Shown in pieces: positions 1 to 64,000 of a stretch of 64,000 nt of DNA (positions within the stretch are counted from its first letter, which is position 1; each line of letters opens with the position of its first letter). The stretch is taken from positions 1,792,001-1,856,000 of the forward strand of contig CBDBMJ010000001.1 of NCBI GenBank assembly GCA_965207455.1. Reading direction: 5' to 3'. Source of the DNA: Bdellovibrionota bacterium (GTDB taxonomy: Bacteria > Bdellovibrionota > UBA1018 > CAIPTA01 > JAALKR01). Made by a program: the position numbers and the translations under genes. The notes under the pieces are model-generated. The model was not told where the DNA came from. It was given only the letters and a program-made list of their open reading frames with translations, and ran no database searches.

Positions 1-114
1 GAGATCACACCAGAATTTATTAGAAAACCCTATATCTTTCAGTATTTTCTTGAGAACGCCGGTATCGATAAGAAGACTATTCTTGCTACCCATGCGGTTT
101 AAAGGGAAATTCAT
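1..114 (-). CDS. 5' part of a PIN-like protein running off the window edge
   Basis: GGAGG then ATG at 114; MNFPLNRMGSKNSLLIDTGVLKK, open to base 1; LLIDTxV resembles the first PIN strand. Confidence 0.5.
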   Translation of the reverse strand, partial: MNFPLNRMGSKNSLLIDTGVLKKILKDIGFSNKFWCDL

Positions 115-319
115 AATCCTCCATATTGACTTTTATTTTTGATTCCTAACTTATCAGAAATACTTTGCTATTCGTCACAGCTTACGTTATTTTTCTTAAT
201 ATAACTAACAACTTCATGCTTCATAATTTTCTCCGCGACAAGGGGGGAACTACTGCTTCCCACTGATTGCCCTTGGGCAAGTGACCCTTCATTTTCCATA
301 TAGGCAGGGGGGAACATTC

Positions 320-1351
320 TTAATTCCTTCTTATAGCTATAATCATTAATTTTCTTCTATATATGGCCATGGAATGATCATTTATAAATTTCTTCCATGG
401 CTTGCTCTCACCGAGATATCTTTTAATTCTAAGACCTAAGCTCATGTTATTGAGTAATTTTACATTTCCATAATCACCTTTTGGATAACTCGTCAAGTAT
501 CTCATATCGCCAGAATGATGATATCCACCAAACTTTGATTCAATATATTTTCCAATGAGAGGAATGAAGCTCACCAAATACATGAAGAAACCACTAAATG
601 GGAGCATTGTCACAACATCAACTGAATTAACTACCCTATAAATAGGAGTTTTAATGCCTACAGACCATTCCAGATCACCAACCCTTGGTGAGCCAAAAGT
701 ATAACAAGCCGCTAATCCTCCTTCATGCTTTATGTTTTTTGCAGCTACTGTTGCTAAAGCTCCTCCCAAGCTATGTCCAGTTAAAAACAAAGGAAGCTGT
801 GATAGCCCCTCACTCTTTAGGCGATCTGTAATTTCTGAAAGTATAATTTCAAAAGCTTTCTTAAATCCCTTGTGAACATTGCCTCCGTTTTCAGAGGGTG
901 TTTGAACTGCATCAAGATCAGTTTTAATATCCTTTATAGAGTTTTTCTCAGTCCCTCTAAATGCCAAAGCTATAAATTTATTACCCTTCACTAAAACTGC
1001 CTGAGTTCCATCCTTATCAAATGCCTCAACGATCTCAAGATTCAGATGCCTTAATTCTGATTTTAATTGTTCAAGCTCCCTTTTGTCATCGTAGCAAAAG
1101 GTATCGATTAATTTAAGCAAAGATGTTTTGTTATTTTTAGAAATAAGTTTTTCCGTTGTTTCTACTAAATATTGCTCGCCCTTACCTTCCGGGAATAATG
1201 GGTTGAATCTAATATACGCTAGCTCAGATAAACAAGCCATGATCCATGCCGTACGGTCACTGTAAGCCTGTCTATACGAAGGGACTTTCTTTTCTAAAAT
1301 TTTCTTAACGTTATCTTTGTCATCTGGATTAGGCGCAATAATACTTTTCAT
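320..1351 (-). CDS. Lipase class 3 family protein
   Basis: AFRGTE, VHKGF, TGHSLGGALA nucleophile elbow, TFGSPRVG, C-terminal DHSM. Confidence 0.9.
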   Translation of the reverse strand: MKSIIAPNPDDKDNVKKILEKKVPSYRQAYSDRTAWIMACLSELAYIRFNPLFPEGKGEQYLVETTEKLISKNNKTSLLKLIDTFCYDDKRELEQLKSELRHLNLEIVEAFDKDGTQAVLVKGNKFIALAFRGTEKNSIKDIKTDLDAVQTPSENGGNVHKGFKKAFEIILSEITDRLKSEGLSQLPLFLTGHSLGGALATVAAKNIKHEGGLAACYTFGSPRVGDLEWSVGIKTPIYRVVNSVDVVTMLPFSGFFMYLVSFIPLIGKYIESKFGGYHHSGDMRYLTSYPKGDYGNVKLLNNMSLGLRIKRYLGESKPWKKFINDHSMAIYRRKLMIIAIRRN

Positions 1352-1575
1352 ATTCTGTTTTCCTTCATAATTTCAACAAACATTCAATTCAATATTTCTT
1401 CTACGTTCCGCGGACCCATCACTCTAAGCCAGAGGTGTGAAGAAATTTCTACTAATTTTTATTGTTTCATGTTTCCTAATTTTATGCAAAATAAAATAAA
1501 TATATTAAATATTTCTTATATATTAACAACTTCTATTTATGAATCCAATTTATGCCCCAACCTTTTCAGGTCAGA

Positions 1576-1589
1576 GCCACCGAAGTGGC
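1576..1589 (-). other. cUUCGg tetraloop hairpin downstream of the PIN-like gene
   Basis: Minus strand reads GCCAC-TTCG-GTGGC; no clear U-tract follows. Confidence 0.35.
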
Positions 1590-1664
1590 ATTGGGATTCC
1601 AGGCTCACTCGCCAATTACACTAGGGTTTTGATTTTCATTTTCTTTGCAACAAAGTTCTCAAAT

Positions 1665-2840
1665 TTATAAATCACTTTCACTTATTACATTTTTTACATC
1701 TATTTCGTGGGTAATCTCGCCTGTATCTAAATCAAAGAATAGAAAGAATCCATAATTATCTAATGACATAAAATTTTCAGAAAGTCCTAAACCGCTCGGG
1801 GGGAATTGATTATAATGTTTCACCGACAAATTAAAATCTTTTATTCTCTTATGCGTACTCATTCTTTCTTTTATCTTATTATTTTCCTCACCAAGAATGG
1901 CAATATTTGGAATTATTTCACCTGTCTCACGAAATACACCCAGATAGCTAAAATGTACTAAATCTAAGTCTAATAGGTCAGAGCGAGCTTTAATGCCCTC
2001 CGCAGAACGAAAATACCTTGCATCAGCAAGTGATAATTCTCGCTGAAAATTATCGTTATTTCCATGGCCCTCTCTATTCAATTCTTTTGCCATTTGAGTA
2101 AATAATCTTGTAAATGAAACATTTTTCTCTCTATCTCTATATATCTCAAATAAATGCCCAAGAATTTTTGTTGAAGTAAGCTTGTTTATATAAAGTTCTG
2201 CAAAATCTTTATTATCATCACCCGCCGGTATTATTTCTCTAGTAATTATTTCATAATTATAGCGACATAAAAAATCCATACGTAAAAATTCACAAATATA
2301 TTTGAACAAATAATCTTTATCGTGCCAAAATCTTTTAAAAACACTATCGAAACTAGGCTTAAAGCCACTTTGACATTCTCGCTCTTTCTTCTCAAACATA
2401 TATTTGAGTTTATCGATTTGTAATTCTTCCATTTCAGAATATACCTTCCATGCCATACGCTGAATACAGATCATAGCATCTAGTGCTATAGTCTGATACT
2501 TTTTCCATTCCCTGGTTTCTTTTAATTGTCTAGTGCCATATCTTATTTCTGTTTCAATTTTCTTATTTCTGTATAAATCATACAGCTCTTTTCTATACGC
2601 ATTTAATTCTCTTGTATTTAATATTTTATCTTTAAATATATCTTTCTGATTGATATTTTTCAAATTCACACCAACATACTCAAGAAACATCGCTGGGGTG
2701 ATAATATAATTAAAATTACCACCATATTTCTCTGAAAAATTTTCATTGAATGAGTTAAAAAAATTCGAATTTTTAGATAAACGGTCAAAAACATTAGTAT
2801 CAAAGGTAATATTGTATTTTATATTTTTATCTAACTGCAT
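1665..2840 (-). CDS. Hypothetical protein with PIN-like N-terminus
   Basis: ITFDTNVF...IITPAMFLE and late DLLDLD; ATG at 2840 follows GAGGGAG. Confidence 0.6.
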   Translation of the reverse strand: MQLDKNIKYNITFDTNVFDRLSKNSNFFNSFNENFSEKYGGNFNYIITPAMFLEYVGVNLKNINQKDIFKDKILNTRELNAYRKELYDLYRNKKIETEIRYGTRQLKETREWKKYQTIALDAMICIQRMAWKVYSEMEELQIDKLKYMFEKKERECQSGFKPSFDSVFKRFWHDKDYLFKYICEFLRMDFLCRYNYEIITREIIPAGDDNKDFAELYINKLTSTKILGHLFEIYRDREKNVSFTRLFTQMAKELNREGHGNNDNFQRELSLADARYFRSAEGIKARSDLLDLDLVHFSYLGVFRETGEIIPNIAILGEENNKIKERMSTHKRIKDFNLSVKHYNQFPPSGLGLSENFMSLDNYGFFLFFDLDTGEITHEIDVKNVISESDL

Positions 2841-2898
2841 AGGCTCCCTCAAACCCCTTCTAAACTAAATATTTAAGCCTTGCTGCAAAAAATTATTA

Positions 2899-3537
2899 TT
2901 AGTTGGATTCCTTTGAAAGAACATCTTGGATGCCAGATGAAATCCCCATCATTCTTCGGGGACCTGCAATTACTACTTCTGTAATATAATTTAACAGTTC
3001 AAATAATCCATTAACAATGGAAGTAGAATCTAATTCTTGGGTTAAATCAATCGTACCTCTATGCAAGGCATTGTTTCCAACCAATCTCACAGTATGAAAA
3101 AGGCCTTTCATTTCTTCTGGTAATAGTAATTTCTTAATTTTTTCATTTAAATTCTTTCCTTCAAACTCATCATTGTTCAGGAGTTCCTCCATGGCTGTGC
3201 GCAATAGTGCGGCGGCGGCTCTAGGAGAATCATTAGCAATGTTTCTTGCCTCTTCATACAAAACCCCTACTTCTTCTGGCATCTCTTGATGTGGAAATGG
3301 TGCGAGCAATACTTTTGGATAAACTAATTTTTCTCTACACCACAGTGCCTGTTTCCCACAACTTCTGTTTTGACACACAGAAAAACTCAACCCGTCACAA
3401 GAGCTATGAATGCTTATAGCCTCATCATAAAATTTATGCCCAAGACCAGCATAAAACCATACTTGATTAGAGCGAACATCACAGAAAGGACAGTCAAATG
3501 AATCTTTTCCAAGCGCAGGAACTTCAGTTCTATTCAT
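2899..3537 (-). CDS. DUF4145 (HEPN-like) protein with N-terminal zinc ribbon
   Basis: CPFC, CQNRSC, YEEAR..SPRAAAALLR, RLVGNNALH; ATG at 3537 after GGAGGAG. Confidence 0.85.
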   Translation of the reverse strand: MNRTEVPALGKDSFDCPFCDVRSNQVWFYAGLGHKFYDEAISIHSSCDGLSFSVCQNRSCGKQALWCREKLVYPKVLLAPFPHQEMPEEVGVLYEEARNIANDSPRAAAALLRTAMEELLNNDEFEGKNLNEKIKKLLLPEEMKGLFHTVRLVGNNALHRGTIDLTQELDSTSIVNGLFELLNYITEVVIAGPRRMMGISSGIQDVLSKESN

Positions 3538-4089
3538 ATTATTTTCACTCCTCCTAAAAAGCAACTGTATCTCTTATTAACTAAATTTGTAAAATTTCAG
3601 AACTTAGAGAATCATAATAAATACTATACCCACAAATAAGGCTACCTTTCCACCCCTGTAAGGATTTGTTAGAGTTTACTTATAAATGCTGCTTGCAGGC
3701 TCTCCGAATCGCATAAAGCAGCCATCAAGACGGCACCACCACCAGCAGCAGCCCCAGCCACCAACCCCTCGCCCCTTTGCACAGCGATTTTGCCGGTGTA
3801 ACTACCAGGGGAAAATGTCGGCACAGACGCGTCAGAGGGGAGTTTAATTTCTAGTAAAGCGGGGGTTTTCAGGACAGCGTTTATAGCTGTCTTCTGCCTC
3901 TCAGAAGGCTGTGCCCTGCCTCTAGCGGTCTATTTTCTTTTTTGAGGGCTACGGGGTGTGGATATCTTTTTAAGATAGGATGAGGTGTTTGCGTTCAGGA
4001 GATGTGGCCGGCTGGTCTACCCTGTAGTTGAGTTACATTGTTTTACTGATGGTTCTGGGCAGGTTCTTTCTTTCTGTATTTGGTTTGGT

Positions 4090-4695
4090 GGTCATTCCTC
4101 ATACTTAGGAGTTGGAGTTCCATTTGATGGTATTTGGATATTAGGTTTCGTTTCATAGTAGTTGGAGTTCAATTTCAGGGTTTGAGGAGTTAGTATTGTT
4201 ATTTTGGGTTTTGGGCGGTGTTATGTTTCCGCTACAAGTCAAGTTCAATCATTCGTTTTATGGGTATTGAGGGAGTTTAAATTTACGGAGGGCATCACTT
4301 TCTCGCTCCCACCTTTCACAAAGACAAAGTTACTTCTTCTCACTGATATGCCTAAGGGTGTGTGTTTGTTCTTTAGGGAGGTGTGGTTGTGTTTCTTTTA
4401 TCAGGCTCAGTGGTTTCATTCTTGTTTGGATCCTGGGAATCATTCCGACACTCCCCAAGACCACACCCCCGCTTCTTTCCTGATTAGGAGTTAAGCGTTT
4501 AGCGTGTGTGGTATGTTTTGCTCCCTTCGACGACTGTTTTATTGACTGCCCTTCGTGCAGTTTTTTTTTACTTCATAAAATTTTCATTCCTCTCTCCGAC
4601 CCTTTCAGATCATTTATTGCTTGGCTTCTGAGAATCATTTCGACACTCCTCAAGGAACACACCGACGATTCATAACCTTACTTATTGGATTCCCG
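4090..4695. repeat. Long non-coding direct repeat, copy 1 (partner 19003-19533)
   Basis: Near-identical at offset 14913; this copy has an extra ~80 bp. Confidence 0.95.
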
Positions 4696-4792
4696 ATGTA
4701 ATCCTACTCTTATTTTTAGAATACTTTTTGTTTTTTTGCAACAACTTTCATAAACTTATAAATTTCATTTATAGACTTGCATTATCTTAAAA

Positions 4793-6625
4793 TTATTCAG
4801 ACTCTTCGGTATCGGCTGGCGGGATGTTTGCATTATAGAATCTCTGCTGGAAATTAAAACAAAGGAGCATTGCTAAGCTCCAAACATATGGTCCGAAAAA
4901 TTGTAGTTCACCATCCGAAAGAAGCCCATGAGCCAAGTCATTTCGAATGTTCAAACCAAACTCACTACAGAACAAAAAATCTAATTGAAATTGCATATCC
5001 TTGCCCAATATCCCTTCCATTTTTGGCTCAAACAAAAAACTACTTAAGCTTTTCTCTTTTTGTCTGCCCTCAACGTCCATGCCGGTTATATCTTCACCAG
5101 CTATTTCCATAAGCGTTCTGAGCGAGTTTTCTAACTGCAATGTTAAAATTGTACAGGAAGAAATCCAATCCCCACGAATTCCACTTAGAATACCAGATTT
5201 AAATTGCTCAACATGACCCTCTGGAACAAACGGGTTTGGATAAAGCATAGAGTAAATTGAATTTATATTGAAATCACTTTTACGTTCAATCTCTAGCCTA
5301 CAGCCACTTATAATCGCACTACATACCTTCATATGGATTCCAAGCCCTTCAAAAATATTGTATTTCAATGCATTCTCATCTGGATTATCTGATAAGCTTC
5401 CCGGGACAACGCTAGTTGTTCTTCCATTTCTGCCTATCAAACGATTTGACATACTGGTTGAAACTGGGTTTGCTCGCATACTATTTCTTGCATTTTCTGT
5501 CAAGATGCTCTTCCTTTGAGGGCGAGACATATCAGCAATCACCCTTAAAGAATCAATAAAAGAAGATGACTGGATTGCATTACGGCACGCATTCATACAT
5601 TTACTTACATCAATTTCAGCACGAAAAGTAAAGGGATTGAGTTGTCCCGGAATATTTTTTTGAGTTTCCACCAACTCTTTATGTAATTCCACTCTCTTCT
5701 GCCTCATCCCCGGAGTGCGGCCACATGCTTCAATAGCTTTATTATAAAAATCTCCAAGAAATAGAGCATTTGCTCCTCCTTTTTTCACCTCCTCAAGCTC
5801 CATAATAAAAATTTTTGTATGATCTTTTTCCCATCTTTTCTTTTCTGATGTCCTCTTCTGATTGCCATAAATTTCTATCAGAAGATCAACATATTTTCTA
5901 GATTTCTCAAATTGTTTTTGCTTAATGCTGTCCTCAACAGATTGTTCAATAAGAGATATCCATTTTTCAGTATTTTCACCCCCAGTCCTTAAAACTAAAG
6001 GAAGCAACTCAAAGAAAAAATACCTTGTGTAATCATTGGGCTCTACCGGTTTATCATCAATAAATTTCTTAATCTGAAGTTCTATTTTTTCCCTTTTATC
6101 CTCTTTTCTACCAAGCGACCTCCATATCATTATGGATCTCTCGACATAGTTTCCAATGGTAAAGCTGTCAAATTCTTTATTTTTTTCTCGAAGCATTTCA
6201 CATAATGAAAGATATTTATTTATTGCCTCTTTTCCAAATTCAAATCGATTTTTTTCTTTCTCCCAAAGCATGTCATTAATTCTAGCGAGCATGGCCAAAT
6301 TTGATGTGCGATTTAAAAACTCCTCCAATATAATAAAATCTTTTCTTTCAAAATCTTTAAATGCATAAGACCTACTACCATTAAAAGCTTGAAACTTGGG
6401 TTGAAATGGTTTATCGATATTATGTCTACCCAGAGATGAGTCAACAGCAATATATAATATCTCAATATTTTCAGCCAAACCCTCGCATCCATTGTTCTTT
6501 TCTTTTTCTACAAAAGCAAGCAGACTCTCCCCTATCTTCATATAGGAAGTTTCTTTATCAAGATCTTCTGGCAATCTCCATTTATCGGGAAATGCTTTAA
6601 TATCTGCTTTTTTGAATATATTCAT
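4793..6625 (-). CDS. DUF4209 domain protein (C-terminal HEPN-like motif)
   Basis: LTLQLENSLR...GLNIRNDLAHG (RxxxxH). Confidence 0.8.
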   Translation of the reverse strand: MNIFKKADIKAFPDKWRLPEDLDKETSYMKIGESLLAFVEKEKNNGCEGLAENIEILYIAVDSSLGRHNIDKPFQPKFQAFNGSRSYAFKDFERKDFIILEEFLNRTSNLAMLARINDMLWEKEKNRFEFGKEAINKYLSLCEMLREKNKEFDSFTIGNYVERSIMIWRSLGRKEDKREKIELQIKKFIDDKPVEPNDYTRYFFFELLPLVLRTGGENTEKWISLIEQSVEDSIKQKQFEKSRKYVDLLIEIYGNQKRTSEKKRWEKDHTKIFIMELEEVKKGGANALFLGDFYNKAIEACGRTPGMRQKRVELHKELVETQKNIPGQLNPFTFRAEIDVSKCMNACRNAIQSSSFIDSLRVIADMSRPQRKSILTENARNSMRANPVSTSMSNRLIGRNGRTTSVVPGSLSDNPDENALKYNIFEGLGIHMKVCSAIISGCRLEIERKSDFNINSIYSMLYPNPFVPEGHVEQFKSGILSGIRGDWISSCTILTLQLENSLRTLMEIAGEDITGMDVEGRQKEKSLSSFLFEPKMEGILGKDMQFQLDFLFCSEFGLNIRNDLAHGLLSDGELQFFGPYVWSLAMLLCFNFQQRFYNANIPPADTEESE

Positions 6626-6697
6626 TCCATAATCCTCACTTTAATTAAACACTCAATTCAATGCTTCTCCTAAATTCTGCAAACCCATCATTCTATG

Positions 6698-9340
6698 CTA
6701 CTGAAAAGAGTTTTCCGGTACATTTTGTGTTGTTTGGTCTGGTCGTTTGTGGGGTAGATTTTTTCCCACTCTCTTTCTTTCTTGTATATACCCATCATAT
6801 AGATTTTGGTATTCACGAATTTCTTTTTCAAGCATAGAAACTGTAATACAAGAAGCGTCCATATCTACTTGCAGATGGGCTGAAATATTTTTAGAAAGGA
6901 CTCCTAATTTATTAAAAATTTCATCAAGAACCTCCTGAGGAGCATAAACCTCTCTAATTAGATGATATTTAATCCTTCGGTCAAATCTACTGATCGACTT
7001 TTTGAGAATTTCTACAGCAAAAAATGCCTCATAACTAGCCCTTAATGCGCTAAAGCCATCTTTTAGATAAAAGCGCTTATCTTGTGGATTTTCCGAATTC
7101 TTCGCTTTTTCTAAACGATTTTTTGCTATATCTGGTTGGAGATGGTTTGCTTCAAAATCCCGTATATGGTTCAATTTAATAATTCCAACATCATCGACAC
7201 CATTACTATCTATCCAGTGATGTGCAATAGAAACACTCTTTTCTGAAGATGCATTTTCTAAGTCAGAAAGAAATGCTAAATCATGAGTGAATATAATAAC
7301 TGGACGTGACTGAGCCTCTTGAGCTAATCTCTGGGCAATGCGTTCTTTTCTTTCATGATCTTGCGAAGCAACGGGATCATCAAAGACAAGCCCACCATTT
7401 ATTCCGGAGATCTTTATTTCCGTAAGAAAATCCGCTAAAGCAATAACTCGCTGTTCACCCTCACTAAGGGTGTTGCTGGGCATGGAGCTATTGCCGACGG
7501 CATAACGTCGCTTCGTATTGCCTGCTTCGCCAACGTGTTTCAATTTAATACTTCTGACATTTAACTTTAAGCATTCTTTTTGAAATGTTTCTCGATATGA
7601 ATCGGTAACATGTTTTGCATATAATGTTTTTGAAAAATTCGTGATTGGTTGAGTACGAACTTCATTTCTAGCAGTTCTACATCTATTTATCCAACTTAAT
7701 TTATCCAAAAAAATCTTAATTTCGGGGAGCAATTCTTTTAAAATTCTTTTGTGTTTAAGGTTTTTAATTTCAATCTCTAATGTCTTTTTCTTTGTCTCTA
7801 TTTTTTCAGAATCCAGTGCTTTTTCTTCTTCCTCTAAAGTCTTCTTGATCTTCTGCCAATCAAATTCAAAGTCCTCAAGCACTAGGTCATCCCAGAGTTT
7901 TTTACCAAGCGATTTAAGTAGATTGTCTTTTAGCTCAGAATAATATAATAAAGCTCTTTCAATTCCCGTATTGGTTGCCTTTCTGCTTTCTTCCCGACCA
8001 AGCCAAGACATCGCTTTGCTTTTGGTATCTGGATCTAATACCTTTAAGATCTGGAATTCTTGAATTTTTTTGATGATCCACACATCAATCTCTCTCAATT
8101 TTGCCTCTGCCTCACTTTTTAAGTACATCTGATAACTCTCAATTAACTTCAATGCAACCGGAGTTAAATCTCGACGACAATATGGACAGGGATCACCTTC
8201 GTTCCAAACCCTTCCTTGCAGATCTAAAAAATCATCGCCCGCATTAATGAATTTTTTCCAATATTCACTACCAATGCCCTTAAACCTCGGATCATAAAAC
8301 TTTTGCAAACCCAAATCACTAATCTCAACAATCAATTCTTTTCTCTGATTAATTTGTTTCTCTAGTTCATCTATATTTTCTTTTGAAAAAATCAAAGAAA
8401 TATATTCCAAATTTTCTTTTAAGTCATTAACCTCTGTCGTGATATTTTTGTAAAGCTTCTTTTTCTCAGCAAGATCGTCTAAATTAAGCCCGGCAAGTTC
8501 CCTCTCTTTTCTCTCAAGCAACTCGCTGTCTTTCTCTGTAAAGCTCCCTATTTTTTTGATATTCTCGAAGTCGCTGCTCACATTTAAGTTATTAACGATA
8601 CTCTTTATTTCAGAATCTTCCAAAAATCGCTCTGGAAAAAGATTGGTTTCACTCTTACTCTCAATTAAGCTTTGAATATATTTATCTGTGTTCGAAACTA
8701 AAGAAGCAAGGTTTTCAAAAAATCCAAACCCCTCAGGAGTAATACTTAGCTCATTATCCGAGTCAATGTGAACCTTGACTGCTTTTGAATCAAAAGTTGC
8801 ATACTCTCTGAACTCACTTGAATTGGCTTTATCTGGATACTTCAGGATGTACTCTTTACCCTCATCATTCTTAAAAGTAAATATTGCTTCAGGTTTTCCT
8901 GTTTGACTTGAATCAAAAACATTGCCTATTACATTGATATCTCCTCTGGAAATAAAGGCATCATTCATCACTCTAGCATAGCTAGATTTTCCACTTCCAT
9001 TTAACCCATAAATGACGGTAAGACCTTTTTCACTTATAGCTAGTTTTTGATCCTTACGAAGGACTCCAATATTCTTCAAATTTGATAGAGAGACAAGCGT
9101 GCTGGTCTTACGGTTTGTTCTTTGAGTTTGGTTCGTAGCTGTAGGGATCGCTAGATCCATTTTTTCTAGTGGCCTTAGTAAAAGTTTTTTTTCAGACAAA
9201 AAATATTGAGCAGCCTTCTCAATAGCTTCTTCTCTATTCAAACCGGTTATTCCTTGCGTTAAGGGTGCGGCAAGGTATTGCTGCCAATAAGGAAGCCCTG
9301 CTACATAGCCTAATATATCATCACGGATTGAATTTTTCAT
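6698..9340 (-). CDS. RloC/Rad50-like ABC ATPase (AAA_13) with zinc hook
   Basis: Walker A GLNGSGKS, CPYC in coiled coil, LSEGEQR, FDDPV, FTHD; ATG at 9340 after AGGAGG. Confidence 0.85.
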   Translation of the reverse strand: MKNSIRDDILGYVAGLPYWQQYLAAPLTQGITGLNREEAIEKAAQYFLSEKKLLLRPLEKMDLAIPTATNQTQRTNRKTSTLVSLSNLKNIGVLRKDQKLAISEKGLTVIYGLNGSGKSSYARVMNDAFISRGDINVIGNVFDSSQTGKPEAIFTFKNDEGKEYILKYPDKANSSEFREYATFDSKAVKVHIDSDNELSITPEGFGFFENLASLVSNTDKYIQSLIESKSETNLFPERFLEDSEIKSIVNNLNVSSDFENIKKIGSFTEKDSELLERKERELAGLNLDDLAEKKKLYKNITTEVNDLKENLEYISLIFSKENIDELEKQINQRKELIVEISDLGLQKFYDPRFKGIGSEYWKKFINAGDDFLDLQGRVWNEGDPCPYCRRDLTPVALKLIESYQMYLKSEAEAKLREIDVWIIKKIQEFQILKVLDPDTKSKAMSWLGREESRKATNTGIERALLYYSELKDNLLKSLGKKLWDDLVLEDFEFDWQKIKKTLEEEEKALDSEKIETKKKTLEIEIKNLKHKRILKELLPEIKIFLDKLSWINRCRTARNEVRTQPITNFSKTLYAKHVTDSYRETFQKECLKLNVRSIKLKHVGEAGNTKRRYAVGNSSMPSNTLSEGEQRVIALADFLTEIKISGINGGLVFDDPVASQDHERKERIAQRLAQEAQSRPVIIFTHDLAFLSDLENASSEKSVSIAHHWIDSNGVDDVGIIKLNHIRDFEANHLQPDIAKNRLEKAKNSENPQDKRFYLKDGFSALRASYEAFFAVEILKKSISRFDRRIKYHLIREVYAPQEVLDEIFNKLGVLSKNISAHLQVDMDASCITVSMLEKEIREYQNLYDGYIQERKRVGKNLPHKRPDQTTQNVPENSFQ

Positions 9341-10059
9341 TTTCTTCCTCCTAAAGGAACTATTGAACTTTCCCAAAAAATCGGGCACTTTTTATACAGT
9401 TCGGTGGTTATACTTCTCCAACATAATCCATTGGACTCAGACCCCCGTCCCTATTACTAAAGATGGGTTCTAAACTCGACATGTCAAGGGTGACGGTGCA
9501 ACTGTTTTTATTTACATCCAGACCGCATGGATAATGCATCTGCGCCCGATCAAACTCGACAACAGGTACCAACAACCCCGCCCAATCCCTACCCCTTCAT
9601 TCACATTAAGCTATGAGAGTTCGGCAGGGGAGGCGCTACTGGCATTGAGGTTAGAATTTCTTGGTTGCGAGGTATTATTGGGGGCGTATTTGCGACACTT
9701 CAAAAAAGCAAAGCAGTTTCCACGATACAGATTCGTATTATCGTATGCACGAGAGAGGATCCTGCGACAGGCTTCAAGAGCACAATTATGTTTCTTTCTG
9801 ATTTTTAAGTTTTAGGCTTTTTCTTCGCGACCTTTAGGATTAGTTGTCATGCCGACTGTTCACGAAGACAAAGTTACTTCTTCCCACTGATTGCTCTTCA
9901 GGCAACTGCTTCTTCATTGCTTGCCTACAGAATATCATGGCGACAGATTTCAAGAACACAACGACGATTCTTTCCTGATTTGTCGGCACTACAAGCCATG
10001 TTTACTCATTTCCTTTCGACTCAAGAGATATGGCATAACTGATTTTCACACAGAAAAGA

Positions 10060-10320
10060 CTATTTCTTCCCAGTGACAGATCTAGATCCCTTCAAACATT
10101 CTGATATTGCTCTAGATCCCGCAAAACATTCTGATATTGCTCTAGCGCTATCTACATATGGATTTCGAGTGACAGCCCTGTATTTCTCTAAATTTTTTGA
10201 TATTGCTCTAGTACTATCGCTATACGCGTATAGATTTCGAGTGACAAACCTAGACCCCTTCAAGCATTCTGATATCATCCTAGCGCTATCTCCATACACA
10301 TTAAATTTTTTATCTGACAT
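10060..10320 (-). CDS. Small repeat-built protein (RAISE units)
   Basis: AAGGAGG RBS; internal ~30-bp repeats; ends at a copy of the ltaS terminus. Confidence 0.55.
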   Translation of the reverse strand: MSDKKFNVYGDSARMISECLKGSRFVTRNLYAYSDSTRAISKNLEKYRAVTRNPYVDSARAISECFAGSRAISECLKGSRSVTGKK

Positions 10321-10765
10321 AACAAAGCCCTCCTTGTTTTTAAATGGCTTGGGTGTATTCCCATAAAACAGCCTTCTTTCTATCTATCGTAGAATCTATC
10401 TATACCGATAGCAATAAAAAAATGCTCTATAGACATTAAAAATTTTTTCAAATTAAGATCTCTAAATTGAAAAAACGAAGACCCCTACAACACTTTTATT
10501 AAAAAATCAACGCTGTAATTTTTTCTCAGTTGATAAAAAAACTAATTTCAGCGCTGAAAGCTCTCATTTTTGAAAAAAGCTCAACCGTCTAACTTTCAAA
10601 CAGCAAAACCGACAAAATACGGCATAACGCGCGCGACCAAATCTCTTAAAGCGAAGGTACGGAAACAAATAATAATTATTTTTGAAAAATCATTCATTTT
10701 AACTTATAACTGGAATGAAATATTTTGATTTATAACATTTAAACTAAAAAGCAGGATAATGGAGC

Positions 10766-11806
10766 ATGCAGAAAAAAACACCAGAATTACTAAAAAAATA
10801 TATTGATTATTTTATCGCATATAGTAAAAAAACAGCTCTTGAGCTATGCTTTGAATCTACCAGTAAGCAGTGCTCTGGAAAAATAATACGATCTCACTCT
10901 ATTCAAAACTCTTTTATCCTAGACCAATTAGAGGTTAATAATCACTTATCTATCATTGAGTACAACGGAGGTAATGAAGTTGCTTTTAAACCGATTAGTC
11001 GAAACGAAGCATCAACTTTCACTGGATTTTGTAACTACCACGATAATCAACTATTTCAATTGATTGACTTCCAGGAAAAAAATATTATAAGCACTATGAG
11101 TCAAAAACAAATAGTTCTATTTCATTACCGAACAGTATGCCTGGAGTACTGGTCGAAGCTTAATATGAAAAAGGCATTATTTTTTTTAAAAAACACAATT
11201 TCCAGAAAAAACAAGAGGTCTTTAGTGAAAATCTTCCCTTTCTTAGCCAGCGAAAAATCCATAGACTGGGAATTTCCAAATATTAATGAATTAGAATCTC
11301 ATTTAACCGCCCTATCCGCTGGCATTAAAGACGTCAAACCTTATTATGACTCAACCAAGGACCAAATTAAAAAAAATAAAATTCGCACAATAAAAGGTGC
11401 GCATTTCAAAATAGATTCGCCGGCAAAATTTGCGATCAGCTCCTTTACGACCCCTACCTGTGACTTTAAGGGAAATATGATTAATGACCTCAGCGAGGAA
11501 GTAGTTCATTATATTGGATTAAATATATTCCCCTACAAAAATGAAACTCATGTAATTCTAACTTGGCACGAGGGCTCAAACTATACGGAGTTGAAAAATC
11601 AAATTCTTAACTTGACAGGAAACGATCAAAAAATTCAGCTATCTAAATTTATTTTAGCCAATTGTGAAAATATTGTTTTCTCACCTAAGCTAACAGATAC
11701 TTTCGATCAAACGCAGAAAGAAAGAATTAAAAAAATTTTTGTTGAAACAACACCAGATAATGCTTCTTTCAAGTTAGATGATTTTGAAGATGTAAATTTA
11801 TTTTAA
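10766..11806 (+). CDS. Hypothetical protein with possible His-Me/zinc-binding N-terminus
   Basis: C..C..IRSHSIQ...ASTFTGFCNYHD pattern; 346 aa with RBS. Confidence 0.6.
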   Translation: MQKKTPELLKKYIDYFIAYSKKTALELCFESTSKQCSGKIIRSHSIQNSFILDQLEVNNHLSIIEYNGGNEVAFKPISRNEASTFTGFCNYHDNQLFQLIDFQEKNIISTMSQKQIVLFHYRTVCLEYWSKLNMKKALFFLKNTISRKNKRSLVKIFPFLASEKSIDWEFPNINELESHLTALSAGIKDVKPYYDSTKDQIKKNKIRTIKGAHFKIDSPAKFAISSFTTPTCDFKGNMINDLSEEVVHYIGLNIFPYKNETHVILTWHEGSNYTELKNQILNLTGNDQKIQLSKFILANCENIVFSPKLTDTFDQTQKERIKKIFVETTPDNASFKLDDFEDVNLF

Positions 11807-14800
11807 AGTGCGACCACATAATTCGCTTTGCAATCATCGTGTTCTAGATCATACTAAGACATTGCCGGACAATACAACGATCACTAAGGGCAACCTTCGA
11901 GTGATACAACTCTCATTCAACAAACAACTCTCTTTATAAATTAAAAATCTTTCAATTATTTGGGGGTGGTTCAGAAAAATCAATTTTCGATCTGAAAATT
12001 TTATATTTCTCGGCATCAAATGTCATCCCTTGGCTTATTTTTAATTTTCCAAGCCATTCCTCCTTATAATAATCACCGCCAATATGATTTTTTTCAGAAA
12101 TAAGAGTCCAAAATATTCCTAAATTATTTTCCCTCAAATAAATTTGCAGGTGTCTTTTTGACATTAACAGTCCAGTAGGATTCTCTAGTAAATCAATGGC
12201 AACTAGAGCGCGCCCTGAATCTATATAAAATCCATCTGTTTTATCAAAATCCAGCTTCATTCCTTTCATTAAACTATGGCTTGGCATGCTGATTAAAGTA
12301 CTCTCTTCAATTGAGCAGTCATAAGTTCTTAATTCATATGAGTAAGAGTCATGAGTCATTTGATAAGGAAAGGGAATTTCATCTGAACATAAAAATTTCC
12401 TCTTAGAAGAAAGACATTCATCCCAATCAGGCTCACGAAAATGTGAAGAGCCTCCCTTTGTTCTTTCTGGCATCCATCCTCCAATAAAATTGCTAGTTTT
12501 CAAGAAATTATTTACTTTTTTCTCATGCTTTTTTTTATATAAATACGAACTGATTGAATAAAACTGTTTCTTTCGACTTTTTGAATATCTGTCTTCTTCC
12601 GGTGATATATCTTCTAAAAAGTCATAAACCCCATGCATTAATAGCCATTCTTCATTAGAAAATTGTACCTCTACTAATTCATCTATAGAGTACTTGTCTC
12701 TTCTATTCTTCAACCAAGTCATGTCATCAATTTCAGCCTTAATGTTTGATTTTTTAAATTCAATCTCTTTAACTTTTTTTGGTCCGGGACGCTCGGATTT
12801 TTTTTTCATTAACACCGTAGGATCAATTTGATCAATATATTTGAATTGGCTCAAATCAAGAATTTTAGGTGAGACATCGGAAGCATATGTTTGCCTATAT
12901 TTATACTTGTCATTGATTATTGCTAATATTTCAAAATATGCTATCCATTGATACTTCTTTCCCACTCTCTCTACTTTATGGCTATCCCTACCTTGATTCT
13001 CACGATTAAGCGCCGCATCTGTTCTGCCAAACAAGTCAATCTTATACCCAATATCTAAAACACGCCACATAATATATCTTTGTAAAAGTTCTGTTTTAAT
13101 TCTTCCTTCTTCTTTATATTTTTTTTTATTGCGCAAATATGGCTCAATTGTTTTTTCAAATTCTTCTCTTCTTAATCTAGGTAATTCTTCTATAAATTCA
13201 TTTTTTAACTTTTCATATTCTTTTATTGAATCAACATCAGAAAAGAGTTCATGAACCTCATAGACTTCTGCAAAGTCTCTAATTTCTTCATAGGTTTTTT
13301 TATTTTCTATTGATAGACTGGCGTAGAAATCTTTTTCAATATTCTTTGTAAGTGTTTTTTCTCCATCATCCCAGTCAATATATCCAGCATCTGTACCTAT
13401 TACATATCTAGCAAAGTCCCCCGAAGATAAAACGGAAGATTTTATAGCTATGAGTCCCCATTTTTTGTTAAACGGATCATTTCTAGGGTAGTCTTTTATA
13501 CTCTCTTTTAAAGATTCTATTGACGGCAGCCCCTCAGGAATCTCAAATCCAAATGGCGCTTTAGTTTTACTCCAGTCTATAAAATCCAGAGAACAACCCT
13601 TCATTGCTGCTAATTTAAGAATTCTCTCAGAATAATACAGAGTTAGAATATTTAAAGGCTTCTTTTTAAGAAAAATATTTTTATAAACAGATTCACAAAT
13701 TTTTATCATCTTATTTTTCTTTGCTTCACCTATTTCATCATTTATGATTATTGCGCCATATATTGATGTTACAATTCTCTCAAGAATATAGGGGTCATCT
13801 ACATCAATAAAATTATCTATTAATCTCGTTGAACAAAGGAGTGACTCCGAGATAACTTTTACAAGCGATTTAGTCGCCTTATCTCTTAAATGCCTGTTTG
13901 AGGCTGTAAAAAACCAACTCAAACAAATTGTCAAAAGCTCAACTGACTCTGAATTTATTGATGAGATATCTATATCATCTCGCCCCCATTTGACAACCAT
14001 ATTAACCACTGTCTCTTCTTCCTGAAATTCCTCATTAATGTACTCTGTCCATAAATAGTCTCTATCTATAATTTTTTTAGATTTTAGAATTTTATTTAGA
14101 AACATGGCATTTAAAGGATGCCATGGCGTTGTTGAAAGTGAAATCAGTGTGTTAAATATTTCTTTTCTATAAAAATTAAAATTGCGCTTGAGCATCTCAT
14201 TAAAATTATTAATCACAGTTCCAGTATCTTTAATCGTTGATGGATCTCTCCAAATAAGACTATTCAAGTAACTGGAAAAATGACATTGCCTTTTTGGATT
14301 GTCAAAGAAATCTATCAAATCTTTCCCTCTGGTTCTCTCTGGAATTTGTGCTGAAATTGCACATATTAAGCCTTTATATAAAATAATCTCTCGAAAGATA
14401 TTTTTTAACTCCTCAGACTCAACATCTAAATTATAATTTTCATTTTTCTCATGCAAGTATTTTTTAAGAATATATCTAGCAATTAAGTGGTCTGAAAATT
14501 TCTGATAAGGGAATCTGATTACTCCAAGATTATCTTCAGAATAATTATCTTTTATTAAGAGTCCCTCGTGAATCATTGCCTCCAATAGCACTGGTTTAAA
14601 TTTAACTTCTTCCGCCACTCTATTATTCAGGTCTTTGAGCATTCTATTCTCTAGTTCTTTAGCTTTGCTAACGGCCAAAAAATCTGTCGCATTTTGAGCC
14701 ATTTCTTCAGCAATATACTTGGCAAAATTCCATGACAACTTCAGTGTTCCACCGTATTCTACTTTTTTTCTAATTTTCAATCTATCAACTTGATGAAAAA

Positions 14801-15779
14801 AATTTTCCATAATATATTTCATCCCCTTGTGGCCACGATATGGACCTTGTTTTTTTTCCTTATTTAATGTTTTGCAATAAACTCTAAGGAACAAAGGATT
14901 GGCAAATTCTGTTGCCAGAGGAATCTCGCTATATTTTATTTTATAATGACTGAAATATTCTCTAACAGCAGACACAAGATTATTTTTAAATCCATGATGA
15001 GTCAATTTTATTATTTTATTTTCAACTCTTCTCAGGTCGAATAATGACTCATACGTTGAGCGACAACTCAGGCATACAGCAATCTTTTCGGATTTTGAAA
15101 TCTCATTAACAAAAGAAAAAAGCTCATCTATCCATATCGAAACATCAGGGCTTTCATTTATTGCATCGACTATCAACAACACCCTTTCCCCGGACTTTCT
15201 ACTCAGTCGTTCTATATAATTAAAAAAACTTTTTCTAGGATCCTGAGAGTGCAAATTTAAATTTTTACAAATATTTTTCCATATATTAGTAGATGAACTG
15301 AAATTTGTTCCAAATAATATAATTGCTGGCTTTTTTTCTTGCATTCTATTACTTGCAACATCACAAAGCAGATGCGTCTTCCCCTGGCCTGCCTCACCAT
15401 TAAGCCACAAAACATTTCTATTAAATAACAGGCTTTGATCATTTGATACATATTCTTTAGCCTCAAAAAATACATCAAGGTATTTGTTATAACAATGACG
15501 AAGATAACTCTTACTTTCATTTTCTTCTGACTCTGTAATATTCTGATGTATTTCCAATAAAATACTTTCATAATCTCTGAATAGATCTGAAATTTTCTCT
15601 ACAGGAAATTCATCTTTTTTCCCAATATTAAGCAGGATGAGAACTGTTGAATTATGTGAATTTTTCAGAGCGTTTAATCTACTCTGACTGATGTTATATT
15701 CTTCGTAACTTAGTCTTTTGACCGCCCTATCTTTTCCCAATTATTTCTGAAACCATCTCCTTATTATTAAGGAGGTAGT

Positions 15780-16127
15780 ATGGAAGAAGGAATTCAAGAA
15801 TTAGAGGTCAAGATTAGTTCTCATTTGATACGTTCAAAAAATAGCAAGGGTGTCCATTGGCCCAAAGAACTAAAGGAGGAACTCCTTGTTCTATTTAAAG
15901 AAAGCGGCCTCAGCATTCAAAACTTTTCTAGAAAGATGAAACTACCCAGGCCAACCTTGGGCTCGTGGATATGTGCTTTAGAAAAGAAAGAGAAACCTCA
16001 TTTTAAAAAAGTAAAAATTGGCTCTGAAGATAGAGGGTTTTATACCCTAAGGAGTTCCAAGGGCTATGAAGTGGATGAGTTAAGCTTTGAGGACTTATCT
16101 CGATTGCTAGATAGGGGGCTTATATGA
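15780..16127 (+). CDS. tnpA: IS66 accessory protein TnpA (HTH)
   Basis: SGLSIQNFSR..TLGSW HTH; first ORF in the IS. Confidence 0.85.
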   Translation: MEEGIQELEVKISSHLIRSKNSKGVHWPKELKEELLVLFKESGLSIQNFSRKMKLPRPTLGSWICALEKKEKPHFKKVKIGSEDRGFYTLRSSKGYEVDELSFEDLSRLLDRGLI

Positions 16128-16468
16128 CTTTTTGGAATACTAAAGCTGAAATTTTTATTTATTCAAAAGAGATTGACATGAGGTGGGGCTTTGAGAGACT
16201 GTCCTATATTATTCGGGAGAAAATGGGCAAAGATATAAACTATGGGGATTTATTTTTATTTCTTGGTTTTAATAGGAAAAGACTAAAAGCGCTTACTTTT
16301 GACGGCAGTGGTCTGATTTTAATGTCTAAGAGATTAGAGAAAAAAAATTTTATGCTGGTATCTGATTTAATTTCCCACAAAATAACAAAGCAGGAATTGA
16401 AGTTTTTAGTACATGGATCTGTTCTAAGAAAGTATTTTCCAGATAAGAAAATTCTTAGAAAGAAATAA
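16124..16468 (+). CDS. tnpB: IS66 accessory protein TnpB
   Basis: IDMRWGFERL, LFLF..RKRLK..FDGSG..KRLE. Confidence 0.92.
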   Translation: MTFWNTKAEIFIYSKEIDMRWGFERLSYIIREKMGKDINYGDLFLFLGFNRKRLKALTFDGSGLILMSKRLEKKNFMLVSDLISHKITKQELKFLVHGSVLRKYFPDKKILRKK

Positions 16469-16524
16469 AATTATTTTCATTTTATCCTTTATAAAAAGTA
16501 AAAATTATTTTATCATATACATGT

Positions 16525-18087
16525 ATGGAGAATCTTCCTAGGATAGTTGAAAATGAAACAAACCCCGAACTCTTGAAGGGATATTTTAAAATTTCTTGGA
16601 ACGCTAGTTTATCGCTAGATAAAGAAAATAAAAGATTGCGGTCCGAGAACGCTGCTTTAATGAAAAAGAAAGTAGAAGAAGATCAGCAAAATCTTAAATT
16701 AGATAAAGACCTTGCGAACTTCAAAGAAACTTATGACAAATTGAATAGAATTTTTTTTGGAAAAAGTAGTGAAAAGCGTCCTTCTTCTAGGCAGAGAGAT
16801 ATGGAGAGGCAGCTCTCGCTTCAATCCGAAAGCCTAGCCCCTTCTCCTAAGTCAGAAGAAATGGATAGATTGGAAGAAGTTCAGGTTGATCACATGCTAA
16901 CAAAGGAAGAACTTGCTAAAATAGCAGAAGAATATGGCTACCCTAAAGATACGAAGTGGGAGTTTCTAAAAATTTTTGATGAATCAAACGAAGTGGGGAT
17001 AAGAGTTAAAAGTTTTATAAGAAAAAAGCACCGTCTTTCTAAATATCGTCTTATAGCTAGCAAGGGTACTGAAAAAGAAATTATCGTTACAGCATCTGGT
17101 CCTAAAAGAATAGTCCCTGGTTCTAAATACTCTCCTGATTTTGCTGTAGACGTTGTAGCGCAAAAATATCTCTATCATCTTCCCTTAGAAAGAATTAGGC
17201 GTATGATCGCCTCAAAAGGTTTGAGTATAGGTGTAAAGACTCTTTATTCCCTTTCCTTTTTTGTAAAAAGCCACCTAGAAGATGTGGCGCAGAGAATTCG
17301 ACAAGAGATTGGAGAATGCGGACTCATACTGCACATGGATGAGACTCCTTGGCCAATCAATAACTCTAAAGAGAAAAATGGGTATATGTGGACTGTGAGT
17401 AATCAAGGAGGAAGTTATTATAAGTTTGCTTCAACGAGGTCGGGGGCTATTGCCAAAGAGCTCTTAGGCTCCTATCGGGGGCCTGTGCTAACAGATGCGT
17501 ACCCAGGCTATAACGCCCATTTTAAATATATAAAAGGCGTAACACTTGCGCACTGTTGGGCCCATGCAAGAAGGAAGTTTACCGATATAGAGAAAAACTA
17601 CCCCGAGGAATGCGGTCAAGTCTTAGATTTACTTTCTGAACTTTTTGTTGTGGAGACAAAAGCGCAACACTACACCCATCTGTTAGAGCTAAGGCAGAGC
17701 AAATCAAAGAAAATAATAAACCAGCTTAGAGACTTGTTGTATGAACTAGCCCCTAAAACACGAGCAGAGAGCGAGTTACAAAAAGCCATTAACTATGTCC
17801 TTAAACATTGGAGTAATCTTGTGCTATTTCTAAATGATCCCAAAATTCCTCTAACAAATAATGAGGCAGAGAGAGCCATGCGCCACTGTGTTATGGGAAG
17901 AAAAAACTTTTACGGATCCAAAACAGCAAAAGGAGCAGAAACAGCGGCCATACTCTACACTGTCATAGAGAGCTGTAAAAAAGTGGAGCTTGACCCTAGA
18001 AACTATATCTCAATGGCCATTAAAAAAGTTCTCAATGGTGAAACTCCTCTAACACCTCTGCAATACGCCAAACATATCCGCTCTTAG
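16525..18087 (+). CDS. tnpC: IS66 DDE transposase TnpC
   Basis: FGKSSEK, HMDETP, TDAY, HCWAHARRKF, NNEAERAMR. Confidence 0.97.
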   Translation: MENLPRIVENETNPELLKGYFKISWNASLSLDKENKRLRSENAALMKKKVEEDQQNLKLDKDLANFKETYDKLNRIFFGKSSEKRPSSRQRDMERQLSLQSESLAPSPKSEEMDRLEEVQVDHMLTKEELAKIAEEYGYPKDTKWEFLKIFDESNEVGIRVKSFIRKKHRLSKYRLIASKGTEKEIIVTASGPKRIVPGSKYSPDFAVDVVAQKYLYHLPLERIRRMIASKGLSIGVKTLYSLSFFVKSHLEDVAQRIRQEIGECGLILHMDETPWPINNSKEKNGYMWTVSNQGGSYYKFASTRSGAIAKELLGSYRGPVLTDAYPGYNAHFKYIKGVTLAHCWAHARRKFTDIEKNYPEECGQVLDLLSELFVVETKAQHYTHLLELRQSKSKKIINQLRDLLYELAPKTRAESELQKAINYVLKHWSNLVLFLNDPKIPLTNNEAERAMRHCVMGRKNFYGSKTAKGAETAAILYTVIESCKKVELDPRNYISMAIKKVLNGETPLTPLQYAKHIRS

Positions 18088-19002
18088 AGTACAAGGGCGG
18101 TCAAAAGACTAAGTTACTATTCTTCAGATGAAATTGTTTCATATACATCATCAAATTTATGTTGAAGCTTACCAGTACGTTTTAAAATTTCATCTTTATA
18201 CTTCTTGCTTCTCAGTAATGGCTCAAAATAGAATGAATATTCCGTTTCTATATTGACCTCTTGGTTGTACCTTGGACCGACAGAATCAATTCTTTTTTTA
18301 TTAAGCTTATATAATTCATTCAAATCACTCATTCAATCTCCAAATTAATCATATTGCTAGTGTCCATGACTCTCAAACACTTTCCCCGATATCTTCAAAA
18401 ATCTACCCTCTAACTACTTGACCCTAATCTTAGCCCAAAAATAGCTCTTTAGTCTTTTTCCAATTAGCCTACGGGTTGCTGTTGAGGCACCATGTTCGGC
18501 GCACTATTTGTTGTGTGGCTTTCATTTAGTTGAAAGAGTAAGACATCGACAACACACCAACCCCGACCAATCCCTACCCCCCCTTCACCCACATCAGGTT
18601 TATAAAGCCCGGCTGGGGGGGGGCACTGGCACTGTGATGAGAGCTACCGGCCCTCTAATGGGATTACCGGGCATTGATGGGAGCCACTGGCATTCTGATG
18701 AGGTCTACTAACGCAGGGGCATTGAAGTTTCTTGTTTAAGGGTTATTTAAGGGATTTGTAGTACAGGGTGTTTATACAGCAGCTCCGGTAGCAGCGACCT
18801 TGACCACCACACACTAATCCCAACCCGGTACCAGCATTAGCAATCCCGGCACCACCAGCACCAATCCCGGCGGCAACAACACCATCAGCAGCCCCGGCCC
18901 GGCCCGCCCCTCAACCCATTCCGGCCCCTAGAAGCCCGCAGTATTTCTTTGATCCATCACCGCCACAAGTCATGTTTATTTATTTCCTATTTGGATCCTA
19001 GG

Positions 19003-19533
19003 GGTCATTCCTCATACTTAGGAGTTGTAGTTCCATTTGATGGTATTTGGATATTAGGTTTCGTTTCATAGTAGTTGGAGTTCAATTTCAGGGTTTGAGG
19101 AGTTAGTATTGTTATTTTGGGTTTTGGGCGGTGTTATGTTTCCGCTACAAGTCAAGTTCAATCATTCGTTTTATGGGTATTGAGGGAGTTTAAATTTACG
19201 GAGGGCATCACTTTCTCGCTCCCACCTTTCACAAAGACAAAGTTACTTCTTCTCACTGATATGCCTAAGGGTGTGTGTTTGTTCTTTAGGGAGGTGTGGT
19301 TGTGTTTCTTTTATCAGGCTCTGTGGTTTCATTCTTGTTTGGATCCTGGGAATCATTCCGACACTCCCCAAGACCACACCCCCGCTTCTTTCCTGATTAG
19401 GAGTTAAGCGTTTAGCGTGTGTGGTTTGTTTTGGTCCCTTCGACGACTGTTTTATTGACTCCTCTCTGAGAATCATTTCGACATATCTCAAGGAACACAC
19501 TGACGATTCATAACCTTACTTATTGGATTCCCG
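19003..19533. repeat. Long non-coding direct repeat, copy 2 (partner 4090-4695)
   Basis: Near-identical to copy 1. Confidence 0.95.
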
Positions 19534-19635
19534 CACTAAAGATTACAGAAAATAATTATATCTTTCACAAAAAGACATTAAGAAATTTATAAATGAAAAA
19601 ATCAGTTCGACTCGCCGTCGCACATGAGGCACATA

Positions 19636-21240
19636 TCACTTCTGTTGAGATTTGCTCAACTCTTCAATTAAAGAATCGATCATGGCTAGAAAAAATTCTT
19701 TATTTTCCTTTTTTTCACTTGAACTTTTCTTATCAATTATTACATCTCCAATTTTTGATTTCACATTCTCTAAATCTATTTTTATGTTTTTCTTTCTTTC
19801 TTCTAAAGATATTTTCAGCTTCTTGTAGTAATCAGAAGTAAAAAACCTCATCTTTGAATCGCGACAAATAAAATAAGCTAGAATCATTTGAATGGTTTTT
19901 TGTCTTTCAGATTCATCCCGTTTTTGATCCGCCTCATCACGTCGACTGTGTATTTTTTTCTCGCTTTCTAAATTAGACACGAAAACTGGGCTGACGAAAT
20001 AACTAGACACATGAAAGTTCTCTTTACTTTCCATTGCCTCAGCTACAGTGGCTGAAAATTTAAGATGTAAAAATGCGATAAATGTGCGTGAATGTACATC
20101 TGGAAAAATTCCTTCGATTATATTCGAGAGATTCACATTAAACTTGTCTTTATTTTCAAGATCAGCTCTTTGAGTTTTATAATATTCTTCAAAATAATTC
20201 AAAATAAAACAAGAAGAAAAATTATCTTTATTCCCTATCTCTACTGTCCACGTTGGAGGAAAATAATATTTCCAAAATTCATACTCCATTCGATGGTCGG
20301 CCGACAAGATGGGGAACAGAACATCAAAAAAATTTTTCATGTAAATAAAGTACTCTCTTCTCTCTTTTTCATCTTCAGGTAATTTTGATTTTCCTTCACT
20401 TTCAAGCGATATTAATTTTTTTTCAACTTCACCAATGTGCCCCTCAAGCCGTGAGAATAAATATTCTATCTTGTCGTTCCTTGAAACAAGCTTCGTGATT
20501 GAAGATTTAAAAAGTTCTCTGCCAAAAAGGGCCCAACAATTTAAATTTCCGTATTTTCTTTGCCCCTCAAGGCTCTCTTTATTCCAGTTAAGCGATTCTA
20601 ACAATATCTTATGAATTGAATCAGTGCTTCGATTTTTAATATTTTTAGAGTAACCTTTTAATAAGGCGCTTAATCCAGTTGAAATTTTAGCATTTATAGA
20701 AAATTTAATTTTAGATATGAAGAGTTTTGTTATCTCTAATTCGTTGGGGATTATTTCTTTGTGCCAAAAAGAAATCCATGCCTCTGTCGCTTGCCTGTGT
20801 TCTTTAGATTTTATTTTTGAAAAATCTGATGAATCTAAAAATAAAAATTCAAGTTCACCACGTTCCCCTATGGAAAATTTTATTACCTCTTTTAGCATCT
20901 TACAAAACACAATAATCAAATATAAGGCTGCAAAAATAAGCAAAATCTTCAAGCAAACATTAACATCCGTTCCAGAAAAAAATGCAAAAAGGAATATAGA
21001 GGGGATCGATAGTGAAAAAAGATAGCTTACTTGTAAGATGTTTTTATTAAAAATAATTTTATCAAAATCATCATCTTTGTCTGAAATATTTGCATAAGAT
21101 TTTATTAAAAAAGGCATAAAAATTGCAAGAATACCTAAAATAATGGTTTGGAAAAGCGAGGGATCAAGATATTCTAAAAATGAATCTACCTTTTTAAAAA
21201 TTCCATCTGGCTTTAGGCAGATGCATTCACGCCCTGTCAT
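19636..21240 (-). CDS. Hypothetical protein with ~3 N-terminal TM helices
   Basis: 534-aa ORF; hydrophobic N-terminal segments, then a soluble region. Confidence 0.75.
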   Translation of the reverse strand: MTGRECICLKPDGIFKKVDSFLEYLDPSLFQTIILGILAIFMPFLIKSYANISDKDDDFDKIIFNKNILQVSYLFSLSIPSIFLFAFFSGTDVNVCLKILLIFAALYLIIVFCKMLKEVIKFSIGERGELEFLFLDSSDFSKIKSKEHRQATEAWISFWHKEIIPNELEITKLFISKIKFSINAKISTGLSALLKGYSKNIKNRSTDSIHKILLESLNWNKESLEGQRKYGNLNCWALFGRELFKSSITKLVSRNDKIEYLFSRLEGHIGEVEKKLISLESEGKSKLPEDEKERREYFIYMKNFFDVLFPILSADHRMEYEFWKYYFPPTWTVEIGNKDNFSSCFILNYFEEYYKTQRADLENKDKFNVNLSNIIEGIFPDVHSRTFIAFLHLKFSATVAEAMESKENFHVSSYFVSPVFVSNLESEKKIHSRRDEADQKRDESERQKTIQMILAYFICRDSKMRFFTSDYYKKLKISLEERKKNIKIDLENVKSKIGDVIIDKKSSSEKKENKEFFLAMIDSLIEELSKSQQK

Positions 21241-21666
21241 TTAACCTTCAATTCTGACTCATGGCTTGATTTCCAAATTATAGCTCATTCGATTATTTCT
21301 TTATAAATAGATTTAATTCATTTTAAATCAACAACACTTCATCTATTTACTTTATAAACTAAAATAATTTATTTTTCACTATAATTCTATTAAGAAAATA
21401 GATTTTTCAGCAATACACTAAACTGTGTATAATGATCTTTCTCGAAAAAGACTTCTTTAACTTAGGATCATACTACCAAAACTGCCTCTATGAAACTAAG
21501 ATAAAATCACTGCAACCTACTCTTTTCACTGCCATTGCACTCTAAGAGTAGATATGCTTGGCGTATTGCCGGGGTGTTAGAGGAATTTAGTGGTATTTAT
21601 AATATTTAAATTTATCGTTTGATCTTTCTGATGTACCTCAAGAGCACACCCTCGATTCTTTCCGGC

Positions 21667-21891
21667 TTAGTAGTCAAATTTATAAACGCACCAGTTATTG
21701 TTTTCGTTTCTCTCGCTACCAGCACCAGGGAAACACTCATACTGTTGAGCAAGAACATTCTCTGCTGCTTGAGCAACAACTTTTGATTTATAATAGCCTA
21801 AGATGACCCAATTTTTAAGGTTTGGGTACTGTTTTTCCCAGTATTCTTTGCGACCTTTCGGATCAGTTGTCATGCCTACTCTACAAGCCAT
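21667..21891 (-). CDS. Small GIY-YIG-like protein
   Basis: CRVGMTTDPKGRK (xIG-T-D--R pattern), AQAAE conserved Glu, WCVYKF; AAGGAA upstream. Confidence 0.6.
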   Translation of the reverse strand: MACRVGMTTDPKGRKEYWEKQYPNLKNWVILGYYKSKVVAQAAENVLAQQYECFPGAGSERNENNNWCVYKFDY

Positions 21892-21952
21892 ATTTAATCA
21901 TTTCCTTTCGACTCAAGTGATACAATATAACTGAACTTTCACGCAGACAAAA

Positions 21953-24103
21953 CTACTTCTTCCCACTGATTGCCCTTCGGGCAAGCGGTCTTTCTTTTGC
22001 CATATAAAGCGCACTTTGCCAAAGTGCTAGGGCTTTTTGGATCATTTCTTTTGCTTTTTTGGGGTAGAGGTGTTTTACGTCTTTATCATAATCTTTCGTT
22101 TTATAGCGATACAGGATCGCCAGATTGTCCTCTGGATTAAGAGCTGCCTCTAAATTATTAACATATTTATTTCTATTCCAATTATTAGTATTAAGCCTAA
22201 GCAAAAATTCTTGTCCAATTAATTTCACAAGCATATTTGTATGTATAAACATATAATCACTGTCTTTATACGATGAGTGCAAAATATTCCTTCCCAACAT
22301 GGTGTTTTCTGCAGATATACCCATCATACCAAGCATAATGGGCATAATATCTATACTGGAAGTTACCTCTTGCACAGTTTTTTGTTTTTTAAACCGGAAC
22401 TGAGGAGAATAAATAATCAATGGAACCTTTAAAAAAGAAAGGTTATGATATGTGAACCAATCAGGAACATGCTCGGCTCCTTTCAAACTTATCCCATGAT
22501 CACCCACTAATACAAAAACTGTTTTATTATAATCCTTTCGCTTCTTAAAATCTTCAAAAAATACTCGTAGGCTGTAATCAGCAAACCGCAAAGCATTAAG
22601 CTCCTCAATGGAAGAAAAGCCATTTTTTTCTAATGTTTTTTTATCTACATGAATCGACATAAAGCCTAAATTCTCTTTGGGAATAACATAAGGAGGATGG
22701 TGGCTCGCTCCTTCTAAAAAAGTGAGAAATGGTTTGTTTTGATTAATTTTTCCTGCTCCATGCTTTTCCTCAATAATACGCTGTACCTCCTTATATAAAT
22801 GGAAGTCAGAAACCCCCCAAGCATTTACTTCCGGGTATTTATAATTTTTTTTTTCAAGCAAGTGGATATTATCTATGTTTTTCACTGTTGTCTTGTAGTC
22901 TAACCAAGTGAAATCATGAGATCTAAAAAAATATTTTTCATGCTTTTTAAGGGAATTTGCTAGGCTTGGCAATGGATAAGAGGGAATTTCAAGAAATGGA
23001 ATGCTCGCTATTATGGAAAAAACACCATGAATACTAGATGGAGAGTAAACTGAAGCATGGAAATTTTCAAAAAATATGGCCTCTCTTCTTCGGATAAGTT
23101 CCTTCAAAAACGGAGTAGGATTTAGTGGATTTTTCAATGTCTTATAATCAGAATAAGATTCCAGAAAAATGAATACAATATTGGAATTGGGATCAAGATA
23201 AGGCGTCTTTCTTATGGGCCTTTTAAATAAATTGAGTATCTTTGCTAGATCTACAGACTCACCAGGTTCACCACCCTTTAGTGCTCTAGGATCAGGGGCT
23301 TTTAATTTAAGATGACCTTGGACTCCTGCAAATACTTTAAAGAAGTCACTAGGAAAAAAAGTAGCTTTTTCTTTTATTTTAGTGTCAAGTAAATGTTGAA
23401 AAGTATTAAAGCTCATGGGCAAATAAAATGGATCTTGCAATGAATAACTACGATAAGAATTAAACGGTCGCCTAACATCAATACCAATGACTCCTAAAAA
23501 TAAAAACTCCAAGCATAATATGGAATAAAGAGCCTTTCGCTTAGGTAAATAAGAAGTGGTTGTAATCCGATTAAACGACTGAAAACCAAACCTGTCAAAT
23601 AAACCCTTACCTGTAAATACAAGCCTCTTTAAAATAAAATATAAGAAACAGGAAAGGAGCAGCCACCCGAAAACAATCCATACTATAGGATAGGATTTTA
23701 TCACCATCGATAGAACAGCCAGTGGGCTTTTTAAGATGTAAATGCTATCATAACCCAATCTTTTCTCCGTATATCCGTATGTGCCAAAATCAATGAGAAA
23801 AAACAAAAATATGAACGAGAAAAGAAAGGTATGAAAAAACAGAACATTCTTATTGCTATAGATATATTTTTTAGGAAATAAATAATCTCGCCAGAAAAAA
23901 GCTAAGCACGGCATGGAAAATAGAAGACTCCAACGCAGATCAAATCTAGCACCATAGAATAAGCAGTTCAGCAATGCATTCTGATTGCGGAAAAGAGTGC
24001 TCAGATCAGCTGAAAAATAAAACAGCATAATAAAGCGAAAAACCTGCTGTACAAGAAAAAACAACAAGATAATTTTTATGCAGGAATACAACCTCATGTT
24101 CAT
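21953..24103 (-). CDS. LTA synthase / sulfatase family membrane protein
   Basis: TM N-terminus with GARFDLR; IFLES, HHPPY, GDHG, SSIDIMP. Confidence 0.9.
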   Translation of the reverse strand: MNMRLYSCIKIILLFFLVQQVFRFIMLFYFSADLSTLFRNQNALLNCLFYGARFDLRWSLLFSMPCLAFFWRDYLFPKKYIYSNKNVLFFHTFLFSFIFLFFLIDFGTYGYTEKRLGYDSIYILKSPLAVLSMVIKSYPIVWIVFGWLLLSCFLYFILKRLVFTGKGLFDRFGFQSFNRITTTSYLPKRKALYSILCLEFLFLGVIGIDVRRPFNSYRSYSLQDPFYLPMSFNTFQHLLDTKIKEKATFFPSDFFKVFAGVQGHLKLKAPDPRALKGGEPGESVDLAKILNLFKRPIRKTPYLDPNSNIVFIFLESYSDYKTLKNPLNPTPFLKELIRRREAIFFENFHASVYSPSSIHGVFSIIASIPFLEIPSYPLPSLANSLKKHEKYFFRSHDFTWLDYKTTVKNIDNIHLLEKKNYKYPEVNAWGVSDFHLYKEVQRIIEEKHGAGKINQNKPFLTFLEGASHHPPYVIPKENLGFMSIHVDKKTLEKNGFSSIEELNALRFADYSLRVFFEDFKKRKDYNKTVFVLVGDHGISLKGAEHVPDWFTYHNLSFLKVPLIIYSPQFRFKKQKTVQEVTSSIDIMPIMLGMMGISAENTMLGRNILHSSYKDSDYMFIHTNMLVKLIGQEFLLRLNTNNWNRNKYVNNLEAALNPEDNLAILYRYKTKDYDKDVKHLYPKKAKEMIQKALALWQSALYMAKERPLARRAISGKK

Positions 24104-24394
24104 TTTTCCATCATAGCTTATAAAATGATTTTCTCACACTGACACCTCTCTGATTAATAAACTCAGACCCATTGTCTAATTTTCAAACACCAAAAACTGC
24201 CAAAACAATATACAATAAAAAAACAATGTACCGTGTATTATCTTAATACCCTTTAACGTGAGAAATATTTTATTAAAAAAAGTAAAAAAAACTTTAGTTT
24301 TTTATACAAACGTCCGTTTAATCTATATGCAACAAGGTTAACTTGTTGTATAATTAAAAGAGTAACAAAAATCAAAAAAGGAGAACTAAAGATT

Positions 24395-24979
24395 ATGAAA
24401 ATATTGAAAACAAACAAGGGTTTTACCCTAATTGAATTAATGATCGTTGTGGCAATTATCGGAATTTTGGCTGCCATTGCGGTACCAAACTTCCAAAGTT
24501 ATCAAGCGAAAAGTAGACAGTCAGAGGCTAAAATCTCTCTAGCAACTGTTCATAGCCAAGAGATCGCTTTTAGCGCAGAGTTCGGCGGCTATGTCACTGC
24601 ACTAGACGCTATTGGTTATATACCAAGCACTTCCGGTGCAGCTGTTGCAATAGCCAGTACTAGAGGATCGCAGTACTATACCGTTGGTTGGACTGGTGAT
24701 GCCGCACCTAATTCTATGCCTGCCAATGCTCCATACTCATTCCTTACAATCCGTTATTGGAGAAACTCAGGGACTAATTCAGGAGATGATGGTGCTACAG
24801 GGTGCAAAAATGGTGCTGTTCTTAGCGATGCATTATCGGCAATCAACACTGCAAAAGTGAACGGAATAACCCAAGCCTTTACTGTCGGTGCTGCAGGAAA
24901 ACCCGGAACTAACAATGCTTGCGATGAGTGGACTATAAATGAAAATAAAGTTCTTGCCAACAACGTACGTAACCTATAA
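24395..24979 (+). CDS. pilA: Type IV major pilin
   Basis: [33 protein letters not shown]-terminal Cys pair. Confidence 0.93.
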
Positions 24980-25006
24980 CGTCAAGATTCGTACAGTCTA
25001 AAAACG

Positions 25007-25056
25007 AAAAGCCAGAACACTCGAAAGCGAAACGCTTCCCTGTTCTGGCTTTTTTT
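25007..25056 (+). terminator. Hairpin and U-tract after pilA
   Basis: AAAAGCCAGAACA...TGTTCTGGCTTTTTTT with inner AAGCG-AAA-CGCTT stem. Confidence 0.75.
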
Positions 25057-25101
25057 ATTCTGTCACCCCCATAACACATACAGTGTATCCTATAAACACA
25101 A

Positions 25102-25809
25102 ATGAAAATCATCAAACACTCAAAAACCTACCGTGTAAACTTCCTCCTCTTTCTTCTCGCCCTAATCACCGTCAGCCTATACCAAGAACAACGCCCCCAC
25201 TTTCCCCTAAAAGATAAAACAACCTTTACCTTCAACGAAGGCTTCCCCTCCTTTTCCCCAGAATCCATACGCCTCTTAAGTTTTGGCTACCGCTTTGTCT
25301 GGAGTAGCCTCCTCTGGATCCGCTTCCTCCGCCACACACCTCCCAAAAGCATGGGATCCGCAGAAGTAAGCTGGATCTTCGTGGACCTAAACGCCATCTC
25401 CGTAATCGATCAAGACTTTTCCCCCGTCTATACCCACGGCGCACTCTTCCTCTCCGTCATCACCGAAGATAAAAACGGAGCAAGACTCCTCCTAGAAAAA
25501 GGATCGAAAAAATACCCCAACTCCCTGCGAATACATTCTGCCCTAGCCTACCACTACCTCTTTGAACTCAAGGACCGCAAAAAAGCAGCCCAACAATACC
25601 AAATAGCCTCCCGGATTCCAGGAGCACCAGACTACTACGCCCTCCTTGCCGCAACCACCATGCAAAAAGAAGGGAACACAATGGCAGCTATTGCCTTCTT
25701 ACAAGATATGCGAGAAAATGCAAAAGACCCCAAAGTACGAAAAAAGCTCCTACAGAAAATACACAACCTAGAAATGGGCTCAACCGAAAGAAGCACCTAT
25801 GAAAAATAA
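25102..25809 (+). CDS. pilG: PilG-like (Myxococcus-type) TPR-like pilus accessory protein
   Basis: Between pilA and the ABC genes; LSFGY..SSLLW, LLEKG, YHYLFEL. Confidence 0.7.
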   Translation: MKIIKHSKTYRVNFLLFLLALITVSLYQEQRPHFPLKDKTTFTFNEGFPSFSPESIRLLSFGYRFVWSSLLWIRFLRHTPPKSMGSAEVSWIFVDLNAISVIDQDFSPVYTHGALFLSVITEDKNGARLLLEKGSKKYPNSLRIHSALAYHYLFELKDRKKAAQQYQIASRIPGAPDYYALLAATTMQKEGNTMAAIAFLQDMRENAKDPKVRKKLLQKIHNLEMGSTERSTYEK

Positions 25810-26719
25810 ACCAGCCCTAGAATTTATCAATGTCTCCAAAACATACCGCTCCGGATTCCTCGGCGAAAAAAAACAATCCCTAAAAAACTTGACCCTCTCC
25901 GTACCCACCGGCTCAGTCTTTGGCTTCCTCGGCGCTAACGGCGCTGGAAAAACAACGACCATAAAAATCACCCTCGGCCTTCAAAAACCCACGTCAGGCG
26001 AAGTAATCGTCCTCGGAAAAAGCAACTCTAGCAATAAAGCCAAAGCCCTTATCGGCTACCTACCCGAACGACCCACCTTTCATCTGGATCTTACTGGCAA
26101 CGAATTCCTAAACTTCCACCGTAACCTCTTCGGCAACCGCATCCAAAATAAACCCCAACTCTCTAACTCCCATCTGCTAGCTCTTGTTGGTATCCCACAA
26201 ACCGCCTCCACACTCCTGCGAGAATTCTCCAAAGGCATGCTCCAACGAATCGGCATCGCCCAAGCCCTCATCAATTCTCCGGATTTGGTCATTTTGGACG
26301 AACCCATGAGCGGACTCGACCCCATCGGAAGACGCGACGTACGCGAAATCATCTCCCAACTCGCACACGAAGGCAAAACCATCTTCTTTAGCAGCCACAT
26401 CCTAAACGACGTCGAAAGCCTCTGCGACCAAATCGCCTTCCTCCAATCCGGCGAACTCAAAGTCCACGGAAAAATAAACGACATCCTGAAAAAAAGATCG
26501 TCAAAAGAAATCATCTTCAAAAACATCTCAGCCCACACCATTAAAAACTCCCCCATCCTACAAAACTCCACCCAATCCGGCGACTCCTGGACCCTACTCC
26601 TCCACAACCCCGAACACACCCAATCCACCCTCGAAACCATCTGGCAACAAAAAGGGGAACTCATCTCCGTAACCAACCAACAAATCAGCCTAGAAGAAGA
26701 ACTCTTCCCATCACTATGA
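25799..26719 (+). CDS. pilH: ABC transporter ATP-binding protein, PilH-like
   Basis: GANGAGKTT, FSKGMLQR, LDEPMSGLDP, SSH. Confidence 0.88.
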   Translation: MKNKPALEFINVSKTYRSGFLGEKKQSLKNLTLSVPTGSVFGFLGANGAGKTTTIKITLGLQKPTSGEVIVLGKSNSSNKAKALIGYLPERPTFHLDLTGNEFLNFHRNLFGNRIQNKPQLSNSHLLALVGIPQTASTLLREFSKGMLQRIGIAQALINSPDLVILDEPMSGLDPIGRRDVREIISQLAHEGKTIFFSSHILNDVESLCDQIAFLQSGELKVHGKINDILKKRSSKEIIFKNISAHTIKNSPILQNSTQSGDSWTLLLHNPEHTQSTLETIWQQKGELISVTNQQISLEEELFPSL

Positions 26720-27495
26720 AAAAATACCTACAATCCGCTACCCTAACCATCGCCCTCACCACCCTCAGAGGCTTCACCCGAGACCGCATCTTCTATGCCG
26801 TCCTCCTCGTCGCCCTACTCCTCATCGCCTTCTCCTACTCCCTCGCCGGACTCACCTTCATCGGCTCCTATAAAATACTCATGGACTTCGGCTTCACCGC
26901 CATCTCCCTCTGCGGAATCCTCATCTCCATCTTCGTAGGCATCATCTCCGTATCCAAAGAAATCGAAAACAAAACCATCTACACCATTCTCGCTAAACCC
27001 GTCCACCGCTCCCAATACATTCTGGGCAAATACCTCGGCTGTAGCCTCGTAGTCCTCATCGCCCACCTAATAATGTCCCTCTCCCTCCTAACCGTCATCT
27101 GGATCATCGGCATAAAAACCTCCACCGGCCTCTACCCCTGCTTCTACCTCATGACACTCGAAAGCCTTCTTATACTCTCCATCGCCCTGTTCTCCTCCAT
27201 CTTCTCCTCCAGTGTTCTTGCCACCTGCCTCACCCTTTTGTTATTCCTTATTGGAAGGAGTGCTTACTTCTTTCATTCTGCCTCAGAAAAAGCTGAAGGA
27301 CTCATGCGCTATGTTTTTCGGATTCTCTACGACATTCTCCCTAACCTCGAACGCTTTAATCTCCGAGAAATGGCTGCCTACTCCAAGCCCTACCCCGACA
27401 CCCTTCTCCTCGACAGCACCATCTACGCCCTCGCCTACACCACCCTCTTTCTCACCCTAAGCACCATTCTTTTCATCCGACGGGACATGCCATGA
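26716..27495 (+). CDS. pilI: ABC permease, PilI-like
   Basis: KEIENKTIYTILAKPVHR..YILGKY, LPNLERFN, F.RRD end. Confidence 0.85.
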   Translation: MKKYLQSATLTIALTTLRGFTRDRIFYAVLLVALLLIAFSYSLAGLTFIGSYKILMDFGFTAISLCGILISIFVGIISVSKEIENKTIYTILAKPVHRSQYILGKYLGCSLVVLIAHLIMSLSLLTVIWIIGIKTSTGLYPCFYLMTLESLLILSIALFSSIFSSSVLATCLTLLLFLIGRSAYFFHSASEKAEGLMRYVFRILYDILPNLERFNLREMAAYSKPYPDTLLLDSTIYALAYTTLFLTLSTILFIRRDMP

Positions 27496-28283
27496 TCGAC
27501 CCCCAAACCATCATCCAAATCGCCTTCATCACCTTTGGTTTCATCATCGGCAGCTTCCTCAACGTCTGCATCTCCCGCATGCCCAAAGAAAAAAGCGTGG
27601 TCTTCCCCCCCAGCGCCTGCATGACTTGCCAAAAAAACATCCCTTGGTACTGCAACATCCCCATTCTCAGCTACCTCTTCCTCCGCGGCCGCTGCCTCTA
27701 CTGCAAATCCCGCATCCCCTTCCGCTACCTGCTAGTCGAATGCATCACCCCCGCCCTATTCCTCCTCTGCCTGCCCTACCCCTATATCCTCTGGCCCTTT
27801 TACGTTTACTTTCTCTCCTCCCTCGTCATTGCCACCTTTATCGACCTCGAACACTGGATCATCCCCGACAAGATCACCCTCCCAGGTATCCCCATAGGAA
27901 TCCTAAGCTCCCTCGTCCACCCCTACCCTTTTATTTTGGATTCTGTGCTTGGCATGATATTTGGTGGCGGATCTCTCCTAGTCATTGGCATGATCTACGA
28001 GAAGATGAAAAAAACAGAGGGCATTGGTGGTGGCGACATAAAATTTCTCGCCATGGGCGGCGCCTTCCTCGGCTTCAAAGGCATCATCCTCACGCTTCTT
28101 ATTGCTTCCATCACTGGCATGATTATTGGACTCATCACCATGATCAAAACAGGAAAAGGCGGCAAAACTGCCATCCCCTTCGGTCCCTTCCTCTCCGCTG
28201 GAATGCTCATCACCTTTATCTGGGGCACCCAAATCTGGGACTGGTACCTCGCCCTCACCAACCCTCAATCCCTCTTCCAATAA
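27492..28283 (+). CDS. pilD: Prepilin peptidase, copy 1
   Basis: GSFLNVCI, two CxxC, IDLEH, GGGDIK, IPFGPFL. Confidence 0.97.
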   Translation: MIDPQTIIQIAFITFGFIIGSFLNVCISRMPKEKSVVFPPSACMTCQKNIPWYCNIPILSYLFLRGRCLYCKSRIPFRYLLVECITPALFLLCLPYPYILWPFYVYFLSSLVIATFIDLEHWIIPDKITLPGIPIGILSSLVHPYPFILDSVLGMIFGGGSLLVIGMIYEKMKKTEGIGGGDIKFLAMGGAFLGFKGIILTLLIASITGMIIGLITMIKTGKGGKTAIPFGPFLSAGMLITFIWGTQIWDWYLALTNPQSLFQ

Positions 28284-28336
28284 CACACCCAACAAACCCA
28301 CGGCGCAATGCCGCACGCAACAAGCTGGACACGTCA

Positions 28337-29773
28337 TTAAAATTTTCTAGAAAATTTCCTAAACGATTTAACCAGCTCATAAGTAAGAAACGCGTTTGCT
28401 ACTATCTGCAAAAAATTCCAGAAACCAAACTCACCTACAGGCAATTTAATGGGAATCACTAAACGACCAAACAGGTCAAGACAATCCCAAAAACCAACAC
28501 AACACTCAAAACGAAACATATGGATAAAAAGAAATACAATATTAATAGCTAATTGCCAAACAAAAACCCTAAAAAAAGCTGTACCAAAATAACTAAAGAG
28601 CTTCTCAATAGATAAAGTAAATTTATCCTGAAGATTGCCACCCGTCTTCCCCAGTTCATGGAGATATTTATCATGCTCTTTCGTATGAAACATCACGGCA
28701 GATATCGTATCATTTTGTTTTATGGCGAAGTGCTTTAATTGCAAGAAAGTTTCTCTGCTAAATGCATTCTCGCCTTCAATATTTATTAATCCTCTTTTTT
28801 CGTTTATATATTTAAGTGTGTTTTCTTCATCAAGAGATTCATTCCCTCCAGTAGAAAAATCCGTTCCTTCGATAACGCAATTATCTATCTGAAGTACAAA
28901 TTCTTTAGTAAAAAAAATATCTCCTAAAAAAATATTTTTTATATTTCCCGACAACTTAAAATGACTCCTAAAAAAAGAAAGGGTGAAATCCAATCGCTCA
29001 CGAAACTCACTCATTGTAGTGTCTAATTTATTAAAAATACATTCCCTGAAATTACAAGACCCGAGGAATTGCGTATTAAAAAATCTTGCATCATCTCGAA
29101 AATAAGATTTATAAAATCCAGCATTTTCTGCAAATCTTGTTCTCTCAAAAGAAACTTTCGATAAAAATATAGTCTCAACAAAATCTACTTCTTTTTCAAA
29201 CTCTACCTTTTTAAAAAAAGAATCTCCTGTAATAATAGTATTACTAACGCTCACTGGTTTCAGAAATTTTTTATCAGACAAATAAATGCCACCTATAATA
29301 ATGAAATTATCAAAACATACCTTTCTTGAAATTTTCGCACTATCCAATATAATATCTCCCACAATAATGCAATTATCTAAAGGCACATCCATTGAAATAA
29401 GTTCTTCAACATCAGACTGTCCTATATGAACGAATTTTTTCTTAGAATCTAGCTCTTCTTCCATGATAATAAATATTTTTTCAGAAAGGATTCCTTTATA
29501 ATTAAAAATTTCTTTTATATGTGCGCTTATTTCAATCACCTCATATTCAACACCATTAAAAACTACTTCTTGCGAGTTCAAGGAAGGATCGGAATACTTG
29601 TTTTTACTCTCATCTTCATAACGAAACTCTAACTTACCACTCGATTTATCAAAAGTAACATTGGTTAATCCCTCTCTATCAACCTTTGATATTCCGTATT
29701 TTACCTCGCTCGTTTCTTGTTCCATAAAATATATCTTACAAAATACTATTGTAAAAAACAATTCTTTATTCAT
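28337..29773 (-). CDS. Pentapeptide-repeat protein with C-terminal TM helices
   Basis: F-periodic repeats (SFERTRFAENAGFYKSYFRDDARFFNTQF); hydrophobic C-terminus. Confidence 0.75.
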   Translation of the reverse strand: MNKELFFTIVFCKIYFMEQETSEVKYGISKVDREGLTNVTFDKSSGKLEFRYEDESKNKYSDPSLNSQEVVFNGVEYEVIEISAHIKEIFNYKGILSEKIFIIMEEELDSKKKFVHIGQSDVEELISMDVPLDNCIIVGDIILDSAKISRKVCFDNFIIIGGIYLSDKKFLKPVSVSNTIITGDSFFKKVEFEKEVDFVETIFLSKVSFERTRFAENAGFYKSYFRDDARFFNTQFLGSCNFRECIFNKLDTTMSEFRERLDFTLSFFRSHFKLSGNIKNIFLGDIFFTKEFVLQIDNCVIEGTDFSTGGNESLDEENTLKYINEKRGLINIEGENAFSRETFLQLKHFAIKQNDTISAVMFHTKEHDKYLHELGKTGGNLQDKFTLSIEKLFSYFGTAFFRVFVWQLAINIVFLFIHMFRFECCVGFWDCLDLFGRLVIPIKLPVGEFGFWNFLQIVANAFLTYELVKSFRKFSRKF

Positions 29774-29838
29774 CTATCACCTTAAAAAAAGAGTAAGTGT
29801 TTCTCACAAAGAAACCATTAAGTTCTTGGAAAACTAAA

Positions 29839-29873
29839 TATCTATTGTCCGATTATCAGACATCGCACCAACA
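29839..29873 (+). repeat. R motif copy 1 (palindromic core)
   Basis: TATCTATTGTCCGATTATCAGACATCGCACCAACA. Confidence 0.9.
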
Positions 29874-29970
29874 GGAACACGCCCCAGAGCAGACCTCATA
29901 ATCCCTCCAGCAACAAAGCCTACCTCTATTCACACCTCTCACAACACACAGACAAACCTCGGAACTCTTC

Positions 29971-29999
29971 TTGACTAACCCATGGCTTTGGTTTATGTT
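29971..29999 (+). promoter_or_regulatory. Sigma70-like promoter in the R-motif leader
   Basis: TTGACT-17 bp-TATGTT; TTGACT is conserved in the homologous leader at 40063. Confidence 0.55.
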
Positions 30000-30052
30000 A
30001 AAACATAATCAATCGGCTAATTAACAGAAGGCGTAAGAGAGGGAACTGAAGA

Positions 30053-30223
30053 ATGAGAAAAAAAAATAACAGCGCAACGAAAAAAGAAGACCCTGAAGAA
30101 GTTCAGAGAAGCCTTGAACAGCTCATTATTGACATAAAAAAGAAGCGACCCAAGTTCCGAAAATTCTCAAAAGAGCAGCGAGAATTCTTTATAAGGGAAG
30201 CACTAGAAGAGTATGATTCGTAG
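30053..30223 (+). CDS. 56-aa charged protein, not in the ORF track
   Basis: MRKKNNSATKKEDPEEVQRSLEQLIIDIKKKRPKF...EALEEYDS; GAGAGGGA upstream; decayed copy at ~38170-38278. Confidence 0.6.
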   Translation: MRKKNNSATKKEDPEEVQRSLEQLIIDIKKKRPKFRKFSKEQREFFIREALEEYDS

Positions 30224-30231
30224 TACCCATT

Positions 30232-31101
30232 GTGTTAGCAAGTAAATTAAAAAGAAATAAGAAATACAGTCTTTCTCAAGGAATGATCTTTGAGATACCC
30301 AGTTTAAAACTTGATTTTGATAAAGCAAAAAAAACCATTAAAGAGCTTTATCCCGAGGCAAGTCTTGATAATGTAAAGTATGGACTCATATTAACACAAT
30401 CATGTGACCTCGTTCATGATAAGTTTTTTGAGCAACAAGGTGGAACTCTAGATAAAGATGAAAAAAATAACTACAAATATCGACTTCCAAAAATTCCTCA
30501 CATTACATTTTGCTTGTTGGAGCCAATAAATTCTTATATTTCAGAATTTTTAAGTAAAAACGAATCAAAATTTCTATTCAAAATAGAAGACCCTGTTCCC
30601 ACTAACAAAACCACTAATGTCCTTTCCTCGAGCAAAGCATTAAAACTAGTTTTGAGAGAATTTGGCAGGTTCTTTCAAAATAATCACCCTTGGGCATTTT
30701 TCATCACAATTCAATCAAAGGATAGAAAAGAATACTACTTTGTTAACTTAACAAAAATTCTCCCTCTAAGAATAATTCACTATAGCTCAATCCTCCAGAA
30801 CTCTAAATTTCAGTTAACAAATGAATTTTCTAATAAATTAGCATGGAAATTGGCGACCCTATATGGGAGAATCGGGACTAAGGATTATTCAAGAAAAGCA
30901 ATCACAGAAATCATCAAGGATATTCTTGAAATCTCCCAAAAAGAGTTTTCTAGCTTAACCGATGATTCTATAGACATAGAACCTTTAGACTTTGATGCTC
31001 TTAAAAAAAATCTAGAAAGAGAACGTAACTTAAAAAAAAGAAATGAAATCTTACAAGATCTGCTAGAGGAACACTCCATAACAAATATGAAAGGCATATA
31101 A
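30232..31101 (+). CDS. Hypothetical protein with ILTQSCDL motif
   Basis: LSQGMIF, ILTQSCDL, LYGRIG; follows the 56-aa ORF. Confidence 0.7.
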   Translation: MLASKLKRNKKYSLSQGMIFEIPSLKLDFDKAKKTIKELYPEASLDNVKYGLILTQSCDLVHDKFFEQQGGTLDKDEKNNYKYRLPKIPHITFCLLEPINSYISEFLSKNESKFLFKIEDPVPTNKTTNVLSSSKALKLVLREFGRFFQNNHPWAFFITIQSKDRKEYYFVNLTKILPLRIIHYSSILQNSKFQLTNEFSNKLAWKLATLYGRIGTKDYSRKAITEIIKDILEISQKEFSSLTDDSIDIEPLDFDALKKNLERERNLKKRNEILQDLLEEHSITNMKGI

Positions 31102-31134
31102 GACCGAAGAACTCATACACTACATTTTTCGGCT

Positions 31135-31648
31135 CATCTACACCATTCTCGCCAAACCCGTCCACCGCTCCCAATACATTCTGGGCAAATACCTCGGCTG
31201 TAGCCTCGTTGTCCTCATCGCTCACCTAATAATGTCCCTCTCCCTCCTAACCGTCATCTGGATCATCGGCATAAAAACCTCCACCGGCCTCTACCCCTGC
31301 TTCTACCTCATGACACTCGAAAGCCTTCTTATACTCTCCATTGCCCTGTTCTCCTCTATCTTTTCCTCCAGCGTCCTCGCCACTTGCCTCACCCTTCTAC
31401 TATTCCTCATCGGAAGAAGCGCCTACTTCTTTCACTCCGCCTCTGAAAAAGCCGAAGGATTCATGCGCTATGTTTTTCGGATTCTCTACGACATTCTCCC
31501 TAACCTCGAACGCTTTAATCTCCGAGAAATGGCGGCCAAACCCTACCCCGACACCCTTCTCCTCGACAGCACCATCTACGCCCTCGCCTACACCACCCTC
31601 TTTCTCACCCTAAGCACCATTCTTTTCATCCGACGGGACATGCCATGA
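31135..31648 (+). pseudogene. pilI: 5'-truncated duplicate of pilI
   Basis: Matches 26976-27495 with a 6-bp deletion; lacks the N-terminal third. Confidence 0.9.
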
Positions 31649-32436
31649 TCGACCCCCAAACCATCATCCAAATCGCCTTCATCACCTTTGGTTTCATCAT
31701 CGGCAGCTTCCTCAACGTCTGCATCTCCCGCATGCCCAAAGAAAAAAGCGTGGTCTTCCCCCCCAGCGCCTGCATGACTTGCCAAAAAAACATCCCTTGG
31801 TACTGCAACATCCCCATTCTCAGCTACCTCTTCCTCCGCGGCCGCTGCCTCTACTGCAAATCCCGCATCCCCTTCCGCTACCTGCTAGTCGAATGCATCA
31901 CCCCCGCCCTATTCCTCCTCTGCCTGCCCTACCCCTATATCCTCTGGCCCTTTTACGTTTACTTTCTCTCCTCCCTCGTCATTGCCACCTTTATCGACCT
32001 CGAACACTGGATCATCCCCGACAAGATCACCCTCCCAGGTATCCCCATAGGAATCCTAAGCTCCCTCGTCCACCCCTACCCTTTTATTTTGGATTCTGTG
32101 CTTGGCATGATATTTGGTGGCGGATCTCTCCTAGTCATTGGCATGATCTACGAGAAGATGAAAAAAACAGAGGGCATTGGTGGTGGCGACATAAAATTTC
32201 TTGCCATGGGCGGCGCCTTCCTCGGCTTCAAAGGCATCATCCTCACGCTTCTTATTGCTTCCATCACTGGCATGATTATTGGGCTCATCACCATGGTCAA
32301 AACAGGAAAAGGTGCCAAGACTGCCATCCCCTTCGGTCCCTTCCTCTCCGCTGGAATGCTCATCACCTTTATCTGGGGCACCCAAATCTGGGACTGGTAC
32401 CTTGCCCTCACCAACCCTCAATCCCTCTTCCAATAA
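31645..32436 (+). CDS. pilD: Prepilin peptidase, copy 2
   Basis: 263 aa, two substitutions (I->V, G->A) versus copy 1. Confidence 0.95.
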   Translation: MIDPQTIIQIAFITFGFIIGSFLNVCISRMPKEKSVVFPPSACMTCQKNIPWYCNIPILSYLFLRGRCLYCKSRIPFRYLLVECITPALFLLCLPYPYILWPFYVYFLSSLVIATFIDLEHWIIPDKITLPGIPIGILSSLVHPYPFILDSVLGMIFGGGSLLVIGMIYEKMKKTEGIGGGDIKFLAMGGAFLGFKGIILTLLIASITGMIIGLITMVKTGKGAKTAIPFGPFLSAGMLITFIWGTQIWDWYLALTNPQSLFQ

Positions 32437-32450
32437 CACTCAAAACACCC

Positions 32451-32484
32451 TTGTCCGATTTTCAAACATCGCACTAACAAACAC
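32451..32484 (+). repeat. R motif copy 2
   Basis: TTGTCCGATTTTCAAACATCGCACTAACAAACAC, 14 bp after the pilD stop. Confidence 0.8.
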
Positions 32485-32648
32485 CCCTCCCAAAGCAAAC
32501 CTCACAATATTCACACAGCTCAACACAGCAGGTACCAATATTGCTAGCAGCACGTCTCCTTATATTTTGATATAATTTCATTATGCCGTGGTCATCCGTA
32601 AAACAATTTGCTATAAACGTTTTAGTGTATAAATTTACAGGATAAACA

Positions 32649-33431
32649 ATGCAAAGCAAACTGGTAAAAAAATGTAAAAACTCAAACCTAATTGAGGCAT
32701 CGCTGACTCTTCTTGGAGAACCCAAAAAATACCAAAAAGATTCCCACCTTGGATTCAGGGAACATATTAAAAAATACCTGAGAGAGGAAAATAACTTATC
32801 CAACTTAAAATCAGAACGCATCAATAGTGCTCGCCTAACCAGAGAAGACGAAAACGGAATGGTCCTACCCTATTTAGACAGGCAGTTTACTATAAAAGAG
32901 AAAAACAAAACTTACCGAACAGGCCACCAAATCGCAGGATTCCATACAACTCACGAAGGCGATAATAACCGATACACAACTTATGACAGTGAAATCGCCC
33001 CGTATATAGAAAGTTTTATAGAAAAAATAAACGAATTCAACAACCGATTTAATGTTATAGAAATGGTTTTCTGCTATGTAAATAATTTTCTATTCCCTCG
33101 GAATGGCTTTATGCTGGACAAATATTTTGACCTTGCCATTAGAACAGGGATCGGCTCACAACATGGAGTCCAAGAGACCTTGTTCTCTTTTTTATATCCT
33201 CTGGATGGAAACACCGTGAAAATATCACTCCGCGGATACCCCCATGATAAGGATCAAATTCGTATCGTAGTTGAAACAACTGGTATAAAAAAGATTGAAC
33301 CCACATCCATTTCCGATTACAGGAAAATAATGGAGGAATCTAAAATCCTAAAGGATATAACAAAAGCTCAATTTTTCAACCTTACCAGCGACGAAACAAA
33401 ACATAAAATACTAGGAGCAAAATATGAGTAA
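32649..33431 (+). CDS. TIGR04255-like protein
   Basis: NSNLIEA near N-terminus, YTTYD, FCYVNNF, QFFNLTS; ~260 aa. Confidence 0.6.
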   Translation: MQSKLVKKCKNSNLIEASLTLLGEPKKYQKDSHLGFREHIKKYLREENNLSNLKSERINSARLTREDENGMVLPYLDRQFTIKEKNKTYRTGHQIAGFHTTHEGDNNRYTTYDSEIAPYIESFIEKINEFNNRFNVIEMVFCYVNNFLFPRNGFMLDKYFDLAIRTGIGSQHGVQETLFSFLYPLDGNTVKISLRGYPHDKDQIRIVVETTGIKKIEPTSISDYRKIMEESKILKDITKAQFFNLTSDETKHKILGAKYE

Positions 33432-33921
33432 TCCCATCACAGCCGAACCAATGCTCCTTCCAAAAACAATTCATAGTGATGCGAAAGGCAACATTAAAGA
33501 CGACAGCTACTTCTATAGCGAAGCAGACCTCCCCACCCTTCTCTCTCAACCACTACAGGAGCAAAATTCTCTTTCTGAATCTCCCGAAGCAATTAAAAAA
33601 TCTGTACGGGATTTTTCTTTTGACACAGAAAAAAACAATCCTGTAACCATCACATCTTCCGTAGTTGGAAAATGGAATAATTACGAAGAACTCTCTGATT
33701 TATTGGCAGGGATTAATTATAATGAATTTTGCAAGCGAGCCACTACCAGTGAAATGTACTGGAAACCAATCATTGAAGAACGCCTGGAAGAACTGTATCC
33801 AGAAAATATGTCTGAAGAATTAAAGAAACTAAAAAGTATAAATAGAGCAACACGAGATATATTAGAGAAAATCAAAAAAGGAACCAAGAGAAATTTTTTT
33901 AGAAAAATTTTTCGCAAATAG
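33424..33921 (+). CDS. Hypothetical protein
   Basis: Overlaps upstream stop, AGGAG RBS. Confidence 0.7.
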   Translation: MSNPITAEPMLLPKTIHSDAKGNIKDDSYFYSEADLPTLLSQPLQEQNSLSESPEAIKKSVRDFSFDTEKNNPVTITSSVVGKWNNYEELSDLLAGINYNEFCKRATTSEMYWKPIIEERLEELYPENMSEELKKLKSINRATRDILEKIKKGTKRNFFRKIFRK

Positions 33922-33936
33922 AGACTACTGAAGTAA

Positions 33937-34623
33937 ATGGCAACGTTAAACTGTGGAGAAAATAAGTCTCCAGCATCTCATTACAGAAATCACATATCAG
34001 ATTTAAATATTCTTTTCTTCAAAAAATTTTGCGCATACTGCTGGACAGCCGATAAGGCAGAAACTATTGATCACTATAAGCCAAGGAAACATTTTCCCAA
34101 TCTTAAAACTGAATTCAGAAATTTACTTCTTGTCTGTGCCACGTGCAATTCAAAAAAAGGAGATTATCACCCCGAAGCAAAAAACAGAAAAATATATAAG
34201 GACGAAACGCATTACATATTCAATTGTCGCGAGCATGATATAGGAGAATTTATAAAAGTAAGCAACGATGGGAAGATCTCATCCAAGAAAAATTTACGGA
34301 AAGAACGAGAACAAGTTGCTTTTTTTATTCGGATATTTAATCTAGAAAAAACAGAAACGAAAAGTACAAGAAAGGAACACATAGAAATATTAGAAGCAAC
34401 AAAAGAAGCGATGCAGTTGTTAAAAAATAGAGCTCGCTGTGAGAATAAGGCAAGCCTTGAACGGATTTTAGATACAAATATTGGGCTTATTGCTACCAGA
34501 TTTTTATTCTTTCACCTTTTAAATTTAAAAATACCAAGCGAGTTAAAGGAAAGAATAGAAAAAAAGAGAAGAGAACTTCTATGCGCACAAAGACTAAACC
34601 CAATTATCTCAAAATTGATTTAG
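33937..34623 (+). CDS. HNH endonuclease
   Basis: CAYC..IDHYKP..NLLLVCATCNSKKG. Confidence 0.9.
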   Translation: MATLNCGENKSPASHYRNHISDLNILFFKKFCAYCWTADKAETIDHYKPRKHFPNLKTEFRNLLLVCATCNSKKGDYHPEAKNRKIYKDETHYIFNCREHDIGEFIKVSNDGKISSKKNLRKEREQVAFFIRIFNLEKTETKSTRKEHIEILEATKEAMQLLKNRARCENKASLERILDTNIGLIATRFLFFHLLNLKIPSELKERIEKKRRELLCAQRLNPIISKLI

Positions 34624-34731
34624 AAACTATTTGCAAGCTTATCGATGTTGTTGTAATATCAAAGAAGGCTGGATGAAATGCAAACATTATTTTAAACTAG
34701 GAATAAACCCTAATTACTTCGGAGGAACGCG

Positions 34732-34929
34732 ATGACTGAAACTAAAAAGACAGAAGAAAAGATACACAGACCATCCAAGGAGCATACCGTTGTAGATGAT
34801 TCTGAGATAACTTTTGAAAAAGACCCCTACAAATACGGACAGAAAATAGGAAGAATAGCAGTGAGGGAAGCCTATATAAAAACTTTGAGAAAATTTCGTG
34901 ATGCTAAAAAACTTCAAGCAAAGTCATAA
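34732..34929 (+). CDS. Small protein, paralog of 39627-39866
   Basis: GGAGG RBS; F.KDPYKYGQ versus FHDDPYEYGR. Confidence 0.7.
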   Translation: MTETKKTEEKIHRPSKEHTVVDDSEITFEKDPYKYGQKIGRIAVREAYIKTLRKFRDAKKLQAKS

Positions 34930-34968
34930 GATGCACTCTCACCAAACCTTAAACATGTGTAAATAATT

Positions 34969-35553
34969 ATGCTAAGATTCCCCTGGAAAAAAACCACCAT
35001 GTTCTCCAAAGATCATTCGTCGAAACACCTCGACGAGATCCAACTCCGCAACCGAAAAAACATCCTGAAAGTCGCAGCCATCCTCAGCCTCCTCCTACTC
35101 CTCTACCCCGTAATAAAAGAAAAAAGCTACCTCTTCTCCATCCAAAACCAAGCCCGCACCCTAACCAAAGAAATCCTAAACGCCAGACTCCAAGCCACCA
35201 AAACCCGCAACCCAACTTCCCTCACACTCCTCAACCCACAAACATGGCAATACAACGAATTCCCACAAAAACACGACTGCGACGGAACACCCAACCCCAA
35301 CACAAAAAAAAACCTCCCCTTCCCCGACTTCCAATGGCGCGCCCTCCTCCTCAAATCCAATAACCCCACCGGCATCGGCTCAGACATCCAACAACTCTGC
35401 TTCCACCCCATCCACGGCATCACCCTCAACAACCAAAATCTCTCCTCCCACCAACTCTTCCTACTCGTCTCACCACAAGAAAACACCAAACGACAAAACA
35501 TCCAACAAATCATCCTCTCCAACTCCGGCATCCAAATCCAACCCCTCCAATAA
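34969..35553 (+). CDS. FimT/GspH-like membrane-anchored protein
   Basis: Single TM, then ARTLTKEILNARLQA helix and a Cys pair; same C/A codon bias as the pil genes. Confidence 0.55.
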   Translation: MLRFPWKKTTMFSKDHSSKHLDEIQLRNRKNILKVAAILSLLLLLYPVIKEKSYLFSIQNQARTLTKEILNARLQATKTRNPTSLTLLNPQTWQYNEFPQKHDCDGTPNPNTKKNLPFPDFQWRALLLKSNNPTGIGSDIQQLCFHPIHGITLNNQNLSSHQLFLLVSPQENTKRQNIQQIILSNSGIQIQPLQ

Positions 35554-35630
35554 AATAAGTATTTCACTGGACCTAAAAACTGTTGGCAAATCTGCTAATA
35601 TTGCTGTAATATCAAAGAAAAAGGAACTTA

Positions 35631-36689
35631 ATGGAATTAGAAAAACATAAGCATCTCAAAAAAAATAATATGCCAATCTCATATTTTGAAAATTATGAGA
35701 TAAAAGAAATTAATATCAGCAACCTGAAATTCTTGCTAAAAAGAAGACCTCTAACATTCAAAATTCTTATACCCAAAAATAAAACCAGCCACAGAAAACG
35801 TACACTGCAAACAATATTTCAAGAAATAAATTATATGATTGAAGAAATCGCTGACAATACTATAATTGGTGTCCGTAAAGATATTTTTTTATTGGACTTT
35901 AACATAAAAAAATGCCTGCAGCAATATCAGATATACATGAACTATCAGTTATAATTGGAATTTCTGAGGAACTCGACTGCTCTCAAACAGCAGAAAAAAA
36001 GTTCAAAACCCTCCAAGCATACACGCAGCGCTATGGCTTAAATAAAATTAACATTTCAGAAAGCAACTTTCTAAAAAAAATATCGATTTTTAATAGAGGA
36101 GTGAATTTAGGTATTCAAATTAAAAGGAAACTGCGGCTTCAAGGGAAAGACCTAGAATGGTCCGGACTCACAAACCACAAGAAAGATAGCTCCGATATTT
36201 ATTGCAATGGCCACGGAATATCTCTTAAAGACACAAGTAAAATTATTTAACATAAGAAAAAAAATAGTCAAGGAAGTTTCTGATAAAGTCTTAGCTATCT
36301 TGAAAGAAGGACTGCTTCAAGATCCAGAACATTTCTCCCATAAAATGAAAATTATACTTCAATATGGAAATGTTAAAAAATTCTTTGGGTTCAGCAGTTC
36401 AGCAATGACTTATGTGGGATGTATAAATAAAGAAAATGATATTCATATATCTCCTTTGAACGTATCCTCTGAGAAATCTAAACTAACTCCCACAACTGTT
36501 GGGCTGCAAATAAATTTCTACACAACAATGGATATTTCTCTTCCTTTATCTCAAATAACTATAAAAATTCAAAATCAATTGCGCTACAAGCACCGTACTT
36601 TCAGCTGCGCCCCAGAGGCAAACTTTCATTTACTAAGTTACGGCGATTGGAAGAAAATTTATCCAACTCAGGAATGTCTTGAACGATAA
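35631..36689 (+). pseudogene. Probable restriction endonuclease split into three overlapping ORFs
   Basis: SDIYCNGHGISLK PD-(D/E)xK-like motif; ~43-nt overlaps; convergent with a C5 MTase. Confidence 0.5.
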
Positions 36690-37984
36690 AAAAGCTTAGG
36701 CCAAAGGAATTCTATTCTTTTTGCAATATGATATGCCAGCAGCGGAGGAACTGCATTTCCTATAAGCTTATATGCTTCTGATGTGCTCACTCCATTATCT
36801 CCTAAAAAGGAAAAATTATCTGGAAATGTTTGAATTCTTGCACACTCCCTAATAGTAAGCCTACGTTCTATTAAATTCATTTTAAGGTCATTCTTACACA
36901 AGCCACCATGTTCAGACAATAGCCGTCGGAATTCTATATTCCCATGGTGCTCTGCTCGAATAGTTGGGCCAATCGTGTCGAGATTAATCTCTCTATTGCC
37001 CTGACAGTGTTTCCCATACCATTTTGCCCTTGAGTATGCTTTTTGATTAATATCACTTGTCTGATCTGGCTCTTTCAAATCTTTAAATATTGTCCTAAGA
37101 GGTACAAAGGTTTTTAAATTTTGCAAATTAATTTTCCCCGTAGCATGTGTTTTTTTCGGCAGTGGTGAATAATTTTCAGGAATTATATCTTTAGATAGCT
37201 CCTTCATAGCTTGTGGTCGCAATGAATCTTTTCTAAACCCAATAAAGAAAACTCGCTCTCTTGACTGAGGCACACCATATTCTGCCGAGTTCAGCAATTT
37301 TCCATCAATAACAATATACCCACCATCTCCAATATTTTTAAAATCTTCTTGTATTATTTCTTTTACATCATGTAATGAAATCAATCCCTTAACATTCTCT
37401 GCAATAAAAATCTTGGGCTGGACAATATCAATCACCTCTCTCATCCAAGTGTAAAGCATCCCTCGATTATCTTCATTTACATGTTTTAAATCACTGCCTT
37501 TATGACTCTTATGAGATGAAAATCCCTTTCTTTTCCCTGCAAGGGAAAAATCTTGACAAGGAAAACCACCTGTAAGTACATCCACATTATTGGGAAATAG
37601 ATTTTTCTCTCCATCCCAATGCCTTTTCACCCTGTCAACAATACTTTCCAAATGAAAGGAGCCAACCTCATAATGCTGATTGAAGAAATTAGACCAGACC
37701 TTCCGAGCCCCTAGCCTGATATCATTGGCAAAAATTGTTTTAAATCTTGTTGGCTGAAGCCTAACTTGTGATTTTTTTGTTCTTTCCTGCACCCATTGAG
37801 CATGGATATTTTCATTTATACATGCTCGATGTACCTCAAATCCACCCTCAAACCCCAAGTCCATACCTCCACAACCACTGAAGAGACTTAAAACGTTTAA
37901 ATCTTTTTCATATTTTTTTTTATTATATTCCTGACCGGATTTTCTCATCCGCAAATCATCTGATATCTTTTGAGCTTTCATCAT
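36668..37984 (-). CDS. DNA (cytosine-5) methyltransferase
   Basis: LFSGCGG, GGFPCQDFS, ENVKG, QSRERV, RIQTFP, GNAVPP. Confidence 0.96.
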   Translation of the reverse strand: MMKAQKISDDLRMRKSGQEYNKKKYEKDLNVLSLFSGCGGMDLGFEGGFEVHRACINENIHAQWVQERTKKSQVRLQPTRFKTIFANDIRLGARKVWSNFFNQHYEVGSFHLESIVDRVKRHWDGEKNLFPNNVDVLTGGFPCQDFSLAGKRKGFSSHKSHKGSDLKHVNEDNRGMLYTWMREVIDIVQPKIFIAENVKGLISLHDVKEIIQEDFKNIGDGGYIVIDGKLLNSAEYGVPQSRERVFFIGFRKDSLRPQAMKELSKDIIPENYSPLPKKTHATGKINLQNLKTFVPLRTIFKDLKEPDQTSDINQKAYSRAKWYGKHCQGNREINLDTIGPTIRAEHHGNIEFRRLLSEHGGLCKNDLKMNLIERRLTIRECARIQTFPDNFSFLGDNGVSTSEAYKLIGNAVPPLLAYHIAKRIEFLWPKLFYRSRHS

Positions 37985-38278
37985 TATAACCTATCTCTAT
38001 TCCTCCACTATTACAATAATCGCTATCTTCATAACGTTCACTTAAACTAAATATCTCTCAACCAAGAAAATGCGATGCAAAACCTCCTCCTGAAAAAACC
38101 TAACCTCTCCAATAAATGCTCCTCCCATCGCCACGCATCTGATGCACAGATCTTTCCGACTCGATGCGCTGATCAACTCATTATTGATATAAAAAAGAAG
38201 CAGCCCAAGTTCCAAGAATTTTCAAAGGAATAGAAAGATTTCTTTATAGAGAAAATACTAGAAGAATATAATTCGTAG

Positions 38279-38313
38279 TATCTACTGTCTGATTATCAGA
38301 CATCACACCAACA
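38279..38313 (+). repeat. R motif copy 3
   Basis: TATCTACTGTCTGATTATCAGACATCACACCAACA; perfect GTCTGAT-T-ATCAGAC. Confidence 0.9.
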
Positions 38314-38412
38314 AAAACACTCCCCCCAGAGAACATCTTCCGCTATCTCCAACGGCTCAAAAATTGCTTCTATAAAGTTCCAGTCAACAAATTTCATAAG
38401 AGAGGATTTTAA

Positions 38413-39630
38413 ATGACCGCAGAAGTTTCCATAATGAATAGGTCAGCAGTAGCCCTAGCCGCCGACAGTGCCATTACCACTATAGACAATAAGGTACATA
38501 AAACGGGAAGCAAGCTGTTTGCAGTAAATCATGGAATGCCCATTGGAATTATGTTTTACGGAAGCACCACTTTACTCGGTATACCTCTAGAAACAGCTCT
38601 ATCCTCATTTAGAAAACATATAGATAAAAGAAAATTTAAAACAGTAAAAGAATGTGGAAAATCATTTATCAATTTTTTAAGTAGCAATGAAATCCTGTAT
38701 CCTACTGACGTACAGAAAAAATATTATTTAGATTATCTAAATCTTTCTATAAGAAAGCATCTAGATAATATGAATAAAGAAATTATCAGAAATATGTTTC
38801 AGGAGGAATTTAAAAAATGGAATAACGCACCCTATGTTGATGGAATGGTAGAGAACGATAAGGATAAATTACTCATAAAATATGAGATTGATTTTAGCCA
38901 TATTATCGATAAGGCTTTTAAAAATCACTCTCTGAATGGCATGCCCAAAACCGATTTATATAATTTATGCGCAAACTACGCCTGCAAAGCGATTCTCTCT
39001 GACGAATATAAAAGTGGCGTAGTGTTCTGTGGGTTTGGCGAGGAAGAAAACTACCCCAGTCTTTATGCCGTAGAGTTAGAATTAATTGTTCAAAATAAAC
39101 TGAAATTTATTGTTTCCCATCAATTCAAAACTACAGATTCCGACCCAGCTTCAATACATCCATTTGCACAGAGAGAAGCGATAATATCATTCCTCCGAGG
39201 AATTGATCCTAAGTTCTTAAATTGCATTCATGGGTATATGATAAATATTTTTGGGACGATCGATAGTTCAATAAAAAATGAGTTTCCTGATCAAATTGAC
39301 GTACAAAAAAAGCTGATGCTTTTGATTGAGCATTTAAAGCAAAAGTCTATTTCTAACATATTCAAAGAATTAGGCGCAGTAAGTGAGAAAGACTTTATCA
39401 ATCCCACGATAAACGCCACAGAAACTCTATCTAAAGATGACCTAGCTCATATGGCTGAAACATTAGTGAGCCTAGCTTCTTTCAGGCAAAAAATGTCGCC
39501 GAACTTAGAAACTATTTGCGAACCTATTGATGTTGCTGTAATATCAAAGAAAGATGGATTTATCTGGATTAAACGAAAACATTATTTCAAGCCAGAAATG
39601 AATCCCAGTTACTTCGGAGGAATACAATGA
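38413..39630 (+). CDS. Ntn-hydrolase / proteasome-beta-like hypothetical protein
   Basis: M-T start, ALAADSA, KLF, PIDVAVISK. Confidence 0.65.
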   Translation: MTAEVSIMNRSAVALAADSAITTIDNKVHKTGSKLFAVNHGMPIGIMFYGSTTLLGIPLETALSSFRKHIDKRKFKTVKECGKSFINFLSSNEILYPTDVQKKYYLDYLNLSIRKHLDNMNKEIIRNMFQEEFKKWNNAPYVDGMVENDKDKLLIKYEIDFSHIIDKAFKNHSLNGMPKTDLYNLCANYACKAILSDEYKSGVVFCGFGEEENYPSLYAVELELIVQNKLKFIVSHQFKTTDSDPASIHPFAQREAIISFLRGIDPKFLNCIHGYMINIFGTIDSSIKNEFPDQIDVQKKLMLLIEHLKQKSISNIFKELGAVSEKDFINPTINATETLSKDDLAHMAETLVSLASFRQKMSPNLETICEPIDVAVISKKDGFIWIKRKHYFKPEMNPSYFGGIQ

Positions 39631-39866
39631 CTAAAAATAAGAAAAAAAAAGAAAAGGTATACACATCATACGATCAGTATCTTAGGGAATTTTTAGGTAT
39701 CGATACTACTCCTAAGGTGAATTTCCACGATGACCCTTATGAGTACGGTAGGCAAATGGCAGACAGAACAATGAAAGAGGTTCTCAAAGCATTTAACGAA
39801 TCTAAAAAACGCCTAGAAAAGTCATCAAGCATACAAAAATCAAAGCCAATTACTTCGAAAAAATGA
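39627..39866 (+). CDS. Small basic protein
   Basis: ATGA overlap with upstream gene, GGAGG RBS. Confidence 0.7.
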   Translation: MTKNKKKKEKVYTSYDQYLREFLGIDTTPKVNFHDDPYEYGRQMADRTMKEVLKAFNESKKRLEKSSSIQKSKPITSKK

Positions 39867-39930
39867 AATAACTAAAAAGAAAAGGGGCGAAGGTATAATG
39901 CTAGAAACAAATACTTCTATTAAAACCAGG

Positions 39931-39965
39931 TATCTATCGTCCGATTATCAGACATCGCACCAACA
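39931..39965 (+). repeat. R motif copy 4
   Basis: TATCTATCGTCCGATTATCAGACATCGCACCAACA; homology to copy 1 continues ~150 bp. Confidence 0.9.
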
Positions 39966-40320
39966 AGCGCATACCTCAGAGTAGACCTTACAATTTCCCC
40001 AGTAGCAAAAAATAACCTCTATTCACACCTTCCGCAACATGCAGATGACCTCAAGATTTCCCTTGACTAGTCCATAAGTTTAGTTTAATTATAAAGCATA
40101 TTTAATCAGGTCATTAAGAGGAAAAGACAAAGGACGATAATGGAAAAAGGGAAGTACTATGGATCTCTCATAAAATGCCTTTTCTGTGTTTTTTCCTCAG
40201 TATTTGCCCTTGTAATTACAAGCATTGCATTCAAAAGTCTTATCGGTTTCGATAAACTGGCTCTTCTAAAAAAAATCTTTTTTTATTAATAATAACGCTC
40301 TAACAGTCAAGGATTCTCCC

Positions 40321-41280
40321 ATGAGTTTGGAAAAACTTATAGAATCCCAAAAAATTAGAAAGACTTCATGAGGTCATGGCAGATATGCCTTTTATTATCG
40401 ATCTAACTACTGAAAGCACATTTTCAAACAAGGAAATAGACCGAATGCTTTATGCGGACAGTGACGGTTACCGCGAATAGACCGATTTCTTAAAGAGAAT
40501 GCGTGAAAAGTTTAATATTATTCCAACAATAAACTACCATCCACAAAAAGAGAAGGAAGTAGAGAAGCAAATCAATAATTTAAATATAACCTTTCCTTAC
40601 CTAGCTATTCGAGTAGAAGTTTTTGAAGAAAAAACAATTGAATATATAAAAAATATCCTCTCTTTTTGTGGTAATTTTCTCTTTAAAATAATTTTAATCT
40701 TAGATGGAAAATTTATATCTGTAAATGATGAGAAAAAGAAAAACTCTTTTAAAACAGAAGTGCAGAAAATAGTTAAATCAACTCAAACAAATAACTATTT
40801 TCCTACTATAATATGTGCCTTCTCAAGCTTCCCAAAGTCCGTTATAGAGTATGGTGAAGATTCTGAAGGTGAATTTGAACTAATTGAACATAAAACTAAT
40901 CAGGAAATTATCTCATCCCTAAATAATAATAAAATTTACCATGGAGATTACGGCACTATCCATCCTGTTAGATATGATACCGGCGGTGGGGGATGGATTC
41001 CTAGAATTGATGTCCCACTGGATAATGAGTGCTTTTATTATCGCTATCGAAGAGATGACGGTTCTTACGCTCGTTGCGCCAAAAAAATCATGGACGATAG
41101 TAGATATAAAGCAATAGAAGATGTTAACGCCTGGGGAGACGAGGAAATTAAATATGCTGCCTGGGTGAACCTAGAGGCAGAAGCCCCTCTCACTGGATAT
41201 CTGTTAGAGCTAATTTACATATGACAAGACAATACTTTAAATTGAAAAAACTCAAGCAATCTCTATCTCTTTCTTTGTAA
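40321..41280 (+). pseudogene. Beta-protein family gene, disrupted
   Basis: PFIIDL, SSFP, HGDYGTIHP, WIPRID; in-frame TAG at ~40478; C-terminus SPSHWISVRANLHM in another frame. Confidence 0.7.
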
Positions 41281-41884
41281 GGATACTTATTTCTGAAAAA
41301 TGAGTCTTTGGACTTCTCTCTTCCAAAAATAATTCAAATCTATCCTGATACCTTCTTTTTAAGGCTTTTATTGCCCATTTATGCATATTTTTTTTAGTAG
41401 AACACTTTATAACTTCATTTCTTATTGAAATCATAGACTCCTTGCTATATTTCAATTTAGAGGGCATATCCTCTTTCCAAAGGAAATAACTCAAGTTACT
41501 CTTAGACGGAAGAGATTTCTTCTTGGGCTTTCGTTTTAAAATAACCTCTTGCTTATCGGTATCAACCCAAAAGTAACCAATGTTTTTAGGTTAGCTTCTA
41601 TGCTTTCCAATAAATTTTTTCGATAGTACTACATAAACTTCATTGAATGTATCCATATAATCAGCTAACTGATCACTTAAATTAACAAGAGAATCCAACT
41701 CACTTTTTATCTCATAGGCAACCAATGAATTTTCTTTGAGCTCCACAATATCGGCCCATCTTCTGCCTCCTAAAAAAGGAACTTCGGCACATATTATATT
41801 ATTAGAACCCCGACCTTCACGCAGGAGGTAATCAATGAGTGTCGCTTTAATTTTCTTTTCATTCCATGGTTGAATCATGACCAC
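41252..41884 (-). pseudogene. sce7726-family protein with premature stop
   Basis: ADIV..AYEIKSELDSL..QLADY..F; TAA at 41591-41593, same frame continues to 41252. Confidence 0.75.
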
Positions 41885-42012
41885 AAAAGAGTAACATAAG
41901 TAGAGTCAAAGGAAAAAAGAAAAGAAAAAAAGAAGCAAAAATAATAAATTACAGTGCTGCCACAATCAGAACTCTATCTCTCAGCTAGGATACTGTATGC
42001 TACAATAAAGGT

Positions 42013-42375
42013 ATGAAAACAAATACATCCGATAAAGCCCTGATTCTCTTCCCGCAATCCACTCCCGGAAAAATCCTTCTTTTTATTTTCTATTTTCTCC
42101 TAAGTTTTCCAAGTACCTACTGCCTCGTTGCTGTCTACTTGTTCTCACAATTCAGATCAGCTGCCGCCCTTCATCCTGTGCTATCCCTGCCGCTTATTAT
42201 TCTTATCCTCACCGGCCTTCCTCTCCTTTGTCTTGGGGCTATTCGCTACGTACTCTTTAAATATAATTATCTTACCGTCAAAAGTGCTCCACAAACCTAC
42301 TTCCTAGCACTCTTTGGATTCACAACCGTAGTTCATCTTATCCTAAGCATTTCACTCTACCTTTATGCAACATAG
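42013..42375 (+). CDS. Small membrane protein
   Basis: Three hydrophobic segments. Confidence 0.65.
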   Translation: MKTNTSDKALILFPQSTPGKILLFIFYFLLSFPSTYCLVAVYLFSQFRSAAALHPVLSLPLIILILTGLPLLCLGAIRYVLFKYNYLTVKSAPQTYFLALFGFTTVVHLILSISLYLYAT

Positions 42376-42542
42376 GAAAAGGCCGTCTAAAAAACAAGCC
42401 TCTTTTTACATGCTTTTTTAACCTTTAAGCAGGTTTTTATCCCTCTTACCCATAAATAAATTCAATATCTAAAAATACACTTAAAGGTTTCCGTATTTTA
42501 ACCGTTAGGAAGTATAGATAGAATCAAGGAGGACGTTTTATC

Positions 42543-44971
42543 ATGGAAAATTTAAAAATTCTTGCAATCTCTTGCAATTCATCTTGTTGTCATGGGAAGA
42601 GTGTTGCGAGAACTGCTCGTCACACTAAGTGGCTAAATTATAAAAACTTGCTCCTCTATATAACACTTATTTTCATCACTGGCTGTAGTGACAGCCCCAA
42701 CAATGGGCGACCTGCTATTCCTAGACCAATAATCACGTTAACGGAAGAAACACTTAGTTATTCCACTAATCCCAATCCCAGTTTTTTGGTGTCCAATGTG
42801 GAAAATGGGCATACGGTAACTCTGCACACCGATAGCGCTTGTAGAAGTAAGCCGGTAGCATCCAGCACAGCTTCGAATAATACCGATGCAACTCTAGAGG
42901 ATTCCAAAACAGCTTCTGAATATCTTGGCAAACCCTCTGACAATTCCGTCAAACTCACACTCACATTTACACTTACAACCGGTTTGACCACCAATGGATA
43001 TTATACCTATTACGCAAAACAAGTGAGCAGTTCAGGAAGATCTTCCCCTTGCTCCAATCCTGGTGTGGTATATGAATTTATAAATCCGCTTTCCTTTACA
43101 ATAGCTGAAAGCTATTTTGAGGAGGGCATATACTACTCTAAGATAAAAGCAGCAATTTTTAATTTCTCCAATGTGAGGCGTGGAGCAAATATAAGCCTAC
43201 ATAGTGAAAGTTGTAGTGGAACCTCACAGAGTACATTTTCACAGCCAATCAACGGCGAACTAAGCATAAGACTAGCTAATCCCATCGAGACAATGAAATT
43301 TATACCTATTATGCTAGACATGCGAATGTGGATATGGACGATCCTTTTGATTGCATAGAGATAAGCTATGCGTTGGATAGAATTGCAATTGCACCCAGCT
43401 TAGCTCTGGATAGACTTAAAAGCCTTGGCAACAATACCAACCCAGGATTTTTAGTGTCTAATCTGGAAAATGAAGCCACAGTAAGCCTACATACTGATAG
43501 TAATTGCGAGGAAGAAAGCCAAGTATCTTCTGGCACATTCTCTAGCACATCTTCCGAGGCATCTTCCGACGCACCCTCTGATAACTCCATTTTACTGAAC
43601 GTTGCTCTAAGTAGTGATGGATCAAATACCTATTATGCAAAACAAGTGGATAGATTGGGAAATTCTTCCCCTTGCAGTCCCGGTGTGAAATATAAATTAG
43701 ATACAGTAATTCCCACAACACCAACAATAGCACTTGCCGATGAAAGCACCACTCCTTCTTATAATTTCAAACCCATCTTTGCTCTATCTGGCATAGAAAG
43801 TGGAGCTAGGGTAAGTCTGCATACTGATAGTGCATGCACAAGGGCAAGTCGGGTAGGTTTAAGAGTAGCTAGAGACAGCTCTATCAATTTAGAAATCCTA
43901 CTCAACAATGCAGGACCAGCCACCTATTATGTAAAACAAACAGATATAGCAGGGAATTCTTCCTCATGCTCTATTTCAGGTGTGGAATATGAACTACAGT
44001 TCGATGATAATTTTGTTACCGAATGGGAATTCACCAGTTCAGACAATCTTGAGCTCGACCTATCTGGAACACTGGATTCTATGAACCATTACTATGACTT
44101 CACTGTAAACTGGGGCGATGGAAATTCTGATCGAATTCAAAACATAACTATCCCAATAACTATCCCAAACTTTAAACATACCTACCTCAATGTTGGACCC
44201 CACACTGTAACCCTTAGTATTGCACCTCTTGATAATGATAATTCAAAGAGAGAAGCACCAAGTATACAGTTTGGCCCCTCTTGTACCTCGTACAATGCCA
44301 GTCTTAAAAAAGTCATCAATCTTGGAGATATGAATTGGATTACTTTTGAAAGTATGTTTGAGAATTGTAGTGACTTAACTACTGTGGGCTTTAAGTTCGG
44401 ATCGGATATTCTTGGAGTAAAATCTATGAAGAGTATGTTTAAGGGAGCAACTTCTGCTAACCCGGATGTATCCAATTGGAATCTACATAATGTAACCACT
44501 ATGGAAAGCATGTTTGAGGGGGCTACTGCTGCCAACCCAGATGTATCTAATTGGCGTGTGGCTACTGTAAGCTCTATGAAGAATATGTTTTATGAAGCAA
44601 CCAGCGCTAACCCGGATGTATCCCATTGGGATGTGAGTAGTGTAACCACTATGAAGAGTATGTTTTATAGAGCAACCAGCGCTAACCCGGATGTATCCAG
44701 TTGGGTTCTAAGCGATATAACTTCTATGAAGAGTATGTTTGGCGAAGCAAGTGCTTTCTCTAGTGACAACTACAGCAATTTCTTAAAAAAGCTCGCAACA
44801 GGCTATCTAGAACTCGACCTTGACCTTGGAACATCTGTTGCAAAATACAATGCTTGCGGAAAAAAAGCGCAGGATATACTAACAACTGCGGGTTGGACTA
44901 TTAACGACGGCGGATGTTTTTCTTCAGACTCGGACGATTGCTCTCCAGACAGTTGTTTGGAAAGCTTTTAG
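42543..44971 (+). pseudogene. Surface lipoprotein with Ig-like repeats and BspA/DUF285 repeats, frameshifted near 43290
   Basis: FITGC lipobox; repeated LHTDSAC..YYAKQ.D..GNSSPCS; SMF..A.SANPDVSNW repeats; two ORFs 42543-43358 and 43328-44971. Confidence 0.75.
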
Positions 44972-45119
44972 GGTCTTTACCCGAGTCTCTCACTCCGTTA
45001 TCCTGCAAAGTCAAAAGCAAGATACCAAAAAATGTATCTTTCTTGCTCTTATACATTGACGCAGCGCAAATATTCCTGTACACTTCAACAAAATAACAAA
45101 AACATAAAAAAGGAAGACT

Positions 45120-45284
45120 ATGAAAAATGAAAAAATGGGAACAGTCGAAGCCCAACCAAATCGTAGAACCCAAGAGGATCGCAGGGATCCGCAGAATCGC
45201 AGAGATTCCCAAGATCGCAGGCAGCAGGGAGAACGCAGGGATCCCCAAGATCGCCGAGGCCCACAGGATCGCAGGGATCCATAG
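45120..45284 (+). CDS. 54-aa DRR-repeat protein, not in the ORF track
   Basis: AAGGAAG RBS; 18-bp repeats read QEDRRDPQNRRDSQDRRQQGERRDPQDRRGPQDRRDP. Confidence 0.6.
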   Translation: MKNEKMGTVEAQPNRRTQEDRRDPQNRRDSQDRRQQGERRDPQDRRGPQDRRDP

Positions 45285-45404
45285 GATCGCAGGGATCCAT
45301 AGGATCGCAGGAATTAAGTTTGCCGTAGCGACCAATAGACCCTTGCGCCCTTGGATTTTTCGTCCTATCGTAGCTCATTATAGCTGAACAAAAGGAGTAA
45401 AATT

Positions 45405-46469
45405 ATGGAAACAACCACAACCCACGACGATGTAAAAAAATACTACGGAGAATCCTTGCAATCTTCCAAGGATCTAAAAACAGGAATTTGCTGTTCCATG
45501 GAGGCCATGCCCATCCACAGTCGCGAAGCCCTGAAAAATGTTCACCACGAAGTCCTGGACCGTTTCTATGGTTGCGGATCTCCCATCCCACCCCTTGTAA
45601 AGGACGCACAAGTCTTGGATCTTGGCTGCGGCACTGGACGGGATTGCTATATATTAAGTCAACTCGTTGGACCCAACGGATTCGTAACGGGCGTGGATAT
45701 GACCCAGGAGCAACTCCAGGTAGCCGAAAAGTACATTCCATGGCATATGGAAAAATTTCAATATTCCAAACCAAACGTGGCCTTTAAGCATGCCTATATT
45801 GAGGACTTAAAAGCAGCGGATATCGCCGATAACAGTATGGATTTGGTGGTATCCAATTGTGTAGTGAATCTTTCACCGAACAAAGAAAAGGTACTGGCAG
45901 AGATATTTCGAGTGCTAAAGCCTGGGGGAGAGTTATATTTTTCCGACATTTTCACCAACCGAAGGGTTCCAGAAGAGTTGAAAAAAGACCCCGTTCTTAG
46001 AGGTGAGTGCCTAAGCGGTGCTCTCTATATAGAAGATTTCCGACGACTCCTACGAAATAATAATTGTCTGGACTACCGAACAGTAAACACTGCTCTCGCT
46101 CCCCTAATGGATCCGAAGATTATTGCCAAACTGGGTATGATAGATTTCTACTCGCTCACGATTCGCGCCTTCAAGTGCAACTTTGAAGATGTCTGCGAAG
46201 ACTACGGTCAGGTGGCATGGTACAAGGGCACCATACCTAGCAACCCCCATAGTTTTGTCCTGGACGACCACCACGAATTTAAAACGAACCAGCCCATGCT
46301 CGTGTGTGGCAATACAGCAAAGATGATTAGCGAAACTCGCTATGGAAAGCATTTCCGGGTGGAGGGAAACACGGACACGCACTACGGTGCCTTTGATTGT
46401 GCTCCCCTCGGTTCTAGCGAAAAACACTCTAACGAAAAATCATCGACCACAACCAGCTCTTGCTGCTAA
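45405..46469 (+). CDS. arsM: Arsenite methyltransferase family protein
   Basis: YYG..DLKT..CC, FYGCG, LDLGCGTGRD, SNCVVNL, GECLSGA, terminal CC. Confidence 0.88.
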   Translation: METTTTHDDVKKYYGESLQSSKDLKTGICCSMEAMPIHSREALKNVHHEVLDRFYGCGSPIPPLVKDAQVLDLGCGTGRDCYILSQLVGPNGFVTGVDMTQEQLQVAEKYIPWHMEKFQYSKPNVAFKHAYIEDLKAADIADNSMDLVVSNCVVNLSPNKEKVLAEIFRVLKPGGELYFSDIFTNRRVPEELKKDPVLRGECLSGALYIEDFRRLLRNNNCLDYRTVNTALAPLMDPKIIAKLGMIDFYSLTIRAFKCNFEDVCEDYGQVAWYKGTIPSNPHSFVLDDHHEFKTNQPMLVCGNTAKMISETRYGKHFRVEGNTDTHYGAFDCAPLGSSEKHSNEKSSTTTSSCC

Positions 46470-46478
46470 CATATAGTT

Positions 46479-47114
46479 GTGCCTAAAATATCTGCTATTA
46501 TTCCTTCCTACGGAGACAACAAACAGACGGGCGTTCTCTCCTTTCTCCACTCCCTAAACGATCCTGATTTGGAGATAATAAAATGCGAGGGAAAAAGCCG
46601 ACCCCACTCCCTTAACTCTGGAGCGCAAAAGGCCACAAGCCCCTTTCTATGGTTTATCCATGCGGACACCACTCTCGACAAGCGCCACGTCCATGCGCTA
46701 AAAAAATCCTTGGAAGAAAATCCCCACTGCCTACACTACTTCGACCTAAACTTCGACACCACGGACGGAGGAAAACTCACCAAGCTCAATGCATGGGGAG
46801 CGAACTACCGATCCCGCATTCTTGGTATTCCCTGGGGAGATCAGGCACTATGCCTGTCCAGTACAATTTTTCAACAGTTAGGTAAATACCCAGAGGACGC
46901 TTCCTATGGAGAAGATCATCTTTTAGTCTGGCATGCGCACCAAGCCCTAGTGCCTTTGCGACGAATTCCTCTATCCGTAACCACGAGTGCAAAAAAATAT
47001 AAGGGAAGCAAGTGGCTGCCGCTGACTGTTCATCGTCAGTATAAATGGATAAAGCAAGCCATCCCAGAGTTCGCAAAGTTGGTGGCGATACGGGGGAAGA
47101 GAATCTTTAAGTAA
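46479..47114 (+). CDS. GT2 glycosyltransferase, TIGR04283-like
   Basis: LNSGA, FIHADT, PWGDQ, ED, TTSA. Confidence 0.8.
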   Translation: MPKISAIIPSYGDNKQTGVLSFLHSLNDPDLEIIKCEGKSRPHSLNSGAQKATSPFLWFIHADTTLDKRHVHALKKSLEENPHCLHYFDLNFDTTDGGKLTKLNAWGANYRSRILGIPWGDQALCLSSTIFQQLGKYPEDASYGEDHLLVWHAHQALVPLRRIPLSVTTSAKKYKGSKWLPLTVHRQYKWIKQAIPEFAKLVAIRGKRIFK

Positions 47115-47125
47115 ATACGGTTCTC

Positions 47126-47662
47126 CTAGAACCGTGAACAGAACTTTGGAAAATCCTTTAACATTTTCTCCAAGAGACCCTTTAAAAATGGATCATCCAC
47201 TTCAGTACCATCCACACTGAGCTTGTCGTTAACCCTGGGAAATAAAACAAATTGATTAAATAAAAACGCATTTCGGTATTGGTAGATAGCCTGTAAATGG
47301 TTGACGGATCGAGCGGCTCCTGCCATGCCTGCAGCCACACCCACAAAAGCACAGGGCTTGCCATTTAAACTCTCAGGGAATTTCAATAAGTCTATGAAAT
47401 ATTTTAAAGCACCTGGGAAAGAGCCGTTATACTCAGGAACCACCGTAATAATCCCCTTGGCTGCCAGTATCTTCGTCTGAAGAGGTTCGATCTCTTTGGG
47501 TTGCGTGTCGTAGGACTCAGGTTCAAAAATTCCTTTTGGCAATGTGCTTAAATCAATCAAAGACACTGTTGTATCGTTTTTTTCTAAGTAAGCTTCAACA
47601 ATTTTTGCCATCTTTAGCGTATTGGATCCTTTGCGATTAGTGCCTGAAATAATTGCAATCAT
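47126..47662 (-). CDS. NADPH-dependent FMN reductase
   Basis: SGTNRKGS, PEYNGSFPGALKYFID. Confidence 0.92.
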   Translation of the reverse strand: MIAIISGTNRKGSNTLKMAKIVEAYLEKNDTTVSLIDLSTLPKGIFEPESYDTQPKEIEPLQTKILAAKGIITVVPEYNGSFPGALKYFIDLLKFPESLNGKPCAFVGVAAGMAGAARSVNHLQAIYQYRNAFLFNQFVLFPRVNDKLSVDGTEVDDPFLKGLLEKMLKDFPKFCSRF

Positions 47663-47676
47663 ACTCTCCTCTTACA

Positions 47677-49062
47677 CTACAGTAGCGAAAACAAAAACTT
47701 TATATCTTGATCGTTGAAGTGAATTCCCGCTCCAAAGAAAAAGGGAATGGAGCCTTCATACTCCCTAAGATCATCCACACCGGCTATTACATAAGCACTC
47801 ATAAACACCTGAGCACGGGCATAGATTCGGAAGGAAAGGGAACCCTCTTTCGACGATTCTCCATACAACTCTCCATGCACTCCGTAACGACGTTCTTCAT
47901 CCCACCAAAACCCTGCACCCAACATGCCTGCATCCTCCAACAAACCGACCCTCAGATCCAAAGGACCAAAATACCTTCCCAGCACTGCTGTGATTTTTAA
48001 TCCAGATTCCTTGTTCACCACTTCTTCCTTCACAGTGGCTTGTCCTCCATCCACCACAGTGGTAGTGGTAGTACGCTTTTTCCTACCACGAACATCAGTG
48101 GACAAACCCAGTAAATAATAACGATCAGGGTGGGGTTGGATATTAAAAAATATGCGGCTCTTTGCTCCACCATAGGCATTCACCTGCCATGCAGACAAGT
48201 CCACAAAGAGTTGTAATCTCCCAGCCTTTCCCAGCAGTTCGTTTAGACTCTTGAGTGCAGCCACGGCCTCTTCATACAATCCTTCCTCGTTCACAAGTTT
48301 TCCGATGTTCCCTTTATTGCTATTCATTTTTCTTAAAATACGTTCCAGCTGGCGCATGGAATTCTTTAAGGCTTTCACGGAAATTGTAAGGTTTCTTTTT
48401 ATTCCTCCCTTTCCGCCCAACATTTCGGCCAGATCCTTGGATGCACGGTTAAGGTTCTTTCCCATCCGATCAAAGTCAATTTTACTCGTTACTTTTCTTA
48501 AATCTCCTACTAAAAAAGAAAGCTCGTCCAATAGTTTCCCCACTTTTCCCAGAGTGTCTGAAAGTCGCATTTCTCTGGACGCACTTAAAACCTTATTTTT
48601 TCTAATTTTGCTTTGAGCTTGTGCCGATGGAATGAGGAAATTCCAAAAGGACTGCTCCTTCTCAGAAGCGGCAGGAATTCGGTTACGCTTCTTTATTTTT
48701 TGGTTCTGTAGTTCACCTGACGGTGTGGCGTCCAATGGCTTTAACTCCAGGAAACGATCCCCAAGAAATCCCGACGATCGCAAATATGCTTTTGTATCCG
48801 GACGCAGCTTCACTGGCGACGTAATGCACACATCTAATAAAACTTTTTCACCATCTAAGCTAACAGCATTAATATAGCCAATATCTAGACCCAGTGTTTT
48901 TACCGCAGATTTTCTTCGCAAGCCAGTGGCGTCATCCACAGTAATCACCACGTTATTGCAAGCTCGGTACCAAAAGGGCTTATCATTTACAAAAATACTC
49001 ATCCCAACGATAAACGCCAAGCCGAGTAAAGTAAAAATGCCTAGTCTAATTTTTCGATCCAT
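47677..49062 (-). CDS. mlaD: MCE/MlaD family protein, long form
   Basis: TM, DATGL, GFLGDRFLEL, coiled coil; in mlaEF operon. Confidence 0.88.
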   Translation of the reverse strand: MDRKIRLGIFTLLGLAFIVGMSIFVNDKPFWYRACNNVVITVDDATGLRRKSAVKTLGLDIGYINAVSLDGEKVLLDVCITSPVKLRPDTKAYLRSSGFLGDRFLELKPLDATPSGELQNQKIKKRNRIPAASEKEQSFWNFLIPSAQAQSKIRKNKVLSASREMRLSDTLGKVGKLLDELSFLVGDLRKVTSKIDFDRMGKNLNRASKDLAEMLGGKGGIKRNLTISVKALKNSMRQLERILRKMNSNKGNIGKLVNEEGLYEEAVAALKSLNELLGKAGRLQLFVDLSAWQVNAYGGAKSRIFFNIQPHPDRYYLLGLSTDVRGRKKRTTTTTVVDGGQATVKEEVVNKESGLKITAVLGRYFGPLDLRVGLLEDAGMLGAGFWWDEERRYGVHGELYGESSKEGSLSFRIYARAQVFMSAYVIAGVDDLREYEGSIPFFFGAGIHFNDQDIKFLFSLL

Positions 49063-49078
49063 TTGCTCTCTCTCCTAT

Positions 49079-49855
49079 TCATAATTCAGGTTGGTCGTAA
49101 GAAAAAAATTCATGAATATCCTGGTCCTCTAGTTTAAAAATATCCTTCGGCTTTCCAGAAAACTGAACCTTGCCATCCTTTAAAAACGCTAACTCCTCTG
49201 CCACATTAAACGCCACCCGAACATCGTGACTAATAACAATGCTGGTTAAATTATACTTCTTATTCGTATACTTAATCAACTGAGAAACCATCCGAGTGGT
49301 AATCGGATCGAGACCCGTGGTTGGCTCGTCGTACATAATAATGGAAGGTTTCAACGCTATGGCTCGAGCTAACGCCACTCGCTTGCGCTGTCCACCAGAA
49401 AGCTCTGAGGGCATCTTGGAAGAGTGCTCTGCAGAGAGTCCCACGGAATCCAAAAGCCTCTCCACGTCTTCCCGGATCTCTCTTGTGGTTAACTCCAATT
49501 GCTCCACCATGGGGAAGGCGATATTGTCGTAAACACTCATGGAATCAAACAAAGCTCCATGCTGGAATAAAATACCCATATCCCTGCGAATTTCTTTTAT
49601 CGTCCTTCTGTCCGCATTATGCATGCCCACACCGTTGATAAAAATGCTTCCACTATCAGGACGAATAAAACCCATAATTTGCTTCAGGAGAAGGGATTTG
49701 CCCGCACCTGATCCGCCCATGATATAAGTAATTCTCCCTTTTTTTATTTTTAAGTTTACTCCTCGGTGAATATGAAACTCCCCAAAACTTTTGTACAAGT
49801 CTTGAATTTCGATCCCATGGGATTCTTTATTGATAGTAGAGGTTGCTGGGGTCAT
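49079..49855 (-). CDS. mlaF: MlaF ABC ATPase
   Basis: GGSGAGKS, FQHGALFDSM, LSGGQRKRV, YDEPTTGLDP. Confidence 0.92.
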   Translation of the reverse strand: MTPATSTINKESHGIEIQDLYKSFGEFHIHRGVNLKIKKGRITYIMGGSGAGKSLLLKQIMGFIRPDSGSIFINGVGMHNADRRTIKEIRRDMGILFQHGALFDSMSVYDNIAFPMVEQLELTTREIREDVERLLDSVGLSAEHSSKMPSELSGGQRKRVALARAIALKPSIIMYDEPTTGLDPITTRMVSQLIKYTNKKYNLTSIVISHDVRVAFNVAEELAFLKDGKVQFSGKPKDIFKLEDQDIHEFFSYDQPEL

Positions 49856-50615
49856 AGGGTAAAAACGCGGTTAAAATATAGTCACTAAATAGTATCAGCA
49901 GGCAACTCACTACAACAGCCTTATTCGTAGCCACACCCACACCTTGGGCACTATTGCCCGCAAAATAACCGTAGAAGCAACCCATAAAACTAAGGAAAAA
50001 ACCAAAGATGGCAGCCTTAACACCTCCCTGCCAAATATCATTTACATCCACTCCCCAGGCTAGGCTGTCCCAGTAGACTGCTCCGTCCACTCCCAGTATT
50101 CCAGTGCCGATAAAATATCCTGAAACGCAGCCGACGAAAAGAAAATATCCATACAATAGGGGCATGCTCACCACACCAGCCAGTATTCTTGGCGTCACTA
50201 AGTAATTATGGGGTTCCGTGCCCAGCGCTTCCATTGCGTCCAACTGTTCAGTCACCCGCATGGTAGCAATTTCAGCGGCAATAGCTGCTCCTGCCCGTCC
50301 TGCCACCATAATGGAACCCACAACGGGAGCTAATTCACGGGAAAGGGCCAAGCCCACCGAGGTGCCCAAAAAACCCTCCATACCAAAGCGACTCAATACC
50401 ACAAAGGACTGAAACGCCATCACTGCTCCAATAAAACAAGCGCTCCAGGTAATAATCGACAAAGACTGAAAGCCAATGAAATCCACCTGTGCTATAAAAA
50501 TCCCAAAGCGTTTATGAATTTTTCGCAAACCATAGAAGGACTGGACGGCAAAATCGGTGATTTCGCCCAACAGGTTCAATTTTTTTTTCAGAAGGAGAAT
50601 AGGCGAGTGGAGCAT
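49827..50615 (-). CDS. mlaE: MlaE permease
   Basis: RELAPV..AGRAGAAIAAEIATMRVTEQLDA. Confidence 0.95.
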   Translation of the reverse strand: MLHSPILLLKKKLNLLGEITDFAVQSFYGLRKIHKRFGIFIAQVDFIGFQSLSIITWSACFIGAVMAFQSFVVLSRFGMEGFLGTSVGLALSRELAPVVGSIMVAGRAGAAIAAEIATMRVTEQLDAMEALGTEPHNYLVTPRILAGVVSMPLLYGYFLFVGCVSGYFIGTGILGVDGAVYWDSLAWGVDVNDIWQGGVKAAIFGFFLSFMGCFYGYFAGNSAQGVGVATNKAVVVSCLLILFSDYILTAFLPYDPSNLYYQ

Positions 50616-50721
50616 ATCCTATAGTCTGGCACTACGCATTTGTTTTGTCACATAAAAATAAAAAATCGAGAGGATTTCCTTGGTTTTTTGAAAAGATATG
50701 ATACCTTGCATAAATAGAAAG

Positions 50722-52518
50722 ATGAATATTCAAAGAGTTCGAAATTTTTCTATCATTGCCCATATCGACCACGGGAAGTCGACCCTAGCCGATCGACTCC
50801 TGGAATTCACCGGTTCCGTAAGCAAGCGAAATATGGAGGAACAGATCCTGGACTCCATGGACATTGAGCGAGAGCGAGGAATTACCATCAAAGCCCAAAC
50901 CGTGCGAATGCACTATAAAGCAAACGACGGAGAAACCTATATTCTAAATATGATCGATACGCCAGGGCATGTGGATTTTTCCTACGAGGTATCCCGTAGC
51001 CTTGCTGCTTGTGAGGGGGCTATTCTCATCGTGGACGCTGCCCAAGGTGTGGAGGCTCAGACCTTAGCCAATACATACTTAGCCCTGGAAAACGATCTGG
51101 AAGTGTTTCCCGTTATTAATAAGATCGACCTGCCCAATGCAGACCCTAAAAGCGTGATGGAGGAGATCGAAGATGTGATCGGTTTGGACGCATCCGACGC
51201 TCCACAAATTAGTGCAAAAACGGGTTTGCATATAGAGAAAGTTTTAGAAGCTATTGTGGAAAAGATTCCTGCTCCCAAGGGTGAGGCAAAGGCTCCTCTC
51301 CAGGCGCTGGTGTTTGATTCTTGGTTTGATAATTACTTAGGTGTTATTGCCTTGGTACGGGTGTTTTCGGGAATCATAAAAAAGGGGCAACGAATCCGTA
51401 CGTACCACACGAATATACAAATGGAGGTAAGTCGTCTTTCTTTTTTCACTCCTGCCACGACAGAGACGGAAAGCATTTCCTGTGGCGAAGTGGGAGCTGT
51501 AATTACAGGACTGAAAAATCTAAAAGACATTCAAGTGGGAGAGACAATCACCTGTGCACAAAATCCAACAAAGACTCCCCTGCAAGGTTTTCAATCCACT
51601 AAGCCCATGGTTTTTTCTGGAATTTATCCCATCGATTCAGACGCCTACCCTGCCCTAAGGGAAGCCTTAGAGAAATTACAACTCAACGATAGTTCTCTTT
51701 CCTTTGAGCCAGAGACATCGAAAGCCTTGGGGTTCGGATTTCGTTGTGGTTTTCTGGGGCTGCTTCATATGGACGTGGTCCAGGAGCGCCTAGAACGGGG
51801 CTTTGATCTGAATCTTATTACTACGGCACCGTCGGTGGTGTATAAAGTAACCACAAGATCAGGCGAGGTTTTATCCATATCCAATCCCACTGAAATTCCG
51901 CCGGTCGGAGAGATCGAAAAAATAGAGGAGCCCTATATTCAATGTGTGGTACACACTCCCAACGATTATGTGGGACAAATTTTGGGTTTATTTCAAGCGC
52001 GACGGGGAACACAGGTTGGAATACAGTACTTAACCCGGGATAGGGTATCCATTACTTATGAGATGCCTCTCAACGAGATGGTTTTTGACTTTCACGACAG
52101 GTTAAAGAGCGCCACCCGTGGTTACGCTTCCATGGACTATGAGCCCATAGAGTACCGGGTGGGAGCGCTGGTGAAGTTAGATATTATGCTCAACGGAGAT
52201 GTGGTGGACGCACTCTCTATGATTGTACACAAAGACAAATCCTATAACCGTGGACGAGAGATAACCAAAAAGCTCAAAGATATTATTCACCGACAGATGT
52301 TTGAAGTGGCCATTCAAGCCACCATTGGTGCAAAAATTATTTCCAGAGAAACGCTCAAGGCGCTCCGAAAAAATGTAACGGCTAAGTGCTACGGTGGAGA
52401 CATTACAAGAAAAAGAAAGTTATTAGAAAAACAAAAAGAAGGAAAAAAACGAATGAAGCAGATTGGATCCGTGGAGATACCTCAGGATGCCTTCCTTGCC
52501 ATACTAAAGGTGGACTAG
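50722..52518 (+). CDS. lepA: Elongation factor 4
   Basis: [38 protein letters not shown]. Confidence 0.99.
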
Positions 52519-52521
52519 AGG

Positions 52522-53163
52522 GTGAAAAAAGGAATTCTCAAAAAAATCATTATCACCATTTTGTTAGCTCTTTTGCTGCGTTCCTGTGTTTTGGAGACGT
52601 TCAAAGTTTCTGGTACCACAATGGCTCCGTCCGTATTTCCTGGAGATAGTATTATTATACAAAAGATGGCCTACGGCCTACGCACTCCTGGCCCAGGCAC
52701 TCTGCTCATACAATGGTCTTCTCCTAAAGTGGGCGACATTGTGGTTTTAAACAACGTGAAAAAAACATCTATCATCTTATTGCGAAAAATCGTTGCCCTA
52801 CCTGGGGAATCTGTGCGCGTGGATAAAACAACGGTGTCCGTACTACGCAACAGAAGGTGGTTACCCATTCATTGGCCAAACAACACAAGTGCCACAGACA
52901 CAAGTGCCACAGACACCAGTGTCACAGACACCAGTGTCGTGGACACCAGTGTCGTAGACATCCCCATCACAATTTTAGGCAAGGGAGAGTATTTTGCTCT
53001 TTCCAACAAAAGGCTTGGGGGTCCGGACAGTCGAGATTTTGGTCCCATTCGCTTACGTAATATTGTGGGGAGGGCCTCCCACATATGGATACCCTCTTCG
53101 GAGAAAAAATTGTATAATGGGAAGGAAAGGAAAGCACGTCACTTTCTTGAAAGGTTAAAATGA
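52522..53163 (+). CDS. lepB: Signal peptidase I-like protein, divergent active site
   Basis: Follows lepA; GDIVV, ALPGE, DSRDFGP, IVGRA. Confidence 0.8.
   Translation: MKKGILKKIIITILLALLLRSCVLETFKVSGTTMAPSVFPGDSIIIQKMAYGLRTPGPGTLLIQWSSPKVGDIVVLNNVKKTSIILLRKIVALPGESVRVDKTTVSVLRNRRWLPIHWPNNTSATDTSATDTSVTDTSVVDTSVVDIPITILGKGEYFALSNKRLGGPDSRDFGPIRLRNIVGRASHIWIPSSEKKLYNGKERKARHFLERLK
52885..52959 (+). repeat. 5 x 15-bp in-frame tandem repeat
   Basis: Units encode TSATD, TSATD, TSVTD, TSVVD, TSVVD. Confidence 0.95.
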
Positions 53164-54107
53164 ACCAAGCTCCAATAAAAGATCTGCTGGGAATTGAATC
53201 CTTGGACCTGGATACCATTCATTTATTTTTAGATCGTGGGCGAAAATATTTAAAAGCGATGAACTCTGGGCAAAAAAAATATGATCTTTTAAAAAATAAA
53301 ACGGTGGTGAATTTATTTTATGAACCCTCCACTCGCACCCGGAGTTCTTTTGAAATGGCAGCCAAGCGCCTTGGTGCGGATATTATTAATATTTCAGCCG
53401 ACGCTTCCTCCAGTGTGATTAAGGGAGAAAGTTTAGTGGACACAGCACAGACCCTTGCAGCCATGGATTTGGATTTCCTTGTTCTACGCCATGAATCTGC
53501 GGGAACGCCTCAGCTATTGGCGAAAAAATTGGCCATTCCCGTAATTAATGCAGGCGACGGTTTCCACGAACACCCCACCCAAGCCCTCCTCGATGCCCTC
53601 ACCATCCAAGAGCACTATAAAAGAATCGAGGGTCTACGGGTAACCATTGTGGGAGATATTGCCCACTCCAGGGTGGCTCGATCCAATATATATTTGTTAA
53701 AAAAATTAAATGCAAAGATAACGGTATGCGGTCCTCCCACCCTGCTCCCCTCCTGCATGGAAAAATTAGGTGTGGACGTGGAATATAATTTAGAGCCAGC
53801 TGTTCAAGATGCGGATGTGGTGATGATGCTTCGCTTACAATCCGAGCGACAAAATATAAACTATATGCCAAGAAACAAAGAATACCATCGCTTCTTTGGT
53901 CTCCACAAAGGTAGTGAAAAGTTTTTAAAAAAGTCTGCCATCATCATGCACCCTGGTCCCATCAATCGAGGTGTGGAAATTTCCCCCGAAATTGCCGACG
54001 GTGAAAACTCCGTAATCTTGCATCAAGTAAGTAATGGCGTGGCTGTGCGTATGGGTGTGCTGGACATACTCAACGAATTTTCCAACAAAAAAGAGGCAAG
54101 ATCATGA
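53160..54107 (+). CDS. pyrB: Aspartate carbamoyltransferase catalytic subunit
   Basis: FYEPSTRTRSSFE, HPTQALLD, HSRV, HPGPINRG. Confidence 0.98.
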   Translation: MNQAPIKDLLGIESLDLDTIHLFLDRGRKYLKAMNSGQKKYDLLKNKTVVNLFYEPSTRTRSSFEMAAKRLGADIINISADASSSVIKGESLVDTAQTLAAMDLDFLVLRHESAGTPQLLAKKLAIPVINAGDGFHEHPTQALLDALTIQEHYKRIEGLRVTIVGDIAHSRVARSNIYLLKKLNAKITVCGPPTLLPSCMEKLGVDVEYNLEPAVQDADVVMMLRLQSERQNINYMPRNKEYHRFFGLHKGSEKFLKKSAIIMHPGPINRGVEISPEIADGENSVILHQVSNGVAVRMGVLDILNEFSNKKEARS

Positions 54108-55375
54108 AAGATATACTCATCTCCAATGGTCACCTCATTGATCCTCTTATGGGCACAAGCACACCAGGCGACCTGCTTATTTCCAATGGCACTATCTCAG
54201 GTAAAGCTAAGCCGGGTGCTTTGAAAAAAACTAAATATCAAGTTTCCATCGACGCAAGCAACTGCATTGTATGCCCAGGGTTTATTGATCTCAATGCAAG
54301 GATGAGGGAACCGGGACCGGACTCCGTAGATTCCCTTAGTTCCAGTTCCTTAGCTGCAACCGCTGGTGGTTTTACTACTGTGGCTTGCATGCCAGACCCT
54401 CTCACCACTAACGATAATCCCACAGATTATTTTCTACGGCAAGCAATAGAGCAATCCTCCATTGAGCTTCTTCCCATCGGGCCCATCACCCAAGGATCTA
54501 GAGGAGAGCAATTAGCCGACATTGGTTCCATGCTATACGAAGGGATTGTGGCCATTGCCGATGACGGGCGACCTCTAATGAACGCCCACCTAATGCGAAA
54601 AGTTCTGGAATATACAAAATTATTTCCCGTACCTGTGTTTTCCTTTCCTCAGGATTTAAACTTAACTCGAAACGGAGTAATGGACGAGGGAGTGCAGTCC
54701 TATCGTTTGGGTTTGAGAGGAATTCCCTCCATTGCAGAAAAAATTCTAGTGGACCGGGACATATCCCTTGCCAAGCATACCAACAGTAGCCTTCATTTTT
54801 CTTCCATCAGTACCCGTGGTGCAGTGGAGTCCATTCGTCAGGCGAAAAAGCAGGGCATGCTTATAACAGCAGAAACCAACCCTCCTTACTTCACATTAAC
54901 CTCGGACGCTATTGCCTCCTATGATTCTCGCTACAAATGTTTTCCCCCACTTCGTGCAGAAAAACACCTTCTTGCCATTCAAGAAGCTTTAGGTGACGGC
55001 ACCTTGGACGCCATCAGTTCCATGCATACGCCAAGAAGTGCTGCCAGTAAGGATTTAGTTTTTGAGCACGCCTCCTACGGTATGATTTCTTTTGAAACCA
55101 CCCTTGCCCTCAGTTTGAATCTTGTTCGCAAAAATATTATCTCCATGGACCGCTTGGTTTCGCTCCTTTGCTGGGCGCCCGCTAAAATTCTTCGCTTGGA
55201 GGAAAAGGAATATGCTTCCTTAGAGGAAAAAACTAGAGCTAATATTACGGTTTTCGATCCCAATGCCTCCCACCCCCCTGTACATTCCTTGGCAAAAAAC
55301 ACACCCTTTCTTGGAACGAAATGTAAGGGAGCAGTAAAAGCCACTATTTTTAATGGGAAGCAAGTGTATGGTTAA
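54104..55375 (+). CDS. pyrC: Dihydroorotase-like protein, probably inactive PyrC'
   Basis: PGFIDLNARMREPG, GGFTTV; HxH motif and catalytic Asp missing. Confidence 0.88.
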   Translation: MKDILISNGHLIDPLMGTSTPGDLLISNGTISGKAKPGALKKTKYQVSIDASNCIVCPGFIDLNARMREPGPDSVDSLSSSSLAATAGGFTTVACMPDPLTTNDNPTDYFLRQAIEQSSIELLPIGPITQGSRGEQLADIGSMLYEGIVAIADDGRPLMNAHLMRKVLEYTKLFPVPVFSFPQDLNLTRNGVMDEGVQSYRLGLRGIPSIAEKILVDRDISLAKHTNSSLHFSSISTRGAVESIRQAKKQGMLITAETNPPYFTLTSDAIASYDSRYKCFPPLRAEKHLLAIQEALGDGTLDAISSMHTPRSAASKDLVFEHASYGMISFETTLALSLNLVRKNIISMDRLVSLLCWAPAKILRLEEKEYASLEEKTRANITVFDPNASHPPVHSLAKNTPFLGTKCKGAVKATIFNGKQVYG

Positions 55376-56540
55376 CGGGATAGACAACAAGCAACCTTCG
55401 GGCGCTTTGGTTTTAAGCGATGGAACGGTCTTTCCTGGTTATTCCTTTGGTGCTGTAAAAACAAGCCCTATTCTCGGAGAAGTGATTTTTAATACGGCCA
55501 TGTCCGGTTATCAGGAGATCATTACCGACCCTTCTTACTATGGGCAGTTTGTGGTGATGACCTATCCTCAGATTGGAAATTATGGAATAAACTTAGAGGA
55601 TTGTGAATCTCTTACCCCTTCCATTTCTGGACTGATCGTACATGATTATTCCGTCACTGCTTCCAACTGGCGCGCCAATCAGAGCCTAAAAGAATATTTG
55701 GAGAAAAATGAAATCCCTGCTCTTTGTAATGTGAACACAAGGGCACTTACTCAACACATCCGAGAAAAAGGCGCCATGGACGCTATACTTACCTTCCCTA
55801 GTCCTAAGACCTCAGAAATAAACACCCTTGTTTCTGAAATTCACGCTGCCACTCCCATGGACCAGCAAGACCTAGCAGCTAAGGTCACTTGCCCCAAACC
55901 CTATCGCTGGAAAACACCTCTAGATCAATGGCACCAACAATGGCGCCAACAACAACAAACAAAACAAGAAACAAAAAAGCCCTCTCCCCTAGTGGTGGTT
56001 CTTGATTTTGGGTGTAAGCAAAATATTTTACGCAATCTTTATTCCCGCGGCTGCAATGTACATGTGCTTCCAGCCCAATCCACTCCTGAGCAAATTCTTG
56101 CACTCAAGCCCAATGGGCTCCTCCTAAGTAACGGTCCCGGCAATCCAGCCGTGCTGGACTATGCTATACAAACCGTGCGTTCGCTCCTAGGAAAAATGCC
56201 TATCTTTGGTATTTGCATGGGTCACCAAATACTGGCCTCTGCCATAGGTGCCAAGACCTATAAAATGAAGTTTGGCCATCACGGTGTCAATCAACCCGTT
56301 CTTAATACGGAAACAGGAAGAATTTTTATCACTTCCCAAAATCACAGTTACGCTATTGAAGAAAAATCCATACCTAGTTTCGCAAAAGTTACTCAAATAA
56401 ACCTCAACGACAAAAGCATAGAAGGTATTAATATTCCAAAATACAACGCCTTTTCCGTACAGTACCACCCGGAAGCATCCCCCGGACCTAGGGACGGAAA
56501 TACACACTTCGATCATTTTTTAAATGCTATATCACAATAA
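55368..56540 (+). CDS. carA: Carbamoyl-phosphate synthase small subunit
   Basis: GYQEIITDPSY, SNGPGNP, GICMGHQ, QYHPEASPGP. Confidence 0.98.
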   Translation: MVNGIDNKQPSGALVLSDGTVFPGYSFGAVKTSPILGEVIFNTAMSGYQEIITDPSYYGQFVVMTYPQIGNYGINLEDCESLTPSISGLIVHDYSVTASNWRANQSLKEYLEKNEIPALCNVNTRALTQHIREKGAMDAILTFPSPKTSEINTLVSEIHAATPMDQQDLAAKVTCPKPYRWKTPLDQWHQQWRQQQQTKQETKKPSPLVVVLDFGCKQNILRNLYSRGCNVHVLPAQSTPEQILALKPNGLLLSNGPGNPAVLDYAIQTVRSLLGKMPIFGICMGHQILASAIGAKTYKMKFGHHGVNQPVLNTETGRIFITSQNHSYAIEEKSIPSFAKVTQINLNDKSIEGINIPKYNAFSVQYHPEASPGPRDGNTHFDHFLNAISQ

Positions 56541-56777
56541 ACGCTAGGGAATAAAAAAGGATTGATCTTTCTCGAAAAAACGGACGCTTTTATGGCGTGC
56601 ATTATAAATATAACTTGAGGGAGGGATATGTAATGAGAACAGAATCGCTTGGTAATCACAGTAAGCAACTTTTACGGTTACAAACTAAAAAAAGGTATGC
56701 AACAATAAGTGGTAGTGAATTTTCCGTTTGAGGAAATTTACCTTTGATAAGCGTATTAACAATTAGGAGAAAATATC

Positions 56778-56990
56778 ATGGCATATCGAGAGTACAAAAT
56801 TTTATATATTGCTGAAAGCGGACTTTCAACTATCTTCTTAGGTTCTGCGGGAATGCCAATTAAAAAAATGGAGTCTGTTCTCAACAGGGAAGCAGCCGAT
56901 GGCTGGAACTTGGCGTTTCAAGTGATCGAGCAAAAGCGTTTCCTGTTATTCTGGACGCGTGAAGCCGCAATAATCACTTTAGGGCGCTAA
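56778..56990 (+). CDS. DUF4177-like small protein
   Basis: EYK..E..LN..AADGW; AGGAG RBS. Confidence 0.75.
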   Translation: MAYREYKILYIAESGLSTIFLGSAGMPIKKMESVLNREAADGWNLAFQVIEQKRFLLFWTREAAIITLGR

Positions 56991-57005
56991 GCCTATTTAA
57001 CTAGC

Positions 57006-57497
57006 GTGAGGCATGCTGCTTATAAAAATCTGCATAATAAGGAGTCTAAAAACATTATATCCAAAGAAACAACACAAACCGAAGAAGAACGTATTCGCAA
57101 GCTCATCGGTCACTTACCTGATGAACAACGGCGTGCGCTCTACATAGAAATCGAAAAACAAATCAAAGATCCAGACACCTATGCTACCCTCGCTACTTGC
57201 TTCATTGTTGGCATACATCACTTTTATCTGAAGAAATGGCAACATGGACTAATCAACATAGCCATCTTTTCAACAGGTTTCACATTATTGATTATTGATT
57301 TGCTCGGAATCTATACGCCAAGTACAGATCAGAGTCCCTTCTTCTCCTTTTTAATTAGTTGGCAGCTAGGTCTAGTGCTAATTCTTGGACTTAGCCTCTC
57401 TGAATTATACGAGCTGTTTAGTTCGCAAAGCACCGTCGAGGATTACAATAATAAAATAATGGAAGCCATTTACAATGAGAAGAAAATCCTCTCATAA
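57006..57497 (+). CDS. TM2/NINE domain membrane protein
   Basis: KDPDTYA..GIHHFYL..W..GL. Confidence 0.8.
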   Translation: MRHAAYKNLHNKESKNIISKETTQTEEERIRKLIGHLPDEQRRALYIEIEKQIKDPDTYATLATCFIVGIHHFYLKKWQHGLINIAIFSTGFTLLIIDLLGIYTPSTDQSPFFSFLISWQLGLVLILGLSLSELYELFSSQSTVEDYNNKIMEAIYNEKKILS

Positions 57498-57892
57498 AGT
57501 CAACTCAATCTTCCAGAAACTAAATAATAGTAAAATTTCTATTGAGGTAAGTCACAGATTCTCTTAAGCCTCGCTGAAATCGATGCCTTATCGCCAGCAC
57601 TGCTGGTTAAAGTAAGCTCGGTATCGGTTGGTCCATTAGTATTGAAGAAAGGCTTATTAGTATTAGTAGTATCATGCGAATCTAGTGGTGCACTTTCGTG
57701 CTATCGGACATTCCTTCATGGCTGCTCTGTTTCTCCTATCCTCTCTTGTTGGCTTGACGATAATAAATTTCTACGCGATATCCGTTCGCATAAAGTCTAT
57801 GGATCATATAAAAAACGAGCAACTCTCCTATTTTTAATACGGAAACAGGAAAAATTCTTATTGATTCTTAAAAAAATGCTATAATAAAGTAA

Positions 57893-58318
57893 ATGCCAAA
57901 GAATGAAAAGGGTCAGATTGAAATCTTGCTAATTACAAGTTTCTTATTACTATCTGTTACTCATGTGGGAACAGTCTCACATCCCCCATACTTCCTATCA
58001 TTCTATCTTTTTTGCCTGGTCTATTCTGCAGTTGCTGCTATACTAGCATTTTTGATAGCCTTATTCTTCTCCACTGTTGTTCCTCCTTTTTCCTTGGCTG
58101 CCTTCTGCCTCTCCCTTTTAATGCTTATCTCCCCACTCACAGCTGCAGCAGCATTTGCCATGATTACAAGTGCGTTTTTTGACCAAAGCCCCTTATCTTT
58201 CTTCTCCGGTTTCTCTTGTTTGCTAATAATAAATTTCTACATGCTATCCAGAGCTATAAAATCCCGAGCACAAAAATCAGGAAAGATGGAACCGCCTCCT
58301 GTTCTTATACAGAAATAA
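57893..58318 (+). CDS. Membrane protein
   Basis: About four hydrophobic segments. Confidence 0.6.
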   Translation: MPKNEKGQIEILLITSFLLLSVTHVGTVSHPPYFLSFYLFCLVYSAVAAILAFLIALFFSTVVPPFSLAAFCLSLLMLISPLTAAAAFAMITSAFFDQSPLSFFSGFSCLLIINFYMLSRAIKSRAQKSGKMEPPPVLIQK

Positions 58319-58432
58319 GAAGAACTTTTATCAATACCCAAAAATCACGGTTGCGCTATTTAGGAAAACCCCTAGGCTTTTTGATCCATTTCCCAGATAC
58401 CATGCTACAATAGACGTTAAGGAGTAAAAAAA

Positions 58433-59077
58433 GTGGCAGCAACTTATCAGCACTATTTAGAGTCATTAACGGAAAACTACACCACTGGAGATTTCTACCG
58501 AGAGACCTATAACGCTAAACAAGAGTATTTCAGCGAATTCGGCGCCATTAGCGAAGACGAAGTGGATTTTGAAAATCAAATGGATATTTTTATGAGTTGG
58601 TATTTGTTCGATCGGAATCTATCCACATACGAATTATCTCCTGTAAAATTATTTTTTCACAAACAACAGGGCAAGCTCACCCCGGAGCAGCTCGTTTATT
58701 ATGAAAACCTCACAAAAACCGTTCATTCTATTTTTGAATTGACGAAAAAAAAAGAAGATCATCTTTTGCTCAAGGAGTTGGGAACCAAAAAGAAATTTAA
58801 AATAAAAGACCCGTTTTACCACAACAGCTTCTCAGTGAAGGATATTTTTGAGGCGCGAGTTATTCCCAACGAGGAATTCTTTTGCTTTGCCAATGGTTTT
58901 TGCCTCCATCCGTCGGAAGCAAAAGAATTCATCTCCGATAAGATTAAGAAAATTCGATACCAGGACACAAACCAGCGAGATAAATTCCTTTTACGCCTCA
59001 ACCACATGAAAATAAAGCATCTTCGCTATCCCCACATTGACGTGAAACATGTCTATACCCTAGACCCCTACTTCTAA
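58433..59077 (+). CDS. Hypothetical protein
   Basis: AAGGAG RBS with GTG start; WYLFDR, HSIFE, FCLHP. Confidence 0.8.
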   Translation: MAATYQHYLESLTENYTTGDFYRETYNAKQEYFSEFGAISEDEVDFENQMDIFMSWYLFDRNLSTYELSPVKLFFHKQQGKLTPEQLVYYENLTKTVHSIFELTKKKEDHLLLKELGTKKKFKIKDPFYHNSFSVKDIFEARVIPNEEFFCFANGFCLHPSEAKEFISDKIKKIRYQDTNQRDKFLLRLNHMKIKHLRYPHIDVKHVYTLDPYF

Positions 59078-59094
59078 ACAAACCAGAGAAAGCC

Positions 59095-59616
59095 TTGTTA
59101 AAATTTATAAAAAAGCATGGCTATATATTCACAATTATAACTTGTTTTGTCTCACTTGTCCTTAGCGAGTTAATAAAAATATCAAGCCTGGGGCGTGAGA
59201 AACCGATCTTAAATTTATTCTTCGAGCTCTGTTTGGCTCACTTAGTTATTTCTGCGATCTATGTGATGTTTGCCCTTGCAGTGGCGTTTATTGCAAGTAC
59301 CCTGCTGTTTGTAATAGACATGATACTAAAGCGATCCAATCCTGAAATACATCTTATGAAATTTTTTAGCCATCGTCCCTATTCTGCCACCCTTCCCCTT
59401 TCCATTGCAGTAACTCTGACTACATTTGTAGCAGTTCCAGATTCACTGTTACTGTATGATGCCTCCATATTGATACGATATCACCTGTCTAACTACGATC
59501 CGCTCACCATCTCTGGCCAACTTGCCTATATTTATTTTATAGTGCTGAATTCCTACATACTTTTCCTCTGCATAAAATTCTTGGACCGGCTAAAATCCCC
59601 TAATCACGAAGCCTAG
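59095..59616 (+). CDS. Membrane protein
   Basis: About four hydrophobic segments. Confidence 0.6.
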   Translation: MLKFIKKHGYIFTIITCFVSLVLSELIKISSLGREKPILNLFFELCLAHLVISAIYVMFALAVAFIASTLLFVIDMILKRSNPEIHLMKFFSHRPYSATLPLSIAVTLTTFVAVPDSLLLYDASILIRYHLSNYDPLTISGQLAYIYFIVLNSYILFLCIKFLDRLKSPNHEA

Positions 59617-60337
59617 CTCTTAAGAAATTCCTACCCGCTTCGTTTGCAATTTTGTAAATATTCCGTTCAAGCTTGGCAGGAAAATCAAATACGGAAAATC
59701 CCAACTTACACATCTTCACTTTCTTTTTTCCTTTTTCGACTGTAACTTCTCCCTTGAAAGCAACCTTTGCTTCCAGTAAAGCCTTCATCCCTTCCAAAGA
59801 AAACTTTACATCACTTAAACATTTTCCTTCCCAGTGTTTTTCCCCTTGACTCGTAGGGATCAATACGGAAAATCCAGCCAAGCTAATATCGAAGCAAGGG
59901 AAAACACTGGACGTGGGGCTGGTAAGCTGCACAGTGCACTTCATTTCCTTTGTGCACAGTACACGCAGACCTGCTCTTTTCTGTAGTTTATATATCGGCG
60001 GCTGAACAGCTAGGATTATATTTTGATCGGAAATGGAAAGTACTTTCGTATTTGCAAAAATAAGAATATTCTCCAATAAATACCTTAAATTTACTTGTTT
60101 CTTTGTTGTTCCGTTCACTCCTGCTAATAGCTTTTTTTGCGACGGATCGTTGGAGATTTTATTTAAATAGATTTTTCCTGTTTCGTCTACTTTTTCAGCC
60201 AATGCTTCAAAATAAATCTCTCTCTCAGAGACTTTGCAAAAAACAGTCAACTGGAGTTCCTCTATATAGCGAATATAACGTTTCCAAACCCTCTCATTAC
60301 TGATGGGTTCTAGGGTCTCTTCCTGTAATTTTATCAT
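59600..60337 (-). CDS. PilZ domain protein (YcgR-like layout)
   Basis: QKRAGLR (RxxxR) and DISLAG (DxSxxG); ATG just after the mreB stop. Confidence 0.85.
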   Translation of the reverse strand: MIKLQEETLEPISNERVWKRYIRYIEELQLTVFCKVSEREIYFEALAEKVDETGKIYLNKISNDPSQKKLLAGVNGTTKKQVNLRYLLENILIFANTKVLSISDQNIILAVQPPIYKLQKRAGLRVLCTKEMKCTVQLTSPTSSVFPCFDISLAGFSVLIPTSQGEKHWEGKCLSDVKFSLEGMKALLEAKVAFKGEVTVEKGKKKVKMCKLGFSVFDFPAKLERNIYKIANEAGRNFLRARLRD

Positions 60338-60339
60338 TA

Positions 60340-61374
<1,035 letters not shown>

Positions 61375-61402
61375 TTATCTACTCCTTATACCTGTTTTCC
61401 CT

Positions 61403-62242
61403 CTACCAACGGTAGTGGCGAATTTGCTCCCCTGCCTCTTGCACTTCGCTCATGGCCTGTATACCAATTTCGAGGTGCAAATTGGTATATTCCTGAAAAA
61501 CTTTTTTCCCGCTCATCTTAATGCCATTTTTCTGTAAAGGCAAATCGCTGACCAATAGAAGTGCTCCGTTAGCTACTTTACTGGCAAACCCAGCCACAAA
61601 GACAGCGGACGTTTCCATTTCAATGGCAATAACTCTCTGCATATACAGCTTTTTGACGAAGGAGTCATTAAATTCCCAAAACCGATAATCCGTAGTATGC
61701 ACCACGCCAGTGCGATAATCCAAGCCTTTTCGTACTAAAATTTCCGAAACAAACTTTTGAATCTTAAATGTGGGTAATGCGGGTACTTCTTTGGGCATAA
61801 AATGCTCCGTCACCCCTTCTCCTCGAATGGCCGCTGCGGGAATAATAAAATCCCCAATCTTTAGGGTTCGGTGGAGTCCTCCACACATTCCAAGCAGGAG
61901 CACTGCCTTCGGGGAAACAATGGAGAGTACCTCTATGATGAGCGCCGCTGTGGGTGCTCCAATATTGAAGTTAATAAGGCTCACGCCCCTTTTTTTACAA
62001 TGTACTACGCGCATGGCCGTACCCGATCGAACCACACCGCCCACTTTTTTCTCAAACTGCTCTAAATAATAGTTGAAGTTTGTTAAAAGGATACTGGGCT
62101 GAAAATCCTTAGCTGTGGAACCGGTGTATCGTTCCAAAATGGCATGGGCTATTTTTTGTTTCTCCGCATTGGAAAAAATGCGGTTTTGATGAAATCCTGG
62201 TGTTTTTTGCATGCTAATGTAACAAGATTGCACAAAGAACAT
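61403..62242 (-). CDS. amn: AMP nucleosidase (short form)
   Basis: LERYTG, ILLTNF, AIRGEG, PALP, R.WE, EMET, LLVSD; start may be 62212. Confidence 0.88.
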   Translation of the reverse strand: MFFVQSCYISMQKTPGFHQNRIFSNAEKQKIAHAILERYTGSTAKDFQPSILLTNFNYYLEQFEKKVGGVVRSGTAMRVVHCKKRGVSLINFNIGAPTAALIIEVLSIVSPKAVLLLGMCGGLHRTLKIGDFIIPAAAIRGEGVTEHFMPKEVPALPTFKIQKFVSEILVRKGLDYRTGVVHTTDYRFWEFNDSFVKKLYMQRVIAIEMETSAVFVAGFASKVANGALLLVSDLPLQKNGIKMSGKKVFQEYTNLHLEIGIQAMSEVQEAGEQIRHYRW

Positions 62243-62275
62243 AAAAGGGGTATGCTATGTGCAGTAATTTAATAA

Positions 62276-62830
62276 ATGGAACGATGGAATTATATGGATT
62301 TTGAAGAACAATTTTATTCCTACATGAAAGCCGACGAAGTGGAATGTCTCACGCAAACCCTTGCGGATCAGATAAACAAAGACTATGGAGTAAAGGATAG
62401 GTTGCTGTTAGTGGGCATGCTCAAGGGTTCCTTTATTGTGATGGCAGACTTGATACGAAAACTCCACTCAGACGTGCGAGTGGATTTTGTTCGCACCAAA
62501 AGCTACGGGAGAACCCTTACAAAGCCCGGCACAGTGGCGCTCCTCAAGGATATTTCTTCCGACCTGCACGATACCCACGTTCTTATCGTAGAGGAAGTGA
62601 CCGATAGTGGGCGAGCCCTAAAATTTTTATTCGACCGTATCGACTCTGCCCAGCCCAAGAGCCTCAAAGTACTTGTTCTGTTGGATAAGCGATCCAGTAG
62701 CACAACCGATGTACCCGTACACTATGTGGGAAAAGTTGTGGACGCTCCCTTTCTCGTGGGATACGGAATGGACTTAGAGGAAAAGTTCCGAAACCTCCCT
62801 GAGTTGTACGCCCTGAAATATCCCCAATAA
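62276..62830 (+). CDS. hpt: Hypoxanthine phosphoribosyltransferase
   Basis: LKGSF, VLIVEEVTDSG, LLDK, FLVGYGMD..FRNLP. Confidence 0.93.
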   Translation: MERWNYMDFEEQFYSYMKADEVECLTQTLADQINKDYGVKDRLLLVGMLKGSFIVMADLIRKLHSDVRVDFVRTKSYGRTLTKPGTVALLKDISSDLHDTHVLIVEEVTDSGRALKFLFDRIDSAQPKSLKVLVLLDKRSSSTTDVPVHYVGKVVDAPFLVGYGMDLEEKFRNLPELYALKYPQ

Positions 62831-62837
62831 TCGTATT

Positions 62838-63452
62838 CTACTGTTTTTTTCTTTCCAATTCTGGTTTTAAGATTCCAGCCTTGGCTAATTGTTTTTCCAG
62901 ACGAACACTTCCCGTCTGCACCCACATATTATAAACCTTTAAAAGCGACTTATTGTCTCCCCTTAAATTCATTTCAATACTCACCTGTCCCAGCACATCT
63001 ACCAAGGAATCAAACTTGTCTCCCAGTTCCTCGAAGAGTTCATTCTGAGAGGAATATTTCGGCGACTGGGCCACCATTCGATAAGCAGTTCTGCCCATGT
63101 TTATATAGTAGGAAATATCCACAACCTTACCCTTTAAGCTCTCATGAAAAAAACCAGCGATGTACAAAGAAAAGTCCCCCAGTTGTCGGAACTGTTCCTG
63201 ATCTATTTGTCCAAATTCATCGTTTAAGGCGTTTAGAAATCGTAGGGCTAGGGTAGTTTCCTCTTCCTTGTCTTCACTTTGACATTTAGGATATAAATTA
63301 TCTGTGGAAATAAAATGGGATAAAAGATTTGTTACATATGCTTCTGCTTGGTCTGAGGTTTCCACTTTAAGTTCACTGATCGCGCTGGAAACCGCTTGAT
63401 GGAAATACTCTTCTGGAGAGACAACTAACATTTCTGTAGACACTTTTTTCAC
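62838..63452 (-). CDS. Hypothetical protein
   Basis: RQLGDFSLYIAGFF..YYINMGRTAY; GGAGGG RBS with GTG start. Confidence 0.8.
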   Translation of the reverse strand: MKKVSTEMLVVSPEEYFHQAVSSAISELKVETSDQAEAYVTNLLSHFISTDNLYPKCQSEDKEEETTLALRFLNALNDEFGQIDQEQFRQLGDFSLYIAGFFHESLKGKVVDISYYINMGRTAYRMVAQSPKYSSQNELFEELGDKFDSLVDVLGQVSIEMNLRGDNKSLLKVYNMWVQTGSVRLEKQLAKAGILKPELERKKQ

Positions 63453-63557
63453 AAAGCCCTCCCCTTACTATAGTATAGCTATAGATTATTCCATAATAAA
63501 GCCCCCTTAACTTATTTAACAGTGTTTAACGAAATTAGACCTCAATTACGATACACT

Positions 63558-64000
63558 TTAACGGGAATGTGAGCGAACTCCCTCTGGGGAGTACCTGTCC
63601 GGGTTAAAGTATTCACTGAAATTTGCTCCTCCCAGTACAGAGACAAAGTCCTCAAAGTTAGTGTCTGTTACTGCGATAGCGCTTAATTCGCTGGGAATAT
63701 TGCTAGTGATTTCCTCGTTGTCTGCATTGAAATATTTGGTAGAACTGGGCGACGACTCCACGTCACAGGCTTTGCTTAGCTTATCTTCCGAGCTCCCCAC
63801 ATCACATATCTTCACAAACACAACAGAACCAATAGATTTCTTGGTGTAGGTCCGTATTGCTATAATGCTGTTTTTGTCACTTCCCCAATTAGCTGCCCAA
63901 ATAAAAGAAGAAATATAGTGCTCCGTGGTCACATCGTTTTCCAACTTTTCTTTAAATATTACTCTAGCGATATTTCTATCCGCAAAGGGCGAAGTGCTTT
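63558..64000 (-). CDS. 3' part of a hypothetical protein entering from the window edge
   Basis: Frame is open from the edge to the stop at 63558. Confidence 0.55.
   Translation of the reverse strand, partial: STSPFADRNIARVIFKEKLENDVTTEHYISSFIWAANWGSDKNSIIAIRTYTKKSIGSVVFVKICDVGSSEDKLSKACDVESSPSSTKYFNADNEEITSNIPSELSAIAVTDTNFEDFVSVLGGANFSEYFNPDRYSPEGVRSHSR

Follow-up and report, generated by a model that had tools for sequence, protein, structure and literature searches.

Why do the codons of four pilus accessory genes end mostly in C or A, when those of the pilin gene directly upstream do not? We examined a 64-kb window (C1:1792001-1856000; window coordinates are used below unless a contig is named) of a 2.38-Mb bacterial genome with 40% GC in three contigs. 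The dnaA gene lies on contig C3; the minus strand of the window is the leading strand, and pilA lies on the lagging strand. The first-pass annotation had read the bias as C->T and A->G deamination on a minus strand that is repeatedly single-stranded or copied by mutagenic recombination. Pfam matches over 24395-28283 run in the order pilin, weak TPR, ABC ATPase, ABC-2 permease and A24 peptidase, which fits the Myxococcus-type pilA-pilG-pilH-pilI-pilD cluster (the TPR match is below the cut-off); the gene names follow the accessible part of PMC6060248. The features are as follows.

4001..4500: left-array repeat scrap with the opposite bias (G/T-rich on the + strand; G+T 0.64), 99% identical to 19190-19460
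19001..19500: left-array repeat scrap with the opposite bias (G/T-rich on the + strand; G+T 0.62), from a family spread over C1:1746-1813 kb
21953..24103, - strand: sulfatase-family membrane gene (PF00884), from whose 3' end the left defence array grows
24395..24979, + strand: pilA, major pilin (PF07963), unskewed (C+A 0.51)
25005..25060, + strand: terminator-like hairpin and T run (fold -23.9 kcal/mol), missed by a simple terminator scan
25102..25809, + strand: pilG-like gene (weak TPR), skewed
25799..26719, + strand: pilH-like ABC ATPase gene, skewed
about 26080-26095, 26164-26191 and 26275-26296, + strand: patches of normal composition in pilH
26716..27495, + strand: pilI-like ABC-2 permease gene, skewed
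27213..27345, + strand: patch of normal composition in pilI
27492..28283, + strand: pilD, prepilin peptidase (PF06750/PF01478), skewed
about 27929-28031 and 28094-28127, + strand: patches of normal composition in pilD
28337..31101: inserted low-GC DNA with a pentapeptide-repeat gene (-), repeat D4 and an unknown gene (+)
31135..32447, + strand: duplicate of the 3' part of pilI and the full pilD, skewed
32649..34623, + strand: inserted low-GC genes, including an HNH nuclease gene, mildly shifted
34969..35553, + strand: orfX, the most skewed gene in the genome and a core gene across the order

The skew is real, and it is the strongest in the genome. C or A occupies 0.82 of the third positions in pilG, 0.85 in pilH, 0.81 in pilI, 0.76 in pilD, 0.74 in the second pilD and 0.93 in orfX, compared with 0.49-0.53 in the three + strand genes that had been called lepA, pyrB and carA; the contrast that had been drawn between the accessory genes and both these genes and pilA is therefore borne out. 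A simple ORF caller found 1941 genes, 1676 of them with at least 150 codons. Ranked by C at third positions, pilI, pilD, orfX, the second pilD, pilH and pilG took places 1 to 6 among these 1676, with values of 0.47-0.65; the next gene had 0.42, and the mean was 0.19 (SD 0.066). The same six genes contain the genome's top 500-base windows for C minus G (up to 0.31). The pil block has about 50% GC, compared with 40% for the genome, and a GC skew of -0.35 to -0.6. In the genome-wide sliding-window analysis that the first-pass annotation had proposed, pilG-I was the most C/A-biased on the + strand of all 4595 3-kb windows (+0.364). Assembly did not produce the skew, because the reading frames are intact and contigs from a public run (which may be the source sample) covered all 30 bins, one being even more C-rich.

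The extreme skew begins abruptly, directly behind the hairpin at 25005..25060. The last 60 codons of pilA count C15, T21 and G5, and the first 60 codons of pilG count C32, T9 and G0. A scan for promoters and terminators returned nothing specific. As for the reported recurrence of the bias at two sites further downstream, the more distant one is orfX (0.93) and stands, whereas the nearer one (31135-32520) proved to be the duplicate of pilI and pilD (97% identical over 31135-32447) and is not independent.

The drive is towards C wherever a synonymous choice exists, not towards C and A alike. Fourfold sites of the skewed genes (n=616) had A 0.196, C 0.669, G 0.042 and T 0.093, compared with A 0.312, C 0.268, G 0.128 and T 0.293 in 428 lagging genes and A 0.284, C 0.177, G 0.170 and T 0.369 in 390 leading genes. 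The C-ending codon was favoured in every synonymous family, and A was favoured only for Lys, Glu and Gln (A/(A+G) 0.95 versus 0.718); at twofold sites, C/(C+T) was 0.786 versus 0.351. The C/A skew is genuine, but the rise in A that had been part of its description does not extend to fourfold sites, where A falls from 0.31 to 0.196. For the same reason, deamination alone fits badly. Among one-parameter fits at these sites, the genome's own lagging-minus-leading axis did best (G=13, k=3.37), followed by a C-only push (G=23), a coding-versus-template axis (G=108), GC (G=203) and the amino/keto shift expected from deamination (G=215); the replication axis plus a little GC gave G=1.8. The two twofold classes gave k=3.29 and 4.09, similar to the fourfold value (k is counted beyond lagging). 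In composition, then, the block shows the genome's own lagging-strand bias, amplified about 7- to 10-fold. Its sign agrees with the replichore and its magnitude lies outside the range of the genome: k per gene was 3.3-5.2, whereas ordinary genes centred on ±0.5 with a 99th percentile of 1.66 (n=1789), which answers the earlier caution that such skew might be common on this replichore.

C/T log-odds were 2.1-2.6 in all eight neighbour contexts and A/G log-odds were 0.7-2.2 on small counts. Motif-directed, APOBEC-like deaminase hypermutation was not supported, as there was no neighbour-base preference for C over T. Loss of repair was rejected because a genome-wide defect could not act locally; ung (two copies) and mutS are present, and a Y-family polymerase and a reverse transcriptase were not found. 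Reverse transcription, whether by a diversity-generating retroelement or a cDNA route, is not supported, as a search for PF00078 in this 94.7%-complete genome gave no match. Ribosomal-protein genes have C at only 0.28 of fourfold sites, so the skew is not translational optimisation.

The bias also reaches sites at which a change alters the amino acid. G at codon positions 1 and 2 was below that of relatives in all five genes. Polarised changes at amino-acid-changing sites included 36 G>A versus 20 A>G (p=0.044) and 20 G>C versus 8 in reverse (p=0.036), with no excess of T>C (22 versus 21). The fraction of G, V, E, D, A and W residues in orfX was 0.14, compared with 0.27-0.36 in four orthologues. 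None of the five genes showed a raised protein rate against a same-family genome (G001).

The bias is tied to the DNA strand rather than to the message. Nine inserted + strand genes had a skew score S of 1.6, compared with 0.70 for low-GC lagging genes (n=179; p=0.008), and two inserted - strand genes had S of -2.4 and -1.3; the insert at 28337..31101 is mildly shifted, again by DNA strand. At the left edge of the neighbouring defence island, three - strand genes had S of +2.8 to +3.3, and a + strand gene among them (S -2.9) was biased on the same DNA strand as they were. The few sites of the non-coding D4 repeat beside the second pilD showed five G>A, three T>C and three A>C changes, but also four C>T.

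By their order, which the nearest relative shares, the pil genes are native. Matches to orfX were found in 10 out of 10 genomes of the same taxonomic order and 0 out of 30 others searched, and orfX lies directly 3' of pilD in relatives where annotated. In G001, pilA-G-H-I-D-orfX is contiguous and unskewed. Of 314 homologous stretches at 184 loci, none exceeded A+C 0.68 at fourfold sites, where the genes here reach 0.77-0.95; the loci overlap, are not independent and are mostly generic ABC ATPases or one-genome repeats, and they serve as a broad control only. Within that control no donor with such codons was found, and the C/A-ending donor that the first-pass annotation had named as an alternative thus did not appear. 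The best match in a metagenome scan for close relatives was 48% over near-full length, and a search of the class gave one other family member. It is therefore the ancestral block that is skewed, whereas DNA that entered it later is nearly normal and only leans in the same direction by DNA strand.

A two-state model of 1214 third positions separated a background with 9% G/T from eight patches with 55% (log-likelihood gain 28.8, where 40 shuffles reached at most 1.6), and these unskewed patches span 10-130 bases. At 27213-27294, the two copies of pilI differ at 16 sites, and 14 out of 16 differences are T/C or G/A, with T or G in the first copy and C or A in the second. Burst mutagenesis was rejected: as all 16 clustered differences are synonymous, they point to imported alleles rather than mutagenic bursts. 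Contigs of run X1, which may be the source sample, carry C/A in two pilH patches, a different variable middle of pilA (joint 24621->24983), divergent sulfatase alleles and another duplication junction (31132->27337). Among the 40 of 948 X1 variants listed, 37 lie in pilG/pilH, with 23 synonymous changes (T>C 12, C>T 3, G>A 2, A>G 1, G>C 2, C>A 2 and A>T 1). Totals over 13 kb, which leave aside the second pil copy and orfX, are bidirectional and unpolarised (T>C 170, C>T 215, G>A 130 and A>G 175). We infer that unskewed alleles encoding almost the same protein have replaced short tracts by exchange; the skew would therefore be lineage-specific, young relative to protein change and eroded by recombination. 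Of the mutagenic recombination once proposed for the minus strand, the sign, the tie to the DNA strand and active recombination survive, and the mutagenic bursts do not.

On the other side of pilA lies the sulfatase gene, followed by about 70 kb of defence genes separated by repeats; matches among the 26 island proteins scanned included Avs2, CBASS-type cyclases and E1-E2, PDC-S06, PDC-S39 and PD-T7-4. The sulfatase gene is near-normal in composition, apart from a mild shift of its 5' quarter towards the pil bias (S -2.4 over the first 180 codons and -0.5 over the last, both noisy), and its 3' end recurs in seven further partial copies at C1:1764708-1811265. The most G/T-biased of the 4595 windows was C1:1743001 (-0.235), at the left edge of this island and 70 kb from the pil genes, and four-gene runs gave the same two opposite extremes. 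The left-edge bias is local on its far side (+0.05 at C1:1737001). It follows the DNA strand in every gene there, namely rodZ, a TPR gene, the DAHP synthase gene and a lipase gene (all -) and an exonuclease-like gene (+), is milder in the orthologues of three relatives (rodZ/pilF S 0.1-1.8), and is shared by repeat scraps up to 19.5 kb of the window. The left arm has roughly half the strength of the pil arm, and in each arm the 3' end of the G/T-rich strand faces the island.

The chance that the top opposite window would fall within 80 kb is about 7%. The left arm also stands at the end of a segment of reversed skew (C1 about 1.545-1.75 Mb); an inversion can produce such a mirror, and this segment may be one. 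Its ends could be Sel1-repeat genes that lie in inverted orientation at 1.543 and 1.750 Mb, whereas IS66 copies (C1:1521 kb and the window) were rejected as ends, being in the same orientation. Because the array is stacked behind the sulfatase 3' end, the two arms may once have stood a few kilobases apart. The further left an array gene lies, the closer it tends to come to the left-arm bias (rho -0.40, p=0.018, n=35; p=0.07 once the two strongest array genes are set aside). As to an integron cassette array, which would have an integrase beside it, the genome has nine tyrosine recombinases, the nearest at C1:1722 kb and none in the island. A search with a dif motif gave 24 matches at 2-3 mismatches, none convincing. 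ComEC and AddAB-type nuclease domains are present in the genome.

The explanation that we favour, tentatively, is that repeated exposure during breakage and recombination at a hotspot causes the two-armed bias. The genes pilG-H-I-D-orfX would form one arm of a strand-specific substitution bias that is confined to the locus and flanks a turnover hotspot made up of the defence island, the insertion site at the sulfatase 3' end and the exchangeable pilA. When a break is resected 5'->3' by AddAB-type processing, before recombinational repair or fork restart, the G/T-rich strand would be the one that stays single-stranded; equivalently, it could be the lagging-strand template of forks converging on the island. 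Each round of breakage and repair would expose this one strand, and over many rounds resident genes would drift while fresh imports (defence genes, pilA and allele patches) would look normal. Converging geometry of this kind matches the mutation clusters of bidirectional resection in yeast, as far as the accessible text of PMC6786661 describes them, and core genes beside hotspots of horizontal gene transfer (HGT) recombine more, according to the accessible text of PMC5635113. Somewhat less likely still is a further reading, in which this hotspot breaks and is repaired so frequently, or serves as a point of fork convergence so frequently, that resection imprints a converging two-armed bias on the core genes at its flanks. 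Chronic break-repair sites would then be recognisable from sequence alone, and a local mutational regime of a kind not described before would be driving one strand towards G. Several points speak against break-linked exposure. The left arm is the weaker one and may owe its place to chance or an inversion, and the step at the pilA terminator is abrupt where a break site would be expected at its centre. Protein rates are not raised, T>C is not in excess at amino-acid-changing sites, and the D4 changes and the X1 totals go both ways. Moreover, exchange with unskewed alleles removes skew and does not create it. To our knowledge, ordinary defence islands do not leave such a footprint. We keep a small share of belief for causes beyond this one and the four that follow.

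One of these is that forks from the origin stall head-on at a heavily transcribed pilA and expose the lagging-strand template (the minus strand) behind it, over pilG-orfX, with the left skew being unrelated or due to inversion. The lagging-strand position of pilA, the start of the skew right at its terminator and the amplified lagging-strand composition all suit this idea. We nevertheless consider it unlikely: the head-on ribosomal-protein/rpoA operon and the genes downstream reach k of at most 1.4, skew is highest in the gene that lies farthest from pilA, the left arm goes unexplained, and mismatch-repair-defective Escherichia coli showed no effect of orientation on substitutions in the accessible text of PMC8510543.

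Selection could instead keep a G-rich template strand beside the exchangeable pilin and the island because such a strand promotes recombination, as has been proposed for Borrelia vls and the G-quadruplex (G4) of Neisseria pilE, and we hold this to be just as unlikely. The raised GC and the skew of the block are of the size given for vls (49% GC, 0.52) in the accessible part of PMC11499132, pilA and its flanks recombine, the C-only push fits fourfold sites fairly well, and runs of at least three C are slightly in excess over synonymous shuffles (108 versus 99.5, P=0.016). By contrast, four other G-run and G4 measures gave P of 0.11-0.58, with no excess over the same shuffles of runs of at least four C, three-tier G4 motifs or G4Hunter windows. 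The G-rich strand is the template rather than the coding strand, unskewed patches are tolerated, and there are no silent pilin cassettes, pilA finding elsewhere only two 47-base N-terminal matches.

A slightly poorer prospect is that the whole pil block was imported from a donor replicon or lineage in which codons end in C to an extreme degree, and that recombination with normal alleles is now ameliorating it. The ancestral downstream neighbours are lost from the block and now lie at C1:324-329 kb, the mosaic patches reveal that unskewed alleles encoding a near-identical protein exist, and only one other family genome is available for comparison. However, the best matches are to that same-family genome in the same order, no homologous stretch in the broad control shows comparable skew, inserts that arrived later between the genes lean the same way, and the puzzle merely shifts to the donor. 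Selection on the mRNA for a C-rich, G-poor, unstructured transcript (Rho loading, or lower accessory output behind pilA) is very unlikely, for although Rho is in the genome, folding of the sense strand is weak (-11.1 versus -17.9 kcal per 100 nt, SD 5.3) and the skew starts at the terminator, opposite-strand genes follow the DNA strand, the coding-versus-template axis fits badly, amino-acid usage in orfX is shifted too and no relative shows such skew.

Bacterial strand bias is usually treated as a smooth, replichore-wide property. The bias at this locus is real and strong, a strand asymmetry in an unfamiliar local form, and we found no open-literature paper that describes a comparable local skew, whether within a bacterial operon or beside an island. 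It shares the sign and the site-class pattern of chromosomal replication asymmetry, but it is 7-10 times stronger in log-odds, is restricted to resident genes that span about 4 kb, has a sharp start and is matched by an opposite arm 70 kb away. The block is near-saturated (9% G/T silent background) and sister alleles encoding nearly the same protein are normal, which means that substitution spectra can shift many-fold over a few kilobases and within a short evolutionary time. If the skew is tied to island turnover, recombination hotspots could be marked from a single genome, codon-based detection of gene transfer and origin prediction could be misled, and the amplified locus would make the chemistry of GC skew testable.

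Known systems each share part of this pattern. The single-switch clusters at resected breaks in yeast affect the top strand left of centre and the bottom strand right of it, as the two arms here may do, in the accessible text of PMC6786661; here, however, the footprint is compositional and long-term under purifying selection, it affects T, G and A, and it shows no deaminase motif. Borrelia vls and Neisseria pilE G4 likewise combine locally high GC and a GC skew of about 0.5 with a recombining antigen gene (accessible part of PMC11499132), whereas the skewed genes here are conserved accessory genes with the G-rich strand as template, no silent pilins and no clear excess of G runs. HGT hotspots resemble the locus in their variable island, mosaic flanking core genes and competence gene, although the accessible text of PMC5635113 mentions no effect on strand composition.

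Vertebrate mitochondria, with their heavy- and light-strand asymmetry, have a C/A-rich coding strand. The locus resembles them in this and in the amino-acid drift of a weakly constrained protein, but C is threefold A at fourfold sites here and the bias is chromosomal and local. The earlier analogy to mitochondrial strand-displacement replication also fails on position: there is no gradient from a single start at pilA, and the farthest gene, orfX, is the most skewed. Language-model features offer a lead that orfX may be a FimT/GspH-like gene.

Right of pilD lies a second, smaller insertion array (window 28290-42000), which has repeats of its own. Besides an HNH nuclease, this array carries a beta-family protein and a type II methylase whose restriction-like neighbour is broken up. 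In the left array, the modules are set apart by a 69-base repeat that contains an internal sub-repeat and occurs in about 12 copies across 1746-1813 kb of C1, the contig carrying the window, including those at window 4590-4700 and 19330-19540.

Features of the window and of the island (L073, a locus of island DNA)
Window 28290-42000: repeats of the array right of pilD (D4, four copies; D5, three copies; D6; D8)
Window 15705-18117: IS66 element with perfect 24-base inverted repeats
L073:13567-15559: two adjacent oligonucleotide-cyclase genes, with an E1-E2 gene behind them

The IS66 element has 96% copies at C1:1521428, in the same orientation, and at C1:657199, in reverse orientation. Across C1:1545000-1750000, the replication skew is reversed; the single 16S gene falls within this segment, and inverted Sel1-repeat genes lie near both of its ends.

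Elsewhere on C1, the main ribosomal-protein/rpoBC cluster (245667-275156), assigned by skew to the lagging strand, has a lagging-type composition. The genome's second strongest plus-strand C/A window (+0.229; C1:821475-824914) is made by two genes, which we take from their N-termini to be fatty-acid-oxidation-like.
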